Source: an uncultured Flammeovirgaceae bacterium (lineage in GTDB: Bacteria; Bacteroidota; Bacteroidia; Cytophagales; Cyclobacteriaceae). From it: a stretch of DNA of 64,000 nt. Location: positions 7,666 to 71,665 of the forward strand of contig CAKZYJ010000469.1 of assembly GCA_937884755.1 (NCBI GenBank), in the 5' to 3' direction. Under the pieces are notes generated by a model. That model saw nothing but the letters and a program-made list of their open reading frames with translations, had not been told where the DNA came from and ran no database searches. Below, one piece after another: positions 1-64,000 of the stretch; positions within the stretch are counted from its first letter, which is position 1; every line of letters starts with the position of its first letter. Both the position numbers and the translations under genes were made by a program.

Positions 1-1
1 A

Positions 2-478
2 GATCTGAAAGTGCGACGCCAGTTTAACCGCTATATGGTGGTGTATCTATATATTCTGATGTACCTGCCTTTAGTGCTAGCAACAGGCTGGTTTATTAGC
101 TGGATTGTACAGCTTATTAGCCCTGACCAATACGGCCTGCTAACCGAACAGGCCGACCAGATGACCTCCACGCTGTTCCGGCCTGTTAACGACCTAAACG
201 ACGCGGTAAGCCTGCTAGGTCGTTTCTTAGGTGCGTTTCTGTACTTTGCGCTGTTTACTTGGCAGTGGGACGGGCAAACTCCCGGAAAAAGACTGTTGCA
301 TATTAAAGCCGCTAAGATTAACGGCGCTTCGTTTACCTTCTGGTCTAGTTTGGAACGAGCTACTGGCTACACTTCTTCTGCCGCCTTTCTGCTCTACGGA
401 TTTTTGCAGTACTTCTGGGACCGAAATCGACAAACCACCCACGACAAAATTTCGGAGACAGTGGTGGTTGAAGCATAA
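2..478 (+). CDS. RDD family membrane protein (5' end outside window)
   Basis: Frame is open from the window edge. Has hydrophobic helices and the RDD-type motifs GQTPGKRLLHIK and QTTHDKISETVVV. Confidence 0.85.
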   Translation, partial: DLKVRRQFNRYMVVYLYILMYLPLVLATGWFISWIVQLISPDQYGLLTEQADQMTSTLFRPVNDLNDAVSLLGRFLGAFLYFALFTWQWDGQTPGKRLLHIKAAKINGASFTFWSSLERATGYTSSAAFLLYGFLQYFWDRNRQTTHDKISETVVVEA

Positions 479-513
479 ATAACCTTCCTCTTTTTTAGTT
501 TTGTAAAAAGACT

Positions 514-1264
514 GTTAACCAGCATGGCGATACTAAAGGATGATACTCGATTAATTGCTTTCAGTAATCTTCACAACTTCAAAAACCAAATCAAATTTGC
601 GTTCGTTAGTCTAGTTGTTCTCAGTGGCTGCTCAGAAGATTGGGGCAGTACCCACATTGAAGGAGTGATGATTCGGGCAGATAGTAACCAGCCGGTAGTC
701 AACCAATTAATTACTGTTCATGGTTTTAAGGAGCGAAAGGGATTTCTATGGGGTACTTGGGGAGCAGGTAATGAGCAAATCATTACTACCCACGAAACTT
801 CTACCGACAGTTTAGGAAGATTTACTCTGGCAATTGAGCGGAACAAAGACGTATTTTATTACGGAGTTCGTGTAGAAAATGTAATCAATACTCTAGAAAG
901 TAATCAGTTCTGGTGCGATCCTCCTCAAGTTTTTCCTTCAGATTCGCTCGAGCCGGAAAAAACACATAGTATAACAGTTTCTATCGTATGCCCGACTTAC
1001 GTGTTTGGAGTGGTTAAAGACCAACTGGCAAATGAACGAGCTGGGATTGAAGTAATAGTTACCGGATTTGCTACTGATACAGAAATACTTCGTTTATCCG
1101 ATGTCACCGACGAAGAGGGCAGATTTTACTTTCCGATTTCATATGATGAGAATCTTACTAGCCTTACTTTAACTATAATAGATCAGGAATTTAACTGTGC
1201 CCCCTCCATATGTGCCAATCTTGTAGTAGGAGAACAAAATGATCTTGAGATCATGCTTGATAAC
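514..1264 (+). mobile_element. solo gene-cassette-like unit bounded by inverted cores
   Basis: GTTAACCAGCAT (514-525) is followed at the gene end by ATGCTTGATAAC (1253-1264), whose reverse complement GTTATCAAGCAT matches it at 10/12 positions. Confidence 0.4.
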
Positions 1265-1267
1265 TAA
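524..1267 (+). CDS. hypothetical lipoprotein with two carboxypeptidase-regulatory-like beta-sandwich repeats
   Basis: Lipobox-like VLSGC after a hydrophobic stretch; two repeats of the type 'T(S)TD..GRF.(L/F)'. Confidence 0.55.
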   Translation: MAILKDDTRLIAFSNLHNFKNQIKFAFVSLVVLSGCSEDWGSTHIEGVMIRADSNQPVVNQLITVHGFKERKGFLWGTWGAGNEQIITTHETSTDSLGRFTLAIERNKDVFYYGVRVENVINTLESNQFWCDPPQVFPSDSLEPEKTHSITVSIVCPTYVFGVVKDQLANERAGIEVIVTGFATDTEILRLSDVTDEEGRFYFPISYDENLTSLTLTIIDQEFNCAPSICANLVVGEQNDLEIMLDN

Positions 1268-1288
1268 TTAAGGGGTAAAGAGTGTTCA

Positions 1289-2239
1289 TTAAAACACCTG
1301 CTCGGCTACACGACGCACCATTTCTGATTTGCTCATGGTATAGAAGTGGAGGCAAGGCACTCCGGCGGCTTTTAGCTCGCGGCACTGCTGAGCACACCAC
1401 TCAATACCTACCTCACGGACCTGTTTGTTATCTTTACATTTGGCCACTTCCTTTCGCAAATCTTCGGGAATATCCAGAAAGAAATACTTCGGCAAAGCTG
1501 TCAAGTGATTAAGCGTAGCCATAGGTTTTAAGCCGGGAATAATAGGCACATTGATACCATTAGCTCGACAGAGTTCCACAAAATTGAAGTACACCCGGTT
1601 ATCGAAGAACATCTGGGTTACAATAAACTCAGCTCCGGCTTCCACTTTCTGTTTCAGGTAATATAAATCTGTATCCAGATTGGGCGACTCAAAGTGTTTT
1701 TCGGGATAGCCCGCCGCACCAATACAGAAGTCGGTAGGAGTAGACACAGACTCTTCGTATAGATACTTTCCCTGGTTCATGCCGGTAATCTGCTCGATCA
1801 GCTCGTTAGCGTAGCAGTGGCCTTCGGGGTGAGGCACAAAACCAGGTTCGGTTTTTACCGGATCTCCCCGTAGCACCAGTACGTTATGAATACCCAGAAA
1901 ATCTAGATCAATCAGCATATTTTCCGTATCCTCCTGCGAAAACCCACCGCAAATAACGTGGGGGATGGTATCCACGTGATAACGGTTCTGGATAGCCGCG
2001 CAGATACCTACCGTGCCAGGGCGTTTACGGGTGACATACTTCTTCAGCATCCCGTTGCCCATTTCTTTGTAGACATGCTCCTCGCGATGATAAGTCACGT
2101 CAATAAAGGCTGGCTTGAACTCCATCAGCGTATCAATGTGCCGGAACAGTGTATGAATATCTTCACCTTTTTTGGGAGGAAGAATCTCAATAGTAAACAG
2201 CGTTTCCGTAGCCTGAGCTAGATGTTCGGTCACTTTCAT
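1289..2239 (-). CDS. metF: 5,10-methylenetetrahydrofolate reductase
   Basis: Motifs EILPP, PHVICGG, VLVLRGDP, AGYPEKH, AEFIVTQMFFDN and LHFYTM. Confidence 0.95.
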   Translation of the reverse strand: MKVTEHLAQATETLFTIEILPPKKGEDIHTLFRHIDTLMEFKPAFIDVTYHREEHVYKEMGNGMLKKYVTRKRPGTVGICAAIQNRYHVDTIPHVICGGFSQEDTENMLIDLDFLGIHNVLVLRGDPVKTEPGFVPHPEGHCYANELIEQITGMNQGKYLYEESVSTPTDFCIGAAGYPEKHFESPNLDTDLYYLKQKVEAGAEFIVTQMFFDNRVYFNFVELCRANGINVPIIPGLKPMATLNHLTALPKYFFLDIPEDLRKEVAKCKDNKQVREVGIEWCAQQCRELKAAGVPCLHFYTMSKSEMVRRVAEQVF

Positions 2240-2243
2240 GCTG

Positions 2244-2251
2244 CAAATATA
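2244..2251 (-). promoter_or_regulatory. Bacteroidota -7 promoter element of metF
   Basis: The minus strand reads TATATTTG (TAnnTTTG consensus) 4 bp upstream of the ATG, suggesting a nearly leaderless mRNA. Confidence 0.5.
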
Positions 2252-2342
2252 ATAGCTGTAGTGTTAATGTATGATTTAAGGGGTTCTAGTAATTTGTATG
2301 GTAATTTTGAATACCATACGGCCGCCGCCTGAACACTATCAC

Positions 2343-3056
2343 TTACAGGGTGGTGATGCTTTCCAGTAGCTTTTTGCGGTACGACTGGCTGACAGGAATA
2401 ATTTTATTTTCTACCTGTAGGTTGCTCTGATCAATATTGACGATTTTATCAACCCGAACAATGTAAGAACGATGTACCCGTAGAAACTCTCCCTGAGGTA
2501 AAGTATCTTCTACTGACTTCAGTGTAGCGTATACCGTATGTAGTTTGTCGGCAGTTTTTACGCGCACGTAATCCCCAAATGCTTCAATCCAATTAATGTC
2601 TTTTAGATAAAATTTTACCAATAAAGAGTCTACCTTCAGTATAATATGTTCGGGTTTTGTGGATGAAGGGGCAACATTGCTTTTCTCGTACTTCAGTTGG
2701 ACTCGCTGTACTGCCTGCAAAAAGCGAGCGTAGCTAGCTACTGGCTTAAGTAGATAATCGGTAACTTCGTAATCGAAGGCATCTAGGGCGTACTCTTTTT
2801 TGCTACTGATAATAATAATCTGTGGCTTAGGATTTAGCGTTTTTATAAGCTCTAACCCCGACATATCGGGCATTTCTACATCCAGGAACAATAGATCTAC
2901 GGGTGATTGCTGAAGAGCATTTGCAGCCGCTACCGGATCCTGAAAAGAGCCTATTAAATGTAGTGAATCAGTTTTCTTAACCAGTGCCTCCATGATCTTC
3001 AACGTCATGGCATCATCGTCAACTACCGCACAACTAAGCTTCCGGGCTGCACTCAT
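2343..3056 (-). CDS. LytTR family response regulator
   Basis: REC domain (VVDDD, LFLDVEMP, YLLKP) plus LytTR domain (FLRVHRSYIV). Confidence 0.95.
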   Translation of the reverse strand: MSAARKLSCAVVDDDAMTLKIMEALVKKTDSLHLIGSFQDPVAAANALQQSPVDLLFLDVEMPDMSGLELIKTLNPKPQIIIISSKKEYALDAFDYEVTDYLLKPVASYARFLQAVQRVQLKYEKSNVAPSSTKPEHIILKVDSLLVKFYLKDINWIEAFGDYVRVKTADKLHTVYATLKSVEDTLPQGEFLRVHRSYIVRVDKIVNIDQSNLQVENKIIPVSQSYRKKLLESITTL

Positions 3057-3112
3057 AAGGTAACTATTCAGATTAGATTGAAGGTGTTTTCTAAATTAAT
3101 ATACGTTTTTTT

Positions 3113-5053
3113 CTATTTTTCTGGTCGATTTTTTGAGACTTTATTATCTCCCTGAAGCGAGATGCGTTGACGGGCCTGTCGCGAGTGCCAAATAGCTTCC
3201 TGAGTCAACTCTTCCAATTGGTCAATAATAGATTTATCAGGCTGGGTCCGTTCCGATTGTTCGTAATAATCCTCTAACTGACTAAGTAGATGCTCAACTT
3301 TAGTTGCTCCTATGTACTGAAAGCCTGGTTTGGCTTTATGAACAGCTCGGTTAAGTTGCTGCGAATCATTTTTCTGCCAGGCCTGCCGTATTTTTTCAAT
3401 AGCCAGCGGGGCTTGCTGCTCAAAGGTATCTATCAGATCAATCATTAAATCTAGTTGGTTACCGGTGATTTGCTTAAGGTACTCAAGGTTTATTGAAGAA
3501 GAAATATCACGATCAAGAAGCAGCATTTTTTCCAGTAGCGTTTGGGGGAGAATAGGTTTAGACAGGGTAAGAATTACTCCTTCAATCGAGGAAGGTAAAG
3601 CAACTTGATGAACATTCCCAGATACTACGATAGTGGGAACTAGTCGTTGCTCCTGATGCAAAGTCTTCAGAACTTCAGCTCCATCTACTTCAGGCATCTG
3701 GTAGTCTAATATCAACAAATCATAGGCTTTTGTTCGTAGTTGATGCAAAGCTTGGGTGCCATTTTCGGCCACAATGTCGTGCAACCCCCACTGGGTTAAC
3801 AACTGAGTTACTACTTTCTGATTAATTGCATCGTCTTCGGCTACCAGCACTTTTTGGATACTTTGAAAAGCCGGTTGCTGAGAATCAGTTTCATTCTCCG
3901 GTGCTTCCCCTAGTGGTAAAGCAAGATTGATGGTGACCGTGGTTCCTTGTTGAGGCTGACTGGCAATAGCCCAGGTACCATCAAACCGTTCTACCAATTT
4001 TTGAACAATACTTAGCCCTAAGCCAGTACCTCCGTAGTACTGATGAATCTGTTCGTTAGCTTGGATGTAGGGGTTAGCAATACGTTTCTGTTCTGCTTTC
4101 GTCATTCCGATACCGGTATCGGAAACCGAAAAGCGAAGTTGAGCTACCGATTGGGTTGCGTCCAAGGTAGTATCTACCAAAAGCTTTATTTCGCCTTGCT
4201 CAGTAAATTTTACTGCGTTGCCCAACACGTTGTACAGTACCTGAGCCAACCGAGTAGCATCTCCAACTAGCCAGTCGGGCACCAAATTGCTTATTTGAAC
4301 CAACAGATTGACACCCTTTTCCTTACAACCGAAGTGGAATGCCTCAGCTACGCTCTGTACCAGTGTCCGAATTTGGAATGGGGCCGGACGAATCTCAATA
4401 GTACTGTTTTCCAACTTAGCCCAATCCAGCACATCGTTGACAATGGTGGTAAGATGTTGAGCAGTAGTTTTTAAGGCTTGCACTGAAGTATTTACTGAAG
4501 GACCCGCCTGCTCGGTTAGTAAATGAGCCAACCCCACAATACTATGCAGAGGAGTGCGCATCTCATGGCTCACCTGGGTAAAGAAATCAGATTTCATCTG
4601 CTCTATCCGCTGTAGCTCTTCGTTCTGATACCGCAGAAGTTCCTTTTCAAGAGCAGCAGCTCGTTGCTGAAGCCGAAGGTATTCGCCGGCAATGGCTTGC
4701 TCGTTTCGTTCCTGCTGCCAGGGTTGAAGGTAGGAGTAAAACTCAGTGAGATCGTAGATAAACCACTTTAAAATTTCCTCTGATACTCGATTGATAAAGA
4801 AAATAAAGTACAACTACAGGCCTAACAATGAAGTTATTATACATAAAAAGGATACATCGTTTCCCACGAGTAGCTGGGCAAATGCCTCCTGCATGGCTTC
4901 CATGAACGGAATGCTCTGATAAACGGAAGTTGCTAAAGGGATTTCAAATAAAGTTTGGCACGACTCTTTCACTTCGCCCTCAACTGTAAAGACCACATAC
5001 TGAGAACGTTGGTGGAAATACGCCAGTTTTTCTCGTACGAGCGAATTGTTCAT
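3113..5053 (-). pseudogene. hybrid histidine kinase (N-terminal PAS-like, HisKA, HATPase, REC, Hpt) with an in-frame TAG at 4814-4816
   Basis: ORFs 4814..5053 and 3113..4813 are in one frame separated by a single TAG. Motifs: H-box SHEMRTPL, N-box NVLGNAVKFT, G-boxes DTGIG/GGTGLGL, REC (LILDYQMP), Hpt (VHKAKPGF). Confidence 0.8.
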
Positions 5054-5535
5054 ACCATCCTTTGGGCCAGTTCGGTAAATATTACGTCTACATTTTCGCC
5101 AGTCTTAGCACTAGAAAGAGCGAATGGAGACAAAGGTAGCTGCTTGATAATATCGGTTCGTTCTTTTTCGGTGAATAGGTCTTTCTTGTTGCCCACTACT
5201 AGTACTGGCACGTTGGGCAGGTATTTTTTCAGGTTAATTATTTCAGTGTCCAGTTGCTCGTAAGTGGCGGGGCGGGTCAAGTCCACTACATAAATAACTC
5301 CGTGCGCTCCCAGTTTGTACGATTGAGGCACCTTCTGATGAGAAGATTCTCCGGCGATGTCCCAGATAATCATGGATACCTCTACCCCTTCCAGCGCTAC
5401 TACCTTCTTTTCAATATTGACCCCAATGGTGGTACTATACTGATCGGAGCACTTCCGGTGCACAAACCTTCGGGTTAGCGAGCTTTTTCCCACCCCGTAG
5501 TGTCCCAGCAATATCACTTTCTTACTTAGGGTCAT
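5050..5535 (-). CDS. Rab/Ras-like small GTPase (prokaryotic Rup-type)
   Basis: G1 GHYGVGKS, G2 TTIG, G3 WDIAG, G4 NKKD and G5 SSAK in a stand-alone 161-aa protein. Confidence 0.92.
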   Translation of the reverse strand: MTLSKKVILLGHYGVGKSSLTRRFVHRKCSDQYSTTIGVNIEKKVVALEGVEVSMIIWDIAGESSHQKVPQSYKLGAHGVIYVVDLTRPATYEQLDTEIINLKKYLPNVPVLVVGNKKDLFTEKERTDIIKQLPLSPFALSSAKTGENVDVIFTELAQRMV

Positions 5536-6385
5536 TAGCAGCCTGAGTAAAATAGCGCCGTAGCGGTTCTGATAGATAGTCGCTTTCTCCTCGATGAGTC
5601 GTTTCGTACTGAGTCGGATTCATTACCTTATGAACAAAATCGAGCACCTTGTCGTCCAGTTGCTGTCTAAAAGCGGCAGTAATCACTCCCGACACGGTAA
5701 CGGCTATGTAGAAGGTCTGAAAGTTTTTGATCAGAATCTTATAAGTTTCGTATTCAACCACCTCCAGGCTCTGATGCTCTTTGGCAAAGGCTTCTTTCAC
5801 AAACCCTCGAATGGCAGTCAACATACCGGCAATCATGTCACGATCTAGAATATTCTGGCGCGAATAGCTCCCCAACAGTATACTTGAGTCCTGCTCAATT
5901 ACGAAAACCTCCTCAATCGTAGGCTGCATGGCTTGCACAATAATTTCTTTCCCCAACGATTCACCGGTAACCCAGGCCCGGAACCGATGCTTCCACATAT
6001 CCCAGGAGAAGGCCTGATCTAGCTGTTGGTCGATCTTTTCCGACATTACCGCGATCTCTGCTACAATATATTTTTTGACTAGCGTGCCCATAATCGGATA
6101 GAGAGCATCTATTACTTCGCCGCGTGACTCTCGAATTTGCCGCTTGATTGTCTGGGTTAGAACCGACCCAAACAGCTCCGGGAAATGCTCTCGCAAATAG
6201 TTTAGCTTATCGTCAATGATGGGATCTACCTTCTGCTGCAACCGCTGGCGGGTGTTAATATCATCGTGAAGTTCTACTACCTGCTGGGCTAGTTGCTTTT
6301 GCTCTTTTTGTTCGTCTTCCAGCAACAGCTTTCGTAATTGCTCAAAGTTGCTTTTAGGTTCCACGGCTTCTTCCGGCATATTCAT
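5522..6385 (-). CDS. coiled-coil/DUF-type protein conserved next to Rup-type small GTPases
   Basis: N-terminal 'EQLRKLLL' coiled coil, AIKRQI..S...VIDALYPIMG motif, and a C-terminal longin/roadblock-like alpha/beta segment. Overlaps the GTPase start. Confidence 0.6.
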   Translation of the reverse strand: MNMPEEAVEPKSNFEQLRKLLLEDEQKEQKQLAQQVVELHDDINTRQRLQQKVDPIIDDKLNYLREHFPELFGSVLTQTIKRQIRESRGEVIDALYPIMGTLVKKYIVAEIAVMSEKIDQQLDQAFSWDMWKHRFRAWVTGESLGKEIIVQAMQPTIEEVFVIEQDSSILLGSYSRQNILDRDMIAGMLTAIRGFVKEAFAKEHQSLEVVEYETYKILIKNFQTFYIAVTVSGVITAAFRQQLDDKVLDFVHKVMNPTQYETTHRGESDYLSEPLRRYFTQAANDPK

Positions 6386-6476
6386 GGCGAGGGCTACTGT
6401 TTACAATACTTACGAACTAAGCCTTAAAATACAAATTTTGGGTTTATGTTTAAAACAGGGTGCCGCTAGAGTGTCC

Positions 6477-6821
6477 TCAGGATTGTAGTTTTTTACCAAT
6501 ATCCTCCAGCATCTTTCCCAAAGCAGAGCGATCGGCTGAGCTATTCTGTAATTCGCCAAACTTTTGCGTCATTTCTTCTTTAAGGGTGGCTACGTGCTTG
6601 TCCAAATCCTGACGAAGCTCCTTCACCATCTCATCCATCGTACTTTTCAGTGTAGACAGTTGCTGCTCTACCGCCGCTTTATGCTGCTGAATGAGTGACT
6701 GAGTATCATCAAACTCCTGCTCTATTTCTTTAATGGTATCGCCAAAAATGATGTCTTTAATGGCTTCTATCTTCGGGTCGCCAGCTGCGGCCGGGGTAGC
6801 TTTTTTCTTGTTTTCGCTCAT
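6477..6821 (-). CDS. small coiled-coil protein of the GTPase locus
   Basis: 'KIEAIKDIIFG' N-terminal motif, heptad-rich middle, and 'DRSALGKML' C-terminus. Confidence 0.6.
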   Translation of the reverse strand: MSENKKKATPAAAGDPKIEAIKDIIFGDTIKEIEQEFDDTQSLIQQHKAAVEQQLSTLKSTMDEMVKELRQDLDKHVATLKEEMTQKFGELQNSSADRSALGKMLEDIGKKLQS

Positions 6822-6861
6822 GCTATTGGTAGTTGATAGGGCATTTATTATGTTTTCTATG

Positions 6862-7494
6862 TTACATTTTTAGCAGCTTTCTCAGCGAACTTTCGTCCAC
6901 TTGACCGGAGGGATAAAGCCCTTCATTCTGCTGAAAATCCTTCAGGGCTTGTTCAGTAATATTGTTAAATATACCATCAACCGGAATATCGTGTCCATGA
7001 TCGAGCAATAAAGCCTGTAGTCTCCAGACTGCCGCCCCCTCATCTCCCCGCTTTAGATCTAGTAGTCGTTGCTGGCGCATTAGCTGAAATTGCTCAGGAG
7101 ACCAATCATTATCTTCCATCGTTTTAATTTCACTATTACCGAATCCAACCTGCTTTAGTTGCTGGGAGTGAATCAAACGATCTTCCAGATAGGCAGTAGT
7201 TTTTAATAGTTGCTGGTAATACTGAGAAGCTTGCATTGCCTCAGAATTGCTTTGGTCGGGATAGCGAACATCAATACCCTCGTTGTGCCAAAGTCGGCGA
7301 GCGAAGGCCCCGATTTCGAATACATTTTCGTAGTAGTGCTGTAGTGCCTCAGGGCTGTGGTAATACACGTCGATACTATCGCTGGCAACATAATCATAAG
7401 CTGAGGGAGGATTAAAGCGCCGGAACTTCTGGTACTGGTAGTAGGTAATGATTGGGAGCGTGATGATAATGACTAAAAGAGCTAGCCGCTTCAT
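6862..7494 (-). CDS. membrane-anchored peptidoglycan-binding (PG_binding_1) protein
   Basis: N-terminal TM helix; C-terminal LKRGDEG..V..LQ..L...G....VDGIF...TEQALKDFQ...GL..SG.VD. Confidence 0.85.
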   Translation of the reverse strand: MKRLALLVIIITLPIITYYQYQKFRRFNPPSAYDYVASDSIDVYYHSPEALQHYYENVFEIGAFARRLWHNEGIDVRYPDQSNSEAMQASQYYQQLLKTTAYLEDRLIHSQQLKQVGFGNSEIKTMEDNDWSPEQFQLMRQQRLLDLKRGDEGAAVWRLQALLLDHGHDIPVDGIFNNITEQALKDFQQNEGLYPSGQVDESSLRKLLKM

Positions 7495-7672
7495 GCGTAC
7501 ATAGATATGTTAGAGGTTGTTTACCGAGTATTTTCTTCAATGCGTCTAGTACGATGCTCTCTCTGCCGAATAATTAATTTATACTCCTTATAATTTTTCA
7601 GATTCGCACCACTATTATCCTAAAAATAGTAAAACGGTAGAGTTAAGAAAAAAATATTCTCCAAGAATCACT

Positions 7673-8713
7673 ATGAATACCATAATTTTCACCAACACTT
7701 TCCTATTACTTACCAAAGTTAACTCTTTGCCAACCAACCTACAGTGGATTTTGCAAACTTCTTCGTTGCTGAAGGGTGGTTTCTGGTACATAGGGATACT
7801 TTGCTTGGTTTGGATACCGATAATGCTATGGTGGCATTACCGGAAGGTAGTCTTCACTCCAGGTGCCTTATTGTTGCCAGATTGTATCTTGAATAAACCT
7901 TTAGAAGTTGCTGAGCCTATATTCCTTCATTCTTCGGCTGAATCGGGAAAAGATCCCATCGCACAACCTATTGCAGTTTCTAAACTATACCAAGAACTAG
8001 AGATGGCTAACCAGGATATTGAAATTTTTTTGTACAAAGCTTATCATAATTTTTTAGGTCCCATTGCTACCATTCGGGGAGTTTGTAATGTAGCCGTACT
8101 CGACGGGCAGGAAGAGCATTCAAAACAATATTTTACCCAAGTGAACCATGTAGCAGAATCTATGCTAACCATGCTGGAAAAATTACTGGAAATTTCGGGG
8201 ATTCATAACCATCGCACCAGTTTAGCCCAAATAAACCTCAATGGATTTATTAGAAACTACCAAGACAGCCAGGCTAACCATTCCGAAAGCGTTCAAGCTC
8301 GCTTCCAGCTAAACACTCCCTCGACTTTTCAGGTGTACACCGACTCTTTTTTGCTAACCACCGCCCTTGAAAAAATTATTACCAACGCCTACCGGTTTAG
8401 CAGGGAGAAGCCGCATCGAGTGGTTGATGTTTTTGTAAAACACCAGGAAACTACTGATTATGATATTATCAGACTCAAACAGTATGGTTTACTACTGCCG
8501 ACTGAAACGCTGGATAACTTATTTAAAATGTTTTACCGAAGCAGTGACAAGCCGGATGATCACGGGTTAGGATTTTACGCTGCCCGCTACGCCCTACGCC
8601 GTATGGGAGGAGATATTGCCATAGAATCGGGAGCCGGATACATTACTTTCTGCCTGAGATTACCTAAAGTACACTCCCACCTTCAGGTAAATGGAAATAA
8701 CGATTCAGAATAA
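7673..8713 (+). CDS. sensor histidine kinase-like protein with atypical motifs
   Basis: One TM helix, H-box AYHNFLGPIATIRG, LFKMFYR, and HGLGFYAAR (G2-like). Confidence 0.75.
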   Translation: MNTIIFTNTFLLLTKVNSLPTNLQWILQTSSLLKGGFWYIGILCLVWIPIMLWWHYRKVVFTPGALLLPDCILNKPLEVAEPIFLHSSAESGKDPIAQPIAVSKLYQELEMANQDIEIFLYKAYHNFLGPIATIRGVCNVAVLDGQEEHSKQYFTQVNHVAESMLTMLEKLLEISGIHNHRTSLAQINLNGFIRNYQDSQANHSESVQARFQLNTPSTFQVYTDSFLLTTALEKIITNAYRFSREKPHRVVDVFVKHQETTDYDIIRLKQYGLLLPTETLDNLFKMFYRSSDKPDDHGLGFYAARYALRRMGGDIAIESGAGYITFCLRLPKVHSHLQVNGNNDSE

Positions 8714-10819
8714 TTCAACTTTCTCCAACTCCTCGCGGGTAACGCGGAAAAACTCCTTGTGGATGTCGAATGCTGCCTCTTTCCCTCTTTCCCGTACCTG
8801 GTAACTACCGTCTTCCTGCATTAGGTAGGTGTTTACATTATCTCGTAAATTATACCCCAGAATATTCATCATCTGTTTTTTCACTGTAGGATTTACGGCC
8901 AGAAACAATGATTCCAGTCTTCGGTCAAAGCTGCGCACCATTACGTCAGCGCTGCCACTGTAGATTTTAGGTTCGTTATTATTGTGGAAGTAGTAGATAC
9001 GGGAGTGTTCTAGAAAATCCCCCACAATGGAGCGCACCGATATATTTTCGCTTAGCTCTGCGCGCCCAGGACGCAGGCAGCAGATACCCCGGACAATTAG
9101 TTTAATTGGTACTCCAGCCTGAGAGGCTTTATATAGTTCACTGATCACCTCCCGATCTTCTAGCGAGTTTATTTTGATGGCGATACCCGAAGACAGTCCT
9201 TCTTGGGCATTCTTCGCCTCTTGACGAATAAGAGTAACTAATTGCTCCCGCATATCACGTGGGGCCGTAATCAGGTACTGATAATCGGTAGGAGAAGAAT
9301 GACCGGTGATTACGTTAAAGAACTCCGACACATCGTGAGCGTATACTTCATTGGTACTTAACAATCCTAAGTCAGTATAAAGCTTGGCCGTTTGCTCGTT
9401 ATAGTTACCGCTCGACATGTGCACATAGCGCGTCACTTGCTTACCGTCCTTCCGAACGATCAATAATAACTTGGTATGGGTTTTTATACTGCTTACACCG
9501 TAAATCACGAAACAGCCCGCTTTATGTAGTCGCTGGGCTTCTCGCATATTGTTTTCTTCGTCGAAGCGGGCTTTCAGTTCAAATAGTACTGATACGTGCT
9601 TACCGTTTTCGGCTGCTTTAAGCAGGGCCGCCGTAATCCGCGATTCGGAGGCTAGCCGGTAAATAGTCAGTTTAATTGCTAGTACGTCCGGATCTTCGGC
9701 TGATTTTTCAATCAGGTCGAGCAAAGGCTCAATATCGTTGTAGGGATGGTGTAGCAGAATATCGCGGTGCTTTAGCACTTCAAATATGTCTTCGTTACCC
9801 ATTTCAGGGTAGGTGACCGGTGGTACCGGGGGACTAGGCTTGGGAGCCCGGTTCCGGAAGTCGGGATGTTTTACAATCTGCCAGAGTGAAGTGAAATCCA
9901 TCAAGCCACCCGGCTCTACTTCAAATAGATTATCCTTATCAATACTCCAGCGGTTAATGAGTTGCCGCATCATCCAGCTACTGTAGCCGTTTTCGGCTTC
10001 TATACGCACTACTCGCCCGGTTTTGCGGGTTTTAAGCTTTCGCCGTACTTCCTCCACAAATGAAGATTCCAGGTCGTCACTCTCATCTAGCGTAAAGTCT
10101 CCGTTACGGGTAATCCGAAACAGGTTGACCGACTGGATATTTATATTGCGGAACAAACGATGGATATACGCTCGAACAATCTCTTCGATGGGAATAAATA
10201 CAATATGATCCTCTTCATCAATTTCGTAGAAGCGAGGCAGGTTCTGAGGAATCTGAACGAAGGATAGTTTCTTATTATCTTTCTTATCGTTAGGATCGCG
10301 GGTCACTATCCCAAAGATCAACAGTTTGTTCATCAGTGTTGGGAAGGCATGGTAACTATCGTAGGTCATAGGAGTAAGCATAGGATAGATAGTCACATTA
10401 AAGTACTCCTCCAGATTCTGCCGTTGTTTGTCTGATAGTTTAGTGAGGTCTTTTACAATGCTGAAGTGGTTCTTCTCAAACTGAGGCACCAATTTCTCGG
10501 TGTAGTACTGGTTCTGCTCCTGAAAGAATTGCTGAGTTTCTTGTAATAATTTTTTCCGAAATGGCTTCTCGCGCAATCCAGAGTAGTCAATTCGCTCTTT
10601 ACCGTAATCAATGTAGTTATATAGACTACCTATCCGAATCATAAAAAATTCGTCTAGATTGGAAGAGGTTATAGCTAAAAATTTCAGTTTCTCAAAAATC
10701 TTTCTAGATGGTTTCTTCACCTGATCGAGCACACGATAGTTGAATTTTAGCCAACTCAGATCGCGGCTGATAAAATCACTGGTAGCAATGGAAGAGGATA
10801 CTCGGTCTTTTACTAACAT
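8705..10819 (-). CDS. ppk1: polyphosphate kinase 1
   Basis: Motifs SRDLSWLKFNYRVL, SSNLDEFFMIR, LLHHPY, ELKARFDEENN, SGNYN and SIVGDFLEHSR. Confidence 0.97.
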   Translation of the reverse strand: MLVKDRVSSSIATSDFISRDLSWLKFNYRVLDQVKKPSRKIFEKLKFLAITSSNLDEFFMIRIGSLYNYIDYGKERIDYSGLREKPFRKKLLQETQQFFQEQNQYYTEKLVPQFEKNHFSIVKDLTKLSDKQRQNLEEYFNVTIYPMLTPMTYDSYHAFPTLMNKLLIFGIVTRDPNDKKDNKKLSFVQIPQNLPRFYEIDEEDHIVFIPIEEIVRAYIHRLFRNINIQSVNLFRITRNGDFTLDESDDLESSFVEEVRRKLKTRKTGRVVRIEAENGYSSWMMRQLINRWSIDKDNLFEVEPGGLMDFTSLWQIVKHPDFRNRAPKPSPPVPPVTYPEMGNEDIFEVLKHRDILLHHPYNDIEPLLDLIEKSAEDPDVLAIKLTIYRLASESRITAALLKAAENGKHVSVLFELKARFDEENNMREAQRLHKAGCFVIYGVSSIKTHTKLLLIVRKDGKQVTRYVHMSSGNYNEQTAKLYTDLGLLSTNEVYAHDVSEFFNVITGHSSPTDYQYLITAPRDMREQLVTLIRQEAKNAQEGLSSGIAIKINSLEDREVISELYKASQAGVPIKLIVRGICCLRPGRAELSENISVRSIVGDFLEHSRIYYFHNNNEPKIYSGSADVMVRSFDRRLESLFLAVNPTVKKQMMNILGYNLRDNVNTYLMQEDGSYQVRERGKEAAFDIHKEFFRVTREELEKVELF

Positions 10820-10891
10820 ATACGTCGATGGGTTTGCTGTCTACAGTACTAACTTACCCACTACAGCCTCAGTTTGCAAAAAATACCAAGG

Positions 10892-10931
10892 TTGAAAAAC
10901 AAAAAAGCTATCCACCTTAGACAGATAGCTT
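10892..10931 (-). terminator. intrinsic terminator downstream of gyrB
   Basis: 8-bp stem AAGCTATC/GATAGCTT (10905-10931) followed by a T-rich tract on the minus strand. Confidence 0.6.
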
Positions 10932-11004
10932 CTTGTAAAGTTTAAATAAGTTTATTCTAAAATCACCGAGTTACCAGTCAATCCCTTTCGACTTCTATGT
11001 CACC

Positions 11005-13029
<2,025 letters not shown>

Positions 13030-13125
13030 CTACTCGCTTTTCGATCATAAAAGCAAAGCTAACTGAAGGGGTAGCGTGAAATTATCTAAGTATCTGATTT
13101 TCAGCAAGAAAACAAAAATATAGTC

Positions 13126-13500
13126 TTAGTAAGTTCCTGACCGGAGCATTACCAAAGTGCAGTCCTGAATAGCCTCGATATTCTGATCCTCAATAAGCTG
13201 ATAGAACTCAGGATTTTCGGTACCCGGATTAAAAATAAAACGGTTGGGTCGAAGGCTGAGTAAATATTCGTACCACTCGGGCTGATGCTGGGGACCCAGG
13301 TACAGTGTAACAGTATCTATGTCTTCTAAATTAGGTTTTTGACGCAAATCTATTAGATCTACTCCCGCTACGGAACCTCGCTTGATACTGAGCGGTACTA
13401 TCGGATGACCGTAATCGGTCAGCATGCGGGCGGCAATAAAAGCAGAGCGAGTTGGATTAGGAGTGGCTCCGATAATAGCAGTCTTCTTCATATCTGGCAT
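13126..13500 (-). CDS. CoA-binding (YccU-like) protein
   Basis: Motifs IIGAT.NP.R.A, TVTLYLGP..Q, FIFNPGTEN and CTLVML. Confidence 0.9.
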   Translation of the reverse strand: MPDMKKTAIIGATPNPTRSAFIAARMLTDYGHPIVPLSIKRGSVAGVDLIDLRQKPNLEDIDTVTLYLGPQHQPEWYEYLLSLRPNRFIFNPGTENPEFYQLIEDQNIEAIQDCTLVMLRSGTY

Positions 13501-13629
13501 GGTTCTTTACTCAATGGCTCAATTGTTTGATGATTATTAGTTCACAGTCACTGGTCAGATTTCTTAATTTCAATGAATATCTGATTTTTACCCGAAATTT
13601 CGAACTTCCAGCCTTTAACTTCTACCCAC

Positions 13630-15525
13630 TTAGAATACATAACCGATGGTGGTGCCCACGTAAAAGGGAACGTGAAGGCGTGACTGATCAATCTGATTCA
13701 TGACGCTATCGTGCAACGGTTCTGGTTCGTACTGGGGGTTGACTACCCGATAGCCAATACCTACTCCCAAGAACAAATCGAAGGTAAGTCCCCGGCCCAC
13801 TTTATCCTTAGCTGCCCGGGGCTGTATCAAATCCGCATCCTTCATAAGTCTGGTACCTGCCAACAACGAATAGGAAAACGATTGCTCTTTAGATAGCAAA
13901 GTAGTTTGAGGAATTTCGGTGGGTTGTCCATCACCATCCAGTTCAGCAACATTAGCATAGTGGTACAGGTAATCCAACCCCAATTGATGTCCGAAATAAA
14001 ACATGCCGGAACGGGTATCGTCGTGGTAAAATTTCTGTTTGATGTTCACAAAGAACCCTCGCCGGTATGGTGCATTAGTTTCAATATCGGAGTCTAGCGA
14101 GAAAAACGGATCACGAAACACCCCCACTTCCAACTCATGACCTAGTCTCTCCTGAATGTAGTACTCTAAGCTAATTGGTAGCCGATGTACCAGTAGGGCT
14201 ACTGGGTTTACGCCTAAAATAAATCGTTTCATCTCATTGATCTTGGGCGAAAAGTAGCGCAGGCTTTTCTTTTTTCGGTATAGATAGTTAGGATTACGAA
14301 TAGCTACCTCGACAGTATCCTTTTTTACCGATTGACCTTCGTTGTCTATGGCTTGAAATACTGGCTGATCATTCTCATACACACTTTGGTAGTATCCGGC
14401 TAGTTGACCATCGGGTTGATAAAGTTCCCAAACCCCTACTCGTTCGCCATCTTTCACTGTACCTTTCATTTTTTTCGCCCCGTCTCGGTAGTAGCCTACG
14501 TAGATTCCTTTACCATCGGTAAATGCAGCTTCTCCCTCTAAAGCACCATCCTGGTAGAAGTACTGCCACTTGCCCTGCCGCACCCCGTTGACGAGCTTTC
14601 CTTCCACTTTTGGCGTACCGTCCGAGTAGAATTCCCGATACACTCCCTCTCCGTGATTGAAAACTGCTTCACCTTTAAAGTCGCCGTTGCTGTGGTAGAG
14701 TTTCCAGTAGCCTTCCCGTACTCCGTCACGTTCGGCTCCTTCGGCGCTGATATTGCCGTTTTCGTAGTAGTAAGTCCACTTTCCTACCGATGAACCGTCT
14801 AGAAACTCACCCAGTGATGAGAGTCGCCCGTTAGAGTAGTAGAACTTCCAGGGACCTTGCTGCTGCCCCTGTTCATACTGGCCTTCGGCCTGTAGCTGCC
14901 CATTTTCGTAGTAATGTTTCCATCTGCCCTGCCGCTGCCCTAGCACCTCGGTACCTTGCAGTCGGGTTTGCCCCGAGGCGTAGAACTCCTGATATTGGGT
15001 AGAATCTCCCTGGTAGGTAGCTTTTATTTTCAATGGCCCTCCTTCGTAGTACTCCTGCCATAGTCCGGCCTTCCTTCCTTGATCAAAGACACCTTCACTC
15101 TTTAAAGCCCCGTTTTCGTAGTAGAATATCCAGGGGCCTTTACGCTGACTACCAGCCACTACGCCTCTCATCTCCAGCCTACCGTTTTCGTAGAAATACT
15201 CCCATTCTCCTTGATTCTGACCATTACTTAGTTCGCCCCGCATTTTAGGCTGGCCATTTTCGTAGAAGTATTCCCAGTAGCCGTTGGGCTGATTTTGTTC
15301 ATAGGTGCCTCGGGTCTTAACGGAGCCATCGTAGAAAAACTCAGTGTAATTACCTTCCAACACCGAAGGGTTGTTGGGGTCCACCTGAAAGGTTTCTTTG
15401 GGAATTTGCTCCGCCTGATCGTAGTACAGGGTGATAGTTTGCTGGCCCCAACTCATGAGCGGTAGCAAAGAAGTCAGAAGCATTATAATGCTCCCTAAAG
15501 TACCGGTGTACCACCCACGTTTCAT
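13630..15525 (-). CDS. exported MORN-variant repeat protein with a C-terminal beta-barrel-like domain
   Basis: Signal peptide, more than 12 repeats of G.W.yYYENG.l..eG, and a C-terminus of amphipathic strands ending GTTIGYVF. Confidence 0.8.
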   Translation of the reverse strand: MKRGWYTGTLGSIIMLLTSLLPLMSWGQQTITLYYDQAEQIPKETFQVDPNNPSVLEGNYTEFFYDGSVKTRGTYEQNQPNGYWEYFYENGQPKMRGELSNGQNQGEWEYFYENGRLEMRGVVAGSQRKGPWIFYYENGALKSEGVFDQGRKAGLWQEYYEGGPLKIKATYQGDSTQYQEFYASGQTRLQGTEVLGQRQGRWKHYYENGQLQAEGQYEQGQQQGPWKFYYSNGRLSSLGEFLDGSSVGKWTYYYENGNISAEGAERDGVREGYWKLYHSNGDFKGEAVFNHGEGVYREFYSDGTPKVEGKLVNGVRQGKWQYFYQDGALEGEAAFTDGKGIYVGYYRDGAKKMKGTVKDGERVGVWELYQPDGQLAGYYQSVYENDQPVFQAIDNEGQSVKKDTVEVAIRNPNYLYRKKKSLRYFSPKINEMKRFILGVNPVALLVHRLPISLEYYIQERLGHELEVGVFRDPFFSLDSDIETNAPYRRGFFVNIKQKFYHDDTRSGMFYFGHQLGLDYLYHYANVAELDGDGQPTEIPQTTLLSKEQSFSYSLLAGTRLMKDADLIQPRAAKDKVGRGLTFDLFLGVGIGYRVVNPQYEPEPLHDSVMNQIDQSRLHVPFYVGTTIGYVF

Positions 15526-15682
15526 TATTCGCCGTTTTTACTAAGATAGCCGGTGTTTTTTGAAAGTACCAACCTCGGGCAGCGGATACCTGGCTATCGC
15601 TGTTATTTATGATTTCTGTCGAAACGCCAAAATTGACAAAAAAATTGGTAGAGTTAGCAGGAAAAGCAATTAGAAACCTACA

Positions 15683-16336
15683 TCAGTGCATACGGTCAGG
15701 ACGTACTTCCAGGTTTTTGATAATATCGGCTTCAATCTCCAGAAATTCGTTCCAGCGGGCTTTTACTACGTCTTCGGGCATATATTCCTTGGCGAGCTTA
15801 ATAAACGTAACGTAGTGTCCGGCTTCCGAAGCCATCAGGTTGTAGTAAAAGGCTTTAAGCTCTTCATCAGCCAGATTCTTCCAAAGTATCTTAAATCGCT
15901 CACAACTGCGGGCTTCAATCATGGCGTTAATCAGCAGTTTATCCATCAACTGCCGTTCAATCGGACCACCCTTGCGCTCGTGTTTGGCTAGTTTTACTAC
16001 GTACTCATCAGTGCGGGTGCGCCCTAATGTAAAGCCTCGCTTACGAATCTGCGCTACTACGCGCTGAAAGTGCTCCCACTCTTCGGCTACAATGGGCGAA
16101 AGCACATCTACTAATTTCTGACGGTCAGAAAACTGCACAATCAGCGAGATACAGGAAGAAGCAGCTTTTTGTTCGCAGTAGGCGTGGTCTACCAGAATTT
16201 CTTCCAGATTCTCATCCGCCATCGCTACCCAGCGCGGATCAGTTGGCAGCTTTAGTTTAAGGATAGTATCTTTCTCGGCAATCATAGTGTAATTAACAAC
16301 AAATTGAACAGACGAATTTACAAAAAAATAAGTCAC
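15683..16336 (-). CDS. miaE: tRNA-(ms2io6A)-hydroxylase, MiaE family
   Basis: Ferritin-like ligand motifs DHAYCEQKAA, EEWEHF, IEARSCERF and SEAGHY. Confidence 0.9.
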   Translation of the reverse strand: MTYFFVNSSVQFVVNYTMIAEKDTILKLKLPTDPRWVAMADENLEEILVDHAYCEQKAASSCISLIVQFSDRQKLVDVLSPIVAEEWEHFQRVVAQIRKRGFTLGRTRTDEYVVKLAKHERKGGPIERQLMDKLLINAMIEARSCERFKILWKNLADEELKAFYYNLMASEAGHYVTFIKLAKEYMPEDVVKARWNEFLEIEADIIKNLEVRPDRMH

Positions 16337-16419
16337 TCCTCAGCAACGAGGCGATAATCGGTAGCGCCGAAGAAGTAAGACAAACTATATTTGAAGAAAA
16401 TACCAAAGAGCCAGCCATA

Positions 16420-16932
16420 ATGTCCTTAGAAATATCAGCCTACCGTAGCGCTCAGTACAAGATTTACAGCCTGGGAAAGGCTGGAGAAAAGTATTTATCA
16501 TCACTGATCCGCGTTTTCCTGTTCACCGTTTTCGTCATTCAGACTGGTTATGGGCAAACCCAGCTACATTCTTCACTACAAAGAGCCGAACGTACCCGAT
16601 TTGATGCTATGATCAGTGCGGATACCGCGACCTTGCGAAAGGTACTTCATCCGGAACTGCTGTTTATTCATAGTAACGGGCTGGAAGAGTCCGCCGATGG
16701 TATGGTCGCCAGCGTAGCCTCGGGTACTATTGTTTATCAGGCATTTGAACCTCAACAGCCTCCGGGGGTACAGATCTTAGGTAAAACTGCTTTGGTAGAT
16801 GGTTTGGTGCGGGTAAAGGGACTATACCGGGGAACCGAGTTCGCAGTAAACCTGCGCTATACCAGCGTATACCGCAAAGTACGCGGGCAATGGATGCTGA
16901 TTAGATGGCAGTCAACGAAAATAGAACGCTAA
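16420..16932 (+). CDS. NTF2-like / DUF4440 exported protein
   Basis: Motifs AMISAD...L..VLHPEL.FIHSNG and YTSVY....GQWMLI.WQST. The true start is probably downstream of the called one. Confidence 0.75.
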   Translation: MSLEISAYRSAQYKIYSLGKAGEKYLSSLIRVFLFTVFVIQTGYGQTQLHSSLQRAERTRFDAMISADTATLRKVLHPELLFIHSNGLEESADGMVASVASGTIVYQAFEPQQPPGVQILGKTALVDGLVRVKGLYRGTEFAVNLRYTSVYRKVRGQWMLIRWQSTKIER

Positions 16933-17005
16933 TTGAAAATTAATAATTGACAGTTGAGAAGTAACTAACGTCTCTTCCCACTGAGCTTTCTTGGCTCTTA
17001 AATGA

Positions 17006-18289
17006 TCATCGGTACAACTGCTGATAAACAGCCCGGTTGGTTTTAACCACTTGTTCGGTTACAGTAGCGTACGGATTTCCGTCTATGTCCAGTAGCCCCT
17101 GCTTAAGCAGCGTTCGCAGGGGGTCGTAGCGGCTACGGTACTGACATTTGAGGTACCCAATAATGTAGGGTTGGCTTACTACTTGCTTGAGGTATTCATC
17201 GTAAAAACCGGCGGCCTTTTCTTGGGAATGAATCTGGTGCCACAGGGTGCGCGGATACTCCGATGTATGAAATGATATGCCGTGATCCATAATCATTACG
17301 GGTTTGCCCGTTAGTTCGTACAAGTTCTTCCAGTACGCTGGATCAAATGCTGATTCGTCAGGGCCTTGCCCGGCATCGGGGCCGGTAGTAGGACCGGGTT
17401 GGATGGAGATGATGTCGAAGTATTTACCGGCCAATTTAAGAATCTCTTCAGGATGATCGTGCATTTTATATTTCTCACTTAGCAACAGTGCTCCTGGATG
17501 ATGCTGGTCAAAGTATTCGCGGGTAAGTTGGTAGATCTTTTCGGCAATGATAGCCAGAAACGCTTCATCATCCTGACGAATAGCCGGACGGGTTAGCTCT
17601 TAATTTTTGAAACTATAGTGATGCAAATCGTCAAAGGAGTTCACGCTTTCCAGGCGGTAAGCAGTTTTAAATTTACTAAAGTCATCCTTATACCTTTCCC
17701 GTAAAAAGTCTACGTAGCGCTTTTTTCCCGCTGCTTCAGGTCCCAGTTGCCGAATAGAAGAAACCCAGTCGGTGCCCCGCCGGGCGCGGACAATATCCAA
17801 ATCGTAGCGAGGAGTATCCGTAAGCGAGTAACCGATCACCCGGGTATTATCTTTTCCTACCAGGCACTTTTCCCGGATCAGTTGTTCGGTCTGTTCGGCA
17901 AACTCCTCGCTAAATACATCAGTGAAACCAAACCGATCAGCGGGTAGCCAGTGAGGAGCATCGTGCAAACGTACGCTGATAAAGCCGGGGAATTCTTCAA
18001 TTACCGGTACGGGAGCACCGTAGCCGCTGGAGTTGAAGTTCCACTGAGCTAGGTTACCGCGAACTTGCTGTTGGTCATCGTCCGTATCAATATGGTTAAT
18101 ACCCAGTACGTACATCGCATTCCCTTCGGGAGTAATAAACCACTCGCGACCATCAATACGATCAGTATGCCACTGTCCGGTTTCGGTACCTTCCAACCCA
18201 GTATAACCTCCGTACTGGTCTAATGACTGCGCAGAGAGGCTAGTAGTTAGTAGGAGAAAAAAGAAAAAATAGCCAATATTCTTAAACAC
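17006..18289 (-). pseudogene. exported agarase-like (GH-A clan) glycoside hydrolase with an in-frame TAA at 17600-17602
   Basis: 17600..18289 and 17006..17485 are in one frame and the 38 intervening codons are open (ELTRPAIRQDDEAFLAIIAEKIYQ...). Motifs WFITPEG..LGINH, IGYSLTD.P and GLLD.DG.PY. Confidence 0.7.
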
Positions 18290-18328
18290 AATTTTTCAAA
18301 GGTTGGAGTTTACCTAAGTAAGCAAAAA

Positions 18329-19402
18329 TCAGCCATTTATCCTCTTCACCCCCAACCCCGGTTGATCAGTAAGGCTCATCATACCATCCTTTAGTTCAAA
18401 ACCTCCGGTGACCACATCACGGGCCAGATCAAGACTACCGTCCAGGTCCAGGTACTTGGTGTTACTGGTGGCCAGGGCCAAGTGCAAGGCCGCGGTAATG
18501 CTAATGCGGCTTTCGTCGTTGCAGCCCCACATCAGATCTACCTGAGCGTTTTTGGCGATATTGGCAATTTCGCGGGCGTGGCCAATACCCCCGCACTTCA
18601 TCAGCTTAATATTAAAAATACCCGACGCTCGAGGGGTGCAGGTAAGCCAGTGAGCGTGCTCAGGGGTCACCAGCGACTCGTCCATGGCTACCATATCCTT
18701 AATTTCGGTGGGCAAATGCCGGGAATCGTCTACCGCATCGGCCGCCAGCGGTTGCTCAATAAGCTCAATGTTAGGCCCGAAGGTAGCGTAGTAGAAATCT
18801 TCCAGTTGCAGCATGGTGTAGCCCTGGTTAGCGTCTACCCGAATGATAATGTCTTTGCCCACTCGCTCCCGCAGTTTTTTTAGCCGTTCAATATCCTCGG
18901 CCATTGATTTGCCCAGCTTCACTTTTAAAATCTTAAAACCCCGTCCCACGTATTCGTCGGCTTCGGCTAGGGTTTCTTCCGTGTTCTTGATACCGATAGT
19001 AATGGATGTAGGCAACGACTGGTGCTTCTGCCCCAGAAACTTTACCAGAGGAATTTCGAGCTGCTGGGCAAATAGGTCGTGCAGGGCAATATCCAGTGCG
19101 GCGCAGGCTCCCGGTTGCTTAGCAAAGCGATACTGGGCTTCGTACACCGACTGATGAAGTTCTCGAATATCTTGGCCGATCAGCCACTCGGTGTTTTCTT
19201 CACTGAGGGCGGCTACGGTATCGTCTGCATCTACTCCTAATACGTGTTTACTGGGATTGGCCGCTCCGTAGCCGATCTTACCCGAATCGGTTTCAATCTC
19301 TACAATGCAGTTGCTCACCGAATCTACCGTTTTGTAAGCAATAGTGTACGGGCGAGTAAGTTCCAGGTCTTCTTTACGAACGTGAACGGCTTTGATTTTC
19401 AT
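18329..19402 (-). CDS. L-Ala-D/L-Glu epimerase-like (enolase superfamily; DgcA-like)
   Basis: Motifs KVKLG, RVDANQG, IEQP, MDES, NIKLMKCGG and LDLDG. Confidence 0.9.
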   Translation of the reverse strand: MKIKAVHVRKEDLELTRPYTIAYKTVDSVSNCIVEIETDSGKIGYGAANPSKHVLGVDADDTVAALSEENTEWLIGQDIRELHQSVYEAQYRFAKQPGACAALDIALHDLFAQQLEIPLVKFLGQKHQSLPTSITIGIKNTEETLAEADEYVGRGFKILKVKLGKSMAEDIERLKKLRERVGKDIIIRVDANQGYTMLQLEDFYYATFGPNIELIEQPLAADAVDDSRHLPTEIKDMVAMDESLVTPEHAHWLTCTPRASGIFNIKLMKCGGIGHAREIANIAKNAQVDLMWGCNDESRISITAALHLALATSNTKYLDLDGSLDLARDVVTGGFELKDGMMSLTDQPGLGVKRING

Positions 19403-20451
19403 AGTAGTGGGTGTAGGTTGTTTATTAATTCGGAAAAGTCGTCGTATAGCGGCAGTAGCGTGACAATGCCCAGCTCCTGTTGGTAGCGTTGCTGGTACTG
19501 CCGGGCTTCATCCAGGCTTAGGCTTTCGGTATTCAGCGTGAGGCCGATCACTTCGGAGCCATACATCTGGATGAGTTCGATCTCGCTCTCCAACGAGGGA
19601 ATTTCGGCTTTCAGGTGTTCGTAGCCGCTGAAGTATTTCCGACCTGGCGCGTGTTGTAGCACTACCTGCTTGGCCTGGCCGGATACCAGAAACTCGGAAC
19701 CACCCGGTCCGCCGGGGTTGCGTAGTGAACTTTGGCCTTCCAACAATATTACTTGGGGCTTTGCCTCACGATAGCACTGCACGATAGCCGCTTCAATCTC
19801 ACCCGAGATAAAATCGTTTAGTGTAGAATCAAAGATAAATCCGAAGCGGTTGTCCTGCATCCAGCCGGTCTGTCCGGTATAAATCATCTCGGTTTTTATG
19901 TCGGCCTGTCGCAGTGCGTGTAAAAACAGACGGGTGGTGGTTCGTTTACCTAGATTACAATCGGTGCCCAGCACGGCAATTTTAAGTGCCGGAACGCCGT
20001 AGATGTCGCCTTCCCAGAAGTGCAATTGCTCCTTGGGCTTATCCCGGCGAATGTCAGTAATAGTTACCCCATTGTTCTCCGCCAGACGGGCTAGTTCGGG
20101 AATATCGTTCATGAACTCGTGCAGCCCATTTACGATGTGTAGTTTACTGTTCAGCGCTTCTTGCACAGTCTCAATCATACCCGGAGGAATTTTGCCGCCA
20201 TGTCCGGCTACCCCCACCAAACAATAACTAACCGGCTCATCAAGCTGACTCAGGCATTCAGAAAGTGAGGCGAAAATGGGAATAGGGCGAGGGGCTTGAG
20301 AGACAATATCCCGCACATCGCGCCCGGCCGAAACATGGTCAATAATACCTAGAATCTGATAGCGAGAGGTGTCCCTTACCAGCCCGTGGGCGGTTTTGGC
20401 CTCGTCAGTGTACAACAAGCCGTGGGTGATGATAATAGCGTTTTGGTTCAT
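19399..20451 (-). CDS. DUF1611 family protein (DgcN-like N-acetyltransferase)
   Basis: Motifs AKTAHGL, GTDCNLGKRTT, TGQTG and EGQSSL. Overlaps the epimerase gene by 4 bp. Confidence 0.85.
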   Translation of the reverse strand: MNQNAIIITHGLLYTDEAKTAHGLVRDTSRYQILGIIDHVSAGRDVRDIVSQAPRPIPIFASLSECLSQLDEPVSYCLVGVAGHGGKIPPGMIETVQEALNSKLHIVNGLHEFMNDIPELARLAENNGVTITDIRRDKPKEQLHFWEGDIYGVPALKIAVLGTDCNLGKRTTTRLFLHALRQADIKTEMIYTGQTGWMQDNRFGFIFDSTLNDFISGEIEAAIVQCYREAKPQVILLEGQSSLRNPGGPGGSEFLVSGQAKQVVLQHAPGRKYFSGYEHLKAEIPSLESEIELIQMYGSEVIGLTLNTESLSLDEARQYQQRYQQELGIVTLLPLYDDFSELINNLHPLL

Positions 20452-20654
20452 AGGGTAGAAGTAGTGAATTGCATATTTACTGAAAATCAGCAGAAATTAG
20501 AAAAAAGGGGCGGTAAGAAGATACTAATCTCTTTTAGTACTATCAGAATATTTAGCTAGTGATTGAGCAAAATGGCAGAAAAAAGTCTCGGGATTTTACG
20601 AGTGGTTTACTATATTAATTCAGTAAAACTACATAAGCTAACCTAACTTGCCTT

Positions 20655-21506
20655 ATGAGCGGAAAAGTAATTCTTGTGCTATTGACATTCCTTGTGTGGT
20701 CAGTAATCAGTTGGCGATGGTATACCTGCGGAGTGAAAGGGTTTTGTGGAGGAGATGTCGTAGCCGCCGCTGCCGAAGAAGTGCCGACTGACCCTCGGGA
20801 AAACGTTACGGAAACGGCTAATCAATCTGCTTTAGCATTTGCTTGGTCGAGTAGCGACCCCATCACCAGTAATCGGTTTGCCTTCTTGCGTGATTCGCTC
20901 AGCGATGCGGTTGGCGTGAATGAAGCGCTGACCATCACCGGTTACTACACCGAAGAAGAAGAAAATACCACCGATTTTACTAATCTGGGGCTAGCTCGGG
21001 CACAGCAGGTAAAGCAACTACTAGCCGACCGGATGGACACCAGTCAGATAGCGACCGCAGCGGAACTGATTAATTCTACGGAAAAAATGCGCGACTCGCT
21101 GTTTGAGGGGGCTGAATTTTCGGTAGTACCCGTCATCCCTGACGATGCTGAAGTGGTAGAACTAGATGATCGTACTATTATCTATTTCCCCTTTGGCTCA
21201 TCTAACCCTGAGTTGTCCAGCGCAATTAACCAGTACCTAACCCAGTTGGCTGAAAGATTGCAAAATTCGGATGGGACTGTAATCATTACTGGCCATACCG
21301 ATAATGTAGGTGAAGAGCTGCCGAACCGGGAATTGGGAATGAAGCGGGCTAATATTATCAAGGATATTTTGGCGAAGCGGGGTATTCCAGTGGAACGTAT
21401 CAACGCAAAATCTGAGGGCGAAACTCAGCCCATCGCTACTAATGATACTGAATTGGGACGAAAAAAGAATCGAAGAATAGAGCTGATGGTAACGGATAGC
21501 CAATAA
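20655..21506 (+). CDS. membrane-anchored OmpA-like C-terminal domain protein
   Basis: TM helix then WRWYTCGVKGFC; a degenerate first OmpA-like repeat and a canonical second one (ITGHTD, RA, NRRIE). Confidence 0.85.
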   Translation: MSGKVILVLLTFLVWSVISWRWYTCGVKGFCGGDVVAAAAEEVPTDPRENVTETANQSALAFAWSSSDPITSNRFAFLRDSLSDAVGVNEALTITGYYTEEEENTTDFTNLGLARAQQVKQLLADRMDTSQIATAAELINSTEKMRDSLFEGAEFSVVPVIPDDAEVVELDDRTIIYFPFGSSNPELSSAINQYLTQLAERLQNSDGTVIITGHTDNVGEELPNRELGMKRANIIKDILAKRGIPVERINAKSEGETQPIATNDTELGRKKNRRIELMVTDSQ

Positions 21507-21582
21507 CTTCCTATACGAAATCCGTTAGCTGCTCACACAATAAACTTTTTACAGACTACTCATAATTACAAACCCTACTATC

Positions 21583-22311
21583 ATGTTTCAAAACAGTGTA
21601 TTAGAGAGTTACGATGGCAGTGATGCTACTTGGGAAATTATCATCATGTTGCTGGTAGCATTTGTATTGGGCTACATTTTACGCTATCTAATTGGACAGG
21701 GAAGTGCTAGCCATCTAAAGGAACTTGAAGCCGAAAATACTCGTCTGACCGGGCGAGTAAAAGAACTAGAGCGTTCGGTGTCAGAAGAGAAGCGGAGTGC
21801 TATCCGACTAACCGAAGAACTAAATGATTGTCGTAAAAATAGCACACCGGCTGAACAGTTAGCCGAACTGGAACAATCCTTGGCCGATATGCGACAGCAA
21901 AATAGCCAACTACAGTCAGAATTGAGCCTGTGCCTAGCTAGCAAAAAAGAAACGGGGGCTAACGAGTCCGAAGTAGTTGAGGAGATCAACCCTCTGATAG
22001 GTATCACCGATAACTCCAGTTCAGTTGTGGTAGAAGCTCCTCCAGTTCCCGATAACCTGAAGATCGTAGAAGGCATTGGGCCTAAAATTGAGGGAATGCT
22101 AAACTCTGAAGGTATTTACACTTTTGCTCAATTGGCCTCAGCTAATAGGCAGCGGTTGCGAGATATAATGGCAACAGAAGGACCTAAGTTCCTAGCAATA
22201 CATGATCCGACAACTTGGCCTAAACAGGCTAAATTTGCTGCTGAAGAGCATTGGGACGATTTGGAAACTTATAAAGGTCAGTTAAAGGGAGGCCGTGAAG
22301 TAGATCGCTAG
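21583..22311 (+). CDS. TM + coiled coil + helix-hairpin-helix (DUF4332-like) protein
   Basis: TM helix IIIMLLVAFVLGYILRYL, a coiled coil, and DNLKIVEGIGPKIE..L...GI.TF.QLA...W..QA. Confidence 0.75.
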   Translation: MFQNSVLESYDGSDATWEIIIMLLVAFVLGYILRYLIGQGSASHLKELEAENTRLTGRVKELERSVSEEKRSAIRLTEELNDCRKNSTPAEQLAELEQSLADMRQQNSQLQSELSLCLASKKETGANESEVVEEINPLIGITDNSSSVVVEAPPVPDNLKIVEGIGPKIEGMLNSEGIYTFAQLASANRQRLRDIMATEGPKFLAIHDPTTWPKQAKFAAEEHWDDLETYKGQLKGGREVDR

Positions 22312-22395
22312 TTTTACCGTGCACTTGACACTATCTGGTTAAGACTGTCAGAGACTATCCGTACGAGACTACCCAGGGAATAATCAGATCACTCT

Positions 22396-23592
22396 GTGCG
22401 TTTAAATCTTATGACATACTGGAAAGTCATTGGGTTGATCTGTTGTTTTCCGGGCTGGTTACCCGCTCAAGTACAAGTAGACACTTCGTTTACCGAAGAT
22501 GTACTGGTCACCGAAGTCTTTCTCCAGTCAGCGCTAAAGGTTACCGCTATTACCTATCGGGGTTCCTACCAGGCACTGGGTTTGTTTAGCAGCGAATCGC
22601 CTGGCTTTCCCATTCCCAAAGGGGTTATCTTATCCACTGGTAAAGCCAGCAGTGCCGTTGGGCCAAACCGGTCACGAGGTCGATCTGCTATCCTTTCTCA
22701 AGATGGTGAAAAAACCCTGGACCGACTAAGCGGACGGAAAACCCACGATGCCGCCGTACTGGAGTTTACTTTCTTCCCTACCCACAACACCATTGCTTTC
22801 GATTATCTGTTTGCTTCCGAAGAATACCCCGAGTATGTCAATAAGGGCTTCAACGACGTTTTTGCCTTTATCCTGACCGATTGGGTGACTAAAAAAGAGC
22901 GTAACCTGGCAGTAGTTCCCGGTACTGATAAGCCGGTGCATATTGATAATATCAATGAAATAAATAATCCGGAATGGTTTACTCCCAACGACCGACGACA
23001 GAATACCTATTACTCAGCGCTGGAATACGACGGGTTGACTAAAATGCTTTCGGTGGAAGCCCGGGTAGTGCCCGATCGTCCGTACCGTATCAAACTAGCT
23101 ATTGCCGATGTAGACGACGGAAAGTTGGATTCGGGAGTGATCTTACGGGCCAATTCTTTCCGCAGCTTCAATCAGCCGATTGATACTCCCCAAGCCACAC
23201 CAGTGATGGTTTACTTCCCGCTCGATAGCAGTGAACTATCTAAATCGGCCCAGGAAGAACTCCGCAACTTCGCCCAGCAGGTACTGGCTGCGTCTCCGTC
23301 TGCCATTCGGGTGATCGGCCATACCGATGCTTTAGGTTCCAATGACTATAATCAGCGGTTATCGCAGCGCCGGGTGCAATCGGTAGTTAATTTTCTGGCC
23401 TCCCAGGGATTGCGGGGAAAGGTAAAACTATATCGCCAAAGCCAGGGTGAATCCCAGCCGATTGCTTCTAACACCAACGAAGTTGGCCGCGCTAGAAACA
23501 GAAGAGTAGAAGATCGTGTTCAATGTAAAATAGGTGACCACATACGGGTTACAGCTCCTCCCACATTAAATACTAACAGTATCAAACACTAG
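22396..23592 (+). CDS. choice-of-anchor L-like domain + OmpA protein; last codons frameshifted
   Basis: Motifs GVILSTG, DAAVLEF, FASEEYPEYV...FNDVFAF and KLAIADV.D...DSGV, then OmpA (IGHTD, NQRLS.RR, RNRRVE). Removing one A at about 23511 gives RVEIVFNVK* ending at 23533. Confidence 0.8.
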   Translation: MRLNLMTYWKVIGLICCFPGWLPAQVQVDTSFTEDVLVTEVFLQSALKVTAITYRGSYQALGLFSSESPGFPIPKGVILSTGKASSAVGPNRSRGRSAILSQDGEKTLDRLSGRKTHDAAVLEFTFFPTHNTIAFDYLFASEEYPEYVNKGFNDVFAFILTDWVTKKERNLAVVPGTDKPVHIDNINEINNPEWFTPNDRRQNTYYSALEYDGLTKMLSVEARVVPDRPYRIKLAIADVDDGKLDSGVILRANSFRSFNQPIDTPQATPVMVYFPLDSSELSKSAQEELRNFAQQVLAASPSAIRVIGHTDALGSNDYNQRLSQRRVQSVVNFLASQGLRGKVKLYRQSQGESQPIASNTNEVGRARNRRVEDRVQCKIGDHIRVTAPPTLNTNSIKH

Positions 23593-23751
23593 AATAGATT
23601 TGAAATGGCACAGTGTAAAATGCCGATAAATAAAGTTATACTCATTATCCATTTTCCGTTAGTGTAGATGGTGATGTTAGAAAGTCCTAAACCAGCTCCT
23701 ATTTGCCCTCTTTTTTCCACTTTTGTATCTTGCTAAAATAACCTATTTGGT

Positions 23752-25461
23752 ATGCATCGTAAGTTTTGGCTAGCCGCCATTTTTTTTACCCTACTCAACG
23801 TATCCAGCCAGGCTGATCCGGTAATCGATAGCTTATTGAACCTGTTACAGCAACACACTACCGCTGATACCACTCGAGTAAACCTGCTTAATGAACTGGG
23901 AGTTGAGTATTGGATAGTCGCCCCTTCAGAATCAGAATATTATGGGCAGCAAGCCCTAGCGTTAGCCGATAGCCTTTCTTACGTTTCAGGTATTGCTTAT
24001 GCTTATGACGTAATTGGGGTAGCTCACTGGACTCAAGGTAAGTATACTACTGCCCTCGATTACCTAATTAATGCCCTAACATCTTATCAACGATTAGGCC
24101 ATACCACCTATGCTGCTAACACTATGTTGAATATTGGGCTAATCTACTACGAGCAGCAGGATTACGAATTAGCTTTACAGTACTATCAGGAAGCCTTAGG
24201 CAGATTTCGTACTATTAATGAACCAACTAGTATTGCCACTGCCCTCCATAACATTGGTAGCGTATACCTCCAACTGACCGATTATACCCGTGCTGACTCC
24301 AGTTTCATGCAGGCGCTAAACATTTACCGGGAAAATCAATCCCAGTATGGCTTGTCGATATCTTATACTAGTCTGGGCGATTTAAGTTTTATTACCACTA
24401 ACTATACCCAAGCTTTATCATACTATCAACAATCGTTGGATATAAGTCGACAGTTAGGGGACGCAGATGGAGTGGCCACCCTTTTGTACAGAATTGGCAA
24501 AACCTATCGGCAGCAGCAACAGTATGATTTAGCCGAGCAGTACTTAAATGAGGGCATTGATGCTGCCCAACAAATAAACGATCAAAAACAGCTACAAGAT
24601 ATTTACTTAGAATTCAAAGAGCTAGAAAATGCCCGAGGCAATTTTCGGCAGGCTATTGCTTACTACGAACAATACGTAGCTGTAAAAGACAGCCTTTTCA
24701 ATGAAGAAAAATCCCGACAGATAGCAGAGCTCCAAACGGTGTACGAAACTCAGCAGAAAGAACAAGAGATTGCGCTACAAAACGAGCGAATCCAAACTCT
24801 GAATCAGAAAGCCCGAATAGACAGTATACTACGCTATGGTCTAATCTTCTGCGTTCTGGTGCTTGGTGCTCTCGCCTACCTAATCCTGAGTCGCCAGCGG
24901 CTGCGGATCAAAAAGAACAAGGAAATTTATTCGGCCCAACAGGCATTAACCCGAGCTGAACTGGAAAATGCCAAATTGAAGGAGGCTGAACTCTCGCAAG
25001 AACTTACGTTTAAGAGCAAGGAGCTAACCTCATATACGGTCAATTTTATACAAAAGAGCGAGCTTTTTGAAGAATTAAAGACAGAACTTAAGCAACTTAG
25101 GAAAGCCCGTCCGGATGAAGTAGGTAAAAAGATTAATAGCCTGACTCGTTTGGTAGATCAGCATACCAATATTGACCGAGACTGGGAAGAGTTTAGACGG
25201 TTTTTTGAGGACGTTCATCATGATTTCTTAGAGAAGCTCCGAGATAACTATCCCGATCTTACTCAGGGCGAGTTAAAGTTATGCGCTCTACTGAAGCTTA
25301 AAATGAATATGAAAGAAGCTGCTAGTATTCTAGGTATCTCTCCGGAGAGCGTAAAGACCGCCCGCTACCGATTACGAAAAAAGCTCGGACTTAATAAAGA
25401 AGATGATCTCGTTGATTTCATGCAAAACTTTGAAGCTTCCGACTCCGCTTCTGTCACATAA
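23752..25461 (+). CDS. TPR-repeat membrane sensor with a C-terminal LuxR-like HTH
   Basis: Signal peptide, several TPR repeats, a TM helix, then LT.GE.KLCALLKL.M..KE.A.ILGISPESVKTARYRLRKKL. Confidence 0.85.
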   Translation: MHRKFWLAAIFFTLLNVSSQADPVIDSLLNLLQQHTTADTTRVNLLNELGVEYWIVAPSESEYYGQQALALADSLSYVSGIAYAYDVIGVAHWTQGKYTTALDYLINALTSYQRLGHTTYAANTMLNIGLIYYEQQDYELALQYYQEALGRFRTINEPTSIATALHNIGSVYLQLTDYTRADSSFMQALNIYRENQSQYGLSISYTSLGDLSFITTNYTQALSYYQQSLDISRQLGDADGVATLLYRIGKTYRQQQQYDLAEQYLNEGIDAAQQINDQKQLQDIYLEFKELENARGNFRQAIAYYEQYVAVKDSLFNEEKSRQIAELQTVYETQQKEQEIALQNERIQTLNQKARIDSILRYGLIFCVLVLGALAYLILSRQRLRIKKNKEIYSAQQALTRAELENAKLKEAELSQELTFKSKELTSYTVNFIQKSELFEELKTELKQLRKARPDEVGKKINSLTRLVDQHTNIDRDWEEFRRFFEDVHHDFLEKLRDNYPDLTQGELKLCALLKLKMNMKEAASILGISPESVKTARYRLRKKLGLNKEDDLVDFMQNFEASDSASVT

Positions 25462-25581
25462 TTTTTTCGTGCTAATGATCGGGCACTAGTACCTTGCTTA
25501 TAACTGACCGTTTGGGAATGTATACCTGTTTTTGTGGCCTATACACGACCAATACCTACCTTTTGTTGTTTTCTTGCCTTT

Positions 25582-25601
25582 TGTACACCTCATGTCTACC
25601 T
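25582..25601 (+). promoter_or_regulatory. candidate operator (11-bp-period direct repeat)
   Basis: tGTACACCtca-tGTCTACCt, with a third similar copy TGTATACCT at 25519-25527. Confidence 0.3.
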
Positions 25602-25693
25602 CTAAAATTAGCTCGTTATCACCTTTGCTCGTTACATTTGTATCAATCGCTAGCTGATAGATGTATTTATTTTTCACTAACAAAAAATTAACA

Positions 25694-26488
25694 ATGAAAA
25701 CTCAGCAATATCTAACCCTTTTTGTAGCCATTGTCGGTGGCTTTCTTATCTCTTGTCAAGATGATGACACTAGTGATGGCCTGGTTACTCCTCAGATACA
25801 ACTGGCCGTCAGTGATACTTTCGGGCAGTATTTAACTGACCAGAATGGCCACACACTTTATTTCTTTACGCAGGATGTAAACGGTAATAGCGTTTGTAAC
25901 GATGGTTGTACCGGGGCCTGGCCGGTTTTCTTTACGGAAACACTTACCGTAGAGGAAGGTCTTGAGACGACTGATTTCGGTACCATTACCCGGGAGGATG
26001 GCGAACGCCAAAGCACGTATAAAGGTTGGCCACTGTACCGCTTTCAGGGCGATAGCCAACCGAACGAAATCAACGGCGATGGGCAGAATAACCACTGGTT
26101 TGTCGCTAAGCCCGATTACAGTGTGATGTTAGCCCATCAGGTAGTGGAAGGCTTAGGCGACACTTTGAGCGAGTATATTGTTGATCCGAGAGGCAGAACG
26201 CTCTACTACCACGTTCCGGATGAAAAGGACGTTAGCAACTGCGGTACCGGATGTATTGAGGAGCGACCCTCGTTTTTTGTGGGCGAAGACATGATATTAC
26301 CTTCTGGTCTGGGAGCCGATGAATTTAGGGTAATTATCCGGGATGACGGTATCACGCAAAGCACCTATAAGCAACGCGCTATGTACCGCTATGTTTTTGA
26401 CGACATCCGTGGTACAACATTGAGTCGTAAAGCAATATTCCCGGAGTGGACCATTGCCCGGGTTTCCTGGATTAGGCCGAGGGGGTAA
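25694..26488 (+). CDS. secreted repeat lipoprotein (Lipoprotein_15 / COG4315, Yx(F/W/Y)xxD)
   Basis: Lipobox LISC; two copies of G.TLY.F..D...S.C..GC...WP and Q.TYKG.PLY.F..D. Confidence 0.85.
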   Translation: MKTQQYLTLFVAIVGGFLISCQDDDTSDGLVTPQIQLAVSDTFGQYLTDQNGHTLYFFTQDVNGNSVCNDGCTGAWPVFFTETLTVEEGLETTDFGTITREDGERQSTYKGWPLYRFQGDSQPNEINGDGQNNHWFVAKPDYSVMLAHQVVEGLGDTLSEYIVDPRGRTLYYHVPDEKDVSNCGTGCIEERPSFFVGEDMILPSGLGADEFRVIIRDDGITQSTYKQRAMYRYVFDDIRGTTLSRKAIFPEWTIARVSWIRPRG

Positions 26489-26515
26489 AATAAGTGAATC
26501 CAAACTATTTTTCTT

Positions 26516-26546
26516 ATCCTGAGTAGCGAATACTCAGGATTTTTTA
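26516..26546 (+). terminator. intrinsic terminator
   Basis: Perfect 10-bp stem ATCCTGAGTA-gcgaa-TACTCAGGAT followed by a T run. Confidence 0.8.
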
Positions 26547-26684
26547 TTTAGCCTGATAAGTTTCTGATAAAAGCCTGCTACAAACCGCATTTCACTACTG
26601 TATTGGAACTGTTCGTCCAGTAAGAGTAAACTTAGTAGTAGTTTTTAGTTAGCGCCTTAGCTATTTTAGTCCTCAAAATAGCTG

Positions 26685-27644
26685 ATGCATCTCTATATCA
26701 TTATCCTCTTACTTCTTCTTTCCGCCTGCCAGCCAGCAACTTCAGTGTTGTCAGGGAAAGTTATTTGCTTAGATGCTGGGCATGGTGGTACGGCTGCTAC
26801 GGATACCTACCGGGTGGGCCCCACCGGTGAGCGGGAAGAGTGGATCAATCTACGCGTAGCCAAGCATCTGAAAGAGCTCCTCAAAGCAGAACACGCCTTG
26901 GTGATGATGACCCGCACTACCGATACTGCCGTCAGCCTGTCAGAACGAGCTGAACTAGCTAAAGCCCAGGGAGCGGACGTATTTCTTTCCATCCACCACA
27001 ACGCTACGGCTGATTCCAGCGTCAATTTTCCCATTGTATACTACCACGGTAACGCTTCGGAAAATCAGGCCAGTGTGCGCTTAGGCGAGTTAGTAATTCG
27101 CCAATTGCGAGCCGCTTTGTTCAACGATAGTGTTGCAATGAGCTTGGTTTCTGATCATACCATTTTTCCCAAAAGCGGTACAGCGGTACTGCGTGGCACC
27201 TACGGTATTCCGGCCATCATTGGGGAAGCTACTTTTTTTACCAACCCCACTGAGGAGCAAAAACTAAAATCCGAGGCCTATAACCGACGAGAGGCCGAAG
27301 CTTACCGTGATGCGCTACGAGAATTTTTTGCGGAACCAATACCTCTGGTGCAGGAAAAGAAAGTCAGAGTTCCTCCTTTTACCGTTTTACAGGAGGCCGA
27401 GCGGATGCGACCCGAGGCTTTGGCCTGGCGGGAGAATTTTGAGCGAGGCGAGAAGCAGTTTGAGAAGCAGGATTGGCCAACCGCTTACGACTATTTTACC
27501 CAGAGTGCTCGTTCTTTTCCCGATTCCTACCTGGCGCGCGAAGTTCATCACTACCGAGCCCTGATTTTAGAGAAAATGGATAGCCTCGAAGCTGCTGGCA
27601 TTGCACAGCAAAGGGTAAATGAGTATTATGTGCCAGTTAAATAA
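26685..27644 (+). CDS. N-acetylmuramoyl-L-alanine amidase (Amidase_3) lipoprotein with C-terminal TPR-like helices
   Basis: Lipobox LSAC; motifs CLDAGHGG, E..INL, FLSIHHNA and IIGE. Confidence 0.88.
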   Translation: MHLYIIILLLLLSACQPATSVLSGKVICLDAGHGGTAATDTYRVGPTGEREEWINLRVAKHLKELLKAEHALVMMTRTTDTAVSLSERAELAKAQGADVFLSIHHNATADSSVNFPIVYYHGNASENQASVRLGELVIRQLRAALFNDSVAMSLVSDHTIFPKSGTAVLRGTYGIPAIIGEATFFTNPTEEQKLKSEAYNRREAEAYRDALREFFAEPIPLVQEKKVRVPPFTVLQEAERMRPEALAWRENFERGEKQFEKQDWPTAYDYFTQSARSFPDSYLAREVHHYRALILEKMDSLEAAGIAQQRVNEYYVPVK

Positions 27645-27659
27645 CTACCTCAATAACCT

Positions 27660-29093
27660 ATGCACCACCTAACGCTACTGGGGCTACTGCTCATCAGTTT
27701 CTCACTTTCGGCTCAGACAATTTACACCGGTCAGGGCATTATGGCCGGAGAAGTAACCGCCTATTCAGTCATCCTGCAAACCCGACTTACTGCCAGTGAT
27801 ACCCTGGTAGACTACGAACTACCTGGAGCCGACGGAGTCGCCTGCTTTGAAGTAGCTACCGACTCGGCCTTCAACAATCCGTTCCGAACCACCTGGCAAC
27901 CGGCCCTTCCCGATTACGACTATATCGTGAAGATTCAGGTATCGGGCTTACAGCCCAACCGGCGGTACTACTACCGGGCTTTGTACGGAGCTGATGCTCA
28001 GCAACCAGAAACTTCTGTGACCGGCACATTTCGCACGCTAGCCGATACGGCTGAGGTAGACTCGGTAAGCTTGGTGGTAGTAACGGGCATGAACTACCGC
28101 CGCTTTCACTACGGCAGAAGAAACAACGACAGCGTAGGCTATCAAGGGGCAGACAAGGATTTAGGTTACCCGGCAGTGGCCACAATTACCCGAATGCAGC
28201 CGGACTTTTTTGTGGGTACCGGCGACAATGTCTACTACGACCATCCGCCTCCGGGACGAGATACCGCGGTTACCGAATCGGTAATGCGGCAGCACTGGCA
28301 CTGGCAGTTCTCTCAGCCTCGCTACCATCAGATGTTTGCGAAAATCCCTACCTATTGGGAAAAAGACGACCACGACTACCGCTGGAACGATGCCGATACC
28401 GCTTCGGCTCTAGGAGTTGACCATGCTACGGGTATTAAAATATTTAACGAGCAGGTACCCATTGTTGACCCCAACGAGGTAAATCCAGTTACCTACCGTA
28501 CGCATCGGCTGAGTCGTGACCTGCAAATCTGGCTGGTAGAAAACCGAGATTATCGTAGCCCCAACCTGTCGCCCGATACGGTAGGTAAAACCATCTGGGG
28601 CAAAGAGCAGCGGGAGTGGCTGCAACGAACGCTACTGGAGAGTGATGCCACCTACAAAATCCTCATCAGTCCTACTCCGATGGTGGGGCCGGATGACGCT
28701 TACAAAAAAGACAACCACACCAACCCCGGCGGCTTCCGCTACGAACGAGACTTGTTTTTAGACTGGTTAAACGACAACGATCTGCTATCCGAAAACTTCT
28801 ACATTATTTGCGGTGACCGTCACTGGCAGTACCACGCCATTGACCCTAGCGGAGTGGAAGAGTTTTCTACCGGAGCACTGGTAGATGGCAATTCCCGCCT
28901 GGGCCGCAAAGCGGGTGATCCTAACTCCACCGATCCTGAAGGACTTATTCAGCAGCCCTACCTGCAGCCCAAAGCTTCGGGAGGTTTTCTGAAGCTTACC
29001 GTAGCCGCCCAATCAGAAGGAGCCACCGCTACCTTCACTTTCTACGATGAAAACGGAGTGGTCTTATATGAGCATCAGAAAGAAGCGAGATGA
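27660..29093 (+). CDS. PhoD-family alkaline phosphatase-like metallophosphoesterase
   Basis: PhoD_N domain (GIMAGEVT..SVILQTR), then GTGDNVYYD, DDHDY, ENRDYRS, WGKEQREWL and CGDRH. Confidence 0.88.
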   Translation: MHHLTLLGLLLISFSLSAQTIYTGQGIMAGEVTAYSVILQTRLTASDTLVDYELPGADGVACFEVATDSAFNNPFRTTWQPALPDYDYIVKIQVSGLQPNRRYYYRALYGADAQQPETSVTGTFRTLADTAEVDSVSLVVVTGMNYRRFHYGRRNNDSVGYQGADKDLGYPAVATITRMQPDFFVGTGDNVYYDHPPPGRDTAVTESVMRQHWHWQFSQPRYHQMFAKIPTYWEKDDHDYRWNDADTASALGVDHATGIKIFNEQVPIVDPNEVNPVTYRTHRLSRDLQIWLVENRDYRSPNLSPDTVGKTIWGKEQREWLQRTLLESDATYKILISPTPMVGPDDAYKKDNHTNPGGFRYERDLFLDWLNDNDLLSENFYIICGDRHWQYHAIDPSGVEEFSTGALVDGNSRLGRKAGDPNSTDPEGLIQQPYLQPKASGGFLKLTVAAQSEGATATFTFYDENGVVLYEHQKEAR

Positions 29094-29190
29094 ACACTAT
29101 AACGAGTGATAAGTCTGATTGTAGTGGAAGTATTCATTGTCGTTCTATTTACTCTGATGGATAAATAAACCCTTGACTAAATCGTTATGG
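29094..29190. repeat. attC-like imperfect inverted repeat
   Basis: ACTATAAC-GAGTGATAAGTC ... GACTAAATC-GTTATGG between the PhoD and FGE genes. Confidence 0.25.
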
Positions 29191-29214
29191 ATAAGTCAAT
29201 ACTCATGACTTACT

Positions 29215-30132
29215 ATGACTCGATTATATACGCTTTTCTCGCTAATCTTCTGGGGAATATTGGTTCATGAGGGGTTTTCTCAGAGGGCACAAAGCGCAAT
29301 AACTAACAAACTGATCTGGGTAAAGGGTGGTGAGTTCACTATGGGTAATCCTGTAGATCATTATTTGTACTATTCTCAAAGACCTTTGCATCAAGTAACC
29401 ATAGATGATTTTTATATTCACGAACATGAAGTGACTAACGAGGAATTTCTAGAGTTTTTAAAAGCTCATCAGGAAGTTCTGCACCCAGATACCACAGATC
29501 GGATAGATTCTACAACTGTAGGGTTACGCTACAAGCAAGATATTCTGATAGAGGTGATACTTTCCTTAGACTCCGATCTAATGGGCGGTCTACGATTCCA
29601 GCCTAATGCGGCACCAGATAAACAGTTTACTTTAATAGAAGGACGAGAGCAGCATCCTGTAACGTACGTGACTTGGTATGGAGCTAAAGCTTACTGCCGA
29701 TGGCGCTATCGTACAGGAAATCTTCCCAGCGAAGCTCAATGGGAATATGCCGCCCGAGGAGGACAGTTAGGGTTAAGCGACCTTTACCGCTACGCTGGAA
29801 GTGATAGCCTCCCTGAAGTGGGTTGGTATCGTGAAAATGCAAATTTTAGATTTCACTCCGTAGGTAAGAAGCATCCAAATCAACTTGGGTTATACGACAT
29901 GAGCGGAAATGTATGGGAGTGGATACTAGATCATTGGCATGAGAATTATGTCGGTGCACCAGCGAATGATCGTGCCCGAATAAAGAGGTTTGCCAAAAGA
30001 GACCATAACCGAGTGCTTCGCGGTGGTGCTTGGCTTTATCGTGCTAGTCGAGCCAGTATTACCCATCGGTGGAGTGACGTACCAGATGATCGGCATGCAT
30101 ACAAAGGATTTCGTTGCGTATGCAAGAAGTAA
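29215..30132 (+). CDS. formylglycine-generating enzyme (FGE-sulfatase/SUMF1) family protein
   Basis: Motifs GGEFTMG, HEVTNEEF, HPVTYVTW.GA.AYC.W, LPSEAQWEYAARGG, GLYDMSGNVWEW and GFRC. Confidence 0.92.
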   Translation: MTRLYTLFSLIFWGILVHEGFSQRAQSAITNKLIWVKGGEFTMGNPVDHYLYYSQRPLHQVTIDDFYIHEHEVTNEEFLEFLKAHQEVLHPDTTDRIDSTTVGLRYKQDILIEVILSLDSDLMGGLRFQPNAAPDKQFTLIEGREQHPVTYVTWYGAKAYCRWRYRTGNLPSEAQWEYAARGGQLGLSDLYRYAGSDSLPEVGWYRENANFRFHSVGKKHPNQLGLYDMSGNVWEWILDHWHENYVGAPANDRARIKRFAKRDHNRVLRGGAWLYRASRASITHRWSDVPDDRHAYKGFRCVCKK

Positions 30133-30133
30133 A

Positions 30134-30679
30134 TCAGTGGGCTAGCTGAAACAAGTATTCGTCGAGTTGGCGGATATGCTTTAGCCATCGGCCAACTTCT
30201 ACTACGGTGCGGATACCAATACTTACTATCAGTAGTGCCACTAAAAGTCCGATTTTTTCTGAGGTGAAAGGTGTTCGGAAAAAGAAGAATAAAAACACGC
30301 TACCAAAGAACATCGAGGAGAATACGACCGAAAAAATGATTTGCCCTTGTAGCCTTTTTTTATGCCTAAATAGTGAAGTCCTCAGATCGAGGTTAGGAAT
30401 GGTAGCTGAAAGTCCCCGATAGAGCCATAGATTATTAGCAATTCCCAGAATTACCACCACTATCAGCAGAGCATTGACCCAGGTTTCATTGCGCTCAGAG
30501 TCGAGGCCTGTCATGAATATCAGGATAAGTGCGGTGAAGGCTACGGTTTCGATTATAACTTTCAGTTTGGTACGAAAGAAAACTGAAGAAGCCTTGTTCG
30601 AGATAATCTGCTCAACTTCGGCATTGCTTTTCTGATCATAAGGCTGTTGCCATTCTGATTTTAGTTCATCCAGTGTCAT
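30134..30679 (-). CDS. 4-TM putative anti-sigma factor
   Basis: Begins MTLDELKSEWQ, has four hydrophobic helices, and overlaps the end of the upstream ECF sigma. Confidence 0.7.
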   Translation of the reverse strand: MTLDELKSEWQQPYDQKSNAEVEQIISNKASSVFFRTKLKVIIETVAFTALILIFMTGLDSERNETWVNALLIVVVILGIANNLWLYRGLSATIPNLDLRTSLFRHKKRLQGQIIFSVVFSSMFFGSVFLFFFFRTPFTSEKIGLLVALLIVSIGIRTVVEVGRWLKHIRQLDEYLFQLAH

Positions 30680-31157
30680 AAGTACGGGGGTTTAGAAGGT
30701 TCATTAATTTTTCTTTGATGCGGTGTAGTTTCACTCCTACTTGGCTGACAGATATGCCTAGCATATCCGCAATTTCTTCGTAACGATAGTCGTCCAAGTA
30801 CAGCGTAATAATTGCCTTATCGGCTTCGCTCAGAGTAGCTATAGCCCGGTACAAACGCTCGCGTTCAGGGTGTTCCGGAGTTTCCGTTGCATTAGTTTCT
30901 GTAGAGGCAATAGGCTCAGTAATAATCTGTCTCTTACGGTATCTGGTGAGTGCTGTATTTAAAGCTACTCTATAAATCCAAGTTGTTATTTTCGCTTGCT
31001 TCTGATAAGTAGGATACGACTTCCATAGCTGATAAATCATCTCCTGAAAGAGGTCTTCCCGATCTTCGGGCGTATCCCGATAGATCCGACATATTTTATG
31101 CAGGATGTTCTGGTTCGCTAGAATGATGGAGGTAAACTCTTCTTTCAGTGAAGTCAT
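30666..31157 (-). CDS. ECF RNA polymerase sigma factor
   Basis: Motifs EDLFQE, TWIYRVALNTA and EEIADMLGISVSQVGVKLHRIK. Confidence 0.93.
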   Translation of the reverse strand: MTSLKEEFTSIILANQNILHKICRIYRDTPEDREDLFQEMIYQLWKSYPTYQKQAKITTWIYRVALNTALTRYRKRQIITEPIASTETNATETPEHPERERLYRAIATLSEADKAIITLYLDDYRYEEIADMLGISVSQVGVKLHRIKEKLMNLLNPRTYDTG

Positions 31158-31167
31158 TTACCCAATA

Positions 31168-31195
31168 AGTTGCGATTAAGAATCGGTTTATTACA
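31168..31195 (-). promoter_or_regulatory. candidate ECF autoregulatory promoter
   Basis: The minus strand reads TGTAATAAA-N-GCAACT-TATTGGG just upstream of the sigma ATG; similar motifs precede the other two sigma genes. Confidence 0.35.
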
Positions 31196-31395
31196 GAAGA
31201 AGTATATTTTTTCGGTGACCGTTTTCTATACCTCTTACTACCTCACGCGTCACCCTGTCATTAGTCATCTTTTTGGTTGATCTTTATCAACTTGCTGCTT
31301 GATGAATATCACTGTTCTTCTGAGGTAGTTAGCTTACTTTCAACCTAAGCACAGATGTGCTAAACAGCACCTGATGCTCGACTAAAAAACCTGCC

Positions 31396-31968
31396 ATGAA
31401 ACCTATCCAGTTATATGCTATTTTCTTCACATTTCTTTTCGCATTCACACTGAATGGCTGGGCACAGACGACCTACCGGATAGCGGAAGAAAGCAAAATG
31501 GTTATAAAGGGCACTTCCACCCTTCACGATTGGGAAAGCAAGGTAACTGAACTTGAAGGCGAAGCTCAGATTGAGATGAAGGGGCAGCAGCCTCACTTCC
31601 AACAAGTTACGCTTACTGTGCCGGTAAAATCCATCAAGAGCGAATATGAGGCTATGGATACAAATACGTTTAATGCTCTTCAGGAAGAAGAATATCCTAC
31701 CATTCAGTTTACGCTGAACGAGATTGAAAGCATCAGTGAGAAAGAAATTAAAGCAACGGGTGATTTGACAGTGGCTGGAAATACCCAACCTATAGCAGTG
31801 AGCGTCGAGTACGAAATGACCGCGCCTGACCAGATTAGTCTTAAGGGTAGCCACGCCCTTAAGATGACTGATTTTGGAATAGAACCGCCAACAGCTGTTT
31901 TCGGCACTATTGAAACTAGTGACGAAATTACTGTGGATTACACTCTGCAATTGAGCGCGGCAAATTGA
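31396..31968 (+). CDS. YceI family protein
   Basis: Signal peptide; I.GTSTLHDW, YP.I.F.L, GDLTVAG and LKMTDFGIEPP. Confidence 0.9.
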   Translation: MKPIQLYAIFFTFLFAFTLNGWAQTTYRIAEESKMVIKGTSTLHDWESKVTELEGEAQIEMKGQQPHFQQVTLTVPVKSIKSEYEAMDTNTFNALQEEEYPTIQFTLNEIESISEKEIKATGDLTVAGNTQPIAVSVEYEMTAPDQISLKGSHALKMTDFGIEPPTAVFGTIETSDEITVDYTLQLSAAN

Positions 31969-32064
31969 TACTTGAAGAGAAAGCTGATGCGCCAACCTTG
32001 ACTATCTATAAAAAAAGCAAACCAGCTGAGCCGGTTCGCTTGGTAGTCTTAGGTCATTATTTAA

Positions 32065-32940
32065 TTATTGTCCGGCACTATTGTCTACTGCTTCAACGGT
32101 ATAGCCTTGCTCCTGTAGTAATGCAATTACTCCCTGAGGGCCACCCAAGTGAGCGGCTCCCACCGCAAAAAAGACAGGTTGTTGTTTTAGCATTTCTTCC
32201 ATCTTCGGAATCCACTTTAGATTACGATCGGTAAGTAGCACTTTTTCAGCATCTTCCATATCCTGCATGGCTTCGTGGGTAATGTCGTACAGTTTCGTTA
32301 CACTTCCTGCCTGGTAGGCTTCAAGCATCAACTTGGTTTCAGCTACAGTTTCACCGTACTTTTCAATAGCTTCTACTAGGTAATCGGACTGCTCTTCCAG
32401 GGGAATAGCGTCAAACACGGCAATCTGGTCTTCTACCGATTCCAAGCCTAGTACTTCTTTTTCTTGTCCTTTGGCTCGCTGGGCTAATACCATTTCGTAA
32501 GAGCCGGGTTGGCAGTCCAGCACATCCAGAAAAGTGAGTGTACTCAGCATCAGAGGTTTCATGGTATTCAGCATCTGAATCGGAATCTTTAGCGAATCTT
32601 GCAGATAGTCGCCTACCATCTGGTATTCTTCTTCACTAAGCAAATCGTTCAGCGTGGTTCCGTCAGTCATCATAGCTGCCTTCTGCGTCTCCATCACAAT
32701 GTTAGGTTCGTCCATATCCAGCTCCATCACCACCTTCTCCGAGTTCTCTAAAGCGCTTTCCATCGCTTCGGTCACCTGAATATCGTCAGGGCACATTAGG
32801 TGGATGGTACCAAACAGATAAGAAGGTTGTGCCAAGCCATTGCCAGAGATTTGCCAAAGCAGTGAATTATCGTCTTGCGCCTGCACAAGCATGCTCAGTG
32901 GAATTAAAGCAGTTATAAGTGCGATGAACGTCTTTTTCAT
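32065..32940 (-). CDS. TraB/GumN (Tiki-like) family protein
   Basis: Motifs SLLWQISGNG...SYLFGTIH, GLES..DQ, DRN.KW and FFAVGAAHLGG. Likely start is MKKTF at 32940. Confidence 0.9.
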   Translation of the reverse strand: MKKTFIALITALIPLSMLVQAQDDNSLLWQISGNGLAQPSYLFGTIHLMCPDDIQVTEAMESALENSEKVVMELDMDEPNIVMETQKAAMMTDGTTLNDLLSEEEYQMVGDYLQDSLKIPIQMLNTMKPLMLSTLTFLDVLDCQPGSYEMVLAQRAKGQEKEVLGLESVEDQIAVFDAIPLEEQSDYLVEAIEKYGETVAETKLMLEAYQAGSVTKLYDITHEAMQDMEDAEKVLLTDRNLKWIPKMEEMLKQQPVFFAVGAAHLGGPQGVIALLQEQGYTVEAVDNSAGQ

Positions 32941-33038
32941 GGTTGTAATTATTAAATTTCGGATTATGTTCATTGCGTTAGTATTGGGGAGTTCGCCTTT
33001 CTTACAATTGATGAGTAAAATCTTTTTTGTAAATTTTT

Positions 33039-33070
33039 TGTAAGAAAACCGTAAGCCTTACTACTAATGG
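33039..33070 (+). promoter_or_regulatory. candidate ECF autoregulatory promoter
   Basis: TGTAAGAAA-N12-ACTACT-AATGG upstream of the sigma ATG. Confidence 0.35.
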
Positions 33071-33088
33071 GGTGTAAGTACTGAAAAG

Positions 33089-33601
33089 ATGCAGCAAAAG
33101 CAGAAATTTCATAGGTTTCTTAATGAGCATACTGCCGTCATCCGGAAAGTATGTCGACTGTATACCGATAACCAAACCGATTTCCACGATTATTTTCAGG
33201 AGGTGGTACTTCAGCTCTGGCGTTCGTTCGGCTCGTTCCGGGGCGAATCCAAAGCTTCTACCTGGGTGTATCGCGTAGCGTTGAACGTATGCCTATCGCA
33301 ATTAAAGCTAAGGAAGCGACGGGTAGTAGCTACTACCATAGACCCAGAAGCCGCCCAACGCTGGGCCGACGAACCCTACGATACTACTGAAGAAGAGCAG
33401 CTTAAACAATTGTACACAGCTATCCGCCAACTGAAAGAAATAGATCGGGCGATTATTCTGCTGTATCTGGAAGAGCGAAGCTACGATGAGATGGCGGACA
33501 TTCTGGGAATAAGCCAGAGTAATGTAGGGGTACGTATCAATCGAATTAAAAAACAATTAAATAAACTGATTCATGGAAGAGCTACAAGCGCTGTGGCGTA
33601 A
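33089..33601 (+). CDS. ECF RNA polymerase sigma factor
   Basis: Motifs DYFQEVVLQLW, STWVYRVALN and EMADILGISQSNVGVRINRIK. Confidence 0.93.
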   Translation: MQQKQKFHRFLNEHTAVIRKVCRLYTDNQTDFHDYFQEVVLQLWRSFGSFRGESKASTWVYRVALNVCLSQLKLRKRRVVATTIDPEAAQRWADEPYDTTEEEQLKQLYTAIRQLKEIDRAIILLYLEERSYDEMADILGISQSNVGVRINRIKKQLNKLIHGRATSAVA

Positions 33602-34163
33602 CGCATCCGTTAGCGAAGAACGTCCGGTAAGCCCACAAGAGCTCGATGCTATGGTAAATCATCGCTCTTCGGACGAGTTGCAGAAATTTCGGCAGGTGAT
33701 TATGCTGGAATACGCTTTTACCTGGGTAATTATTCCGTTACTGATTGTCGGCGCCATCTGGCGTCCTCAGTATCTGGTGGCTGCTATTCCTTTAGTGGCA
33801 CTGATGGGCTATTTGCTGTACTTCTACCGACGTACGCTGAAGCAGTTTGATCAGATTCACGTGGCGGATGATCTACAAACTTATCTACAACGGGCACTTA
33901 CCTTTTTAAAAGCCTACGTACGCCACTACAAGATTGTCTGCTGGGCCAGCGGTGCGGTAGGTTTTGTCACTGGCTACCTGATGGGACTGGAAGAAGAAGA
34001 TGAAGGAGGTATGTTAATAGAGTCTTCTCCAATCTGGGATTTGGCCCTGGTGGCTGGCAGTATTATGCTAGTACTCCTCTTCTGCCACTTCTACATCAAG
34101 CATCTCTATCAAGCTCGTATCAACAACCTGGAAAAACTGCTAGGTGAATTCTCGGAAGCCTAG
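33573..34163 (+). CDS. 4-TM putative anti-sigma factor
   Basis: Begins MEELQALW, has four hydrophobic helices, and overlaps the sigma stop. Confidence 0.7.
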   Translation: MEELQALWRNASVSEERPVSPQELDAMVNHRSSDELQKFRQVIMLEYAFTWVIIPLLIVGAIWRPQYLVAAIPLVALMGYLLYFYRRTLKQFDQIHVADDLQTYLQRALTFLKAYVRHYKIVCWASGAVGFVTGYLMGLEEEDEGGMLIESSPIWDLALVAGSIMLVLLFCHFYIKHLYQARINNLEKLLGEFSEA

Positions 34164-34173
34164 GTCTTAAGCA

Positions 34174-34725
34174 ATGAAAGATTTATCTGTACCCATGAAC
34201 CGTATGCATTTATCCATGCTGCCGTTTATTTTTGCCAGTGGTCTGCTAGTGGTTATCTACGGACTACTCTGGGGTTGGAACGCAGTGTTTGAAGGGTTTG
34301 ATACCTTTCTGGATTTCAGAAACTTCGTTCCAACATTTATTCTGGGAGTGATTGCCCATGAAGGGCTGCACGGTGCTGGTTGGAAGTATGCTGCCAACCT
34401 GAAGTGGTCGGATTTTACTTACGGAGTGCAATGGAATACCCTCACTCCCTACGCCCATAGTAAAAAGCCAATGCGAAAATCAACTTACTTAGTAGGCTCG
34501 CTGCTACCCGCTATTGTACTTGGCATTATCCCTTACCTGATTGCGCTGATTATTGGCCATCACTGGTTGATGATGTTTGGCTTCGTATTCACGCTGGCTG
34601 CCGGAGGCGACTTCTGGATTGTGTATACCTTACGTCATACTCCAGCTGATGCCTGGGTGCAGGATCATCCGGAAAACGCCGGTTGCATCGTATATGATGT
34701 TGAGGAAAAGAAGAACTACTTATAG
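34174..34725 (+). CDS. DUF3267 putative membrane zinc peptidase
   Basis: HEGLHG (HExxH) inside a hydrophobic segment; motifs PYAH, LLPAIVLG and AGGD. Confidence 0.8.
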   Translation: MKDLSVPMNRMHLSMLPFIFASGLLVVIYGLLWGWNAVFEGFDTFLDFRNFVPTFILGVIAHEGLHGAGWKYAANLKWSDFTYGVQWNTLTPYAHSKKPMRKSTYLVGSLLPAIVLGIIPYLIALIIGHHWLMMFGFVFTLAAGGDFWIVYTLRHTPADAWVQDHPENAGCIVYDVEEKKNYL

Positions 34726-34752
34726 TTTGAAATTTCTCAACAGATCTTTAGC

Positions 34753-35814
34753 TTATTCAGCACTAGGCCCTTGTAAACGCTCTTGGTGTTTGGTTGGTGG
34801 TTTTTCAATAACATTGACCACCTCTTCTTGCTGCTGATCAGCAGTCACATTGAGTGTCTTAGACATTCTATGAATCACAGTATCTAACTCTTTCGCCGAT
34901 TCGGTTACAAAATGGGTGAATGTTTGATGATCCTCTGCGCTTTTAGCGTTCTCCAAAACATAAGCGGCACCTAGTATACGGGCTAACGGACCTCGTATCG
35001 TGTGAGCATTCAGAAAGGCATATTGAGCAAGCTGTTCATTTCGTTGATGTAAAAGTTCTGTTCGTTCCTCTACTATTTGCTCTAAGTTGTTATTAATTGC
35101 AATAATCTCTTCATTAGCCATTTGGAGTTCTTCGCTACTTTCTTGAAGCTGCTGTCTGATTTTCTCCAGCTCTAGCTCTCGTTGCTTTATTGGGGTAATA
35201 TCAGTAATCCTGATAATTTGGTAGTTATGTTCATGAAGAGAAAAGGTATACAATGATACCTGTCCCCAAATTATATTGCCCTTTGCGGTAGTCAATGTTG
35301 CTTCGGTAGAGAAGGTATCCCCAGACGAAGTAAGTTCAGCCAGAATAGACAGCGACTTATTCAGCGAGCAGAAAAAACTCGGAGCGTACGTATCTAACTT
35401 GTTCAACGAACCAATACCGCATAACTGCAAAGCCATACGGTTACACTGCTCTATTATTTGGTCATTGGTCCGGACTAAGAAAATGGCATCAGGATTATGA
35501 TGTAATACATGGTGCAACCTTTTCTCACTATCAACAATATGCCGCCGTACAGTATGTTCCTGGTACTGTATCATTCGGCCGATAATGTAGGCAGTCCCTG
35601 ATAAAACCAGTGGTGCAGAGTCTACTATGAAGTGGATGGGGTTCAGCGTATGAATCTGTATGACTGAGATCAGACTCACCGGAAGATCGTGCAGTAATAG
35701 ATCCAGTGTGATTGCCCCCATCGGAAAAATAAGCCCAAAACAAAAACCCACCAGTACAAAATCTCTTAAAGAGAATCTCGTGCGGCGGGGAGAAGGCTGA
35801 TAATTGTCGGGCAT
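34753..35814 (-). CDS. 2-TM + PAS + HisKA protein lacking an ATPase domain
   Basis: TM helices, a PAS-like segment (NPDAIF, RITDIT), a coiled coil and NAHTIRGPLARILG. No N/G boxes follow. Confidence 0.7.
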   Translation of the reverse strand: MPDNYQPSPRRTRFSLRDFVLVGFCFGLIFPMGAITLDLLLHDLPVSLISVIQIHTLNPIHFIVDSAPLVLSGTAYIIGRMIQYQEHTVRRHIVDSEKRLHHVLHHNPDAIFLVRTNDQIIEQCNRMALQLCGIGSLNKLDTYAPSFFCSLNKSLSILAELTSSGDTFSTEATLTTAKGNIIWGQVSLYTFSLHEHNYQIIRITDITPIKQRELELEKIRQQLQESSEELQMANEEIIAINNNLEQIVEERTELLHQRNEQLAQYAFLNAHTIRGPLARILGAAYVLENAKSAEDHQTFTHFVTESAKELDTVIHRMSKTLNVTADQQQEEVVNVIEKPPTKHQERLQGPSAE

Positions 35815-35954
35815 AAGTAAAAAATTTCTTTTGGCTGGTTCAAATCCACAAAATTACTGCTGGAAATTCCGATTAATTACACATTGCAGTGTAAATATTA
35901 CATACGTCGTATTTTCTTATTTTTACAGTCATATCCAGTGACAATTTTGCCTTC

Positions 35955-36917
35955 ATGAACCGTATTGACCGCCTCGCCGCCATTCTTATTCAACTGCAGA
36001 GCCAGCGTATAACGCGAGCGCAAGACATTGCCGACCGTTTTGATATCAGCCTACGAACAGTGTACCGTGATATTCGGGCATTGGAGGAGGCGGGTGTACC
36101 GATAGGTTCCGAAGCTGGAGTAGGCTACTTTTTGGCGGGTGGCTACCGCCTTCCCCCGGTTCACTTCACGCCCGAAGAAGCTCGCTCACTACTGGTAGCC
36201 GGAAAATTCGTGGACCGGCTTACCGATGCATCCGTTCAAAAGCAGCACGAGGGTGCGTTGTACAAAATCAAAGCCGTGCTGAAGGAAGAGCACCAGGAGA
36301 TGTTGGATGACCTGGAGAACAAAGTAGCGGTGCTTAATCCACCTAGCCAAAACCAGGAACCAGCCGAACTACACCTGGAGAAAATTCAACAAGCCTTATT
36401 AGCACGCAGGGTAGTGGAAATGGACTACTTCTCACCCGGTAGTGGGCAGTTTACCCGACGAGGCATTGAACCCATCGGTATGGTATATTACGGAGATGCC
36501 TGGCACATCATCGCTTACTGCCAACTACGGCAGGACTACCGCGACTTCCGCCTCGACCGCATGAGTAAGTTAGAAGTAACTTCCCAGCGCTATCATCTAC
36601 GTGACCGCCTCAGCCTGGAACAATACCTAAGTCGGCAGAGTCAAACGACCGATGCAGTGTTGGCAAAAGTCCGCTTTCTGAATTCGGTAGTTCAGTTTAT
36701 TGTGCAAGAACGCTATCGCTACGGATTTATGCGAGAAGAAACTACCGACGAAGGAGTAGAATGTTGGTTCCTGGTCCCCCAAATGGAATACTTCGCTCGC
36801 TGGCTACTGACGTACGGCAGCGGAGTAACCATCATCTCACCGCCTCAACTCCAAGATATGACTCAAACCCTGATTCACGAACTGGTACAGCACTACGGGA
36901 ATAATAATGATGAATGA
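35955..36917 (+). CDS. YafY/WYL-domain transcriptional regulator
   Basis: Winged HTH (SLRTVYRDIRAL, GVGY), WYL domain (WHIIAYC.LR.DYR.FR.DR) and a WCX tail. Confidence 0.93.
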   Translation: MNRIDRLAAILIQLQSQRITRAQDIADRFDISLRTVYRDIRALEEAGVPIGSEAGVGYFLAGGYRLPPVHFTPEEARSLLVAGKFVDRLTDASVQKQHEGALYKIKAVLKEEHQEMLDDLENKVAVLNPPSQNQEPAELHLEKIQQALLARRVVEMDYFSPGSGQFTRRGIEPIGMVYYGDAWHIIAYCQLRQDYRDFRLDRMSKLEVTSQRYHLRDRLSLEQYLSRQSQTTDAVLAKVRFLNSVVQFIVQERYRYGFMREETTDEGVECWFLVPQMEYFARWLLTYGSGVTIISPPQLQDMTQTLIHELVQHYGNNNDE

Positions 36918-36988
36918 GTAATGACTGATGATGAATACCAGGGACGTAGCCACTCATTAACCATTACTCGTTACAAAAAGAACCCTAC

Positions 36989-37004
36989 TGACATAGGGCT
37001 GTCA
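36989..37004. promoter_or_regulatory. TGACA-N6-TGTCA palindrome, candidate WYL operator
   Basis: Perfect inverted repeat about 50 bp upstream of the VOC gene. Confidence 0.55.
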
Positions 37005-37054
37005 CTCCGGGCTACGACCTTAGGGCTATTGTTTCACTAAACCCATTAATCACT

Positions 37055-37426
37055 ATGATGTATCCTGGATTTAACACCGAAAAATTGGCCGAAAGCAAAG
37101 CATTCTACACTCAGCACTTTGGCTTTGAAGTAATCTTCGAGGACAGTTGGTTTGTACTACTGAAACGAGGCGACTACGAACTGGGCTTTATGCAACCTGG
37201 ATTACCGCAACAGAACCCGCTATTTCAACCGGCCTTCGGTGGCGGTAGCTGGCTAGCTTTTGAAACTGACGATGCTCATCGTGAATACGAACGCTTACAG
37301 CAGGCAGGAGTACCGATTGTTGCCGAAATTAAAGATGAGAGTTGGGGCGACCGCCATTTCGTAGTCAAAGACCCAAACGGCATTGGAGTAGACATCTACC
37401 AGCGCATTGAAGTAGCAGCGAGCTAA
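37055..37426 (+). CDS. VOC/glyoxalase/bleomycin-resistance family protein
   Basis: Motifs SKAFY...FGF and E.WG.RHF.V.DPNG. Confidence 0.9.
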   Translation: MMYPGFNTEKLAESKAFYTQHFGFEVIFEDSWFVLLKRGDYELGFMQPGLPQQNPLFQPAFGGGSWLAFETDDAHREYERLQQAGVPIVAEIKDESWGDRHFVVKDPNGIGVDIYQRIEVAAS

Positions 37427-37438
37427 AATTGGAAAGGT

Positions 37439-37474
37439 AATGGAGCGAGAGCAACTCTCGCTCCATTCTTCTTT
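37439..37474 (+). terminator. intrinsic terminator
   Basis: 13-bp perfect stem AATGGAGCGAGAG-caa-CTCTCGCTCCATT followed by CTTCTTT. Confidence 0.8.
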
Positions 37475-37524
37475 AATGTAGAGTCTGATAGTGGTTGGTA
37501 TTCCGACAGTAAACGGACGGAGAT

Positions 37525-37829
37525 AGGATACCGCGCCCGACGATCGGTGACTCGGCGTTAAGCTTTTTGTAGCGGATGTAGATTCTGTGGTGTAGTATCA
37601 AAATCTAAATCAAACCGGTACCTGCCGTAGTGACAGTGACCGCGTTATTAATTTACTCATGCCGAGCTAGGGAAAGGTGCATCAGATCATCTTCGTTTAC
37701 TTTATATCCCTCTTTGACAAGATTATCAATGACAGCCAGCATTTACACCGTGTTCCTAACGATAACAGCGTTGGCGAGTAGATTAATACATCCAGCCTGA
37801 TACTGTTGGGCTTCTTCTTGCTTCTGACG
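37525..37829 (-). mobile_element. decayed Tn3-family transposon end: C-terminal tnpA fragment plus degenerate 38-bp terminal repeat
   Basis: The minus strand reads RQKQEEAQQYQAGCINLLANAVIVRNTV*MLAVIDNLVKEGYKVNEDDLMHLSLARHE*IN/(frameshift)YGRYRFDLDFDTTPQNLHPLQKA*. Its TAA (37558-37560) overlaps the CGTTAAG end of a 38-bp tract at 37525-37562. Confidence 0.8.
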
Positions 37830-37846
37830 ATTTTTTTTCTTTGTAA

Positions 37847-37878
37847 GTTACCTTTTCTTTCGTGTGAAGACTATTGGG
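37847..37878 (+). promoter_or_regulatory. candidate ECF promoter of the sigma fusion gene
   Basis: GTTACCTTTT-N-GACT-ATTGGG about 25 bp upstream of the ATG. Confidence 0.3.
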
Positions 37879-37899
37879 TTAATGATAACGATGTAGGAA

Positions 37900-40800
37900 A
37901 TGAAAACCGAAAAACAAAAAGCATTCATGGTGGCCTATGAACTGTGTCATACGGAGTTTTTGCGTTACTGTTCTGTAGTAAGCTACGGAAGGATGGATAG
38001 GGAGGACTTAGTGCAAGATGTAGTGTACTCCGCTTATCGGAACTTCCATAAAATCAGGAATAAGGAAGACTTATTACATTACTTAATAAGAGCAGCTAGA
38101 AACCGAGTAATCACGGAAAGAAGAAAACGGATTAGGAACGTTCAATGGTCTGAGTCGCGCGCTCATCAATTACTGTCAAAAAATGTTTCCGCAGAAACGT
38201 TACTGGATATCCAATTCCTGTACGATGCCCTACGCTCACTTCCTGAAATTCAGGCAACATCGCTCGTACTTTTTGAAGTTCACGGATTTAAGATGAGAGA
38301 GATCGCTTCTATAATGAATTCAACAGAAGCATCAGTTAAAATGCAGGTAAGTAGAGCTAGAAAAAAACTTCGTTCCATCCTGTCCCAAGATCAAACCGAT
38401 AGAAAGAAACAACGAACAATTCCCCCATTCCTGATCGGGGTAGACAAAAGCTCAAAAGTTGGCTTGGAAGATACTTGGTGCGAAGTATTGAAAAATGTGC
38501 CGCCAGCATACGACGTAAACAACACCATAGATACTCTCGCCCATCTTGAAAAAAAGACTACTACTCACTATTTCCTAGCGAATAATCTACCCTACTACAT
38601 GTCAGTAGCAGTCAGTATGATTACTATGCTTATCTTGTTGCTACCATTATTTGTAAATAAAACAGGAATAACAACGCCGTCAGTTGCCAGTCAAGAAGGA
38701 GTTGATTTTCCAATTAATTCAGAGTCTCAGTTTCAACCGGGCCAAAAAGAGCTGATGCCGATAGCGGTACTTGGATTAGATCAACAACCTTTAACCGCTG
38801 CCACGGGGGTTATATCCCAGAAAATTCTGAGCAATTCGGTACCTACTAGCTTACCAAGATCACGAAAGGCTTCTTACCCGCAAAGTCAATTGTATTCTTC
38901 TCAGAAGCATTACGGTGAATATACTATTACCGGAAAGTGGAATGTTAAAGAAGGAGATAACACTAGTTGTATTCATTTCCATTTTGTCGAATCTGGGAAA
39001 GACTGGAAGACAAAATGGAAGTTTAATGAATGTTTTGAGGATCAGAATCTTGAAGATTTTTTGGATGGGAAAAGTACTATTGCGGTGCTGGAAAGATCGG
39101 CTGGACAATTGGTCCTAAGTACTACCAAAAAATCACATAGGGGCACATTTCGGTTTCGCCCCAATGAATCGTTTAAATCATATTTGGAAGACTTGGGCTT
39201 TGACCCACACGCCCAGCCTACTAAGATAGTCTCCGTTACAGGCTCTCACAAGTATACGGGAGATAGTACGCTCGTGTATAGTAACGCACCTGTAGATGTT
39301 TTATGGTATAAATTTTTTGCTGCGGATATCAACTCGCACTATATTAATTATTTGAGGAGTCATGGTTATTTAAGAAAGGATATAAACCAGCTTTGGGAGC
39401 TCGCCGACCAAGAAGTTAGCATCTCATTTCTTGAGGAAATAGTACCCTATCGAACTCTCACTGTCGACTCCTTACGTCTTGCTGATATTGCTAAGTTGAA
39501 AATGTTAGAAGTGAATCCCTCTCTTTTAAGAACAATCGCTGAATGTAACATTGAGAATTTAACTGTAGAGGATATTATTTCTATACACCAACTACAAATA
39601 CCCTCTTCTTACATAAATAATCTATGTGAGTCGCTTATTGATACCCTAACAGCTGAATACATCATTAGGTCATTTCTAATGACAACCTCTGGAGATCGTA
39701 GCAGAACTAATACTATTTTCGCGAGCAAGAAGAAACAATCTACCAACAGAGCTAATTATAGGAACCAAGTAGTGTTTGAAAATGAAGAACGCCAAGTTAT
39801 ACCTCTTTCATCGTTCAATAAACTCATCCTTCACGGAAATATAAAAGTAGGAATCGCAAAATATGATGTAAACCAGGCTATCGTGTTTGGAGATGAGACT
39901 ACCGCATCCAGGGTAAAGGTCGAACTTAAAGGAAACACCTTAACCATTTCTCCTAAACTAGGATTCAGATCCAAGTTTAAGTATGATGTAATTGTCTCCG
40001 GAGAGAACATTATTGACATGGTTGTTAGAAATGGGGCTAAACCTTTTTCTATTGACATGCCCAAGAATACAGTAGATACACTCTCCTCGTTTATCGAAAG
40101 GAAAATGGCTTCTCAAAATATTGTGGGCTACCAAATTTTAGTTATTGAGCATGGAGAGACTACTTTTCAGTTTAACAGTGGGTTTTTAAAAGATGGTAAC
40201 CCAAATAAAGTCAATGAAAATACTGTATTCATGATTGCCTCCTTAACAAAACCTATTTATGCGCTGGCTGTCATGAAATTAGTAGATAAAGGATTAGTAA
40301 GTCTGGATGATCCTATTAATGATTACCTACCTACCCCTGTTCACAATCCATACTTCCCAGAAGATACTATCACCTTTAGAATGTTATTGGCTCATACCAG
40401 CAGCATCAAAGATAATTGGGAGATACTAGGGAATATATATCATCCCAATTCATCCATTTCAGAAGAGTTGACAATAACAAGGTTTGTAAAAGATTACTTT
40501 TATAAATCAGGAAAGTATTTTAACCCAGAATCTAATTTTCATCAAGAAGCACCAGAATTAATCTGGGACTATTCCAACGCCAGCTACATACTACTAGGTC
40601 ATTTGATTGAAGAGATTACCTCTAAAAAAATGAAAGACTTTTGTCAACAAGAAATTTTCACACCATTAGGCATGAATAATACTTTTTGGTATCTGCACGA
40701 TATTTCCCATGATAATATAAGTTATCCACATAGAATAGAAAACGAAAAAATAATCCCACTTCCCCATTATGGCTATCCGTCGTTTCCAGAGGGACAGATT

Positions 40801-41163
40801 AGAACTTCTGCTAACGACTATGCCAAATTTCTATCCATATTCCTTAATCAAGGAAAGGTCAATGGGACTGAATTTATTTCATCGGATCTTATGGTTGAGT
40901 TTTTCAAAATTCAGTATCCCTCTCTTAATAGTTATCAGGCGATTGCTTGGAACAATAATGAATTTGGAAGTGAAGACTTCTACCAACAAGTTCCACATCT
41001 TCCGGCTCATACTGGCCTTGAAGCCGGTATCACGACTGCCACCTTGTTTGATCCTCACAAGAAAGCGGCCGTGATCATTTTTAACAACACACAGCCTGAC
41101 AACTTTAAGGGTCTCTTAGAGATAATGATTGAATTGGCTAAAGCAGTTGGAATGACAAAATAA
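37900..41163 (+). CDS. fusion: ECF sigma factor - TM - M56-associated-like repeats - GIN (DUF2807) - serine hydrolase/beta-lactamase domain
   Basis: Sigma2 EDLVQD; sigma4 MREIASIMNS...VKMQVSRARKKL; TM about aa 232-252; GIN-like PLSSFNKLILHGNIKV; catalytic motifs SLTK, YSN and HTG. One uninterrupted, AT-rich frame. Confidence 0.8.
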   Translation: MKTEKQKAFMVAYELCHTEFLRYCSVVSYGRMDREDLVQDVVYSAYRNFHKIRNKEDLLHYLIRAARNRVITERRKRIRNVQWSESRAHQLLSKNVSAETLLDIQFLYDALRSLPEIQATSLVLFEVHGFKMREIASIMNSTEASVKMQVSRARKKLRSILSQDQTDRKKQRTIPPFLIGVDKSSKVGLEDTWCEVLKNVPPAYDVNNTIDTLAHLEKKTTTHYFLANNLPYYMSVAVSMITMLILLLPLFVNKTGITTPSVASQEGVDFPINSESQFQPGQKELMPIAVLGLDQQPLTAATGVISQKILSNSVPTSLPRSRKASYPQSQLYSSQKHYGEYTITGKWNVKEGDNTSCIHFHFVESGKDWKTKWKFNECFEDQNLEDFLDGKSTIAVLERSAGQLVLSTTKKSHRGTFRFRPNESFKSYLEDLGFDPHAQPTKIVSVTGSHKYTGDSTLVYSNAPVDVLWYKFFAADINSHYINYLRSHGYLRKDINQLWELADQEVSISFLEEIVPYRTLTVDSLRLADIAKLKMLEVNPSLLRTIAECNIENLTVEDIISIHQLQIPSSYINNLCESLIDTLTAEYIIRSFLMTTSGDRSRTNTIFASKKKQSTNRANYRNQVVFENEERQVIPLSSFNKLILHGNIKVGIAKYDVNQAIVFGDETTASRVKVELKGNTLTISPKLGFRSKFKYDVIVSGENIIDMVVRNGAKPFSIDMPKNTVDTLSSFIERKMASQNIVGYQILVIEHGETTFQFNSGFLKDGNPNKVNENTVFMIASLTKPIYALAVMKLVDKGLVSLDDPINDYLPTPVHNPYFPEDTITFRMLLAHTSSIKDNWEILGNIYHPNSSISEELTITRFVKDYFYKSGKYFNPESNFHQEAPELIWDYSNASYILLGHLIEEITSKKMKDFCQQEIFTPLGMNNTFWYLHDISHDNISYPHRIENEKIIPLPHYGYPSFPEGQIRTSANDYAKFLSIFLNQGKVNGTEFISSDLMVEFFKIQYPSLNSYQAIAWNNNEFGSEDFYQQVPHLPAHTGLEAGITTATLFDPHKKAAVIIFNNTQPDNFKGLLEIMIELAKAVGMTK

Positions 41164-41224
41164 TAATCGCTATGCAAGTGATGTAGGAGCTAAACTTAAT
41201 GAGAACTAAACTTTCATACCTAGT

Positions 41225-41460
41225 GCTTTCAGATTTAGTGTTCCGGTTGAAGAGGAAGTATCAAAGCCTTAAGGCTCATCGCTCGTGCCGTGCCCACGGT
41301 GAATTCTCTACCGGGACGATCCGATTCTGTCCGTTTGCTACTGGAAAACCTAGTTTACAGTTCCCTTCCGTTCAGATCGTCTTTCAGCTTATGGCGGTTT
41401 TTTGCCGACCGAGCATTTCAAAGTAGAGTTCCTGCACAGTTACTATCACTACTAACAGTA
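41225..41460 (-). other. structured non-coding tract, possibly an orphan IS110-family end (bridge-RNA-like)
   Basis: Short hairpins GGAC..GTCC and CGGT..ACCG, a GGACAG...CCCGGTA motif, and no credible protein. The assignment comes from recalled similarity only. Confidence 0.25.
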
Positions 41461-41534
41461 AGATGAATCTGATCAGAAGGTAAGCAGTTTCTAAGGATGA
41501 GGTTGATCCATGCAGTAGTGAGGTTATGCTCAGG

Positions 41535-41945
41535 TCAATAATCCTCTCCCTGGTAAATCCACATGGCCTGGTTATCACCAGCCGGTTCAAAACCGCATTG
41601 ACGGTAAAAGTTGATCGCCTTTCCATCAGCTACCAGTATCTGCTGGTGAAACCCAGCGTATTTCTCGTGGAAAACTTCCATAATTCTCTTGCCTATACCC
41701 TGCCCCTGGTAATCCGGTAATACCAGCAAATGCGGATAATATACCACCAGATGCCCATCGGTGATTGCATTACCTAAGCCTACCAACACGCTCCCGTCCC
41801 ACGCCGATACTAGCGAATCTGAATTCATGAGTGCATTATAGAGGGCATCCGGTTTATGCGCTGAGGACCAATGATTGGCCTCGTACAGCGTCAGAATATC
41901 CTTCTTCTTGATTCCTTTTGTTTCCTTAATAATAATATTGTACAT
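41535..41945 (-). CDS. GNAT family N-acetyltransferase
   Basis: Motifs LLVLPDYQGQGIGK and FYRQCGF. Confidence 0.9.
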   Translation of the reverse strand: MYNIIIKETKGIKKKDILTLYEANHWSSAHKPDALYNALMNSDSLVSAWDGSVLVGLGNAITDGHLVVYYPHLLVLPDYQGQGIGKRIMEVFHEKYAGFHQQILVADGKAINFYRQCGFEPAGDNQAMWIYQGEDY

Positions 41946-42013
41946 GCCCGACTAATCGCCCTTTTGACTAGATAAAACCAGCGTAATATACACAAATTTT
42001 GTCATTAGTGAGG

Positions 42014-43441
42014 TTAGAGTTCAACTAAAACTCCGTTTACTACCGCAAATCGATTCTTGCGTCGCTTTTTCAGGAGAAAGTTAGCCCGTCGTCCCAACAG
42101 TAATTCATGGTTGGGTTCCGCATCTTTAGAAACCACATCCAGCAGCAATTCCGACCGGAGGTGCGGATACTGCTCCAAATCCCGTACTCTTACTGTAGTA
42201 TATCCTTGCTTCAGTAAGCGTTCAGTTTTAAGCTCCACCACATCCTTCAGGGTTTTCTGTACTTTCGGGTATACTTTACCCGGAACGGCCTGTAAACCTT
42301 CGGCATCCAGCTCCTGGTAACCGTAGTAAGTAGACAAATCGCCGATATACTGAATACGGCTTAGTTCGTAAAAGTCCCGGTGCCCTTCCAGATCAATCTC
42401 ATTTTGGTTCACTGCAATATCAATCATGAACTGCCGGCCGTTTTTCTCGCGCTGCACATTTCGGATAATCAAGTCGTAGAGGTAGCGTTCGTTTTCCGGA
42501 ATAGTGAAATATTCTTCTACTGGGGCCTTTCGGTAGTTTCCCTCAGCAATGGCGTGAAGCCCGATCAGCAGCAGCACGAAGTTGACCTTGCGAATTTGCT
42601 GCTTCTCTTTGTCATTTTTATATCCTCCCGATTCGATCAGCACGGTACTAGTACCCCACTTCTGCATATTATCGCCAAAGGCCCTCGGTTCAAAATCATC
42701 GTTGTAGCGGCCTACCTGATTCGGAATAAACGCCTGAATAGCATCATTCAACAGAACAATCAGTTGCAGGGCGCGCTCCCGCACTTCGTTTACTTCTTTT
42801 TCGTAGTTATAAGCCGGAGCCAGCACAGAGATAGTAGCCGGATGAGGACTGACGCCAGTTGTGTAATACGTACTCTGGTCGTGCAGATTAAATCCAAAAT
42901 CAGCCTGCAAACTATCGCGCAGCCGCTTCAGAATCTGCGATTCGGGCGATTGCAGCCGGAGAGCATCCCGGTTCAGGTCAATATCAATAGCATTGTACCG
43001 CTGATACTGCTCGGCTCCGTCAGGGTTGAGCATGGGCACAAAGTGGATATTCAGATTATCTAGCAGTTGTCTACGCAGCGGATCAAGCTCATCGCTTTGA
43101 GCAAAGAAGTTAAACAAATCCAGTCCGGCCATGGTAGCGGTAGGTTCATTACCGTGCATCTGCGACCATAGGAGCACCGTAGTCTCTCCCGTTCCGAAGG
43201 AAACATCGTAAATGGTTCGCCCTTCAATAGAATTTCCTAACGGAGTGACTTTGAAGGTAGAGTTACTTCGTAGTTCCAGTAATAGTGGTTCTACATCACT
43301 GTGTTTAAACCGACGGTCGGTAATGCTAGCCTCCCGGTACCGATCGTGATATTGGTGAGCAGCAGCGGGGACAGATAGAATCTGAGCAGGTAACAAAACG
43401 GGTAGGCCCAATAGAAATAATACGAATAAGGGACATTTCAT
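42014..43441 (-). CDS. M14 family zinc carboxypeptidase
   Basis: Motifs SQMHGNE (HxxE), NPDG, DLNRD, NLHDQ and LIESG. Confidence 0.9.
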   Translation of the reverse strand: MKCPLFVLFLLGLPVLLPAQILSVPAAAHQYHDRYREASITDRRFKHSDVEPLLLELRSNSTFKVTPLGNSIEGRTIYDVSFGTGETTVLLWSQMHGNEPTATMAGLDLFNFFAQSDELDPLRRQLLDNLNIHFVPMLNPDGAEQYQRYNAIDIDLNRDALRLQSPESQILKRLRDSLQADFGFNLHDQSTYYTTGVSPHPATISVLAPAYNYEKEVNEVRERALQLIVLLNDAIQAFIPNQVGRYNDDFEPRAFGDNMQKWGTSTVLIESGGYKNDKEKQQIRKVNFVLLLIGLHAIAEGNYRKAPVEEYFTIPENERYLYDLIIRNVQREKNGRQFMIDIAVNQNEIDLEGHRDFYELSRIQYIGDLSTYYGYQELDAEGLQAVPGKVYPKVQKTLKDVVELKTERLLKQGYTTVRVRDLEQYPHLRSELLLDVVSKDAEPNHELLLGRRANFLLKKRRKNRFAVVNGVLVEL

Positions 43442-43468
43442 GTCAGCAAAATACCCAATTCGCCGAAG

Positions 43469-44449
43469 TTAGGCAGTGGCTAGCTTCTTTTTTTTCTCCG
43501 GAATCAGCCAACGGAGTCCCTTGGCCGCCCCACCAACCAGTCCGATAAATAAGACTACTCCGCCTACATTGAACAGTAAATGAGCGTTAGCAATTTTGCG
43601 CTCTATTTGGGCACTACCCGACATCCGCTCAGCCGCCGCAATAATCCAATCGACACACAACACTCCGATGATGACAGTAGCCACGTTGAACAGTAGGTGA
43701 AAGATACCGGTACGAATAGCAGACCGGTCGCGACCGATAGTGGCAATCAAGGTATCGGCGCAGGTGCCAATTTCCGCACCCAGCATTACGGCTACTCCCG
43801 CCGGAAGGGTCATCATGCCCTGGCTAGCTAGCGTAATTACGATTCCCATCGTAGCCGAAGATGATTGAATGAGTAGGGTGGCCACAGCACCCGCCAGTAC
43901 TCCGAACCAGGGATTCTCTAGGTCTTTCAGTGTTTCCAGAAAGGGCGGATAGCCCCTCAGCGGATTCATTGCCTCTCCCATTAGGCCTAGCGAGAAAAAT
44001 ATAAGACCTAGCGCAAAGATAATTTTTCCGATACTTCTCCAGCGAGCCGAGCGCCCCAGCGATTGAAAAAGTAAGCCTCCCAGTAGCCCAATAGGCGCGT
44101 ATTCATCAACATCAAATGCAATTAATTGGCTGGAAAGGGTGGTACCAATATTAGAACCCATCACCACCCCCAGCGACTCTACGAAGGTCATTAGCCCCGC
44201 GTTTACTAGTGCAATTACCATGATGACGGTTACCGAAGAAGAACCCACAACGGCAGTAGCCGCCGTCCCGGTTAGCACTCCCGTGAAGCGATTAGTGGTG
44301 AAACGGGCCAGCCAGAACCGAATTTTATCATTAGCGATGGCCTTTACTGCCTCGGATAATTGGGTTACAGCAAAGATAAATAGAACCAAGCCGGCCATCA
44401 GTCCCATCATCATTGAGAACCAATCCAGTGAAGCTTCAGGAGATGTCAT
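43469..44449 (-). CDS. Na/Pi cotransporter (PNaS) family protein
   Basis: Repeated SSS.T / QSSSAT and GSNIGTT / GAEIGT motifs; AH..FN. Confidence 0.88.
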   Translation of the reverse strand: MTSPEASLDWFSMMMGLMAGLVLFIFAVTQLSEAVKAIANDKIRFWLARFTTNRFTGVLTGTAATAVVGSSSVTVIMVIALVNAGLMTFVESLGVVMGSNIGTTLSSQLIAFDVDEYAPIGLLGGLLFQSLGRSARWRSIGKIIFALGLIFFSLGLMGEAMNPLRGYPPFLETLKDLENPWFGVLAGAVATLLIQSSSATMGIVITLASQGMMTLPAGVAVMLGAEIGTCADTLIATIGRDRSAIRTGIFHLLFNVATVIIGVLCVDWIIAAAERMSGSAQIERKIANAHLLFNVGGVVLFIGLVGGAAKGLRWLIPEKKKKLATA

Positions 44450-44558
44450 AGTAGTATACTCAAACTCGGAACCTACTGAAATTCGACTAGTATTCTACTA
44501 AAATCAATGTTAGGAAAATGTTAAGTTTTTAGAACAGTAAGCTGGGGGCGAGGAGAAG

Positions 44559-44660
44559 GAAGCTCGAAGTCGGAAGTCCGAAGCAATAGACTGAAGGACT
44601 GAGGGCTTTGGATCGGGCGCCGAGCGCTATGGTCCACTAACCGTGGACTAGCAACTACAA
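44559..44660. repeat. short low-complexity repeats and a small hairpin
   Basis: GAAGTCG/GAAGTCC 7-mers, GACTGA repeats, and GTCCAC-taacc-GTGGAC (44632-44648). Confidence 0.35.
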
Positions 44661-44661
44661 T

Positions 44662-47454
44662 TTAATCAGTCCCAACTTCCTCGTACATTACCTGCACCCA
44701 CCCTTTGTAGGTACGAGGCAAAGATTGTAATTCAAAGAAGCTTACTTCGGCCTGGTAGTAGTATATTCCGGGTGATACCCGTCGTCCTGCTATCGTGCGA
44801 CCATCCCAGAATCTACGCAGGTTAACTTCCTGGTTGGGTTGAGCCTCACTGTCAAAAAAGTAAACTTCTTTTCCCCAACGGTTGAATATCCGAAGCTGAA
44901 CCTGTCGGACAAAACGGGGGCAGAACGGCTCGTCTAGTGTCTCAAAATGTTCGTTTACATCGTCACCATTGGGAGTGAAAATGTTGGGTAAAGCAAAAAA
45001 TGGGCAGTTATCTTGGCATACCGGTTCCGACCACTCGCTTTCGTTACCCGACTGGTCAACCACGCGTACTCGGTAGCAACCGGCAGGCATAGGTAACGGA
45101 CCGTCTACGTAAAATGAGTCAGTAACCTGAGCCGCAATCAGTTGGTATTCCTCCAATCCTAATGAGTCGGAAGAGGCAAAATAAACATTAACTCCTGCAA
45201 TGTCTGAGGCACACTCATCAGTCTGGATTTGCCAGGCAACGGTGTTGCTCCAATCCGCGTAATCACAAGGCTTATCAACTAGCTGAGCTTCACAGTCCTG
45301 TGTATCACCCACCAAGGCTACTGATGCTATTGGGCAGGGAGGAATGGAATCAAAAGGAGATACGCAAATCCGTTGCGAACGATTAACGAGCGGAGCTTCA
45401 ATTAGCAGTGATGCATCGTAGCGTCCCTGGGTTATCACCTGATAGCAATAGGTGATTTTCTCTCCATCCGTTGCCTCTACTTGCGTATCCGTGTAGGTAA
45501 ATCCACCAGGCACCACCGCTACGCTGTCTAGCAGAGTGAGTGAATTGTCATCAGAGGTACCCCGAAAAATATAGTGATACGGATAATCTATACTTTGATT
45601 ATTCCAGGGCACATCTGCTTGCCAACGAACTTGAATCTGAGCTGGTTGTGCCGTGGCAGTCAGTCGTACTGACGAAGCGGTAGCTGAAGTATCAATCACA
45701 TTTCCTTGGGCGTCAAATCCTACAACCTGATAGTAGTAGGTTTCGGCATCAGTATTTAACCCCTGATCTTCAAAAGTAGTAGTAGTCAACTGTTGCGCTA
45801 CGGTCACGAATGGTGCTGTGGTTCCTTCTCTTCGTAGCAAAGTGTAGGAATAAGGAGCGAGCAATGTATCTGCTGCTTCACCCAGTGGTTCGGTCCAGCG
45901 AACAATGATCTGACCATCGGTAACATCTGTAGCCTCTACATCTACGTGAGTAATGAAGGGCGCAGCAGAAGGAGTGGTAACACAAACTTCTTCGGAGGCT
46001 ACACTCACGCTTCCGTCCGGAAAGGTAGCTGCCATTCGGTAGCAGTAGGTGACTCCAGGCAGTAAATCGCCGGTACCGCCATCCTGCACGCTCACCAGAT
46101 CAGGAGCTAAGGTGCTTACCAACTCGTAGCCAACACCAGCCGGTATGCCCGTAAAGCAGGGATCATCCGGCAGCGGATAGGAACCAATGCGGCGGTACAC
46201 CTGCACCGATTCAGCCTGCGTAGCACAGGAGTAATCGTTCCAGCGAAGCAATACTTCTTCGCCCTGAAGACGAGCCTGTAAATCTTCGATGGGTGGACCT
46301 AACACGGTAATATTCCACTGGTCGTAGGTCACGAGTGGGGGCGGCACCGAGGGTACATCCGTTACTTTGATATTTACCTGGTAAGGACGCTGACGAATAT
46401 TATTGCACTGGGTAGCCCAGCTAAACGTAGCCTCAGCCGGGGTAGGTAATTCAATCTGACTGGGTGACAGCGTAGCGGGTTGGTCAGCCAGATTAAAGAG
46501 TTCACCAAACCCTTCAAAAACGAGCTAATTCCCGTCCGGATCAGTGGCCATAACTGGTAGGGAAAGAGATTCACCAGCAATTACACAAAGGTCTTGTGGT
46601 ACTTCTACCTCTGGCGGAAAATTTATTCCGTCTTCTACAATGATCTGCATGTCGCGGGTAACGTAACCCAATCGGAACCACTCGCCGTTTACCTTTCGCC
46701 ACTCTTCTACAATAAATGCTACATTGTATTCACCCAGATTAGCCGGTGCATTCCAGGTCAGTAGTCCAGTGAGAGAATCCTGGGTTAGAAAAACCGGCGT
46801 GCTACCATCTTGGCGAACTGGTCTTGGGTTTGTTCCCCGGTCTCGGTCGTAAACATCGGGCAGGGTATAGTCAAATACATTTAGGTCACGGGCTTGTTTG
46901 GGGGTTACCAAATGGTAGGCGAGACTGTCTCCGTCGGGATCATACGCACTTGGGTTATGCGTAAATGTGCGTCCAATCACAGCACCATCTACCGGCTGGC
47001 TATCTAAAACGGGCGTGCTATTACAGAAGAGTGGATCAATTACAATCTGGGTCTCAATGTAGAATTCGGTAGCTACTGACTCCTGCATATTTAGAATTTC
47101 AGCATTCCGATTCTTTTCCTGATAACTGATTACGTAAGTTCCTGGGCCTGGGAAAGTATATTCAAATGTGTAGGTGCTAATACGAACCTCTTGGTCACCA
47201 ACATCTATAAAACGCCGATCAAAAACCTCTTCCGGCACCGGAATTGGGTCGCCGTACCCGAAATATAATTCTCCATCACCTAATAATACTCCTTGTTCAG
47301 TATCTTCGTAGCCAGTTAAGGTAAAACGGTAAGTGAAACCTTGGCAAGAAAGCAGTTCAGCCGTAATTTCTCCCGCTCGGATATGAGTAGCTAATAGCGA
47401 AGGTGAATAAAGAAAACAGAAAATTACTAGTAAAAAAATAGATTGAGCGCGCAT
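44662..47454 (-). pseudogene. T9SS type B (gliding-motility-associated CTD) FN3-rich protein with an in-frame TAG at 46525-46527
   Basis: 46525..47454 and 44662..46347 are in one frame with 59 open codons between them (LVFEGFGELFNL...TDVPS). C-terminal LPNIFTPNGDDVNE..F...IFNRWGK...WDG...GIYYY...KGWV. Confidence 0.8.
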
Positions 47455-47581
47455 ACAACCAACGGGTAAAAAATAGACACCCTACCGAGCCTCCCCTACA
47501 GTAATAAAAACGAAGACATAGTAAGTGGTAGTATATCTCTTAAAGGATATAGTCCTGAAATATGAGAGGTGTCAAAAAGAT

Positions 47582-48697
47582 TTACCGCTTCATGAAACGC
47601 AACACCCGTTGCAAATCGCCCTGCTGAAGAGTGAGAAAGTAGATACCCGGCTTACAATCAGCAACATTGTAGGAGTTTTGCCCAAAGTATACGGTACGCC
47701 GGTCAATTTCCAGTCCGATGATGTTATGTATACTGGCCGTAGCCCCGCTCCAGGCATCTTCATTAACCTCTAACGTAAAATCTCCCTGATTAGGGTTAGG
47801 GAATAATTGCACGGTAGGCTCATCGGGTGCGGCCTGAGGAGTAGATGTAATAATGTCGGTAAATGAAATATTGTTCACCGTATCCAAGACCTGAATAGTA
47901 AAATCGCGGGTAACGAAGCCTAGCGATATCCATTCACCGTTGACTTCTCGCCATTCATTAATCCGAAGGGCTACTGCGAACTCGCCCGGTAAGTTAGGAG
48001 CATTCCATACCAACGCACTGGTATCCAATGTGAAGGTGGGATCGCCGGTACCTTCCGCATTGGTGGGATTATCGGCGTAGGTCATATCGATTTCCAGCGG
48101 AGTTCCCAGGTAGGCTACCGGGGCATCTATATTCTCCTGAGGAATAACTAGTTCTAGGGACAAGCTATCGCCATCAGGATCGAAAATTCCTAACTGTTGC
48201 TGGAAGGCAGAACCCGTAAACGCCAAAAAATTAATACTATCCGAAAGCTGAGGAGTATTGTTACACAGTAACGGATCAATAAGCAAGCTGGATTCTATGT
48301 ATAGCGGAGTGTCTACCGAGTTGCGAATATTCACGACATCGGCATTACGATTAAACTCCCGAAAGTTTATGGTATACGTACCTGGGCCAGGAAAAATAAC
48401 GTTATTCAACTCTAGCTTACTGATTCTGAGAGAGCAATTATCAACATTGACTATCTGACTAGAAAAATCGGTTTCAGTATGTAGTTGAATTGGATCACCG
48501 AAGCCTAAATCCAGAACACCGCCAACAAAATCTACTTCGAAGCCCGTATCGCCATAGCCCGTAATTGTAATGCTGTAAGTATTGGCTTGGCAAGATTCAG
48601 CTGTAGCGGTGATCTGAGCACCGTACATATGCGTAGCATTAGCCCCTAAAGGCAGAAGAAAAATGGCTATTATTCCGGTTAAGTAAAATTTATTCAT
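47582..48697 (-). CDS. T9SS type A sorting-domain protein, paralogue of the N-terminal part of the neighbouring gene
   Basis: TH..aqITA...CQ..TY...TGY.DT, RN..v.N, DP.lCN.TP and GEF.VA....EWR.VNG are shared with the neighbour. CTD is LFPNP.QG.F...PGIYFL.L......RFMK. Confidence 0.85.
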   Translation of the reverse strand: MNKFYLTGIIAIFLLPLGANATHMYGAQITATAESCQANTYSITITGYGDTGFEVDFVGGVLDLGFGDPIQLHTETDFSSQIVNVDNCSLRISKLELNNVIFPGPGTYTINFREFNRNADVVNIRNSVDTPLYIESSLLIDPLLCNNTPQLSDSINFLAFTGSAFQQQLGIFDPDGDSLSLELVIPQENIDAPVAYLGTPLEIDMTYADNPTNAEGTGDPTFTLDTSALVWNAPNLPGEFAVALRINEWREVNGEWISLGFVTRDFTIQVLDTVNNISFTDIITSTPQAAPDEPTVQLFPNPNQGDFTLEVNEDAWSGATASIHNIIGLEIDRRTVYFGQNSYNVADCKPGIYFLTLQQGDLQRVLRFMKR

Positions 48698-48827
48698 AGT
48701 TGTTTGCGTAGTCCCTTCCCAAAAGTTTACTTTTCTTTCTCTATCTTAGACCCCAAAACTAACCAGAAGGTTGAAACGCATTTGTTAAAAATTTATAAAA
48801 TTTTCATCACAATCTACCTATCGCACC

Positions 48828-51293
48828 ATGAATAAATGTTTATTCCTTAGCCTGACGTTACTCACGGCTACCCACATCTTACTTGCTCAGGATTCTATTT
48901 CGGATAAAACCGAAAAAATGGAAAAGCTCGATGGTTACTTCCCGCTTTACTGGGATGCTGACGAAGGCAAGATTTATCTGGAGGTGGACAAACTGGATAC
49001 TGAGTTTCTCTATTATACCACCTTAGCTTCCGGCGCGGGATCTAACGACATAGGGCTAGACCGGGGCCGGTTGGGCCGCCCGCAAGTAGTGGAGTTTCGG
49101 CGCATTGGTAACAAAGTACTGCTGGTAGAGCCTAACCAGTACTACCGGGCCGTATCCGACGATGAAAATGAACAACGGGCCGTATCCGAATCCTTCGCCG
49201 AATCGGTAATCTATGGATTCACCGTTACGGCCGAAGAAGATGAACGAGTACTAATTGACTTAACTGAGTTTGTTCTGAGTGATGTTTACGGTATTAGCGA
49301 TATGATTAAGCGTACTAGGCAAGGCTCCTTTAGTGTAGATAAAACTCGCTCGGCAGTATATTTGCCCCGCACCAAAAATTTCCCAAAGAATACCGAGATT
49401 GAAACCACGCTTACCTTTACCGCGAAAGACGCAGGCAGCTACCTACGGGCGGTATCACCTGACAATAAAGCAGTTACTGTTCGACAGCACCATTCCTTCG
49501 TAGAACTTCCCGACGACGGTTACGAGCCTCGGGCTTTTGATCCTCGTTCGGGCTATATATCGGTGCAGTACATGGACTACGCCACTCCGGTAGACCAGCC
49601 CATCACCCAGCGACTCATTCGCCGCCACCGCCTAAAGAAGCAAGATCCTACTGCTGAGATGAGTGAAGCAGTAGAACCCATCGTGTACTACATGGACCCC
49701 GGAGCGCCCGAGCCCATTCGCTCGGCCCTAATAGACGGGATGCGCTGGTGGAATCAGGCCTACGAAGCGGCCGGTTACCGCAATGCCTTTCAGGTAGAGT
49801 TACTTCCCGAAGATGCCGACCCCATGGACATTCGCTACAACCTGGTACAGTGGGTGCACCGTTCTACCCGGGGCTGGTCCTACGGCGGCAGCATCTACGA
49901 TCCACGCACCGGCGAGATCATCAAGGGAAAAGTAACGCTGGGCTCACTACGAATACGGCAGGATTTCCTGATCGCTTCCGGCTTAGTAGCTGAGTACGAA
50001 AAAGGCGAGCCGGTGTCGGATGCAATGATGGAGATGGCCTTGCAGCGTTTACGGCAATTGGCCGCCCACGAGGTAGGGCATACGTTGGGGCTAGTGCATA
50101 ATTACTCTTCGTCGGTGAACAACCGGGCCTCGGTAATGGATTACCCCCACCCCAAGGTTGACATCCGGAGCGGAAAACTGGATTTATCGGATGCCTACGA
50201 CGACGGTATTGGCGAGTGGGATAAGCTGGCGATTACCTACGGTTACCAGGATTTTCCCGAAGGCACCAATGAGAAAGAAGCACTAGACGAGTTACTGCAA
50301 GAGTCTATCGAGGATGGTTTGCTGTTTATCTCCGATCGTGATGCCCGAGCCGTTAGTGGCGCGCACCCCGAAGCCCACCTCTGGGATAATGGTGCCGACG
50401 CGGTAGATGAACTAAAGCACGTGATGGGAGTCCGCAAGATTGCGCTGGAGAATCTCTCGGAGAAGAAAATTCCTTTCGGCCAACCGGTCGCTACGCTGGA
50501 AGAAGTGTTAGTGCCCATGTACCTGTTTCACCGCTATCAGGTGGAGGCCGCATCCAAGATTGTCGGAGGACTGAATTATACTTACGCGGTGCGGGGCGAT
50601 GGACAACAGCCCATGCAAGTTGTAGATGGCCGTAAGCAGCGGGAAGCCATTGACGCCCTGCTCGCCACCCTCACTCCTAATGCTTTAGCCATTCCCGAAG
50701 ACGTACTGAACCAGCTACCACCCTACCCGCTAGGATTTTACGAGAACGAACGGGAAATATTCAAGTCGCGTACCGGTCTTACTTTTGATCCGATTGCCGC
50801 GGCCGAATCGGCGGCGGATTTTACGCTGGGCTTGCTGATGAACCATGAGCGAGCTACCCGTATGATTGACTACGCCTCCCGCGAGAGCGGCGTTCCTAGC
50901 TTTGCCGATCTTACCAACGAGATTATACAGAAGAGCTTTGATGCCTCCTACCGCCCACAAGGCTACGAAGGCGAACTGCAACGGCTGGTAGAGCGGCTGG
51001 TACTCAACCACCTGATTCAGCTCGCCAGTAACGAAAAAGCTTCCGGGCAAGCCCGGGCGATGGCCACCCTGCGAGTAAATGATGTAAAGCAGTTGCTCAA
51101 TGGTCAGACGGATTTGTCGGATGTGGCGGAACAGGCCCACCAGGCGTTTCTATTACGGCAGATCACCCAGTTTGAGAATAATCCCGAAGATATGTCGCTA
51201 CCCGATCCACTTAGCCCTCCCGATGGCTCCCCCATCGGCCAGAGCGGCCCCGACTATCTGGTAAATCATCGTTGGTGTAACGGTATTCATTAA
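48828..51293 (+). CDS. zinc-dependent metalloprotease (DUF5117/DUF4953, EcxA-like)
   Basis: Metzincin motif HEVGHTLGLVHN, Met-turn SVMDYP, and an N-terminal signal. Confidence 0.9.
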   Translation: MNKCLFLSLTLLTATHILLAQDSISDKTEKMEKLDGYFPLYWDADEGKIYLEVDKLDTEFLYYTTLASGAGSNDIGLDRGRLGRPQVVEFRRIGNKVLLVEPNQYYRAVSDDENEQRAVSESFAESVIYGFTVTAEEDERVLIDLTEFVLSDVYGISDMIKRTRQGSFSVDKTRSAVYLPRTKNFPKNTEIETTLTFTAKDAGSYLRAVSPDNKAVTVRQHHSFVELPDDGYEPRAFDPRSGYISVQYMDYATPVDQPITQRLIRRHRLKKQDPTAEMSEAVEPIVYYMDPGAPEPIRSALIDGMRWWNQAYEAAGYRNAFQVELLPEDADPMDIRYNLVQWVHRSTRGWSYGGSIYDPRTGEIIKGKVTLGSLRIRQDFLIASGLVAEYEKGEPVSDAMMEMALQRLRQLAAHEVGHTLGLVHNYSSSVNNRASVMDYPHPKVDIRSGKLDLSDAYDDGIGEWDKLAITYGYQDFPEGTNEKEALDELLQESIEDGLLFISDRDARAVSGAHPEAHLWDNGADAVDELKHVMGVRKIALENLSEKKIPFGQPVATLEEVLVPMYLFHRYQVEAASKIVGGLNYTYAVRGDGQQPMQVVDGRKQREAIDALLATLTPNALAIPEDVLNQLPPYPLGFYENEREIFKSRTGLTFDPIAAAESAADFTLGLLMNHERATRMIDYASRESGVPSFADLTNEIIQKSFDASYRPQGYEGELQRLVERLVLNHLIQLASNEKASGQARAMATLRVNDVKQLLNGQTDLSDVAEQAHQAFLLRQITQFENNPEDMSLPDPLSPPDGSPIGQSGPDYLVNHRWCNGIH

Positions 51294-51508
51294 AGTAAAC
51301 TTTGGATTCTATACAAAGCCCTTTTCGCTATTTAGGGGAAGATTTGCTGTCTGAGCGTAGCGAGTTTCAAATGTTCCTAGATTTTTTGCTTATTTTTCAT
51401 CAATGGAAAAAGTAAGAGCCACCCGGCTTGAGGGCGAGGATCAGAAAGTCTGACACTTATATTCTGCAATTGATGTCACTAATCCAGAATACACTTCAAT
51501 CACTTCCG

Positions 51509-53908
51509 ATGCGCCTTTTACTACTCATCCTATTCTTCTTACCCTTACTGCTGTGGGGGCAGGAGCGTGAAACGCTAAACATTGATGGACTGCAAGACTC
51601 CGTGCAGGTGTACCGCGATCCCTGGGGAATTAACCATATCTACGCCCAGAACGAGCACGACCTGTTTTTCGCGCAAGGATTTTGTGCCGCTCGAGATCGG
51701 CTATTTCAGTTAGAAGTATGGCGGCGGCAGGCTACCGGTACCGTAGCCGAACTGCTGGGCGAACGCGAACTAAAGCGAGACATCGGCACCCGACTGTTTC
51801 AGTTTCGGGGTGATATTCGTAGGGAGATGCAGCATTACCACCCGCAGGGGGCAGACATTATTACCGCTTTTGTGGCTGGGGTAAATGCTTACATCAGGGA
51901 AACCGAGAAAAATGTCGAACTGCTACCCCTGGAGTTTGAGTTGCTGGGCACCAAGCCGGGCTACTGGACACCAGAAGTGGTCATCTCCCGCCACCAGGGT
52001 CTTTTAGGGAATATCAGCAGGGAGCTGAACTACGGACGAGCCGTGGCTCTGGCCGGACCGGAAAAAGTAAATCAGTGGATGAACTTTCACCCCGGCGAGC
52101 CCGAAATAGCATTAGATTCTGCCCTTAATCCTGAACAGCTAATGGCCGATATTCTGGAGCTATACAATGCTTACCGACAATCCGTGAAATTTCAGCCAGA
52201 GGATATTGTGATCGATAATCGACGGGCGGATGCCAGTACCTTCGCAAGATACGCTCGGCTGGCGCAGCAGAATCAAGCCGCCGAAGAGCGGGAGCAGGCT
52301 AACATTGGCAGCAACAACTGGGTGGTGAGCGGAGAGCATACCCAAAGCGGATTCCCCATGATGGCGAACGACCCCCACCGTCGGCAAGCCGTTCCTTCGC
52401 TGCGGTACTGGGCGCATCTGGTAGCTCCCGGCTGGAATGTGATTGGCGGGGGCGAGCCGGAGATTCCCGGCATCTCTATTGGCCACAACGAACACGGGGC
52501 CTGGGGACTCACCGTTTTCTCTACCGACGGCGAAGACCTGTACGTCTACGATACCCATCCGGATAATCTCAAAGAGTACCGCTACCAGAACCGTTGGGAA
52601 ACCATGTACGTCATCCGAGATACCATTCCGGTGAAGGGACGGTCACCGCACGTAGCCGATATGAAGTACACCCGACACGGGCCGGTGGTGTACGAAGAAA
52701 CTGTAAACCATAAGGCTTACGCGGTGTGCTGCGCCTGGTTAGAGATTGGTGGCTCGCCCTACCTGGCGAGTTTGCGGATGGATCAGGCTAAAACCTGGGA
52801 AGAGTTTCGGGAGGCTTGCAGCTACAGCCATATTCCGGGGGAGAATATGGTGTGGGCTGACCGGGCGGGAAATATCGGCTGGCAGGCGGTGGGTATTGCT
52901 CCCATCCGGCGTAATTGGAGTGGGCTGGTGCCAGTACCCGGCGATGGCCGCTACGAATGGGATGGCTACTTACCCATCAAGGCCAAACCTCACCTGTACA
53001 ATCCTCCCGATGGCATTATTGTGACGGCGAACGCCAACCTGACGGCTGAAGATTTTCCCTACCGCGAAGCGATTGGCTACGAGTGGGCACCGCCTTTCCG
53101 TACCGACCGGATTTTGGAAGTACTTGGTACCGGTAAGCAGCATTCACTGATGGATATGGCCCAATTACAAACCGATTATCTCTCTTTGCCCGCTCGCAAC
53201 CTAGTACCCTTGCTGAAGCATATTTCCTTGGATGATACCCGGTTGGAAAACGCCTGGCAGCAACTACTTGACTGGGATTATCGGTTGGAAGCTAATTCGG
53301 TAGCGGCAGCTATTTATGTAGCCTGGGAAGAACAACTGCACACTCACTTGTACGAGAAAACTATACCGAAAGCCGTGCAGCCCTACATCCGTAGTCTGCC
53401 GATAGTCAACGTAGTCAACTGGCTGGTAGTGCCCCCTCCCGACTGGGGCGAGAACCCGGTAGCCGCCCGGGACGAACTACTAGTCTCGGCTTTGGAGAGT
53501 GCCCTAGCCGATTTAAGCAACCGATTGGGAAAGAATATGGCCCGGTGGCAGTACGGGCAGGCGGATAACAAGCATATTGTCTTTCAGCACCCGCTCAGCC
53601 CGGCGGTAGATGCCACTACTCGCACTACGTTAGAAGTAGGCCCACTGCCGCGGGGTGGAAATGGCTATACGGTAAGCAGCACCGGCAATAACCTAAATCA
53701 GTCGACGGGCGCATCCTTCCGCATTATTACCGATACCGGTAACTGGGAACACTCGCTGGGCGCTAATGCTCCGGGGCAGTCGGGTGACCCGGATAGTCCA
53801 TACTACCGCAACCTGGCCGAACCCTGGGCGGCCGATACTTACTTCCCGGTCTACTACGCGGAAGAGAATGTCAAACAAGCTGCCCAGGAAATACTAATTC
53901 TCCATTAG
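51509..53908 (+). CDS. penicillin acylase family (S45, Ntn hydrolase)
   Basis: Motifs RDPWGINHIYA, GF..ARDRLFQL, GSNNWVV, ANDPH and PGQSGDP.SPYY. Likely start is MRLLL at 51509. Confidence 0.92.
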   Translation: MRLLLLILFFLPLLLWGQERETLNIDGLQDSVQVYRDPWGINHIYAQNEHDLFFAQGFCAARDRLFQLEVWRRQATGTVAELLGERELKRDIGTRLFQFRGDIRREMQHYHPQGADIITAFVAGVNAYIRETEKNVELLPLEFELLGTKPGYWTPEVVISRHQGLLGNISRELNYGRAVALAGPEKVNQWMNFHPGEPEIALDSALNPEQLMADILELYNAYRQSVKFQPEDIVIDNRRADASTFARYARLAQQNQAAEEREQANIGSNNWVVSGEHTQSGFPMMANDPHRRQAVPSLRYWAHLVAPGWNVIGGGEPEIPGISIGHNEHGAWGLTVFSTDGEDLYVYDTHPDNLKEYRYQNRWETMYVIRDTIPVKGRSPHVADMKYTRHGPVVYEETVNHKAYAVCCAWLEIGGSPYLASLRMDQAKTWEEFREACSYSHIPGENMVWADRAGNIGWQAVGIAPIRRNWSGLVPVPGDGRYEWDGYLPIKAKPHLYNPPDGIIVTANANLTAEDFPYREAIGYEWAPPFRTDRILEVLGTGKQHSLMDMAQLQTDYLSLPARNLVPLLKHISLDDTRLENAWQQLLDWDYRLEANSVAAAIYVAWEEQLHTHLYEKTIPKAVQPYIRSLPIVNVVNWLVVPPPDWGENPVAARDELLVSALESALADLSNRLGKNMARWQYGQADNKHIVFQHPLSPAVDATTRTTLEVGPLPRGGNGYTVSSTGNNLNQSTGASFRIITDTGNWEHSLGANAPGQSGDPDSPYYRNLAEPWAADTYFPVYYAEENVKQAAQEILILH

Positions 53909-54022
53909 CCAAGAAAAGTTTTCCCAGCAATGAACAGATTTATCGCCCAGACCGCGAAACATTTAGCTATATTTCAGGCTGCATTAAGGTTGTACTATCG
54001 AATTTCCCCTAACTGAAGGCTG

Positions 54023-56185
54023 GTGAATAGCCCCCGCTTCTACTACTTACTACTAATCTTGCTGATACATTGCCTCCCCGCAATTTCCCAGTCCGAGGTA
54101 CGGCCTAGCATGGCGGCTTTTCCGGTAAGTGGTGCCATTGAGTTAGACGGATTACTGAACGAACCCGATTGGGCTCAGGCTCCGGTGGTTGATCAGCTTC
54201 GCACTACTGTGCCGGTAGAGGGTGGCGTACCCTCGGGACGAACTACCGTGCGGGTTCTAACGCACCCCCGCTTTCTGCTGATTGGTATTGAATGCTTCGA
54301 CGATTCGCCCGAGCAGATTGTAAACTTCTCCAAGCTGCGAGATTCTGATCTGGAAAACGAAGACCATGTCCGGATAGTAATTGACCCCTTTCTCGACGGA
54401 CAATCGGGACTAATTTTCGCCGTGAATGCCAGCGGGGCCCGCTACGACGCGCTGGTTTCTAACCGGGGCGAATCGGAGAATAGCGATTGGGATGCCATAT
54501 GGGAAGCCCGAACCCAGATCACTGCTTCTGGCTGGACCGTAGAGATACGTATACCTATTCAGAGTTTTTCCTTTAACAAGAACCTGCGGGAGGGGGGCTT
54601 TAACGTTGAGCGGCGCATTCAGCGTAACCAGGAGACCATTCGCTGGGCGAATATTCGTCGCGACCAGTGGTTTATCCAGACCAGCCGGGCGGGGTTGCTG
54701 ACCAACCTGCCGGAATTTAACTACGGAGTGGGTTTAAACGTGCGCCCCTCGCTTATTGAGGATGTGACCCGGCAGGGAGAAGCTGACTACCAATTTGCTT
54801 TTGATCCGAGCCTGGACATCAGCCAGCGCATTGGCTCCAACGTGGTAGCTACCGCCACTCTTAATACCGACTTTGCCGAAACCGAAGTAGACACCCGCCA
54901 GACCAACCTAACCCGCTTTCCGCTCTTCTTCCCTGAAAAGCGAGCCTTCTTTCTGGAGGGGGCCGATATCTTTGAGTTTGGCTTCGGGCTGGGTGGTAAT
55001 ATTATCCCGTTCTTCAGCCGTCGTATTGGGCTGTACCAGGGCAATGAGGTGCCGATTCTAGCCGGTGGAAAATTGAACGGACGCCTGGGGAAAACCGCCT
55101 TCGGAGGGCTAGCTATGCGAACCCGTAGCGTGACCGTTAACGATACGGACCTACCGGCCTCTACCATGGGCGTAGTTCGGATGCGGCGAAATGTGATGAG
55201 AGAATCGTCCGTAGGATTTATCGGAACCTTCGGCGACCCCGAGAGCCGAGGCAGCAGCTACACGGCGGGAGTAGATTACACTTTTCAGACCACCCGTTTC
55301 AACGGAAACAAGAATTTTCTGGTAGGCGTATCGGGCATATACGCCGACCGCCCCGATCTGTCGGGCGACCAGACGGCTTTTTCACTAAAGGTTGATTACC
55401 CCAACGACATTTGGGATGTAGCGCTAACCTACCTGCGCATTGGCGATGCCTTTGATCCCTCGCTGGGGTTTGTGCCTCGCCGGGGTATTAACAGTTGGCG
55501 GGCCGGCATGACCTACGCCCCCCGCCCCTCCTGGAAGTGGCTGCGGCAGATGCGTAATCAGTTGTTTCTGTTTTACATCACCGACCTGAAGGGTACCTGG
55601 GAATCGTACCGCATATTTACCGCCCCCCTTAACTGGCGGCTGGAAAGCGGCGACCGGGTGGAGGCCAACTACATGCCCCGGGGCGAACGGCTGGTAGAAC
55701 CCTTCCAGATTGCCGAGGGGGTGGTGATTCCGGAGGGGGAGTATCATTTTACCCGCTACCGCCTGGAAGCCGAACTGGCGGCTAAGCGCAAGCTTAACGG
55801 GCAGCTTACCTGGTGGTTTGGCAGCTTTTACGGCGGCCGGCTCGACGAACTGGAGGCCACCCTGAACTTAAACCCTTCCAGTATCCTGAATTTTGAGTTT
55901 ATCGGTACCCACAATATTGGACGGCTGCCCTACGGCAACTTTGATCAGACGCTGATGGGTTTCCGGGTACGGTTTAATGCCTCGCCCGACTTACAGCTTA
56001 ACAGCTTTATTCAGTACGATACCGATACCCGCAGCCTGGGCGTGAACGCCCGTATCCATTGGATCTACCACCCGCAGGGCGACATCTTTCTGGTATTTAA
56101 CCACAATACCTACGACGGAATGGAACGCTGGGAGCCCATTAGCCAACAGGTGCTACTGAAAGTAAGGTATAACTTCCGGCTTTAA
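54023..56185 (+). CDS. CBM9-like + DUF5916 outer-membrane protein
   Basis: Motifs IELDG.LNEPDW, IEIRIP, NTDFAETEVD...NLTRFPLFFPEKR.FF.EG and FFSRRIG. Confidence 0.85.
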   Translation: MNSPRFYYLLLILLIHCLPAISQSEVRPSMAAFPVSGAIELDGLLNEPDWAQAPVVDQLRTTVPVEGGVPSGRTTVRVLTHPRFLLIGIECFDDSPEQIVNFSKLRDSDLENEDHVRIVIDPFLDGQSGLIFAVNASGARYDALVSNRGESENSDWDAIWEARTQITASGWTVEIRIPIQSFSFNKNLREGGFNVERRIQRNQETIRWANIRRDQWFIQTSRAGLLTNLPEFNYGVGLNVRPSLIEDVTRQGEADYQFAFDPSLDISQRIGSNVVATATLNTDFAETEVDTRQTNLTRFPLFFPEKRAFFLEGADIFEFGFGLGGNIIPFFSRRIGLYQGNEVPILAGGKLNGRLGKTAFGGLAMRTRSVTVNDTDLPASTMGVVRMRRNVMRESSVGFIGTFGDPESRGSSYTAGVDYTFQTTRFNGNKNFLVGVSGIYADRPDLSGDQTAFSLKVDYPNDIWDVALTYLRIGDAFDPSLGFVPRRGINSWRAGMTYAPRPSWKWLRQMRNQLFLFYITDLKGTWESYRIFTAPLNWRLESGDRVEANYMPRGERLVEPFQIAEGVVIPEGEYHFTRYRLEAELAAKRKLNGQLTWWFGSFYGGRLDELEATLNLNPSSILNFEFIGTHNIGRLPYGNFDQTLMGFRVRFNASPDLQLNSFIQYDTDTRSLGVNARIHWIYHPQGDIFLVFNHNTYDGMERWEPISQQVLLKVRYNFRL

Positions 56186-56543
56186 TAGCCGATGGGATAA
56201 GTAGCCAGCCATTTTTATTAAAACGAGCTACTTTAGAAATACCGGGCATAGCTGTGTATTATCCACCTGAGTATCTGTGCCGTGCTTCCTACTGCGCGGG
56301 ATAAACTTGTCCGATTCACCGCTCCTGCTGAGCTATTTCCGTTCGCCACCAGGCTTCTCGTTCCAGACTTTCACTTTAGGAGCGCTCTTCTCCTGGAATA
56401 CCTTTGTGAGGGTTAGGCAGTTTTGCTACTTTAAGTATTATTTAAGCTGAAAACACACCCTCACTAGCGGTACGTTGACAGTAATCAGCACTCTGGGGAA
56501 AGCCGAAAACCAATTTAGAGTAGGCGACTAATTAATATTAGAA

Positions 56544-57302
56544 ATGAGCGAGCAATTTAAAAAGATGACCGAAAAGCAGTGTGAGAACCCACCGGCCAAG
56601 TACGATGATTTAAGCGTACTATTTCTGAATTGTACATTAAACCGAACCCCGGTTCTATCGCACACCGAAGGTTTGATTAAAGTAGCCCAGAGGGTCTTTG
56701 AGTCGGTAGGAGCCTCGACAAAAATCATCAGACCCGTAGATTATGATCTGGCGGCCGGTTTAGGACTCGATATGTCTGAGACCCCCGAATGGGAAAAAGA
56801 TGATTGGCCGATTATTCAAAAAGAGGTAGATGCCTGTGATATTCTAATTCTCTGCACATCGGTATGGCTGGGGGAAAAATCCTCGGTCTGTAACCGAACG
56901 CTCGAGAGAATGTACGGCTACACCCATCAGTTCAATGCGAAAGGACAATACCGAGACTACGGCAAGGTGGGCGCCACTTTGATTACGGGAAATGAAGATG
57001 GTGTAAAGCATTGTGCCATGAACATACTGTTTTCTCTTTCTCACATTGGTTACACAGTGCCCCCCCAGGCAGACGCCGGCTGGATGGGTGAGGCCGGTCC
57101 CGGTCCATCGTACATGGATGCCGGGTCGGGCGGGCCCGAAAATGATTTTACCAACAGGAATACCACTTTCTTAGTATGGAACTGCCTGCATCTGGCCCGA
57201 ATGCTGAAGGACAATGGCGGAGTTCCTGCCTACGGAAACCAACCCGATGAGTGGCAAGCCGGATGTCAAACCGGATTTGACAGTCCGGAACATAAAAGAT
57301 AA
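56544..57302 (+). CDS. flavodoxin-like NAD(P)H-dependent FMN reductase family protein
   Basis: Motifs NCTL...P..SHT, DILIL.TSVWLG.KSS, GKVG..LITGNEDG and PPQADAGW.GE.GPGPSY. Confidence 0.85.
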   Translation: MSEQFKKMTEKQCENPPAKYDDLSVLFLNCTLNRTPVLSHTEGLIKVAQRVFESVGASTKIIRPVDYDLAAGLGLDMSETPEWEKDDWPIIQKEVDACDILILCTSVWLGEKSSVCNRTLERMYGYTHQFNAKGQYRDYGKVGATLITGNEDGVKHCAMNILFSLSHIGYTVPPQADAGWMGEAGPGPSYMDAGSGGPENDFTNRNTTFLVWNCLHLARMLKDNGGVPAYGNQPDEWQAGCQTGFDSPEHKR

Positions 57303-57575
57303 ACTACCTGTAGCCCTGGCTAGGCCGGGGACATAAGGTTACAAGCGAAACGGAAAACCCGATAAAAAACTGGTCGGCTACTGGCCTAACCGGCAAAGTA
57401 CGCTCAGTTGACTAGAGTTAAGGGTGACCAGGGCTCGAAAATTGTGGGCGCAATAGGATGAAAACGGCTCCTATGTTGCCAGCAGGCACACCACTGAGCC
57501 AAAGAAGCCTTTTTGCGCCAATCCTGTCTTACAACCACCTTGGGTACCAGAACCGGCTCTGGCTAACCCCCAGCA

Positions 57576-58202
57576 CTAGGAAGGCACGATAATATCCAGC
57601 GCCTCCAGTTGTTGCGGATGCTCGCGCAGGGCCAGTTTGGCCACGGTGTAGAAGGTCTTCATCCAGTCTTTTAGCTCGGCCATAGCCGCCTTACGCATCT
57701 GGGTGAGATCTTGCACTTGCGCCTGGGTTCGGCGTTGCAGCGCCTCCAGCTCCATCACCTGCTGAATCAGCTTATTGGTTTCGTTGAGTTCCTTCTGGGG
57801 TACGTGGTACTTTTCCATCAGGGCCACCGGAATATTAGCGTAGAACTTCTTTACCTGCGCCAGCAAATCGGGAACGGTTTTGCTGCGAGACTGCACCAGC
57901 GAGAGCGTATCGGTATAATCGGCCTCCCGCTTGTAGGCCAGTCGGGCCGTATCCAGATGCATCTGAAAGACGGTAATTAGCTGCTGGCGAGCAGTTTGTA
58001 GCGTTTGCGATGCCGTTTTAGCTTCCAGATCGGCTAAGTACTGCTGTTGCTTCAACTGCTCCAGGTTATCGTACTGCTTCAGTCCGGCTTGCAGCTTCTT
58101 TTCGTCGTAGCCAAACGCCTGAAGAAGGGCTAGTATTTCGGGAGAGTTGAGGGCGTTGGTTAACGCTACGTATACCTGCTTAATAAAACTGTTTTGCTTC
58201 AT
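57576..58202 (-). CDS. all-helical hypothetical protein of a Bacteroidota-typical family
   Basis: Coherent 208-aa ORF: NA...PEI...L..FGYD...L..G, ending WM..F...AK.AL...PQ.LE.L.I. Confidence 0.7.
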   Translation of the reverse strand: MKQNSFIKQVYVALTNALNSPEILALLQAFGYDEKKLQAGLKQYDNLEQLKQQQYLADLEAKTASQTLQTARQQLITVFQMHLDTARLAYKREADYTDTLSLVQSRSKTVPDLLAQVKKFYANIPVALMEKYHVPQKELNETNKLIQQVMELEALQRRTQAQVQDLTQMRKAAMAELKDWMKTFYTVAKLALREHPQQLEALDIIVPS

Positions 58203-58396
58203 GGTGCAATTAGTAAGAATAGTGGAAGGGCGAAAATACGCGCTTGGCTTAGGAAAAAATAACCCAGGTAAATCAGATTAGTACGTAGGTAAGCTATCAA
58301 AAACTATCCATCCAATTTGACCAGTAGATGGCCTAGGCGAGGAAAAACCGACCGGTTGGCTCCGGTAGCAGCACGTAAGAAAAAAGGCGGTACACT

Positions 58397-58575
58397 CATC
58401 TCCCGACGGGAGATGACCATTTCGAGTTCGACACCCCTAAATTCCGTCGGGAGATGGCCATTTCAGTGTCGAGATACCCCAAATACCGCCGGGAGATAAG
58501 TATTTTAGTTTTGAAATGCCCAAATACCGTTGGAATCTGAGCCTATCAGTTTTGATATAACGCAAAATCTGTTGG
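58397..58575. repeat. degenerate tandem repeat, about 41-42 bp period, 4-5 copies
   Basis: GGGAGAT at 58408, 58449 and 58491; AAATACCG at 58481 and 58522; decaying copy at about 58564. Confidence 0.65.
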
Positions 58576-58684
58576 TTTTTGCTCATGCTTCCTCGAGAAT
58601 CCTCACTGAACCTTATCTCTAGGAGAGAATGAAAGCAGTATAGTCGGATCTTTATTAAAAACATAGCAAAATTTGATGAGATAC

Positions 58685-58776
58685 CTCATCGCGAACGAAT
58701 GTGAAGCGATCTCCTAATTAGTAACTATAATGCTTCAATGGAGGAGACTGCTTCGTCATGCTTCCTCGCAGTGACG
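58685..58776. repeat. REP-like palindromic element (GTCA(T/C)TGCGA...GCA(A/G)TGAC type)
   Basis: GAAGCGATCTCC (58703-58714) pairs with GGAGACTGCTTC (58743-58754); outer arms are CTCATCGCGA and TCGCAGTGAC. Confidence 0.65.
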
Positions 58777-59018
58777 GCTAGTTTGATTATCTTCGTGTTT
58801 AGTTCAAAGACTTAATTGGTTAGAAGATGGCCGCCCCAAAACTTATTATACGTTTAATTCTACGGATATTTTTCACATTCCTATCGCCATATAGTATATT
58901 GAGCTGCCAATAAAATAATAGCCTTGAATAACAAGGCGAAATAGCTTTAAGATAAGTAATTAGCAGAATATCTACTATCAAACATCACCTATTGTCAATC
59001 AAATACAACCAATTTACA

Positions 59019-59066
59019 TACGGCAAATAAACGCACCGGTGCGTTTGTCCAGTTGTTGGCTGTAAT
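59019..59066. repeat. attC-like site with an internal perfect palindrome
   Basis: TACGGCAAAT, then the 18-bp palindrome AAACGCACCGGTGCGTTT, then the core GTTGTTGGCTGTAATG. Confidence 0.5.
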
Positions 59067-59086
59067 GCTAAACTTAATAATATTGA

Positions 59087-59575
59087 ATGAAATATAAGAT
59101 AGATGACTATAATGACATTGCTCTTAAGTGTGAAAGTCTAAACTGTACTGTTCCTGATACATTTTCATTTCTTCCTGAGAATTTCTCAAATGCAAATAAT
59201 ATTGATGAGTTCATCTATGCAGAATCTGTAGTCGAACTTAGGAAAATTTTTAAGCAGAATAATATTCAATTAACAAATCTTGAGTTGGGTACTCCAAAAT
59301 TTAGGGTAAGGAAGTACGCTGATTGGATTGGCCCTACGCTATTTATTAGCTTCTCGCTATTATCAGAAAATAATCATTTGATCTCTATTGGTTTAAATGT
59401 TTTGTCTAATTATGTAGGGGATTTCTTTAAAGGAAGTTTAGATGACAAGAAAGTTAAATTTGATATTGTTGTTGAAACAACCAAAGAGAAAGAATATAAG
59501 AGGATTAAATATGAAGGTGATCCTGAAGGGATAAAGCAATTAGATAAAATTATTAAATCATTAAATAAGAAATGA
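59087..59575 (+). CDS. AT-rich hypothetical protein (gene 1 of a cassette pair)
   Basis: 162-aa ORF with a central amphipathic segment (PTLFISFSLLSEN...SIGLNVLSNY..DFFKG); its stop overlaps the next start (ATGA). Confidence 0.7.
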   Translation: MKYKIDDYNDIALKCESLNCTVPDTFSFLPENFSNANNIDEFIYAESVVELRKIFKQNNIQLTNLELGTPKFRVRKYADWIGPTLFISFSLLSENNHLISIGLNVLSNYVGDFFKGSLDDKKVKFDIVVETTKEKEYKRIKYEGDPEGIKQLDKIIKSLNKK

Positions 59576-60300
59576 ATCTTTTTCCAAATTTAACAGGTAC
59601 ACTTAGTGACTTTAATAAAGTTGTTAATGAGTCTCAAAACAAGGCAATTTTTACTCGAGGTGTTGAAATACAAAAGGAAGAAGTTAAAGCATTGAGAAAC
59701 TATCTGAACGAACTGGAAAAAGTCAAAAGCGAGTCTATAAAAAGAGGTAATGAAAAAGACGCAAATCTTATATTATGTTTACAATTTAGTGTAAAAGCTA
59801 TTGAGAAAGAGCTGTTGATGCTGATAAACTTAAAAGAAGACAAAATGGATGAAGCTTGGGACTGCTTAGTCGAATCCCAAAATTTGATCCAAAATGTAAT
59901 TAAGAACCACCCTTTGGGGGGTGAATATTTATTGGGATATGCAAGTAGATTGAAAGGGTACGAAAAGCTTTTATTTCCCAAAATGATGTTTTCCAGTGCT
60001 GGAACAATAATAAAAAATAGCGAGTGTTCAATATGTAATGGAGAATACAGCGAATGTGATCATATTAAAGGCACATTTTACATGGGTAAAATGTGCCAAA
60101 GAATCATAAAAGAAATAGATGAACTTGAAGAAATATCAACAGTTGAAAATCCTGATGACAAAAGATGTCGAGCAAAAGCTATTATTGATAGATCTACGGA
60201 TGGAGTCGAGTATGAAACAGATTTACTCACGTTAAGAACAAAAACACTACAGCCAACAAAGCAGAACACCAAGCCTAGTAAATGTGAACCAGCACATTAA
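59572..60300 (+). CDS. AT-rich hypothetical protein: helical N-domain + CxxC-CxH-C Zn-finger/prohead-protease-like C-domain
   Basis: Segment SSAG.IIKNSECSICNGEYSECDHIKG.FY.GK.C.RII.E...LEEIS.VENP. Confidence 0.65.
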   Translation: MNLFPNLTGTLSDFNKVVNESQNKAIFTRGVEIQKEEVKALRNYLNELEKVKSESIKRGNEKDANLILCLQFSVKAIEKELLMLINLKEDKMDEAWDCLVESQNLIQNVIKNHPLGGEYLLGYASRLKGYEKLLFPKMMFSSAGTIIKNSECSICNGEYSECDHIKGTFYMGKMCQRIIKEIDELEEISTVENPDDKRCRAKAIIDRSTDGVEYETDLLTLRTKTLQPTKQNTKPSKCEPAH

Positions 60301-60380
60301 TTGTCCCAGGTCATGATATTGATATACGAAAGACAATATTCTTAACCCGGCCTATGGCCGTACAGGTCGTTGTGTATCAT
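60245..60380. repeat. attC-like site
   Basis: Inverse core CACTACAGCCAACAAA, internal hairpins (AATGTG/CACATT; CCAGGTCATGATATTG/CAATATTCTTAACCCGG), then core GTTGTGTATCAT at 60369. Confidence 0.5.
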
Positions 60381-60396
60381 TTGAATAATAAAATAG

Positions 60397-60849
60397 ATGA
60401 AAATCTTATCGGTTAGGGATACTCCTGAAATCGCAGCTACTGCCATCAAGTACTTTCAAAAGGTTTGGGATAGTGTTTGGCCCATAATTTACGAAGACTG
60501 CATAACCCACGCTATAGAATCAAAGAACCCGTTACCACAATGGTACTTGATGGAAAAGGATGACGAAATAATCGGCTGTGCCGGACTAGTCACCAATGAT
60601 TTTATCAGTAGAATGGACCTATACCCCTGGGTGTGTGCGGTATTTATTGACGAAAAGCATAGAGGTAACGCTTATGGTTCGTTGCTACTGGAAAAAGCAA
60701 AATCGGATGCCCTCGCAGCCGGGTTTGAGAATCTATACTTAAGCATGGAGCACATTGGATATTACGAAAAATATGGATTCAACTACGTCGGCCAGGGTTA
60801 TCATCCCTGGGGTGAAGAATCCAGAATATATGCGTTAGGTTTAAAATAG
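60397..60849 (+). CDS. GNAT family N-acetyltransferase
   Basis: Motifs IIGCAGLVTNDFISRMDLYPW..AVFIDEKHRGN.YG and YYEKYGF. Confidence 0.9.
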   Translation: MKILSVRDTPEIAATAIKYFQKVWDSVWPIIYEDCITHAIESKNPLPQWYLMEKDDEIIGCAGLVTNDFISRMDLYPWVCAVFIDEKHRGNAYGSLLLEKAKSDALAAGFENLYLSMEHIGYYEKYGFNYVGQGYHPWGEESRIYALGLK

Positions 60850-60866
60850 AAGTATAGCCAGCAGTT

Positions 60867-60941
60867 GAAACAAACAGAAGAAAGCTGGAACCCGTATCTT
60901 TAAGAGAAAATAAGCAGAAAGGATATGAAAACGTTAACTAT
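60867..60941 (+). repeat. direct repeat, copy 1 (copy 2 at 63929-64000)
   Basis: GAAACAAACAGAAGAAAG....AACCCGTATCTTTAAG..AATAAG.AGAA...TATGAAAACGTTAAC.AT occurs in both places. Confidence 0.9.
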
Positions 60942-61086
60942 AGAACTACCCGGTGAAACTAATGAGCAAGAAGCGAAGAGGATAGTTGTCACTGCATTTT
61001 TCGCTGTGGGTATATTAAGTTTGGGTCAGGCAGCATTATTTTTAAGCATCAGTAAGTGAGAGTTTCTGGAAACAGAAAAGATTTGA
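60925..61086 (+). pseudogene. UPF0175-family (putative antitoxin) pseudogene
   Basis: Reads MKTLTIELPGETNEQEAK...GILSLGQAA.FL.ISK*EFLETEKI*, with TGA at 61057-61059 where 'KREFL' is expected, and is truncated. Confidence 0.65.
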
Positions 61087-61096
61087 AGTTAGATCA

Positions 61097-61960
61097 ATGA
61101 GTAGTAAAGAAAGGTACATAAATCCATTTACCGACTTCGGCTTCAAAAAGCTATTTGGGACAGAATTCAACAAAGAGTTACTGATTGACTTTTTGAATCA
61201 GGTACTTGGTGATAGAGAACGAATACAGGATTTGACGTATTTGAATACTGAGCATCTAGGTAATACTGAATCGGACCGGAAAGCCATCTTCGATCTTTAT
61301 TGTGAGAATGAGCAAGGGGAGAAGTTCATCATAGAGCTACAGAATGTAAAGCAGCAGTACTTCAAAGATAGAAGTATCTTTTACTCTACATTCCCCATTC
61401 AGAGCCAAGCACCAAAAGGTACGGACTGGGACTACTATTTAAAAGCAGTGTATACGATTGGCATATTGAATTTTAGCTTTCCAGATAAGAGTGAGCAGGA
61501 GCGTTTTATGAGGGAGGTTCAGTTGATTGATAAAGAAACGGTGGAAGTCTTTTACGATAAGCTGACGTTTATTTATCTGGAAATGCCTAAATTCAAGAAA
61601 TCGGAAGATGAGTTACTTAGCCAGTTTGATAAATGGCTGTATGTATTGAAGAATCTGCATCGTTTACAGAACAGACCCGTTAAATTACAGGAGAAGGTAT
61701 TTGAAAAGCTGTTTTCAGAAGCCGAAATTGCCAAATTAAACAAAGAAGAAATGAGTGCATACGAAGAAAGCCTGAAAGTCTACCGAGATAATAAGAATAC
61801 GATGGATTACGCAATTGAAACGGCCAAAAAAGAAGGAATGGTAGAAGGCGCATCGAAGCGAGAAGTAGAAATTGCGAGAGAGTTGAAAAAGAACGGTGTT
61901 TCAATAGATCTGATTGAGAAAACAACAGGCTTAACCAAAGAGCAAATAGAAAAGTTATAG
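61097..61960 (+). CDS. Rpn family recombination-promoting nuclease / PD-(D/E)XK_2 putative transposase
   Basis: Motifs YINPFTDFGFKKLFG, FDLYC....GE.FIIELQ, YLEMPKF, DKWLY.LK and a 'EIAREL..GVS.D.I.K.TGL' tail. Confidence 0.93.
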   Translation: MSSKERYINPFTDFGFKKLFGTEFNKELLIDFLNQVLGDRERIQDLTYLNTEHLGNTESDRKAIFDLYCENEQGEKFIIELQNVKQQYFKDRSIFYSTFPIQSQAPKGTDWDYYLKAVYTIGILNFSFPDKSEQERFMREVQLIDKETVEVFYDKLTFIYLEMPKFKKSEDELLSQFDKWLYVLKNLHRLQNRPVKLQEKVFEKLFSEAEIAKLNKEEMSAYEESLKVYRDNKNTMDYAIETAKKEGMVEGASKREVEIARELKKNGVSIDLIEKTTGLTKEQIEKL

Positions 61961-61980
61961 AATAATATGGCAAAAATCCG

Positions 61981-62064
61981 TAGCCACAACGTATACACTC
62001 ACCATTAGTCGTTCTAAAAAAGTGATCGCTTAGTGTAACTTATTGAGGGTTGAGTTGTCTCGTA
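61981..62064. repeat. degenerate attC-like site
   Basis: GCCACAAC-GTATACACTCA ... TGAGGGTTGA-GTTGTCTC; the core at 62054 lies 37 bp before the next ATG. Confidence 0.3.
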
Positions 62065-62090
62065 AAAAAATGCACCAACCTGTAAGTTAT

Positions 62091-63086
62091 ATGAAAGCCA
62101 TCACCAAACACCGTTACGGAGGGCCCGAGGTACTTCAGTTAGAAGAAGTGGCCAAGCCCGCCGTAAAAGACCATCACCTGCTTGTGCGCGTAAAAGCCAA
62201 CTCCGCCAATCCGGCCGACTGGCACATCCTGCGCGGCGCGCCGTTCTTTGCCCGCTTCAGTTTTGGCTTGTTCAAGCCTAAAGACCCAAATCTGGGAGCT
62301 GACTTTTCCGGAACGGTAGAAGAAGAGGGCCATGGTGTGACAGATTTCAAGGTAGGTGACAACGTATTCGGAGAATCCCTCAAGGGCGGAGCCTTTGCCG
62401 AATACATCTGCGTTTCCGCTAAGGTTTGTGGTACAATGCCCGAAAGCGCTGAATTCGCTACAATGGCCGCGGTACCCATCGCGGGGCTTACCGCTTTGCA
62501 GGCCCTTATCACCCACGGAAAACTCAAAGAAGGTGAGTCGGTGCTGATTAATGGTGCTTCGGGCGGAGTCGGGCATTTTGCGGTACAAATCGCTAAAGCC
62601 TACGGGGCCCAGGTAACCGGAGTATGCTCCAGCCGCAACCGAGACTTTGTGAAAAGCCTGGGAGCGGATGCGGTGATTGCCTACGACGAAGAGAATATCC
62701 ATCAGCACAACCATAAGTACGATCTGGTGCTGGATACCCACGGCAATCTTTTTCTAGATGATTTTAAACGTATGGGCCAACGAGGCGTAGTAATCGGCTT
62801 CACCACCATGAAGCATATGGTGCGCTTACTCATTAGCACCCTGTTTAGTAAATTTCCGTTAGCCCAGTTCACCGCCCAAGCCAATACGCAGGATCTGGAG
62901 ACATTGGCGGACTTGATACAAAGCCAAAAGGTGAAAGCGCACCTGGAAAAGATCTACCCCCACCAGCAGATTCCCGAAGCCATCGGCTACATTGAAGCCA
63001 TGCGCACCCGGGGGAAAGTGGCTATGGTTTGGGAAGATGCGGAAGAAGTTGAAACTTTACACGAAGTAGTACGAAATACCAATTAG
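62091..63086 (+). CDS. NAD(P)-dependent MDR / quinone oxidoreductase-like dehydrogenase
   Basis: Motifs YGGPEVLQL, GADFSG.V, VLINGASGGVGHFAVQIAK and RGKV. ATG at 62091 is preferred over 62043. Confidence 0.92.
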   Translation: MKAITKHRYGGPEVLQLEEVAKPAVKDHHLLVRVKANSANPADWHILRGAPFFARFSFGLFKPKDPNLGADFSGTVEEEGHGVTDFKVGDNVFGESLKGGAFAEYICVSAKVCGTMPESAEFATMAAVPIAGLTALQALITHGKLKEGESVLINGASGGVGHFAVQIAKAYGAQVTGVCSSRNRDFVKSLGADAVIAYDEENIHQHNHKYDLVLDTHGNLFLDDFKRMGQRGVVIGFTTMKHMVRLLISTLFSKFPLAQFTAQANTQDLETLADLIQSQKVKAHLEKIYPHQQIPEAIGYIEAMRTRGKVAMVWEDAEEVETLHEVVRNTN

Positions 63087-63112
63087 TAGAAACATCCACT
63101 GCGTAGTGTAAG

Positions 63113-63871
63113 ATGAAATTTGAGTTAATCAGTGTGCTAAGCACCATAGAGCGCCTGTATGATTTGCCAAGAACCAGGGAGCGATTCAATAAGTACCTCT
63201 ATCTACTGCAAGGTGATACGAAAAATGAAATGGTATTACCCATCGCCTCGTTCAACCCGATGGGAAAAGAACTGGCTACTGAGAAACTAAAACGATTGAT
63301 TCAGTTAAACGCCGAAGGTATCGCTGCCCAGGAGCTGGCCCGCATTAACAGTACCCTCGAAAAGCACCCCCATCGCACCATCAGGGTAGCCTTAAATCTG
63401 GCTGACGATGTGGAAGGCTCATGGTCTGAATACTACTCCACCGATTATAAAAGCAAGTTTGAAATAGCATCCTTAGTAAAGCGGAATTTTTGCACTCCTA
63501 TTTTCTGGACAAGAGAAAGTGTAACGGAAGAAATCATTGTTCAGCGAGTCAGAGAATACGTTTTCCGAACCCTGTTTTGGGTGCATCGCGGACCGCCCAA
63601 ATCGTTACAAGATTGTTTGGAACAAGAAATTTACGTGCAGGCAAACTCAACAGATGAGATTTCTTTACCGAAAAACCAGGATTTCGGTAACACGGAAAAG
63701 TTCTTATCAGAACACGCTGATTCAGAGGATTATAACGTAAAATTCAACTTCTTCTACGGAGACGAAGCATCAAAATCATTAGAATACGCCACCTATGGAA
63801 TTCTACCGTACGAAGGATTTGAATACGCAAAATTTCTGGCTAAACGAAAACAAGAGCCTTTGTCTGACTGA
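63113..63871 (+). CDS. hypothetical protein
   Basis: Coherent 252-aa ORF (ERF..YL.LLQG..K..M.LPI..FNPM.KE; FFYGDEA...L.Y...G). Confidence 0.65.
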   Translation: MKFELISVLSTIERLYDLPRTRERFNKYLYLLQGDTKNEMVLPIASFNPMGKELATEKLKRLIQLNAEGIAAQELARINSTLEKHPHRTIRVALNLADDVEGSWSEYYSTDYKSKFEIASLVKRNFCTPIFWTRESVTEEIIVQRVREYVFRTLFWVHRGPPKSLQDCLEQEIYVQANSTDEISLPKNQDFGNTEKFLSEHADSEDYNVKFNFFYGDEASKSLEYATYGILPYEGFEYAKFLAKRKQEPLSD

Positions 63872-63928
63872 GCCACCGGCATTATCCGTACTGAACACTG
63901 CCATGCTACACAGTAGCTAACGCCAAAC

Positions 63929-64000
63929 GAAACAAACAGAAGAAAGGTAAAACCCGTATCTTTAAGAAATAAGTAGAAGAGCTATGAAAACGTTAACCAT
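63929..64000 (+). repeat. direct repeat, copy 2; includes the start (63984) of a second UPF0175-like gene running off the window
   Basis: Matches 60867-60941; ATGAAAACGTTAACCAT encodes MKTLT. Confidence 0.85.

Follow-up and report, generated by a model that had tools for sequence, protein, structure and literature searches.

Why should a Rab-like small GTPase be encoded in the midst of a bacterial operon for two-component signal transduction? The question is raised by a string of six co-oriented genes on the minus strand of a contig from an uncultured Flammeovirgaceae bacterium (CAKZYJ010000469.1), located at positions 2343-7494 of the 64,000-nucleotide stretch of DNA that was analysed here, which we refer to as the window. 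In the original prediction, made from the sequence alone, the genes were thought to encode a GTPase-gated circuit for envelope or polarity signalling.

The gene string and its conservation

The genes and their parts are as follows, with window positions, strand and the source of the assignment.

6862..7494, minus strand: PG-binding protein of 210 aa, bitopic (ORF listing; PF01471 PG_binding_1, 1.5e-11)
7429-7485, minus strand: N-terminal hydrophobic anchor of the PG-binding protein (about residues 4-22)
6874-7038, minus strand: C-terminal PG_binding_1 domain of the PG-binding protein (residues 153-207)
6477..6821, minus strand: coiled-coil protein of 114 aa, taken as DUFY of the Group 1 Rup system (weak coiled-coil-type Pfam matches only)
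5522..6385, minus strand: 287-aa protein, taken as DUFX (no match in Pfam)
5050..5535, minus strand: Ras/Rab-like small GTPase of 161 aa, taken as Group 1 Rup (PF00071 Ras, 5.9e-31)
3113..5053, minus strand: hybrid histidine kinase of 646 codons with TAG at codon 80 (Pfam HisKA, HATPase_c, Response_reg and Hpt)
4748-5053, minus strand: predicted PAS-like domain of the kinase, residues 1-102 (AF2 and Foldseek)
4785..4818, no strand assigned: patch of nine transversions in the kinase gene (comparison with relatives and sibling MAG)
4703-4714, minus strand: Q114-x-R116-N117 helix motif of the kinase (alignment)
4406-4597, minus strand: HisKA of the kinase (Pfam)
3917-4264, minus strand: HATPase_c of the kinase (Pfam)
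3527-3850, minus strand: REC of the kinase (Pfam)
3197-3439, minus strand: Hpt of the kinase (Pfam)
2343..3056, minus strand: REC-LytTR response regulator of 237 aa (PF00072, 2.9e-19; PF04397, 1.4e-18)
2736-3026, minus strand: REC of the LytTR regulator
2358-2618, minus strand: LytTR DNA-binding domain of the regulator

The ORF positions and the Pfam assignments agree with the six products and the common orientation that had been predicted. So do the overlapping gene ends, with 14 nt shared by the DUFX and GTPase genes and 4 nt (ATGA) by the GTPase and kinase genes.

The gene neighbourhood was surveyed at 80 loci from other species in the Cytophagales, Flavobacteriales, Chitinophagales and Gammaproteobacteria, each of which contains a homologue of the 287-aa DUFX protein. 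A GTPase gene is located alongside in 76 of these loci, a DUFY gene in 68 and a kinase gene directly downstream in 61, and the same ATGA overlap as in the window recurs in 26. Furthermore, the gene order is maintained in nine related genomes, the LytTR regulator gene adjoins the kinase gene in relatives too, and DUFX and the GTPase are present in the identical 11 of 41 related genomes. The arrangement is far above chance expectation, and the co-conservation anticipated in the original prediction is decisively borne out, both by the 76 loci with a GTPase and by the joint presence of the two genes in the same genomes. In 32 of the 80 loci a PG_binding_1 gene accompanies the system, with the genes arranged in either of two orders. 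The loci in the Flavobacteriaceae lack it and have a gene for fructose-1,6-bisphosphatase upstream in its place.

Relationship to Group 1 Rup and other GTPase systems

The Group 1 Rup system was defined by comparative genomics as a gene set for DUFY, DUFX, Rup and an output protein (Wuichet and Søgaard-Andersen, 2014, Genome Biol Evol 7:57; PMC4316618). Its Ras-superfamily GTPases are 150-240 aa long and have the DxxG motif without the G3 glutamine, the output proteins have a conserved N-terminal region with an invariant Gln, and the Rup proteins are not predicted to act with MglB homologues (PMC4316618). OmpA is often fused to DUFX, although not in the Bacteroidetes members in Table S2, where the order DUFY>DUFX>Rup is listed for Lacinutrix and other Flavobacteriia (PMC4316618).

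The genes in the window resemble this description closely. The GTPase belongs to the Ras superfamily and falls within the size range, with canonical motifs and a G3 motif that is not of the MglA type; the catalytic glutamine is missing, and neither a sequence-recognisable MglB nor a match to Robl_LC7 was found among its neighbours in Pfam or NCBIfam. The coiled-coil DUFY and DUFX genes are adjacent, DUFX is without OmpA as in the Bacteroidetes members, and the order of the coiled-coil, 287-aa and GTPase genes is the one in Table S2 (PMC4316618). Homologues of DUFX with the same gene order were identified in Lacinutrix, Kordia, Aquimarina and others, the agreement with Table S2 being at the genus level (Lacinutrix). 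The N-terminal region of the kinase contains two candidates for the published invariant Gln of the output proteins, namely Q18 and Q114, and a separate upstream PG_binding_1 gene supplies the optional peptidoglycan-binding element. There are also differences, in that a co-conserved PG_binding_1 membrane protein is found here in place of an OmpA domain on DUFX, a complete HK-REC-Hpt and LytTR relay serves as output, relatives join the N-terminal module straight to LytTR or PP2C, and the kinase is interrupted in the assembly. DUFX is moreover predicted to have a longin/Roadblock fold, whereas Rup proteins were not predicted to act with MglB homologues.

The idea that DUFX or the N-terminal domain of the kinase acts on the GTPase is thus not new, but essentially the hypothesis published in 2014 for Group 1 Rup. 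The gene set is the one described in that paper (PMC4316618), and we found no experimental study in the literature that deals with binding, GTPase activity, kinase activity or expression in Group 1 Rup systems.

The GTPase had been described as having G1-G5 intact. The motifs G1 GHYGVGKS, switch-I T36, G3 WDIAG, G4 NKKD and G5 SAK are indeed all present and are invariant or almost so among 76 family members, but it was overlooked that Glu63 (WDIAGE; window 5347-5349) takes the place of the catalytic Gln that follows DxxG. The residue at this position varies in the family, with E in 37, N in 11, H in 9, Q in 5 and Y in 5 of the 76 GTPases. The closest sequences in PDB are Rab14 and Rab1 (about 1e-23), and the C-terminus reads ...ELAQRMV, with no Cys.

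[quoted passage not shown] Eukaryotic Rab GTPases have the catalytic Gln in DTAGQ and prenylatable cysteines at the C-terminus, and despite the similarity to Rab14 and Rab1 we reject membership in the eukaryotic-type Rab proteins, given the Glu for Gln and the C-terminus without Cys. MglA and MglB form a polarity switch in Myxococcus and Thermus, with TVPGQ or GTPGQ as the G3 motif of MglA. The window likewise combines a small Ras-superfamily GTPase with an adjacent-gene partner of predicted Roadblock fold, yet G3 is WDIAGE, the closest sequences are Rab1 and Rab14 rather than MglA, and the partner has a 140-aa helical N-region and no match to Robl_LC7 or any other Pfam family. Membership in MglA/MglB was therefore rejected, the likeness to MglB being at the fold level only, and nothing in the analysis supports the polarity role that had been suggested. 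In the actinobacterial conservon (CvnA-D/Mfp), the membrane-located HAMP kinase CvnA has LPxR as its C-terminal motif, CvnB is a Robl_LC7 protein, CvnC belongs to DUF742 and CvnD is an MglA group 2 GTPase, with no response regulator. Here too an operon joins a small GTPase, a protein of predicted Roadblock fold and a histidine kinase, but the GTPase is Rab-like and the soluble hybrid kinase with PAS input is followed by a LytTR regulator. This assignment was also rejected, because the gene products match none of the conservon Pfam families and their kinase is instead a soluble hybrid of the PAS type.

Predicted partners and a possible GTPase-switched phosphorelay

DUFY has a conserved N-terminal motif, KIEAIKxLIFGEN, in which F26 and G27 are invariant in 31 sequences. 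Residues 11-125 of DUFX (window 6011-6355) make up two long helices, and its most conserved motif in the alignment is LYPIxGxxIxKY (residues 95-106). AF2 and Foldseek point to a longin/Roadblock-like alpha/beta domain at residues 144-254 (window 5624-5956), modelled as an alpha-beta-beta-alpha-beta-beta-beta-alpha sandwich with pLDDT values of 83-93; the fold is taken from one AF2 model with a mean pLDDT of 68.9, which is confident in the C-domain only. The leading PDB matches in Foldseek are all longin or Roadblock proteins (target-normalised TM 0.5-0.7; E 7e-5 to 1e-3) and include TRAPP Bet5/Trs23, Mon1-Ccz1, LAMTOR, AP sigma, MglB and Streptomyces Roadblock/LC7, the best being 2j3t_C (6.8e-5), 5ldd_B (1.5e-4) and 6ehp_A (2.4e-4). 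The C-domain of DUFX is thus predicted to be of the longin/Roadblock type. Its best structural matches are in eukaryotic platforms (TRAPP Bet5/Trs23, Mon1-Ccz1, Ragulator/LAMTOR) that partner Rab/Rag-type GTPases, and Rup in the window is Rab-like. Unlike these platforms, the partner in the window consists of one bacterial protein and has a coiled-coil N-region, and there is no detectable sequence similarity: searches of the PDB sequences with phmmer and a 35-sequence profile returned coiled-coil noise only.

The N-terminal domain of the kinase was modelled from the intact protein of the sibling MAG (AF2 pLDDT 92.6). It is predicted to be arranged as beta-beta-helices-beta-beta-beta followed by a long helix, with the PAS domains of FixL, HTR-like PAS and ARNT/HIF as the best Foldseek matches; the PAS-like domain proposed originally is therefore in line with the predicted PAS fold, while the Pfam PAS models gave no match to it at 1e-4. 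An alignment of 151 sequences (the reference and 150 cluster representatives) shows Q18 in 149 of them, Q114 in 142, R/K116 in 148 and N117 in 150; in the D-x-T motif (YDLTE) that closes the PAS core, 129 sequences have D101 and 140 have T/S103. This PAS/QxRN module is N-terminal in all cases and is joined to HK, HK-REC, HK-REC-Hpt, LytTR (directly, in six loci), SpoIIE/PP2C or no partner, and the stand-alone modules of about 130 aa also retain QxRN. The constant N-terminal position and the varied outputs mark the module as a Rup-coupled input. In the window, the kinase is soluble with PAS input, and its output is a full His-Asp-His-Asp phosphorelay of HisKA-HATPase-REC-Hpt and the REC-LytTR regulator.

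Taken together, the predictions add to the published description a longin/Roadblock fold for DUFX, a kinase N-domain composed of PAS and QxRN, fusions of this module to LytTR, PP2C or nothing, and a separate PG-binding gene for the fused OmpA in the Cytophagales.

We hypothesize that DUFX, which probably dimerizes through the long helices and may associate with DUFY, forms a longin/Roadblock-type platform that would bind Rup and set its nucleotide state as a GEF or a GAP. Docking of Rup-GTP to the kinase via PAS/QxRN would then alter autophosphorylation, and the signal would pass from REC via Hpt to the LytTR regulator and on to transcription. A single highly conserved residue of the module, either Q18 or one of Q114, R116 and N117 in the helix behind the PAS core, may complete the active site of Rup in trans, a step that is proposed because Rup has no Gln of its own; timing of the Rup switch would then fall to the effector as well. 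The original proposal, in which the GTPase is controlled by either the 287-aa protein or the N-domain of the kinase, would fit both the predicted DUFX fold and the near-invariant Gln, Arg and Asn residues. The membrane-anchored PG_binding_1 protein occupies the place of the DUFX-fused OmpA in other phyla and may tie the system to the cell wall, although with a cytoplasmic part of only about three residues its coupling to cytoplasmic partners is hard to picture. It is the co-conserved PG-binding gene that suggests an envelope link, and it is the domain fusions that suggest a signal running from the GTPase to the kinase. The Rab-like GTPase probably switches the histidine-kinase phosphorelay, and we consider it fairly likely that we are dealing with a Group 1 Rup system from the Cytophagales that works in the manner outlined here.

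Two other distributions of the roles were considered. In one of them, DUFX is an MglB-like GAP that positions or supplies the catalytic residues, while PAS/QxRN is a pure effector whose invariant residues serve the transmission from PAS to kinase. MglB and MglA-MglB complexes (6izw, 6h5b, 6hjm) are among the Foldseek matches of DUFX, with E about 5e-4 for MglB, and PAS kinases typically use elements such as the conserved helix and the DLT motif closing the PAS core for coupling. The best matches of DUFX are however equally to GEF-type longin subunits (TRAPP, Mon1-Ccz1), and QxRN persists in the stand-alone modules and in the LytTR and PP2C fusions, where there is no kinase to couple; we regard this reversal as unlikely. 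In the other, the GTPase is the output, such that the kinase or its PAS module senses a signal and loads or unloads Rup, which acts with DUFX and DUFY on a target at the envelope. Stand-alone PAS/QxRN proteins with no enzymatic output would be in line with this, as would the conservon, which has been offered as an analogy for Group 1 Rup and for which an output role of the GTPase has been suggested (PMC4316618). Fusion of the module to HK, LytTR and PP2C, as well as to GGDEF/EAL among the published output domains (PMC4316618), is nevertheless the usual signature of an input domain, and here the kinase is followed by a LytTR regulator of its own, which makes an output role for the GTPase quite improbable.

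A bolder form of the favoured reading, in which GTPase input switches the kinase, is that the longin/Roadblock domain of DUFX is a true GEF/GAP platform for a bacterial Rab-like GTPase and that PAS/QxRN is a new effector-GAP that gives Gln, Asn or Arg in trans. We put this forward tentatively and think it rather doubtful. If true, bacteria would already have a Rab/Ras-type GTPase paired with a longin-type platform, an arrangement familiar from the eukaryotic TRAPP, Mon1-Ccz1 and Ragulator, and in their case it would be connected to the cell wall and to two-component signalling. If the predicted partner and effector are real, the system would offer a tractable, compact bacterial model for Ras-type switches without an intrinsic catalytic glutamine and would bear on the origin of eukaryotic GTPase-regulator pairs. 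The window itself contributes a Cytophagales variant in which the PG-binding gene is separate and the output is LytTR, a contribution of modest value.

The interrupted kinase frame

The window also calls for caution, because its kinase gene contains a probable sequence error or is a pseudogene. The REC and Hpt domains of the PAS-like hybrid kinase are as originally predicted, but its single open frame is not, since an in-frame TAG at 4814-4816 divides the gene into ORFs of 79 and 566 aa. The kinase is encoded by one unbroken ORF in nine of nine relatives and in the sibling MAG (646 aa; 97% nucleotide identity). The stop codon is located in a hypermutated-looking patch of nine changes within 34 nt, TAG included, all of which are pyrimidine-to-A on the plus strand and non-synonymous; together they convert the conserved PAS hairpin GREGYYNFYIKRE into GL*LYFIFFINRV, which is absent from every relative. 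Either there is a sequence error at this site or the copy in this organism is inactive.

If the TAG and the eight adjacent non-synonymous changes are real, the kinase is a pseudogene in a decaying, non-functional locus. The clustering of nine transversions that replace a hairpin conserved in all relatives would be consistent with decay, as would the dispensability of the system, which is missing from 30 of the 41 related genomes. Against this, the kinase sequence is otherwise undamaged, as are the other five genes, and over its 5.15 kb the operon shows 153 differences from that of the sibling MAG (about 97% identity). We see decay as a possible but not the probable state of the locus. A cluster in which every change is to A more closely resembles a sequencing or assembly artefact, and it is the sole one of its kind across the 14.4 kb common to the window and the sibling MAG.

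Operon Parts and Relation to the Group 1 Rup System

Seven open reading frames (ORFs), all of them on the minus strand, occupy the region at 2343-7494. The genes and overlaps that had been listed in the original prediction were confirmed by the ORF coordinates, with a 14-nt overlap between the genes for the 287-aa protein and the GTPase, and an ATGA overlap between the GTPase gene and the start of the kinase gene.

ORFs in the operon, with domain matches
6862-7494, minus strand: 210-aa protein with a single hydrophobic anchor at the N-terminus and PG_binding_1 (PF01471, 1.5e-11) at the C-terminus
6477-6821, minus strand: 114-aa coiled-coil protein (weak coiled-coil-type matches only)
5522-6385, minus strand: 287-aa protein, without a Pfam or NCBIfam family
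5050-5535, minus strand: 161-aa Ras-family GTPase (PF00071, 5.9e-31)
4814-5053 and 3113-4813, minus strand: hybrid kinase with HisKA, HATPase_c, Response_reg and Hpt (Pfam-type domains), in two ORFs of the same frame
2343-3056, minus strand: REC-LytTR response regulator (domain matches)

Judged by sequence comparison, the locus is a real and conserved signaling operon, and represents a new instance in the Cytophagales of a system that has been described computationally. The Group 1 Rup GTPases and their gene neighborhood were defined by Wuichet and Søgaard-Andersen (2014; PMC4316618). GTPases of this group have Ras-like G motifs but lack the G3 glutamine, and are not coupled to MglB; their neighborhood encodes the coiled-coil protein DUFY and a second conserved protein, DUFX, to which a membrane helix and an OmpA domain are often appended (PMC4316618). 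The output protein is a histidine kinase or a GGDEF/EAL protein, the N-terminal region of which contains an invariant glutamine that was proposed to stand in, in trans, for the missing catalytic glutamine of the GTPase (PMC4316618). In the Bacteroidetes, DUFX lacks OmpA, and the order DUFY>DUFX>Rup was recorded in the Flavobacteriia, including Lacinutrix (Table S2 in PMC4316618); homologs to the 287-aa protein were likewise identified in several Lacinutrix species, in the same order. Table S2 also includes Cellulophaga algicola, Nostoc punctiforme and Anabaena PCC 7120 among the carriers.

The original prediction had linked the GTPase to Rup GTPases encoded beside kinases, and the published Group 1 neighborhood indeed matches the locus, in which all testable defining features of the group were found. 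Shared with the Group 1 system are the Rab-like GTPase without the G3 glutamine, the coiled-coil DUFY, DUFX and the output kinase. No experimental paper on any Group 1 Rup member or Table S2 locus tag was found in our literature searches. A role in anti-phage defense was rejected, since PADLOC returned generic kinase and REC matches only.

Conservation, Predicted Folds and a Proposed Signaling Route

The order PG-binding protein, coiled-coil protein, 287-aa protein, GTPase, kinase and LytTR regulator is common to the genus and to other genera in the family. A scan for relatives of DUFX in one genome per species recovered at least 521 loci, and same-strand neighbors were counted in the best 80, which belong to the Roseivirgaceae/Cyclobacteriaceae, Flavobacteriaceae, Chitinophagales and some Gammaproteobacteria. 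The GTPase gene was a neighbor in 76 of these 80 loci, the remaining four being located on short or truncated contigs, and the coiled-coil gene in 68. The kinase gene starts immediately 3' of the GTPase gene in 61 of the best 80 loci (26 of which share the 4-nt overlap of the window), and the PG_binding_1 gene is a neighbor in 32. Furthermore, the 287-aa protein and the GTPase occur together in 11 of 41 related genomes, the other 30 having neither. The objection to the original prediction that the genes might not be co-conserved thus fails, both on the neighbor counts and on the co-occurrence.

The closest relatives of the GTPase with solved structures are Rab14, Rab1 and Sec4 (~1e-23). The description of its G1-G5 motifs as intact holds for the presence of the motifs but not for the catalytic glutamine in G3, since the residue following DxxG is Glu (WDIAGE). 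This position is E in 37, N in 11, H in 9, Q in 5 and Y in 5 of 76 family members, which show little or no variation in G1, the switch-I Thr, WDxxG, NKxD and SAK. The only other GTPase-like match in the genome is weak (G000:C247:25938-26273, locus L002; E 2.7e-4, 26% identity) and sits within a 1021-aa open frame, which may encode a Roco-type multidomain GTPase.

In the AF2 model of DUFX, two long helices (11-67 and 69-125) are followed by an alpha/beta domain at 144-254 with the order helix-strand-strand-helix-strand-strand-strand-helix (pLDDT 83-93). The top Foldseek matches to the model in the PDB are all longin or Roadblock GTPase platforms, namely TRAPP Bet5/Trs23, Mon1-Ccz1, LAMTOR/Ragulator, AP sigma subunits, MglB and a Streptomyces Roadblock/LC7 protein, with E-values of 7e-5 to 1e-3 and target-normalized TM scores of 0.5-0.7. 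Searches against PDB sequences with the single sequence and with a 35-sequence profile gave coiled-coil noise only, and no Roadblock or longin match. On the basis of the model, the C-terminal part of DUFX is predicted to adopt a longin/Roadblock-type fold. The most conserved motif of the protein, LYPIxGxxIxKY (residues 95-106), in which P97 and G100 are invariant, falls within the lowest-confidence stretch of the model (pLDDT 41-48) and may form an interface with a partner or the membrane. An hhalign test for common ancestry of DUFY and the N-terminus of DUFX aligned a 14-residue motif only (KIEAIKDIIFGDT / FEQLRKLLLEDE; probability 4%, E 0.011).

The N-terminal domain of the kinase was modeled from the intact sequence of a sibling metagenome-assembled genome (MAG), GCA_039196995.1. 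The model (pLDDT 92.6) shows an N-cap helix together with a D-L-T motif and, at the C-terminal end, a long helix. On this basis we predict a PAS fold and, after it, a conserved helix; the two are here called the PAS/QxRN module, residues 1-140 of the sibling kinase. An exhaustive profile search yielded 636 clusters at 50% identity with this module, which is always N-terminal. In an alignment of 151 sequences, consisting of the best 150 of the 636 cluster representatives and the reference, Q18 was conserved in 149, Q114 in 142, R/K116 in 148 and N117 in 150, which singles out two candidates for the invariant glutamine, Q18 and Q114, along with an Arg-Asn pair located in the helix that follows the PAS core. 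The module is combined with a histidine kinase (HK) only, HK-REC, HK-REC-Hpt, LytTR or SpoIIE/PP2C, or stands alone (~130 aa), and the QxRN helix is retained in every architecture found. SpoIIE/PP2C is the output in 8 of 77 sampled proteins with the module; one such phosphatase fusion is located at 8302-9561 in locus L065, from another genome. The module is predicted from these sequences to be portable, and the fusions argue for a signal flow from Rup via the module to the output, with LytTR-type transcription control as the end point in this lineage.

An alternative gene order (GTPase, PAS/QxRN-LytTR, DUFY, DUFX, PG_binding_1) was identified in six loci from other genomes (L053 at 5362-8436, L055, L059, L063, L068 and L071), where the PAS/QxRN-LytTR fusion is about 250 aa long and has no receiver domain. 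The L053-type locus is a short-circuit version, with the GTPase-coupled module placed directly on the DNA-binding domain. The PG_binding_1 gene is linked to the module in both gene orders, and for this reason we predict that it is a lineage-specific stand-in, filling the functional role that the OmpA fusion has in other phyla. The Flavobacteriaceae loci lack this gene, and their upstream gene codes for fructose-1,6-bisphosphatase.

What the sequences show directly is which parts are present, how they are conserved and how they are linked. One hypothesis for how the parts could act together is that DUFX, together with DUFY, would hold Rup on its longin/Roadblock face and control which nucleotide Rup carries, and that Rup-GTP would then dock on the PAS/QxRN module and alter the output of the kinase, from which the signal would be relayed via REC and Hpt to the LytTR regulator. 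The active site of the GTPase may be completed by one of Q18, Q114, R116 and N117, and the PG-binding protein may be what links the module to the cell wall.

The Interrupted Kinase Frame

An in-frame TAG at 4814-4816 interrupts the kinase frame, and what the original prediction treated as a single kinase gene is therefore split in the window sequence. The kinase is continuous in nine related genomes, as well as in the sibling MAG (646 aa), which is 97.45% identical to the window across 14.4 kb. The TAG arises from nine transversions, relative to the sibling, in a 34-nt patch at 4785-4818; every one of them is non-synonymous and turns a plus-strand pyrimidine (C or T) into A (9/9). The sibling-type sequence at the patch is GGCCGGGAGGGG..., and the changes convert the conserved hairpin GREGYYNFYIKRE to GL*LYFIFFINRV. 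Just 70 transversions in total separate the two genomes in the shared 14.4 kb, and no second cluster of at least five transversions within 40 nt was found elsewhere in this segment.

We considered several explanations for the patch. Recoding of TAG was rejected, because TAG serves as the ordinary stop codon of 7 of the 35 long ORFs in the window and relatives have a sense codon at this position (Glu in six of eight, Lys or Ser in the others). Gene conversion from a paralog was ruled out, as the 8.35-Mb assembly contains no second copy of the patch, and mutagenesis of the DGR type was excluded since the sibling has G at five of the nine altered positions and the changes are hence not specific to A. 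What remains is either a sequencing or assembly artifact or a genuine cluster of inactivating mutations, and the kinase gene in the GCA_937884755.1 assembly is thus either mis-sequenced or dead.

Possible Operon End and Flanking Genes

An AT-rich hairpin (TATGGTA...TACCATA) is located past the LytTR gene, at 2240-2342, and a Bacteroidota-type TAtaTTTG motif a few bases ahead of the metF start; these suggest that the operon terminates at 2343 and that metF has its own promoter. A scan of 2100-7800 for sigma-70 promoters and terminators gave fewer sites than shuffled sequence, with a consensus that is not valid for the Bacteroidota.

On the other side, a membrane histidine kinase gene (7673-8713; HATPase_c, weak HisKA) is divergent from the PG-binding gene across a 178-nt intergenic region, and the last 9 nt of this kinase gene lie within the convergent ppk gene. 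Since its synteny is confined to the genus, a connection with the Rup module cannot be inferred. Between the RDD gene and metF, a gene for a 247-aa lipoprotein-like protein (524-1267) is also present in the sibling MAG (L023 13123-13866), with no match found in relatives. The RDD gene and metF are separated by only about 10 nt in L014, a locus from another genome, which fits a recent insertion of the 247-aa gene.

Follow-up and report, generated by a model that had tools for sequence, protein, structure and literature searches.

The fused gene and the element that carries it

The window, a stretch of 64,000 nucleotides, contains at positions 37900..41163 of the forward strand a single intact open reading frame of 1087 amino acids, exactly the frame on which the original prediction was based. 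From the N- to the C-terminus the encoded protein consists of an ECF sigma domain, a short linker, one transmembrane helix and a disordered stretch, followed by a β-domain, four helical repeats of about 30 residues, half of a DUF2807/Toastrack domain and a PF00144 hydrolase. Of the domains proposed earlier, Pfam recovered Sigma70_r2, Sigma70_r4_2, DUF2807 and PF00144. Full-length and nearly identical alleles are present in at least three other assemblies, with 1-6 residues different and the frame open; the alleles P0002 and P0269, both from other assemblies, are full length and differ by 1-2 residues. The gene had been described as AT-rich, and its GC content is indeed 0.383 (GC3 0.36), compared to 0.458 and 0.478 in the flanks (GC3 0.50-0.54) and 0.445 in the genome.

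Together with its promoter the gene lies in an insertion of 3,863 bp (37488..41350), which has a GC content of 0.391. In the closest congener, G004, the sequences corresponding to 35954-37487 and 41351-43500 of the window are contiguous, meeting between positions 1685 and 1686 of locus L103, which is therefore an exact empty site. The distance between the genes for a WYL regulator and an M14 peptidase is 1.0-1.3 kb in the seven congeners compared (G001, G003, G004, G008, G012, G013 and G015) and 5.1 kb here. The left end of the insertion carries a terminal inverted repeat (GGTTGGTATTCCGACAGTAAACGGACGGAGATAGGAT, 37493..37529, forward strand), and the right repeat (41319..41350, reverse strand; reverse complement GGTTTTCCAGTAGCAAACGGACAGAATCGGAT) ends exactly at the insertion boundary. 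When the left end is aligned locally with the reverse-complemented right end, about 25 of 33 positions match. The inverted repeats are flanked by TAGT at 37489..37492 and 41351..41354, a candidate target-site duplication that is exact over 4 bp; the empty site in L103 reads TAGGT, and the canonical Tn3 target duplication measures 5 bp.

Between the left repeat and the gene, at about 37647..37835 on the reverse strand, lies a relic of some 63 codons of the C-terminus of a Tn3-family transposase (PF01526 DDE_Tnp_Tn3, E 3.8e-12, profile positions 322-384 of 389) with two in-frame stops. It is the sole copy in the genome, which holds no intact one. The mobile-element relics suspected in the flanks are thus a transposase remnant and terminal inverted repeats, and these repeats, together with a brief target duplication and a congener's empty site, mark the insertion as probably a decayed element of the Tn3 type. 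Computation shows that the fused gene is the cargo of a transposon remnant which the congeners lack.

Cytoplasmic and membrane-spanning parts

Residues 1-165 (37900..38394, forward strand, as are all further segments of the gene) form an ECF sigma domain. Pfam matches Sigma70_r2 (PF04542) at residues 31-77 and Sigma70_r4_2 (PF08281) at residues 107-157 (E 6e-12), and the NCBIfam model TIGR02937 (sigma70-ECF) is reached with 55 bits at a cut-off of 42.9. The domain consists of sigma2 and sigma4 alone, with neither sigma3 nor sigma1.1, which is the composition of ECF (group 4) factors, and its sigma4 part is modelled by AlphaFold2 with a pLDDT above 90. In the NCBIfam search of named ECF groups (PG0214/GFO_1088-type or Sig70_bacteroi1 models), NF058625 stayed below its cut-off (61 bits vs. 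130), as did TIGR02985 (59 bits vs. 126). The domain is 41-60% identical to more than 100 stand-alone sigma factors, and 49-54% identical to those of the split operons described below.

The sigma domain is followed by a fusion linker (residues 166-188) and a short, presumably cytoplasmic segment (residues 189-229; both within 38395..38586). The latter had been called anti-sigma-like, and it does align with the cytoplasmic N-terminus, about 45 residues long, of separate and translationally coupled anti-sigma proteins, with Pro-201 nearly invariant. A search of residues 165-730 in four family members at E-values up to 10 found no known anti-sigma Pfam domain, including the FecR-type (ECF243) and zinc-finger ZAS (ECF52/53/48) domains, and returned DUF2807 as the sole match. 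Because no known anti-sigma family matches, it is solely the gene context that suggests an inhibitory role for this segment. In the full-length AlphaFold2 model residues 165-235 have a pLDDT below 50, and the segment is not confidently docked on the sigma domain.

The protein has only one hydrophobic segment, at residues 230-252 (38587..38655; Kyte-Doolittle maximum 2.47), close to the single helix predicted at about residues 232-252 and kept in the same place in four full-length homologues. It is followed by a juxtamembrane linker (residues 253-335, 38656..38904) that is predicted to be disordered, with a pLDDT below 35 in both AlphaFold2 models and a gappy, poorly conserved alignment, and that is a candidate region for site-1 cleavage. 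The genome encodes M50 site-2 proteases. Since the separately encoded hydrolase orthologue has a signal peptide, computation fixes the predicted topology as N-in/C-out, which lends support to the original picture of a membrane-tethered ECF sigma factor in one polypeptide with a periplasmic C-terminal part.

Periplasmic module and hydrolase

The putatively periplasmic part begins with a β-sheet domain (residues 336-460, 38905..39279), for which AlphaFold2 places strands at residues 343-421 with a pLDDT of 78-94 in the mid-region model. Next come four helical-hairpin repeats of about 30 residues (residues 463-608, 39286..39723). The repeats seen in the letters alone are real: helix-hairpin units are modelled over residues 466-608, mostly with a pLDDT of 85-93, and the same unit is present 4-8 times in many other proteins, among them M56 proteins. 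The β-domain and the repeats together form a module common to Bacteroidota M56 (BlaR1-type) proteins with an HExxH motif. The third element is a DUF2807/Toastrack β-helix (PF10988; residues 631-717, 39790..40050), which had been anticipated as a GIN/DUF2807-like segment and which appears to be half a domain, since the Pfam match (residues 639-713, E 2.5e-6) covers profile positions 2-75 of 181 alone. Foldseek superposes about 90 residues of this part on 7muc_AM, 3pet and 3lyc, and a PDB profile search also matches 7muc (E 3.8e-5). The separate anti-sigma proteins of the split operons carry the same half domain.

Residues 730-1087 (40087..41160) form the predicted periplasmic serine hydrolase, which resembles the R61 DD-peptidase (PF00144 Beta-lactamase, residues 730-1070, E 2e-46). 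The SxxK, YxN and HTG motifs noted originally are present as Ser-781-Leu-Thr-Lys-784 (40240-40251), Tyr-891-Ser-Asn-893 (40570-40578) and His-1037-Thr-Gly-1039 (41008-41016), and all three are invariant among five aligned family members. SxTK, YSN and HTG are also the motifs of the R61 enzyme. The hydrolase is modelled with a pLDDT above 90, and Foldseek finds 4gdn (TM 0.84) and the R61 DD-peptidase 1ikg (TM 0.80), as well as Pab87, LACTB and ClbP. The SxxK, YxN and K/H-T/S-G motifs on a β-lactamase/transpeptidase fold place the domain in the PF00144/R61-like class, which we take to be MEROPS family S12. The NCBIfam equivalogs for class C β-lactamases (49.9 bits vs. a cut-off of 415), AmpH (56.4 vs. 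266) and PBP4B (40.9 vs. 385) were not reached. To the secreted stand-alone orthologue P0160 the domain is 51% identical.

A conserved promoter ahead of the gene

An ECF-type promoter is found at 37847..37874 on the forward strand, 25 nt short of the ATG, with the -35 element GTTACCTTTT, a 12-nt spacer and the -10 element GACTAT. A promoter had been predicted at 37847-37878, and it coincides with a motif conserved in the relatives, GTWACCTTTT-N12-GACTAT. All 11 loci examined, fused genes and split operons alike, have a recognizable form of it upstream, where the DNA cannot otherwise be aligned, although this form is degenerate in L099, L100 and L101; in L099 the motif also precedes a relocated PF00144 gene. 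A search for the strict form in the 8.35-Mb genome finds a single copy, ahead of the fused gene; this count comes from a strict motif search, by which degenerate target promoters would be missed. The fused gene is accordingly predicted from its sequence to be autoregulated through a putative cognate, group-specific -35/-10 promoter.

Split operons and the age of the fusion

Both full-length and split homologues exist, which answers the comparison that the original prediction had called for. Three full-length homologues from other Bacteroidota (P0003, P0004 and P0005) share all four Pfam domains with the fused protein at 45-53% identity, and the fusion is found in four further lineages at 45-64% identity. 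The scenario that all homologues are split is rejected by these fusions in other assemblies and other Bacteroidota.

In the split operons L015, L019 and L098, a sigma gene is followed by an overlapping anti-sigma gene and, 16-27 nt further downstream, by a PF00144 gene whose product bears a signal peptide. The sigma gene lies directly upstream of the anti-sigma gene in all eight split loci (L015, L016, L019 and L098-L102), the two overlapping by 4 nt in seven of them and by 1 nt in L019. The second proteins are membrane-anchored, encoded directly after the sigma gene and translationally coupled to it, as anti-sigma factors are. Compared to the L015 operon, the fused protein is 49% identical in the sigma and 51% in the hydrolase part. 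Other loci deviate: in L016 the neighbouring PF00144 protein is a paralogue of only 25% identity, the anti-sigma homologues of L100 and L101/L102 have no PF00144 neighbour, and L099 has a different PF00144 paralogue, relocated upstream of the sigma gene.

Sequence comparison thus shows by computation that the three parts of the fused protein are each orthologous to separate genes in relatives. In a tree of the hydrolase domain the fused clade is monophyletic (support 99/98) and sister to the split clade (100/100); the node uniting both has 100/99. Since the sister group of the fused clade is the split operon, the fused gene is, judging from the tree, an old and single triple fusion of a sigma/anti-sigma/hydrolase operon. 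The possibility had been raised that a lost stop codon produced the fusion recently; once-separate genes did fuse, but a monophyletic clade that has diverged to 45-64% identity points to one old event.

Proposed mechanism and alternative explanations

We hypothesize, and consider it probable, that the protein is a self-contained, autoregulated membrane-tethered sigma factor of single three-gene origin, which is freed by regulated proteolysis and has the hydrolase as its output. In the resting state the sigma domain would be kept at the inner membrane, probably masked by the segment of about 40 residues that follows it. The periplasmic module of β-domain and helical repeats, present also in Bacteroidota BlaR1-type M56 transducers, would read an envelope signal, which would lead to a cut in the disordered juxtamembrane linker and then to intramembrane cleavage by a host M50 site-2 protease. 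The released sigma factor would transcribe from its own promoter, and the hydrolase, as an inducible enzyme, would have a D-Ala/D-amino-acid peptide, a β-lactam or an ester as its substrate. Because there is no second strict promoter copy in the genome, the periplasmic hydrolase would be the only non-regulatory product of the circuit and is taken as its output.

Could the PF00144 domain instead be the sensor, as was originally proposed? Acylation of Ser-781 by a β-lactam or D-peptide would then alter the periplasmic part and license site-1 cleavage, in a single-chain equivalent of sigmaP-RsiP-PbpP or BlaR1. We regard this as possible but rather unlikely. By Rosetta-stone logic, attachment of the hydrolase to the C-terminal end of the anti-sigma part predicts a physical interaction, and the order of sigma, anti-sigma and penicillin-binding protein is that of sigP-rsiP-pbpP in B. 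thuringiensis (PMC8092216); the invariant catalytic motifs also fit. In the split operons, however, the hydrolase is secreted in soluble form and expressed from a sigma-dependent promoter, the L099 paralogue has its own promoter copy in the manner of a target gene, the L016 neighbour is a distant paralogue, and the anti-sigmas of L100 and L101/L102 manage without a PF00144 neighbour. Moreover, the β-domain and repeat module is already of a sensor type, common to M56 transducers. If the periplasmic part is destroyed by cleavage, fusing an output enzyme to the anti-sigma would defeat its own purpose, and an enzyme lost or cut off with each activation suits a sensor better; this counts on the side of sensing. 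Because the hydrolase is co-transcribed from a sigma-dependent promoter, a relocated PF00144 gene of L099 has its own promoter copy and some anti-sigma homologues have no PF00144 neighbour, the balance leans towards a regulated output. It is unlikely, though conceivable, that the domain serves as both, a covalent sensor acylated by a β-lactam, D-peptide or muropeptide and an induced detoxifying enzyme, in one portable transposon-borne gene.

We consider it quite improbable that the sigma factor is never released, being either active while tethered or a vestige on a membrane-anchored periplasmic enzyme. No cleavage site is identifiable, a candidate small-x-small site past the transmembrane helix is not conserved in the alignment of homologues, and AlphaFold2 shows no self-inhibited conformation. 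On the other hand, the sigma domain is conserved on par with the rest of the protein (45-61% identity across fused and split forms), the cognate promoter is kept ahead of the family members examined (degenerate in three of 11), and the characterized hybrid IutY is freed by Prc and RseP (PMC8999054). It is scarcely credible that the gene results from faulty assembly or sequencing or from recent stop-codon loss, or that it is dead cargo of the decayed transposon. It does lie in an insertion of low GC content whose transposase is broken, and separate-gene versions exist, but the other assemblies repeat the open frame with few substitutions, the four further lineages fall in one monophyletic fused clade, and neither the catalytic motifs nor the sigma regions nor the promoter are damaged, so that this explanation is already contradicted.

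Split and fused forms together are a natural Rosetta-stone experiment. They tie an uncharacterized PF00144 hydrolase family, an uncharacterized anti-sigma family and an unclassified ECF sigma factor into one functional unit, for which a promoter is defined and whose regulon apparently comprises one gene. This provides an orphan enzyme with a reporter system of its own, and the inducer of the 37847-37874 promoter would be a strong clue to its substrate. The periplasmic module of the anti-sigma part is also linked to the BlaR1-type M56 transducers of Bacteroidota, which are many and unstudied. An inducible circuit complete with promoter, regulator, sensor and enzyme can apparently travel as one open reading frame in a small transposon, which bears on the spread of regulated envelope or antibiotic-type hydrolases and makes it attractive as a compact, orthogonal switch for synthetic biology. 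If sensor and enzyme were united in the hydrolase, this would be the first counterpart of the sigmaP-RsiP-PbpP or BlaR1-BlaI-BlaZ circuits in a single polypeptide; a transposon would carry the unit, promoter included, from one member of the Bacteroidota to another, and the β-domain and repeat module of M56 proteins would be a general receiver of envelope signals.

Comparison with known systems

The original statement that no described ECF group has this architecture was too strong, since sigma/anti-sigma hybrids that undergo proteolytic release have been described. One is IutY (ECF243) of Pseudomonas putida, from which Prc and subsequently RseP free the sigma factor; another, SCO4117 (ECF52) of Streptomyces coelicolor, offers a further precedent for proteolytic release (PMC8999054). 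Like these, the fused protein has, in one chain, an ECF sigma factor at the N-terminus, a membrane-spanning segment and a C-terminal part outside the cytoplasm. It differs in its Bacteroidota host, in having no FecR-like or zinc-finger anti-sigma domain, in its other periplasmic domains, and in a third fused part that is a complete enzyme, encoded by a separate operon gene in relatives. This particular set of domains is undescribed in the literature searched.

In the sigmaP-RsiP-PbpP system of B. thuringiensis the penicillin-binding protein senses β-lactams and controls site-1 cleavage; sigmaP is autoregulated, the system controls hydrolases of the β-lactamase kind, and PbpP is a 66-kDa transpeptidase-type protein encoded outside the sigP-rsiP operon (PMC8092216). 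Likened by description, both systems have an ECF sigma factor, a single-pass anti-sigma and a penicillin-recognizing serine protein in that order, which in the Gram-positive host are three separate proteins. With BlaR1/MecR1 and the Peptidase_M56 transducers of Bacteroidota, many of which have the homologous β-domain and repeats of about 30 residues in their extracytoplasmic part, the fused protein would share the logic of a membrane sensor and proteolysis that turn on a hydrolase gene. It has neither an M56 domain (no PF05569 match) nor an HExxH motif, its output is a sigma factor instead of the cleavage of a BlaI-type repressor, and its penicillin-recognizing domain is PF00144 and not the class-D-like sensor domain of BlaR1.

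Toastrack proteins (DUF2807/DUF4097/DUF2154) belong to envelope-stress signalling, and their domain has been argued to be intracellular (PMC11237479). As in these, a DUF2807 β-helix that has a link to a sigma factor follows a transmembrane anchor; here it is about half a domain (positions 2-75 of 181) with a predicted periplasmic topology. Finally, the hydrolase has the fold of the PF00144 enzymes, with the three motifs of R61; to these enzymes belong the R61 DD-peptidase, FmtA-like Flp, Pab87, ClbP, LACTB, AmpH, family VIII esterases and class C β-lactamases. Unlike those, the hydrolase of the fused protein, which reaches no NCBIfam equivalog, is covalently joined to a signalling protein.

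Domain architecture and structure models

The single 1087-residue reading frame of the original prediction is present at 37900..41163 on the plus strand and carries, according to Pfam, Sigma70_r2 (aa 31-77), Sigma70_r4_2 (aa 107-157), a partial DUF2807 match (aa 639-713, profile positions 2-75 of 181) and a Beta-lactamase domain (PF00144, aa 730-1070, E 2e-46). The protein scores 55 bits with the general ECF model TIGR02937 (cut-off 42.9), and none of the specific sigma, beta-lactamase and AmpH equivalogs reaches its cut-off. The hydrophobic stretch at aa 230-252, whose position is kept in the homologues, is the sole candidate for a transmembrane helix, in agreement with the one helix claimed before. 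The catalytic motifs that had been named, SLTK (781-784), YSN (891-893) and HTG (1037-1039), are invariant across the family, and the SxTK/YSN/HTG triad is that of the R61 DD-peptidase. An internal start for a separate secreted hydrolase was considered and rejected, as no signal peptide follows Met722 or Met735.

Two AlphaFold2 models, one of the middle region at aa 165-730 (12 sequences, mean pLDDT 68) and one of the full-length protein (94 rows, with the anti-sigma fragment rows left out of the alignment, mean pLDDT 72.9), agree on the domain layout. Sigma2 (aa 1-100) is modelled with moderate confidence (pLDDT 51-77) and sigma4 (aa 110-160) confidently. They are followed by a low-confidence segment (aa 165-235), the transmembrane helix (aa 230-252, placed within a longer predicted helix, 206-246), a disordered stretch (aa 253-335), a beta-sheet domain (aa 343-431), helical hairpins (aa 466-608), a short beta-helix (aa 631-717) and the hydrolase domain (aa 730-1087), which is predicted very confidently. 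There is no confident contact between sigma and anti-sigma parts in the AlphaFold2 models, and we therefore do not claim structural self-inhibition.

The hydrolase domain matches the structures of FmtA-like Flp, Pab87, LACTB, ClbP and the R61 DD-peptidase with TM scores of up to 0.84. Further structural matches are alkaline D-peptidase, D-amino-acid amidase and family VIII esterases, and matches are also found by sequence. When the middle-region model was searched with Foldseek, the DUF2807 beta-helix was the sole matching part, to DUF2807 'putative adhesin' structures, and no solved relative of the beta-domain and repeats was found.

The beta-domain and the repeats of about 30 residues also occur in several hundred other proteins, where the repeats are present four to eight times. 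Among the 148 best module proteins, at least 66 have HExxH...WxNP, the signature of BlaR1-type Peptidase_M56 transducers, as counted with local motif searches and phmmer. Two kinds of Bacteroidota membrane signal transducer thus use the same extracytoplasmic module, which is large and apparently undescribed. In one set of these proteins (P0021-P0159), the beta-domain signature G-x-W...C...W...C-F...REAG is followed by 2-8 copies of the ~30-residue helical repeat with the signature 'IHxVxxxYI...G...L', and many BlaR1-type M56 proteins of Bacteroidota, 700-1000 residues long, have this module as their C-terminal part.

Intactness of the gene and origin of the fusion

It had been proposed that homologues be searched for full-length as opposed to split versions, and both kinds were found. 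In the protein collection, two full-length alleles from other assemblies differ from the fused protein by 1-2 residues, and one of them lies on an independently assembled metagenome contig beside the same neighbours. Two half-proteins from other assemblies cover aa 1-531 and 533-1087 and differ by 1 and 5 residues, respectively. Because residue 532 is missing and a start codon is absent, this pair suggests a gene split across two contigs. Three full-length homologues (P0003, P0004 and P0005, the latter from a Croceivirga sp. MAG) have the same four domains at 45-53% identity, and in two further lineages, P0006 and L018/P0124, contig ends truncate the gene, which is fused at least over the anti-sigma/hydrolase junction. 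The suspected recent fusion by loss of a stop codon does not agree with near-identical alleles elsewhere and homologues at 45-53% identity, and these comparisons indicate that the fused gene is neither an artefact nor a recent read-through.

A profile of aa 165-730 was searched against 1.84 billion representative proteins. Beyond the fused family, the best matches are stand-alone proteins of 568-661 residues, without sigma and without hydrolase, that align from just past sigma through the end of the DUF2807 part. In all eight loci the stand-alone gene directly follows an ECF sigma gene (175-184 codons), with an overlap of 4 nt, or of 1 nt in L019, as is classical for sigma/anti-sigma pairs that are translationally coupled. 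This gene context makes the middle region a putative anti-sigma factor. In three loci (L015, L019 and L098) a PF00144 gene of 387-395 codons follows 16-27 nt 3' of the anti-sigma gene; L016 has a paralogue in the same downstream position, L099 has one immediately 5' of the sigma gene, and L100 and L101/L102 have none. In L101 and L102 the anti-sigma gene is followed after 184 nt by the gene of a conserved 401-aa protein (L101 6098-7303 and L102 4191-5396), which matches no Pfam domain and might serve as another output of the sigma there.

Compared with the fused protein, the L015 sigma has 49% identity (to aa 1-164) and the L015 hydrolase 51% (to aa 734-1081). The stand-alone hydrolases carry N-terminal signal peptides, and this places the fused protein's C-terminal part in the periplasm and its sigma in the cytoplasm. 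In a maximum-likelihood tree of the hydrolase domain, the fused proteins form one clade (99/98) with the split-operon enzymes as its sister clade (100/100), and both are joined at 100/99 and set apart from solitary PF00144 proteins. This topology argues that the three genes of an operon were fused only once, and long ago.

A conserved promoter and a mobile gene

The motif GTWACCTTTT-N12-GACTAT lies upstream of four fused genes and seven split operons whose surrounding upstream DNA is unalignable, at 45-75 nt from the start codon for most loci; it is degenerate in L099, L100 and L101. The promoter position in the original prediction coincides with this motif, GTTACCTTTTCTTTCGTGTGAAGACTAT at 37847-37874. 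Its shape is ECF-like, with a -35 element of the 'AAC' type and a -10 element of the 'CGAC/GAC' type, and we take it as the putative promoter by which sigmas of this family control their own genes. In L099, a second copy about 120 nt upstream of the PF00144 gene, itself 5' of the sigma gene, marks the hydrolase as a sigma target. The strict motif occurs once in the fused gene's own 8.35-Mb genome, before the fused gene, and this motif search would give a regulon of one gene.

The middle region was found in none of 40 relatives, of which 15 are congeneric species, 9 represent other genera of the family and 16 other families of the order. Among 400 Bacteroidota species sampled evenly, only the fused gene's own genome has the whole module. 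The distance from a WYL-type regulator to an M14 peptidase is 1.0-1.3 kb in seven congeners (G001, G003, G004, G008, G012, G013 and G015) and 5.1 kb here. The closest congener, G004, has the exact empty site: positions 37487 and 41351 are adjacent there, and 37488-41350 (3,863 bp) is therefore an insertion. As had been claimed, the gene is flanked by mobile-element relics. The insertion ends in imperfect inverted repeats matching at about 25 of 33 positions, TAGT stands on both sides, and next to the left inverted repeat a Tn3-family transposase survives as its last ~63 codons, interrupted by two stops. The functional content of the element is the promoter and the fused gene and nothing else. 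The AT-richness noted earlier is likewise seen, the fused gene having 38.3% G+C and a GC3 of 0.36, lower than its flanks (45.8% and 47.8%, GC3 0.50-0.54) and the genome (44.5%). The comparison with the empty site indicates that the fused gene is mobile cargo of the insertion.

No second copy of the transposase and no repetition of the insertion flanks were found elsewhere in the genome, and the element ends and the Tn3 relic were not found beside the homologues. The fused homologues differ from one another in gene context. Rfam gave no match in 37000-42100 at E up to 1. The tract 41225-41460 spans the insertion boundary, 41319-41350 being the right inverted repeat and 41351 onward native intergenic DNA that is 83% conserved in G004. 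The WYL-domain regulator, intact in the window (35955-36917), has an in-frame TAG beside the empty site of G004 (L103, C13:44495-45486) and is thus likely a pseudogene there. A tyrosine integrase lies immediately 5' of the fused homologue P0004 (L012 6492-7718), and an IS1 transposase fragment 5' of one split operon (L016 3655-3990).

Elsewhere in the window, an ordinary second ECF sigma gene (~33122-33577) overlaps by 4 nt the gene of a 196-aa membrane protein (33573-34163), probably as a separate sigma/anti-sigma pair, and is followed by a DUF3267 protein (34174-34725); the minus strand encodes a third ECF sigma at ~30681-31097. The stretch 59019-64000 has a very low GC (0.37-0.38), and several segments of the window may be foreign.

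Proposed mechanism

We propose that the sigma is kept at the membrane and is probably masked by the ~40-residue segment that follows it, the counterpart of the cytoplasmic N-terminal part of stand-alone anti-sigmas. On receipt of a signal in the periplasm, the disordered linker would be cut, after which an M50 site-2 protease would cut inside the membrane; such proteases are encoded in its own genome. The released sigma would then transcribe its own gene. A signal-peptidase-like S-V-A|S site past the transmembrane helix was considered for the site-1 cut and dropped because the homologues lack it.

Is the hydrolase the output of this circuit or its sensor? It is the only predicted product of the circuit that is not regulatory, and the relocated hydrolase gene has the same promoter, for which reasons we take it as the output, an inducible periplasmic enzyme of the PF00144 type. 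Together with proteolytic release, this reading appears to us reasonably probable. The main rival, in which the hydrolase is the sensor, has a precedent in B. thuringiensis, where the site-1 cut in the anti-sigma is under the control of a beta-lactam-sensing PBP encoded beside sigP-rsiP (PMC8092216), and the covalent joining of hydrolase to anti-sigma suggests physical coupling. However, the promoter of the relocated L099 gene is what a target would have, and we consider a sensor role rather unlikely.

Comparison with known systems

The protein would work like known sigma/anti-sigma hybrids. IutY is released by Prc and RseP, SCO4117 is a further hybrid precedent (PMC8999054), and ECF groups with C-terminal extensions are also precedents (PMC7826278). 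The fused protein is no member of ECF243 or ECF52, because it lacks a FecR or zinc-finger anti-sigma domain, and it is not a BlaR1, because it lacks an M56 domain. We found neither the split operon nor a fusion of sigma, anti-sigma and PF00144 described in the searchable literature. Special to the fused gene are its documented three-gene origin, the module shared with M56-type proteins, the predicted one-gene regulon and its apparent carriage by a transposon.

Follow-up and report, generated by a model that had tools for sequence, protein, structure and literature searches.

Layout of the locus

The right-hand end of the window, by which we mean the whole stretch of 64,000 nucleotides that was analysed, contains an entry site, one cassette with two ends, a GNAT cassette without its attC and PDDEXK_2 modules that appear to be decayed cassettes. 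The features are as follows.

57576–58202, minus strand: PQLLE-family gene, conserved left anchor of the locus (NF052641, 169 bits)
59013–59057, plus strand: attI-like hairpin entry site (motif 1), closing with CAGTTGTT, found genus-wide
59056–60369, plus strand: cassette 1, two overlapping AT-rich genes (GC about 30%, against 44.5% for the genome)
59058–59064, plus strand: R' arm of cassette 1 (N7, GGCTGTA), exact reverse complement (7/7) of 60248–60254 (TACAGCC)
59087–59575, plus strand: first gene of cassette 1, an ORF of 162 aa, no known family
59572–60300, plus strand: second gene of cassette 1, an ORF of 242 aa, no known family
60244–60257, plus strand: R'' of attC1, ACAC-TACAGCC-AAC (N7' at 60248–60254, AAC core at 60255–60257)
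60248–60371, plus strand: attC1, a decayed "class B" attC (family of about 125 nt), R' GTT at 60369–60371, ending at GTTGTGTATCAT
60370–60866, plus strand: cassette 2, GNAT acetyltransferase gene at 60397–60849 (Acetyltransf_1, E 2e-13)
60867–61960, plus strand: apparent decayed cassette made of a leader, a UPF0175-like ORF and a PDDEXK_2/Rpn-family nuclease gene (PF12784, E 2e-79; TIGR01784, 119 bits)
60867–60924, plus strand: conserved leader of this cassette (motif 2); 60867–60941 is 85% identical to a second copy
60925–61059, plus strand: truncated UPF0175-like ORF of the same cassette
61097–61960, plus strand: PDDEXK_2/Rpn-family nuclease gene (PF12784, TIGR01784)
61980–61990, plus strand: possible vestigial R'', GTAGCCAC-AAC, weakly resembling ACAC-AGGGCAT-AAC
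62094–63086, plus strand: conserved zinc-type dehydrogenase gene, right boundary of the variable segment
63113–63871, plus strand: 252-aa gene, function not assigned, an indel relative to the closest relative
63929–64000, plus strand: motif-2 leader again (second copy), then the beginning of an intact UPF0175-like gene

As the earlier note had stated, all genes from 59087 to the end of the window are co-oriented and functionally unrelated. The array of cassettes that it described is indeed there in part, but it is short and decayed, with one clean cassette and another that retains its 5' arm only. Both ends are present within the window for cassette 1 alone, and the remainder of the array was read from homology with cassettes elsewhere.

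The boundaries of the variable segment are shared with relatives. Orthologues of the PQLLE gene occupy the equivalent position in the congeners G004, G013 and G008 (69–91% nucleotide identity), and the dehydrogenase gene, which also occurs in other genera, is conserved together with a leader of about 70–85 nt in G004 (86%) and G015 (76%). G013, G008 and G015 have this anchor gene and the entry site but carry other genes there, and G004 has a 1107-aa NTPase at the anchor locus instead. The comparison between relatives called for by the earlier note gives, for one and the same locus, cassettes that vary from species to species.

Cassette 2 begins with the 5' arm GTGTATC (60372–60378). Neither an R'' nor an attC was found on its 3' side, and the best match to the reverse complement of the arm in the downstream sequence (11/17) is at chance level. 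The core already noticed upstream of the GNAT gene (GTTGTGTATCAT, 60369–60380, 17–28 nt before the ATG) is real, and cassette 1's own site has its crossover triplet there, at 60369.

From their sequences, the nuclease modules further right appear to be decayed cassettes. PDDEXK_2 genes are ordinary cassettes with clear attCs on their 3' side in G003, G012 and G008, and motif 2 lies directly 3' of an attC R' in G012. A Rpn/PDDEXK_2 "transposon" with its own ends was considered and rejected on the basis of these attC-bounded cassettes and of the low number of full copies in the genome studied. The sequence ACAC-AGGGCAT-AAC occurs after the PDDEXK_2 cassettes of G003 and G012, and could be the counterpart of GTAGCCAC-AAC in the window; no proper R' follows the latter, a possible L-box (TACACT/AGTGTA) being succeeded by TTG rather than GTT. 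The third site that the earlier note had placed in this region, CCACAAC/GTTGTCTC (61981–62061), possesses neither a matching arm nor an L-box, and GTTGTCTC falls within the conserved dehydrogenase leader common to two relatives. Nor could we retain the distant unit at 514–1264, which had been thought to obey the same grammar: a 5/7 match of its arms is what chance would give, and it lacks a hairpin site. Past the dehydrogenase, the 252-aa gene is absent from G004, in which the dehydrogenase is followed by about 80 nt and then by the motif-2 leader. Beyond the end of the window, a PDDEXK_2 gene whose protein is 83% identical to the first copy follows the second leader, and the genome studied contains only three full PDDEXK_2 copies.

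The entry site and the ends of cassette 1

The first site of the locus had been taken for an attC. It is not an attC, but would be an attI-like entry site, the counterpart of the one that directly follows the recombinase gene in relatives. It contains a perfect palindrome of 18 bp (AAACGCACCGGTGCGTTT, 59029–59046) and a crossover triplet GTT at 59055–59057. Motif 1 was found in 36 copies in 10 of the 16 congeners, with no hit for a reversed-pattern control, and it is nearly absent outside the genus (130 other genera searched). Homology between species at orthologous loci stops exactly at its last GTT: in G002, G006 and G011, for instance, the sequences are identical through GTTGTT and diverge afterwards. 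More generally, among 30 loci the upstream flank is common within six groups and the downstream flank never is.

One could assume that motif 1 is merely the promoter, operator or terminator of a regulon in front of a hypervariable islet, the repeat described below being fortuitous and no recombination system being involved. The perfect palindrome and the position of the motif, invariably 15–60 nt upstream of an ATG, would agree with this, as would the chance level of the repeat alone in 8 kb and the lack of a significant fold for the attC1 of the window. However, a regulon would retain its downstream genes, whereas none of the downstream flanks is common among the 30 loci; moreover, the arms of the cassettes covary (P about 1e-18), the entry site of relatives stands immediately after the stop codon of a recombinase gene, and its stem varies in sequence while the pairing is kept. 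We thus regard an explanation without recombination as highly improbable.

The inverted repeat reported in the earlier note is present, TTGTTGGCTGTAATG (59053–59067) being complementary to CACTACAGCCAACAA (60245–60259) at 14 of 15 positions. Taken alone, it is at chance level: for 15-nt repeats with at most one mismatch within 2 kb, 0.43 is expected and one seen in 8 kb, and 3.7 are expected and six seen in the window. It is significant because its left arm begins exactly where the independently defined conserved site ends. The 242-aa ORF contains the right arm in its 3' tail, which is missing in the sole homologue found (220 aa). Complementary ends proved to be enriched, as had been anticipated: exact arm-to-arm complementarity occurs at 13/37 loci, against 0.8% with swapped arms (P 2.5e-18), and with at most one mismatch at 22/37 loci, against 11% (P 1.8e-12).

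On the 3' side, the R'' of attC1 fits the form seen throughout the family (an A-rich stretch, xxAC, N7', AAC and A), and attC1 aligns over its full length with the attCs of complete arrays in G008 and G007 (mean column identity 70%). Both of its cores are present and its L-box is broken, with a stem score of 7 against at least 13 in 11 of 19 relatives; its folding is no better than that of shuffled sequences (z of -0.55 and -0.26). Our attC model R1 gave a single weak match within the window, over the R' half (60324–60384, 14.4 bits), and its matches are not fully independent evidence because its training sites were chosen partly by stem score. In the family as a whole, 11 of the 19 R'' sites have on their 3' side an L-box stem that closes on GTT, with spacers of 3 nt and of 5–6 nt; random AAC triplets have one in 4% of cases (P 3e-11). 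The sites measure 45–190 nt, and their sequence varies while the pairing is conserved, AAC and GTT alone being invariant. At the family level they display what characterizes integron attCs, namely an imperfect palindrome, R''/R' cores, unpaired spacers and an L''/L' box. Like chromosomal attC sites, they combine AAC...GTT cores with an L-box, contrary to the earlier view that the cores deviate from the consensus.

Since its 5' arm matches its own R'' (7/7) and attC1 belongs to the attC family found in complete arrays of congeners, the segment 59056–60369 is a bona fide cassette, as had been claimed for this first gene pair. Its genes match no Pfam, NCBIfam or PADLOC family; the pair is also found in a Mucilaginibacter MAG at 45% identity, in another context. 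This part of the window would therefore be a decayed, integrase-less remnant in which an entry-site hairpin and a single gene cassette with clean boundaries are left. In view of the site grammar, the arm covariation and the linkage to a recombinase in relatives, which bear out the idea of an integron-like cassette system, the region is likely what remains of an integron-like gene-capture platform, a kind often found in the genus.

The recombinase associated with the arrays

In relatives, the arrays are headed by a gene that we call IntL, encoding a Xer-like tyrosine recombinase of 385–530 aa with an N-terminal extension. IntL scores above the cut-off of the model NF040815 (243 and 227 bits against 220) and below that of TIGR02249 (206 and 230 bits against 265); it is devoid of the about 45 residues that form the specific insertion of IntI, and its closest solved structure is XerA. 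A hairpin-plus-GTT site lies directly 3' of the IntL stop codon at all seven intact loci and the array starts 60–150 nt after IntL in each (7/7). At least five different stem sequences are found among these sites, with the pairing kept, and they end in ...CA(G/A)(T/A)TGTT. The R'/R'' chain is perfect in the two complete arrays, which comprise at least seven cassettes (G008, contig C81) and at least five (G007, contig C2).

A co-occurring tyrosine recombinase had been predicted. A candidate exists in relatives as IntL, which is not a canonical integrase. Profile comparison detected neither IntL nor IntI in the whole assembly of the genome studied, in keeping with the earlier remark that no recombinase is in view: the best score with TIGR02249 is at most 81 bits (cut-off 265), and nothing exceeds the NF040815 cut-off, two Xer-type genes falling just below it (214 and 205 bits). 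Upstream of the entry site of the window, no integrase or detectable remnant was found, the best match (18.9 bits) equalling the shuffle mean. Remnants of IntL adjoin motif 1 on contig C349 of the genome studied and, among relatives, at three loci. With both IntI and IntL missing and remnants alone left in this genome, the array in the window is probably frozen.

Could the locus be the relic of a canonical integron, in which a true IntI acted on ordinary attI and attC sites and the Xer-like genes next to the sites of relatives were bystanders? The AAC/GTT cores, the L-box, the spacer asymmetry and the length of 50–200 nt are those of the classical attC grammar, and two congeners, G011 and G004, encode an IntI above the TIGR02249 cut-off (440 and 327 bits) that could in principle serve the sites. 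However, neither motif 1 nor a credible attC array was found within 70 kb beside these IntI genes, the one match having an E-value of 0.65. The attC model matches gather beside IntL and not beside canonical IntI, the arrays begin shortly after IntL as stated above, and IntI is missing from 12 of the 14 genomes with attC matches. We therefore consider a canonical integron unlikely, and retain the relic of an IntL-headed platform as the preferred reading.

Relation to known systems

In the intact platforms of relatives, the IntL gene stands at the head, with a short hairpin site on the same strand, about 150 nt or less after it, as the presumed attI equivalent. Co-oriented cassettes come next in a row, each closing with an attC-type imperfect palindrome laid out as N7'-AAC, 3-nt spacer, L'', variable centre, L', 5–6-nt spacer and GTT. 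A circular cassette would be joined to the entry site by recombination at G|TT, so that it would start with TT and its own N7 arm and end with the complementary N7'-AAC. IntL would be the enzyme acting on the sites, and the latter may work as folded single strands.

A parallel can be drawn with sedentary chromosomal integrons, which likewise have a tyrosine recombinase gene at the head with an entry site beside it, putative in the present case, co-oriented cassettes of unrelated functions, cassette-end palindromes with AAC...GTT cores, L-box and asymmetric spacers, and a cassette content that varies among close relatives. Common to both is a cassette 5' end that mirrors its own R'', the footprint expected from a G|TT crossover. 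The resemblance is closest to the "inverted" members of this group (Treponema denticola type), in which the integrase is co-oriented with the cassettes. The differences are that IntL lacks the IntI insertion, fails the IntI model and has its N-terminal extension, that the present entry site, found in relatives immediately past the stop codon of the recombinase gene, is a short hairpin, unlike a classical attI, that up to nine entry sites are scattered in a genome, most of them without integrase, and that the arms are complementary for at least 7 nt past the core. No adjoining integrase with the IntI-specific domain was found in the genome studied, and the array-linked IntL of relatives lacks that domain.

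Integrons are bacterial gene-capture machines that are in practice defined by an integrase with an extra domain. To our knowledge, Bacteroidota are considered to have almost none of them. This phylum has been reported with In0 elements only and a single complete integron (10.1101/2022.02.28.482270). No integron-like system of the present type was described in the literature that we searched. An attractive hypothesis, which we hold in even balance when its three parts are taken together, would be that Bacteroidota of this lineage use a distinct integron class, in which the integrase would be of the Xer type and would never have acquired the additional IntI domain or would have lost it, the hairpin entry site would lie immediately 3' of the integrase stop codon, and entry-site-plus-cassette units would be present at many chromosomal loci (at least six in the integrase-less genome studied). 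The locus and its intact relatives link the full integron grammar to a plain Xer-like recombinase. If IntL does the job, the extra domain of IntI would not be essential for recombining folded sites, the Xer origin of integrons would become testable, and a large mobile cassette pool in an abundant environmental phylum would be invisible to current tools, standard finders keyed to IntI missing it systematically throughout the phylum. The interest of the copy in the window, probably a dead relic, is that it illustrates clearly both the grammar of the sites and the decay of such platforms.

As it stands, the locus resembles a CALIN, a cluster of attC sites lacking an integron integrase (IntegronFinder, PMC4889954, 10.1101/2022.02.28.482270), in that cassette-type sites without an integrase nearby probably represent the remnant of a decaying platform. 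The definition of IntegronFinder requires at least two attC detected by its attC covariance model within 4 kb and no integrase near, and the window may fall below this formal threshold because it holds one entry site and one decayed attC.

Finally, the Xer/dif modules (IMEX, and the pdif modules of Acinetobacter plasmids) offer another comparison, since they would resemble the present system in their Xer-family recombinase and in small gene modules swapped at short specific sites. It could thus be supposed that housekeeping XerC/XerD move the cassettes at dif-like sites, all the more so as the array-linked recombinase is Xer-like and the two Xer-type genes of the host come close to the NF040815 cut-off. 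We find this very unlikely: instead of 28-bp dif-like sites with conserved XerC/XerD arms, the present sites are long, structured and imperfectly palindromic, with AAC/GTT cores and an otherwise variable sequence, the cassettes are co-oriented in a directional chain of unit-specific arms, and every intact array is headed by a dedicated recombinase gene.

Gene content of the locus and its entry site

The window (C469:7666-71665) belongs to an assembly of 8.35 Mb in 528 contigs with 44.5% GC. In the region of interest, every one of the following genes is co-oriented:

59087-59575 and 59572-60300, two overlapping AT-rich genes (162 and 242 aa, GC ~30%)
60397-60849, GNAT acetyltransferase gene
60925-61960, truncated UPF0175-like ORF and PDDEXK_2/Rpn-family nuclease gene
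62094-63086, zinc-type dehydrogenase gene
63113-63871, 252-aa gene with no assigned family
Second UPF0175 and PDDEXK_2 module, starting in the window and running beyond its end

Searches of Pfam, NCBIfam and PADLOC gave no family for the first two genes or for the 252-aa gene. Between 56 and 64 kb, no tRNA was present and the sole Rfam match was a sub-threshold DUF805b, so that this locus is neither a tRNA-targeted island nor a known RNA.

Upstream of the gene pair lies an attI-like hairpin (59013-59057), hereafter motif 1 or entry site, with GTT at 59055-59057 as crossover triplet. A DNA search of 40 relatives found 59018-59067 again at many loci. Its core AAATAAACGCACCGGTGCGTTTnnnnAGTTGTT has 36 copies and is present in 10 of the 16 congeners, with none for a reversed-pattern control, and across 130 further genera in the family it is nearly missing. 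Each copy stands 15-60 nt upstream of an ATG, and the gene behind it differs and is unrelated from copy to copy. The earlier note had proposed that genes are shuffled here, and the comparison of relatives agrees: among 30 motif-1 loci, upstream flanks are common to six groups, which are orthologous loci of different species, and not one pair of downstream flanks is alike. A promoter reading of motif 1 was rejected because it shows no Bacteroidota -33/-7 pattern and because the downstream genes are never shared between loci.

The break in homology is sharp. In three congeners (G002, G006 and G011) identity runs through ...CAGTTGTT and divergence begins at the very next base; homology between G002 and G006 resumes at CCG|TT(G/A)G... 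At the window's orthologous locus, G013, G008 and G015 retain the anchor gene (PQLLE family, 57576-58202, minus strand) or the site, with other genes behind, and the closest relative, G004, carries a 1107-aa NTPase.

In the non-coding leader of 850 nt that precedes the entry site, a 41-nt unit (CCGACGGGAGATGACCATTTCAGTGTCGACATACCCCAAATA) is repeated 3.1 times (58403-58529). The orthologous loci of G004, G013 and G008 retain it, as does a paralogous leader on contig C144. At 58682-58777 lies a short interspersed repeat (..GCTTCGTCATGCTTCCTCGCAGTGACGG..) that resembles a MITE or REP-type element and recurs, at 84-97% identity, elsewhere in the assembly on other contigs and in several of the congeners.

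Covarying arms and attC sites

The inverted repeat described in the earlier note (59052-59067 and 60246-60261) is present, at 59053-59067 and 60245-60259, with 14 of 15 positions complementary. Taken alone it is unremarkable: by chance, this 8 kb should contain 0.43 repeats of such quality with arms no more than 2 kb apart, and one was observed. Its meaning rests on comparative data independent of the repeat itself. The 7-nt arm after the last GTT changes in sequence from one locus to another, and 13 of 37 loci have its exact reverse complement followed by AAC (the R'' site) at a distance of 0.4-3 kb downstream; with at most one mismatch, 22 of 37 do. When arms were swapped between loci, these figures were 0.8% and 11% (P 2.5e-18 and 1.8e-12). 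In the window, GGCTGTA (59058-59064) pairs with TACAGCC-AAC (60248-60257), in agreement with the proposal that the first gene pair is a cassette (cassette 1, 59056-60369).

A stem score of at least 13 was obtained behind 11 of 19 such R'' sites, against 4% of random AAC triplets (P 3e-11), for a stem that begins 3 nt past AAC and stops 5-6 nt ahead of a GTT 45-190 nt away. This layout of R box, unpaired spacer, L box and variable centre is the attC grammar of integrons. An energy-only scan for AAC...GTT hairpins returned nothing at the first threshold; the DNA folding energies of true sites, only -0.1 to -0.19 kcal/nt, are too weak for such a scan to discriminate them. The earlier note had suggested extracting GTT/AAC units genome-wide and building a covariance model. 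Two naive censuses of GTT-N7...N7'-AAC pairs, one with a mis-set flank pattern, were swamped by noise (79 real versus 87 control; 98 versus 152) and were dropped in favour of the model. The latter, R1, was built on 16 trimmed sites picked in part by stem score; it matches in 14 of the 16 congeners and gives 13 matches in this genome, counts that are undercounts since only attCs shorter than ~90 nt are detected. R1 detects attCs near genes of the IntL type, described below, and none near canonical integron integrase (IntI) genes.

Recombinases of intact arrays

Searching the genus with the IntI model TIGR02249 returned two canonical genes, L097 (G011:C1:2883119-2884063, 440 bits) and L099 (G004:C1:365627-366592, 327 bits), and many two-part sub-threshold matches, which stand at the head of textbook cassette arrays. 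In G008 (C81), the gene for a 385-aa recombinase precedes a hairpin site that ends in ATTGTT, and behind this site come seven co-oriented cassettes with perfectly chaining arms, one of them a PDDEXK_2 carrier; G007 (C2) has a similar array of five cassettes. A hairpin-plus-GTT site lies 60-150 nt past the recombinase stop codon at all seven intact loci examined, and its stems have at least five different sequences with the pairing kept.

This Xer-like tyrosine recombinase, IntL, scores above cut-off on NCBIfam NF040815 ('site-specific tyrosine recombinase/integron integrase') and below it on the IntI model. In an alignment with the G011 IntI, IntL is short of ~45 residues precisely at the IntI signature insertion, and among proteins of solved structure its best relatives are XerA proteins, with IntI4 behind. 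A survey of tyrosine recombinases calls that insertion 'not fully conserved' in its integron-like subgroup, but indispensable to the function of integrons (PMC8138268). In0 elements and a single complete integron, that of Salinibacter, are all that the IntegronFinder 2.0 study lists for Bacteroidetes (10.1101/2022.02.28.482270). Full-text literature searches, incomplete in coverage, turned up no account of attC arrays headed by Xer-like integrases in Bacteroidota; an earlier one may exist.

A candidate for the tyrosine recombinase anticipated by the earlier note, IntL, is found in relatives but not in this genome, which has neither IntI nor IntL. All that it carries of this kind is a pair of housekeeping-type Xer genes and two short remnants of IntL. 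Such remnants adjoin motif 1 at three loci in relatives and, in this genome, on contig C349. A search for an integrase vestige ahead of the window's entry site found none: the best score, 18.9 bits, is on a par with shuffled sequence (mean 18.2).

The genomes of G011 and G004 carry canonical IntI alongside IntL-type arrays. Beside these IntI genes there is neither motif 1 nor a credible attC array, and a chain search around them stayed at noise level; they therefore look like In0 elements. About 100-350 nt past the stop of the G004 IntI (L099) lie 4-5 repeats of ~45 nt, each containing an imperfect palindrome around ACCGGT (TTTGACCGGTxAAAC...GTTGACCCTCATCxACTTT).

Decay of the window array

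The core that the earlier note placed at 60369 does mark a site: GTTGTGTATCAT is the R' of attC1 (60248-60371) together with the arm of the GNAT cassette, and attC1 aligns end to end with the ~125-nt attC family of complete arrays. It is a decayed site: its L-box is broken, its fold is no better than shuffles and it scores 14.4 bits on R1. No R'' matching the GNAT arm was found downstream of the GNAT gene. What stands of the first proposal is cassette 1 with both of its sites; the third site and the unit at 514-1264 fall. In the third site (61981-62061), GTTGTCTC belongs to the dehydrogenase leader, conserved in G004 and G015, and the unit at 514-1264 has an arm match of 5/7, which is chance level, and no site. 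PDDEXK_2 modules are cassettes in other genomes and have only vestigial ends in the window. Judging from these sequence comparisons, the window locus is very probably a genuine integron-like platform, now dead and left as a relic without an integrase.

The 242-aa ORF of cassette 1 extends into R'', a tail that its homologue of 220 aa in a Mucilaginibacter MAG does not have. The pair (162 and 242 aa, 59087-60300), a candidate for a defence or toxin-antitoxin function, has a homologous pair at 45% identity in this MAG (L113), flanked by genes for an ABC-F ATPase and a radical-SAM protein.

A leader of ~60 nt (GAAACAAACAGAAGAAAG..AACCCGTATCTTTAAG) precedes both UPF0175/PDDEXK_2 modules of the window (60867-60941 and 63929-64000) and occurs at L019 (10249-10299). 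It has the same position in G004, but with an alpha/beta-hydrolase gene behind, and lies immediately 3' of an attC R' in G012. The modules are two direct copies (60925-61960 and, past the window, C469 71649-72697) with 83% protein identity, the first UPF0175 being cut to 44 aa, and they enclose the dehydrogenase and 252-aa genes; exchange between them could delete or duplicate the enclosed genes. At 53911-57572, the genes for a 720-aa secreted protein and an FMN-reductase-like protein are missing in G004, where ~1 kb of other DNA stands instead; turnover on the scale of genes is therefore seen on the left side of the cassette locus as well.

What the first reader, a model, noticed from the sequence alone, without database searches (positions are those of the whole stretch)
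59087..60300. Two-gene AT-rich cassette with a prohead-protease-like Zn-finger domain: candidate anti-phage system
Seen: two translationally coupled unknown genes, much more AT-rich than the host. Gene 2 ends in SSAG-IIKNSE-CSIC-x5-CDH-IKG-FY-GK-C-RII-E-x3-LEEIS-VENP. From memory, this resembles the C-terminal half of Caudovirales prohead proteases with a Zn insert (S.G...CSICG...C.H..G..Y.G..C......E.S.V..PA), here fused to a helical domain with no phage genes around. Known: cassette arrays and variable islands are enriched in defence genes. Inference: a co-opted capsid-maturation-like domain acting as a sensor or decoy, paired with a membrane-active or partner protein.
Basis: inference. Interest (0 to 1): 0.68.

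Follow-up and report, generated by a model that had tools for sequence, protein, structure and literature searches.

The report
Two-gene cassette with borrowed phage-protease piece
This is a widespread, horizontally moving pair of uncharacterised genes, one of which carries a zinc-clamped piece copied from a phage head-maturation protease but lacks the protease's catalytic histidine half; it sits in a chromosomal slot that holds an immune-type gene in a sister species, so it is a credible but untested phage-defence candidate.

Summary
ORF1 (59087-59575, 162 aa) and ORF2 (59572-60300, 242 aa) overlap by ATGA, and their GC is 0.28-0.35 against about 0.55 in the flanks.

ORF2 residues 141-203 are homologous to the segment after the catalytic serine in a phage family encoded between portal and major head genes (hhalign 98.3%, E 1.4e-14). 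That phage family is a divergent XkdF-type (Peptidase_S78_2) head protease. The serine (S142), four cysteines and H164 are 99-100% conserved in 228 relatives. The histidine-bearing N-terminal half of the protease is replaced by a five-helix bundle, so ORF2 is not a member of the protease family. No assemblin fold match was found.

ORF1 has a confident new alpha/beta fold, is soluble, and lies upstream of ORF2 in 37 of 37 testable loci. The pair occurs in more than 12 bacterial phyla, in haloarchaea, in a pleolipovirus and on plasmids. A distant branch is on about 200 enterobacterial plasmid records.

Here the pair is part of a 3.5-kb cargo (58557-62025) in a slot where the closest relative carries a DUF4062-nSTAND1-LRR gene. 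No known defence, toxin-antitoxin or integron signature matches. Defence is inferred from context only.

The parts
59087..59575 (+). Gene 1, 162 aa: the module-specific partner. Soluble, mildly acidic alpha/beta protein with no known family or fold relative.
   Evidence: ORF. No Pfam, NCBIfam, PADLOC or PHROG hit. AF2 pLDDT 90.4. No PDB fold or sequence relative. Homologs lie immediately upstream of gene 2 in 37/37 testable loci. Maximum 19-residue hydropathy is 1.09, so no TM segment.
59572..60300 (+). Gene 2, 242 aa: five-helix bundle plus a C-terminal Zn/beta domain.
   Evidence: ORF. Family of 88 and 344 clusters at E<=1e-30. AF2 pLDDT 94.1, helices 5-134, strands 140-225.
59572..59979 (+). 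Gene 2 residues 1-136: five-helix bundle that takes the place of the His-bearing half of the protease. Conserved residues N65, W96, L99, Q103, E131.
   Evidence: Only generic helical fold hits. Sub-threshold Pfam MComp1 hit, E 0.0095.
59992..60180 (+). Gene 2 residues 141-203: beta-hairpin with a Zn knuckle, homologous to the post-Ser segment of XkdF-type phage head proteases. Includes S142 (59995-59997), C152, C155, C162, H164 and C175 (60025-60096), and the EISTVENPDDK strand.
   Evidence: hhalign A1 vs A4: 98.3%, E 1.4e-14. phrog_16951 hit in 30/30 members. Conservation.
58557..62025 (.). Low-GC variable cargo, 3,469 bp, in a chromosomal hotspot. It holds the pair, a GNAT gene, a 44-aa ORF and an Rpn/PDDEXK_2 gene. 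The closest relative has a DUF4062-nSTAND1-LRR gene here instead.
   Evidence: blastn breakpoints against G004. G004 ORF and domains. GC profile.
58394..58559 (+). Four tandem 42-nt palindrome-bearing repeats that abut the left breakpoint of the cargo. Conserved in sister genomes, so they belong to the flank.
60397..60849 (+). GNAT acetyltransferase, a co-cargo gene. It is not a conserved partner of the module.
   Evidence: Pfam PF00583, E 2.3e-13. Not recurrent among neighbours.
61097..61960 (+). Rpn-family PD-(D/E)XK nuclease, a co-cargo gene. The family has reported antiphage and toxin activity.
   Evidence: PF12784, 267 bits. TIGR01784, 118.7 bits. PMC10400941. An ortholog sits at the same slot in G013.

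Best explanation
The two genes form one horizontally mobile accessory module that is inherited, and probably translated, as a unit. Gene 2 joins a five-helix bundle to a domain exapted from an XkdF-type phage head-maturation protease. It keeps the strand that bears the former nucleophile (Ser-x-G), the Zn knuckle at the hairpin tip (four Cys) and the terminal E-x-S-x-V-x-x-P-A strand. It has lost the N-terminal half that carries the catalytic Asp-His, so it is most likely not a canonical protease.

The most likely role is a conflict or defence module of mobile islands. In this reading the protease-derived hairpin is a recognition or mimicry surface for a phage head-assembly component (protease, scaffold or capsid protein), and gene 1, a new soluble alpha/beta protein, is the obligate partner as effector or gate.

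Shown: the anatomy, the homology, strict pairing, patchy horizontal spread, and residence in a variable hotspot. Inferred: the direction of exaptation (phage to cell), loss of catalysis, the defence role, and the sensing or decoy mechanism.
For: Homology to the phage protease segment: hhalign 98.3%, E 1.4e-14. All 30 members hit phrog_16951. The A4 HMM hits 41 of 42 genomic homologs.

The phage family lies between portal and major head genes and matches PF14550 at 23.9-26.1 bits against a cut-off of 24.

The His half is absent. The alignment covers only residues 141-203, there is no Pfam protease hit, and the helical domain has no invariant His.

Gene 1 is paired in 37/37 testable loci, with 4- or 8-nt overlaps and correlated divergence, r 0.75.

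The spread covers more than 12 phyla plus Halorubrum, pleolipovirus Humcor2, which from established knowledge has no HK97-type head, Rhizobium and Haloterrigena plasmids, and a distant branch on 208 mostly conjugative enterobacterial plasmid records.

The module is absent from 60 relatives.

The same slot in the closest relative carries DUF4062-nSTAND1-LRR.

Neighbours elsewhere include integrases, PIN, type I R-M, AbiEii-like, HEPN_AbiU2, FRG, YfbU and S-4TM genes. An Rpn gene is in the same cargo.
Against: There is no experimental evidence and no PADLOC hit. Neighbour enrichment is modest and was not tested against a matched control; most neighbours are housekeeping genes. Foldseek found no significant protease or any other fold match. 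The link from the phage family to XkdF is at threshold, and no link to canonical S78 was obtained. Strict conservation of S142 could mean retained catalysis with a new base, which would contradict 'non-catalytic'. Neither protein contains a recognisable effector domain such as a nuclease, pore, NADase or kinase.
Confidence: 0.45

Rival explanations
1. The pair is a toxin-antitoxin or addiction-type stabilisation module of mobile elements with no dedicated phage sensing. One protein is toxic and the other neutralises it by direct binding.
For: Two small, overlapping, co-inherited genes. Carried by plasmids, a provirus and integrase-linked islands. PIN-type TA genes are frequent neighbours.
Against: There is no known toxin or antitoxin domain. 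There is no DNA-binding antitoxin-like domain. The two proteins diverge at similar rates (34% and 38% mean identity), unlike many TA pairs. The phage-protease origin of the domain has no obvious role in addiction.
Confidence: 0.15
2. Gene 2 is still an active serine peptidase with a new catalytic partner from the helical domain or the hairpin (for example E131, E/H187 or K197). Gene 1 is its substrate, pro-form or inhibitor. The output may or may not relate to phages.
For: S142 aligns with the protease nucleophile and is 100% conserved in 228 members. G144 is conserved in 87%. E131 is 96% and K197 is 94% conserved. Position 187, which should pair with S142 across the hairpin, is E or H in 96%.
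Against: The canonical Asp-His half is missing. The predicted strand geometry puts H164 at the far, Zn-knuckle end of the hairpin from S142 (inference). K197 tolerates Arg. Conservation of the Ser may be structural.
Confidence: 0.12
3. Gene 2 is a zinc-finger nucleic-acid-binding regulator of island or virus genes, and gene 1 is its cofactor. The likeness to the protease reflects only a reusable Zn-hairpin module.
For: The Cys4(+His) knuckle and the family-specific basic motif P-A-D-K-R-C-R (K197 and R200 at 94-96%) are absent from the phage proteases. The Humcor2 homolog lies in that virus's replication and accessory region (PMC7911831).
Against: The whole protein is acidic (pI 5.8, family median 5.5). 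There is no HTH or other DNA-binding domain. The shared segment includes the two protease strands, not only the Cys knuckle.
Confidence: 0.1
4. The pair is a decaying prophage remnant: a truncated prohead protease gene and a neighbouring gene with no present function.
For: The domain has a phage origin and the region has a foreign, low-GC composition.
Against: Both reading frames are intact and strongly conserved across more than 12 phyla and archaea, always as a pair and always without other phage genes. The architecture (helical bundle plus hairpin) is constant.
Confidence: 0.02

Closest known systems
XkdF-type phage head-maturation proteases with a Zn insert (Pfam PF14550 Peptidase_S78_2; PHROG phrog_16951, and more weakly phrog_18299 and phrog_9427)
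   Same: The roughly 63-residue segment from the nucleophile strand (Ser-x-G), through the CSIC...CxH...Y.G..C zinc knuckle, to the terminal E-x-S-x-V-x-x-P-A strand. Identity is 32% and spacing is identical.
   Different: Gene 2 lacks the whole N-terminal half (DxxDRDxERF...DH) that contains the catalytic His, and it lacks the C-terminal scaffold-like tail. It has a five-helix bundle instead. It is not encoded in a head-morphogenesis module, and it is always paired with gene 1.
Canonical HK97-family prohead protease (Pfam PF04586 Peptidase_S78), including this genome's own copies on other contigs
   Same: Only a short-motif likeness in the terminal strand (...DVGPVTFPAY against ...EISTVENPDDK) and in the Ser-x-G motif.
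   Different: There is no statistical similarity (Pfam scan; hhalign probability <=0.15%). The canonical proteases have no Zn knuckle.
Unnamed 'small protein + SecC motif-containing protein' pair on IncHI2 and other enterobacterial plasmids, cargo of an ISNCY/IS1202-type element
   Same: It is a distant homolog of the whole module. The gene 2-like protein matches the family HMM at E 1.8e-20 over the helical and Zn-hairpin parts. The upstream small protein matches the gene 1 HMM colinearly at E 8.6e-4. The gene order is the same.
   Different: Identity is about 28%. It has an extra C-terminal SEC-C zinc motif, and its small partner is more hydrophobic. It too is uncharacterised.
Pleolipovirus Humcor2 genes HrrHm2_025 and HrrHm2_020 ('CxxC motif protein')
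   Same: It is an orthologous pair with the same order and an overlap.
   Different: It is archaeal and virus-borne, with longer acidic tails. No function is assigned (PMC7911831).
Defence systems that sense phage head or packaging proteins (for example Avs/STAND NTPases, CapRel, Lit) - comparison from general knowledge
   Same: They reside in variable islands, and in the proposed reading the trigger is a phage morphogenesis protein.
   Different: No shared domains. Here the putative sensor would itself be derived from a phage morphogenesis enzyme, and no effector domain is recognisable.

Membership tests
XkdF-type prohead protease (PF14550 Peptidase_S78_2) | N-terminal half of the protease domain with the catalytic Asp-His motif | tested here: not met
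   There is no PF14550 hit at E<=1. The hhalign match to the phage family covers only residues 141-203. The helical domain has no invariant His; H113 is conserved in only 72%.
XkdF-type prohead protease (PF14550 Peptidase_S78_2) | Nucleophile serine in a Ser-x-Gly strand | tested here: met
   S142-x-G144 aligns with the phage S136-x-G and lies 10 residues before CSIC in both. S142 is 100% conserved in 228 members.
XkdF-type prohead protease (PF14550 Peptidase_S78_2) | Encoded in a head-morphogenesis module between portal and major capsid genes | tested here: not met
   There are no phage structural genes in the window's surroundings or in any of 37 paired loci. The phage relatives do sit between portal and capsid genes.
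XkdF-type prohead protease (PF14550 Peptidase_S78_2) | Assemblin-like fold and proteolytic activity | tested here: inconclusive
   Foldseek with the full-length model found no significant match in PDB or BFVD. The best relevant hit was an 88-aa 'putative prohead protease' fragment (probability 0.95, E 0.56). Activity cannot be tested here.
HK97-family prohead protease (PF04586 Peptidase_S78) | Match to the family profile with the His and Ser motifs | tested here: not met
   No Pfam hit. hhalign against this genome's own S78 proteins gives probability <=0.15%.
Catalogued anti-phage defence systems (PADLOC-DB v2.0.0) | HMM match of either protein to a catalogued defence protein | tested here: not met
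   Zero families for both proteins at E<=1. Newer catalogues were not available.
Type II toxin-antitoxin module | A recognisable toxin domain and a DNA-binding or neutralising antitoxin domain | tested here: not met
   No Pfam or NCBIfam toxin or antitoxin family for either protein. Toxicity itself cannot be tested here.
Integron gene cassette | attC-type imperfect hairpin recombination sites between cassettes | tested here: not met
   No shared repeat between spacers. Spacer folding z-scores are -0.7 to -1.3. I did not search for an integron integrase.
Unnamed small-protein + SEC-C-protein cassette of enterobacterial plasmids | Homology of both proteins and the same gene order | tested here: met
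   Gene 2 side: E 1.8e-20, 62 bits. Gene 1 side: E 8.6e-4, colinear. The order and close spacing are the same. The window's gene 2 lacks the SEC-C motif, so it belongs to a different branch.
Rugutis (lactococcal Abi-like system with an N-terminal SEC-C motif) | SEC-C motif at the N-terminus; sequence similarity | tested here: not met
   The window's gene 2 has no SEC-C motif. Lactococcus is not among the ten plasmid genera listed by tblastn; one further genus was not named. No direct sequence comparison was made. The system is described in PMC13064643.

The most novel reading that the evidence does not exclude
A widespread, previously unnamed two-gene immune system found in bacteria, archaea, an archaeal virus and plasmids uses a domesticated half of the phage's own head-maturation protease. 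It keeps the former nucleophile serine and the zinc-clamped hairpin. This piece would act as a molecular mimic that docks onto a head-assembly partner (protease, scaffold or capsid protein), either poisoning capsid maturation directly or releasing the gene 1 partner as effector. That would be defence by mimicry of a viral morphogenesis enzyme.
Probability: 0.18. Interest if true: 0.85.

Novelty: new variant of a known kind. Interest (0 to 1): 0.62.

Why it matters
If the pair protects against phages, it would add a defence family whose recognition part is itself taken from a phage morphogenesis enzyme. That origin immediately suggests what it senses, namely head assembly, which is rare among newly found systems with no recognisable domains.

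The family is large (344 clusters at 50% identity at E<=1e-30) and crosses the bacteria-archaea divide. It is carried by a membrane-vesicle virus that has no use for a head protease. A distant branch is on about 200 plasmid records from Enterobacter, Klebsiella, Citrobacter, E. coli and Salmonella, so a laboratory test in E. coli is straightforward.

Independently of function, two findings stand on their own. One is a high-confidence new fold for gene 1. The other is a clear case of a half-enzyme exapted onto a helical bundle, with the former nucleophile still invariant.

Tried and rejected
1. I scanned both proteins against Pfam, NCBIfam, PADLOC and PHROGs. Only phrog_16951 matched, and there was no curated family.

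2. Foldseek of both AF2 models against PDB, and of gene 2 against BFVD, gave no significant match. PDB sequence and profile searches for A1, A3 and A4 also found nothing.

3. I tested the idea that gene 1 supplies the missing N-terminal protease half as a split protease. hhalign A3 vs A4 gave probability 0.1%, and gene 1 has no invariant His or Asp. Rejected.

4. I looked for a link to canonical Peptidase_S78 using this genome's own S78 proteins. There was no signal, although the three-sequence profile was thin.

5. I considered H164 as a third catalytic residue by analogy with assemblin Ser-His-His. I set it aside because the predicted hairpin places H164 at the Zn-knuckle end, far from S142. 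This rests on inference, as no coordinates were available.

6. A membrane-active partner is not supported. Hydropathy maxima are 1.09 and 1.40, and gene 1 has a confident globular model.

8. There is no tRNA or known RNA family at the island borders, and sigma-70-like promoter counts are at chance level.

9. Rugutis (SEC-C motif) shows no detectable relation.

10. Weak hits to MComp1 (ABC-3C), RicA/YmcA and peptide deformylase are all below significance, so I did not use them.

11. Literature searches for the module, for XkdF zinc inserts and for exapted head proteases found no description.
Full report
**1. The observation**

Two same-strand ORFs lie at 59087-59575 (162 aa) and 59572-60300 (242 aa). 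The stop of the first overlaps the start of the second in ATGA. GC falls to 0.28-0.35 over the pair, against 0.51-0.60 in the flanking genes. The quoted Cys/His-rich motif is present. The only error is that six residues, not five, separate CSIC from CDH.

**2. No curated family covers either protein**

Neither protein matches Pfam, NCBIfam or PADLOC. The only hit is phrog_16951, of unknown function, at E 1.8e-5 over gene 2 residues 144-197.

**3. Gene 2**

- A word-index search found 88 relatives.
- A full profile search found 344 clusters (50% identity) at E<=1e-30, 1,091 at E<=1e-10 and 2,748 at E<=1e-3.
- In a 228-member alignment, W96, S142, C152, C155, C162, H164 and G172 are 100% conserved. 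N65, F135, P136, Y170, C175 and P194 are at least 98% conserved. E131, K197 and R200 are 94-96% conserved.
- AlphaFold2 with a 30-sequence alignment gives pLDDT 94.1 and pTM 0.87. The model has five helices (residues 5-134), then a long beta-hairpin (140-152 and 177-191) with the Cys-rich loop at its tip, then three short strands.
- Foldseek found nothing significant in PDB or BFVD. The top BFVD rows were an unnamed 388-aa viral protein and an 88-aa 'putative prohead protease' fragment, at E 0.4-0.6.

**4. The prohead-protease link**

tblastn of the C-terminal 92 residues against phage genomes gave one clear hit and several weak ones.

- The clear hit is a 'CxxC motif protein' of Halorubrum pleolipovirus Humcor2 (E 1e-11).
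- One weak hit lies in Acinetobacter phage ME3 gene 20, which sits between the portal and major capsid genes.
- Another weak hit lies in an unannotated gut phage, where the gene order is terminase, portal, this protein (phrog_16951, E 3.8e-94), then major head protein. That protein also gives a weak hit to phrog_18299, 'head maturation protease'.

Thirteen members of this phage family, taken from viral contigs (alignment A4), show invariant protease-type motifs. These are ...FDH... for the catalytic His...KEVSVGC... for the nucleophile Ser, and then CSICG...CxH...G..Y.G..C...NPTDAYEWSFVAVPAQ.

The N-terminal part of the phage family (residues 32-140) matches Pfam PF14550 (Peptidase_S78_2, XkdF). 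The score is 23.9 bits in hmmscan and 26.1 bits by the genome-search route, against a cut-off of 24. Three further members match the same region below threshold.

Profile-profile comparison of the gene 2 family with A4 gives probability 98.3% and E 1.4e-14 over gene 2 residues 141-203 and phage residues 135-200. S142-x-G144 falls on the phage Ser-x-Gly, and the Ser lies 10 residues before the first Cys in both families. All 30 tested family members hit phrog_16951 (best E 1.7e-10), and a few reach 'head maturation protease' PHROGs.

The shared piece is the hairpin formed by the nucleophile strand and the last strand of the protease domain, with a zinc knuckle at its tip.

**5. What gene 2 is not**

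- The His-bearing half of the protease is absent. The alignment stops at residue 141, there is no Pfam protease hit, and the helical domain has no invariant His.
- Canonical Peptidase_S78 shows no similarity, including against this genome's own S78 proteins on other contigs.
- Gene 2 is not in a head-morphogenesis module.

It therefore fails membership of the protease family while sharing ancestry with part of it. I infer that a phage protease gave rise to the cellular domain. The reason is that the two strands belong to the protease core and only the knuckle is an insert. This direction is not proven here.

The complete conservation of S142 is unexplained. It may be structural, or it may point to catalysis with a new base. 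Candidates are E131, K197, or position 187, which is E in 74% and H in 22% of members and should pair with S142 across the hairpin.

**6. Gene 1**

Sequence search found only four relatives. However, the gene upstream of every gene 2 homolog that I fetched proved homologous, including the archaeal virus copy at 17% identity.

- With HMMs, gene 1 lies immediately upstream of gene 2 in 37 of 37 loci that have a full-length gene 2 and upstream sequence.
- Overlaps of 4 or 8 nt dominate.
- Pairwise identities of the two genes correlate across 630 locus pairs (Pearson r 0.75), with similar mean divergence of 34% and 38%.
- AlphaFold2 gives pLDDT 90.4 for an alpha/beta fold.
- There is no PDB relative by fold or sequence.
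- The protein is soluble and near-neutral, with no transmembrane segment.
- It is not the missing protease half.

**7. Distribution**

- Forty-six genomic loci span Bacteroidota, several classes of Pseudomonadota, Planctomycetota, Verrucomicrobiota, Acidobacteriota, Chloroflexota, Bacillota, Actinomycetota, Gemmatimonadota, Poribacteria, Bipolaricaulota, Campylobacterota and Halorubrum.
- The pair is in the inducible pleolipovirus Humcor2 (PMC7911831). From established knowledge this virus type has no HK97-type capsid, so the module there must be cargo.
- It is on a Rhizobium conjugative plasmid and a Haloterrigena plasmid.
- A distant branch is on 208 enterobacterial plasmid records, 180 of them conjugative, annotated 'SecC motif-containing protein'. 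It has about 28% identity, a family-HMM E of 1.8e-20, and an added C-terminal SEC-C motif. It again has a small upstream partner that matches the gene 1 HMM colinearly at E 8.6e-4.
- On an IncHI2 plasmid that branch lies between two ISNCY transposase genes, next to FRG and S-4TM genes.
- None of 60 relatives of the window's genome has the module.

**8. The local context**

Against the closest same-genus genome, homology ends at 58556 and resumes at 62026. The left breakpoint is the end of a 4 x 42-nt palindrome-bearing tandem repeat. The right one is 17 bp before the alcohol-dehydrogenase-like gene.

The window's 3,469-bp cargo holds the pair, a GNAT gene, a 44-aa ORF and an Rpn-family PD-(D/E)XK nuclease gene. 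The Rpn family has reported antiphage activity (PMC10400941).

In the sister genome the slot is filled by one 1,107-aa gene with DUF4062 (51.7 bits), nSTAND1 (264 bits) and C-terminal leucine-rich repeats. That is an NLR-like conflict-system architecture. Three other same-genus genomes carry yet other low-GC cargo at this position.

**9. Contexts elsewhere**

- Precomputed Pfam contexts show integrases, serine recombinase, HEPN_AbiU2, FRG, YfbU, NspV, PDDEXK_4 and transposases next to the pair.
- Among 134 immediate neighbours from 36 loci, the recurrent families are Phage_integrase (4), PIN (4), type I R-M subunits (S 3, M 2, R 2), DUF4145 (2) and AbiEii-like AAA_21 (2). The rest are diverse housekeeping genes.
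- This fits mobile or defence islands, but the signal is modest and I ran no matched control.
- No third gene is consistently linked.

**10. Alternatives tested**

There is no inter-cassette repeat, and the spacers fold like shuffled sequence.
- There is no tRNA or Rfam element at the borders.
- I found no paper that describes the module.
- Rugutis, a lactococcal system with a SEC-C motif, shows no detectable relation.

**11. Interpretation**

What is shown:
- A conserved two-gene unit that moves horizontally and sits in a variable hotspot.
- A gene 2 C-terminal hairpin that shares ancestry with the post-Ser segment of XkdF-type head proteases.

What is inferred:
- The module serves in conflict with phages or other mobile elements.
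- The protease-derived hairpin is the recognition or mimicry surface.
- Gene 1 is the partner that gates or executes the response.

I put 0.45 on the conflict or defence reading as a whole, and about 0.18 on the specific mimicry-of-head-assembly mechanism. The rivals are a plain addiction module, a still-active unusual peptidase, a zinc-finger regulator, a prophage remnant and an integron cassette. They are listed with their tests.

**12. Verdict**

Its structural recollection is substantially right at the level of sequence homology. Its functional reading is plausible but untested. This is an uncharacterised, widespread module with a clear and unusual evolutionary origin for one domain and a new predicted fold for the other protein. 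It can be tested directly in E. coli through the plasmid-borne branch.

Noticed in passing
window 58394-58559: Four tandem copies of a 42-nt unit, each containing a short palindrome (TCTCCCGACGGGAGA-like). The array ends exactly at the left breakpoint of the variable cargo and is conserved in two same-genus genomes. It may be a recombination hotspot or a protein-binding array.
   Followed up: partly
window 60867-60902 and 63929-63964; L100 6849-6899: A roughly 45-nt element (GAAACAAACAGAAGAAAG..AACCCGTATCTTTA) occurs only twice in the 8.35-Mb genome, both times in this window. One copy is inside the cargo, between the GNAT gene and the 44-aa ORF. The other is downstream of the 252-aa ORF. The sister genome has a single copy just upstream of an alpha/beta-hydrolase gene. 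It may be a recombination scar or a duplicated promoter region. Unexplained.
   Followed up: partly
L100 2346-5669 (same-genus genome G004, same slot): A 1,107-aa DUF4062-nSTAND1-LRR protein occupies the slot that holds the two-gene module in the window. This is an NLR-like conflict-system gene in a chromosomal hotspot.
   Followed up: yes
window 63113-63871: A 252-aa ORF with no Pfam match is absent from the sister genome, where the ADH-like gene is followed directly by the 45-nt element. This looks like a second small variable insertion.
   Followed up: no
window 61097-61960 and 60925-61059: An Rpn-family PD-(D/E)XK nuclease (PF12784, 267 bits) is preceded by a 44-aa ORF. An ortholog of the Rpn gene at the same slot in genome G013 is split by what appear to be inserted ORFs. 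I did not look for an intragenic antitoxin of the RpnS type.
   Followed up: partly
L020 2536-4314 (Acinetobacter phage vB_AbaM_ME3, gene ME3_20): A 593-aa 'hypothetical protein' between the portal and major capsid genes of a jumbo phage carries the same Zn-hairpin segment at about residues 155-228. It matches no Pfam or PHROG family and is probably an unannotated head-maturation protease.
   Followed up: partly
L083 10037-10279 (Acidobacteriaceae MAG): An 80-aa ORF consists of little more than the Zn-hairpin segment (family HMM E 1.5e-10), with no helical domain and no gene 1 partner. It is either a stand-alone version of the module piece or a fragment.
   Followed up: no
window 56493-56526: A sub-threshold Rfam match to the DUF805b RNA motif (21.4 bits against a gathering score of 35.6, E 0.019) lies just upstream of the FMN-reductase-like gene. 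It is probably chance.
   Followed up: no
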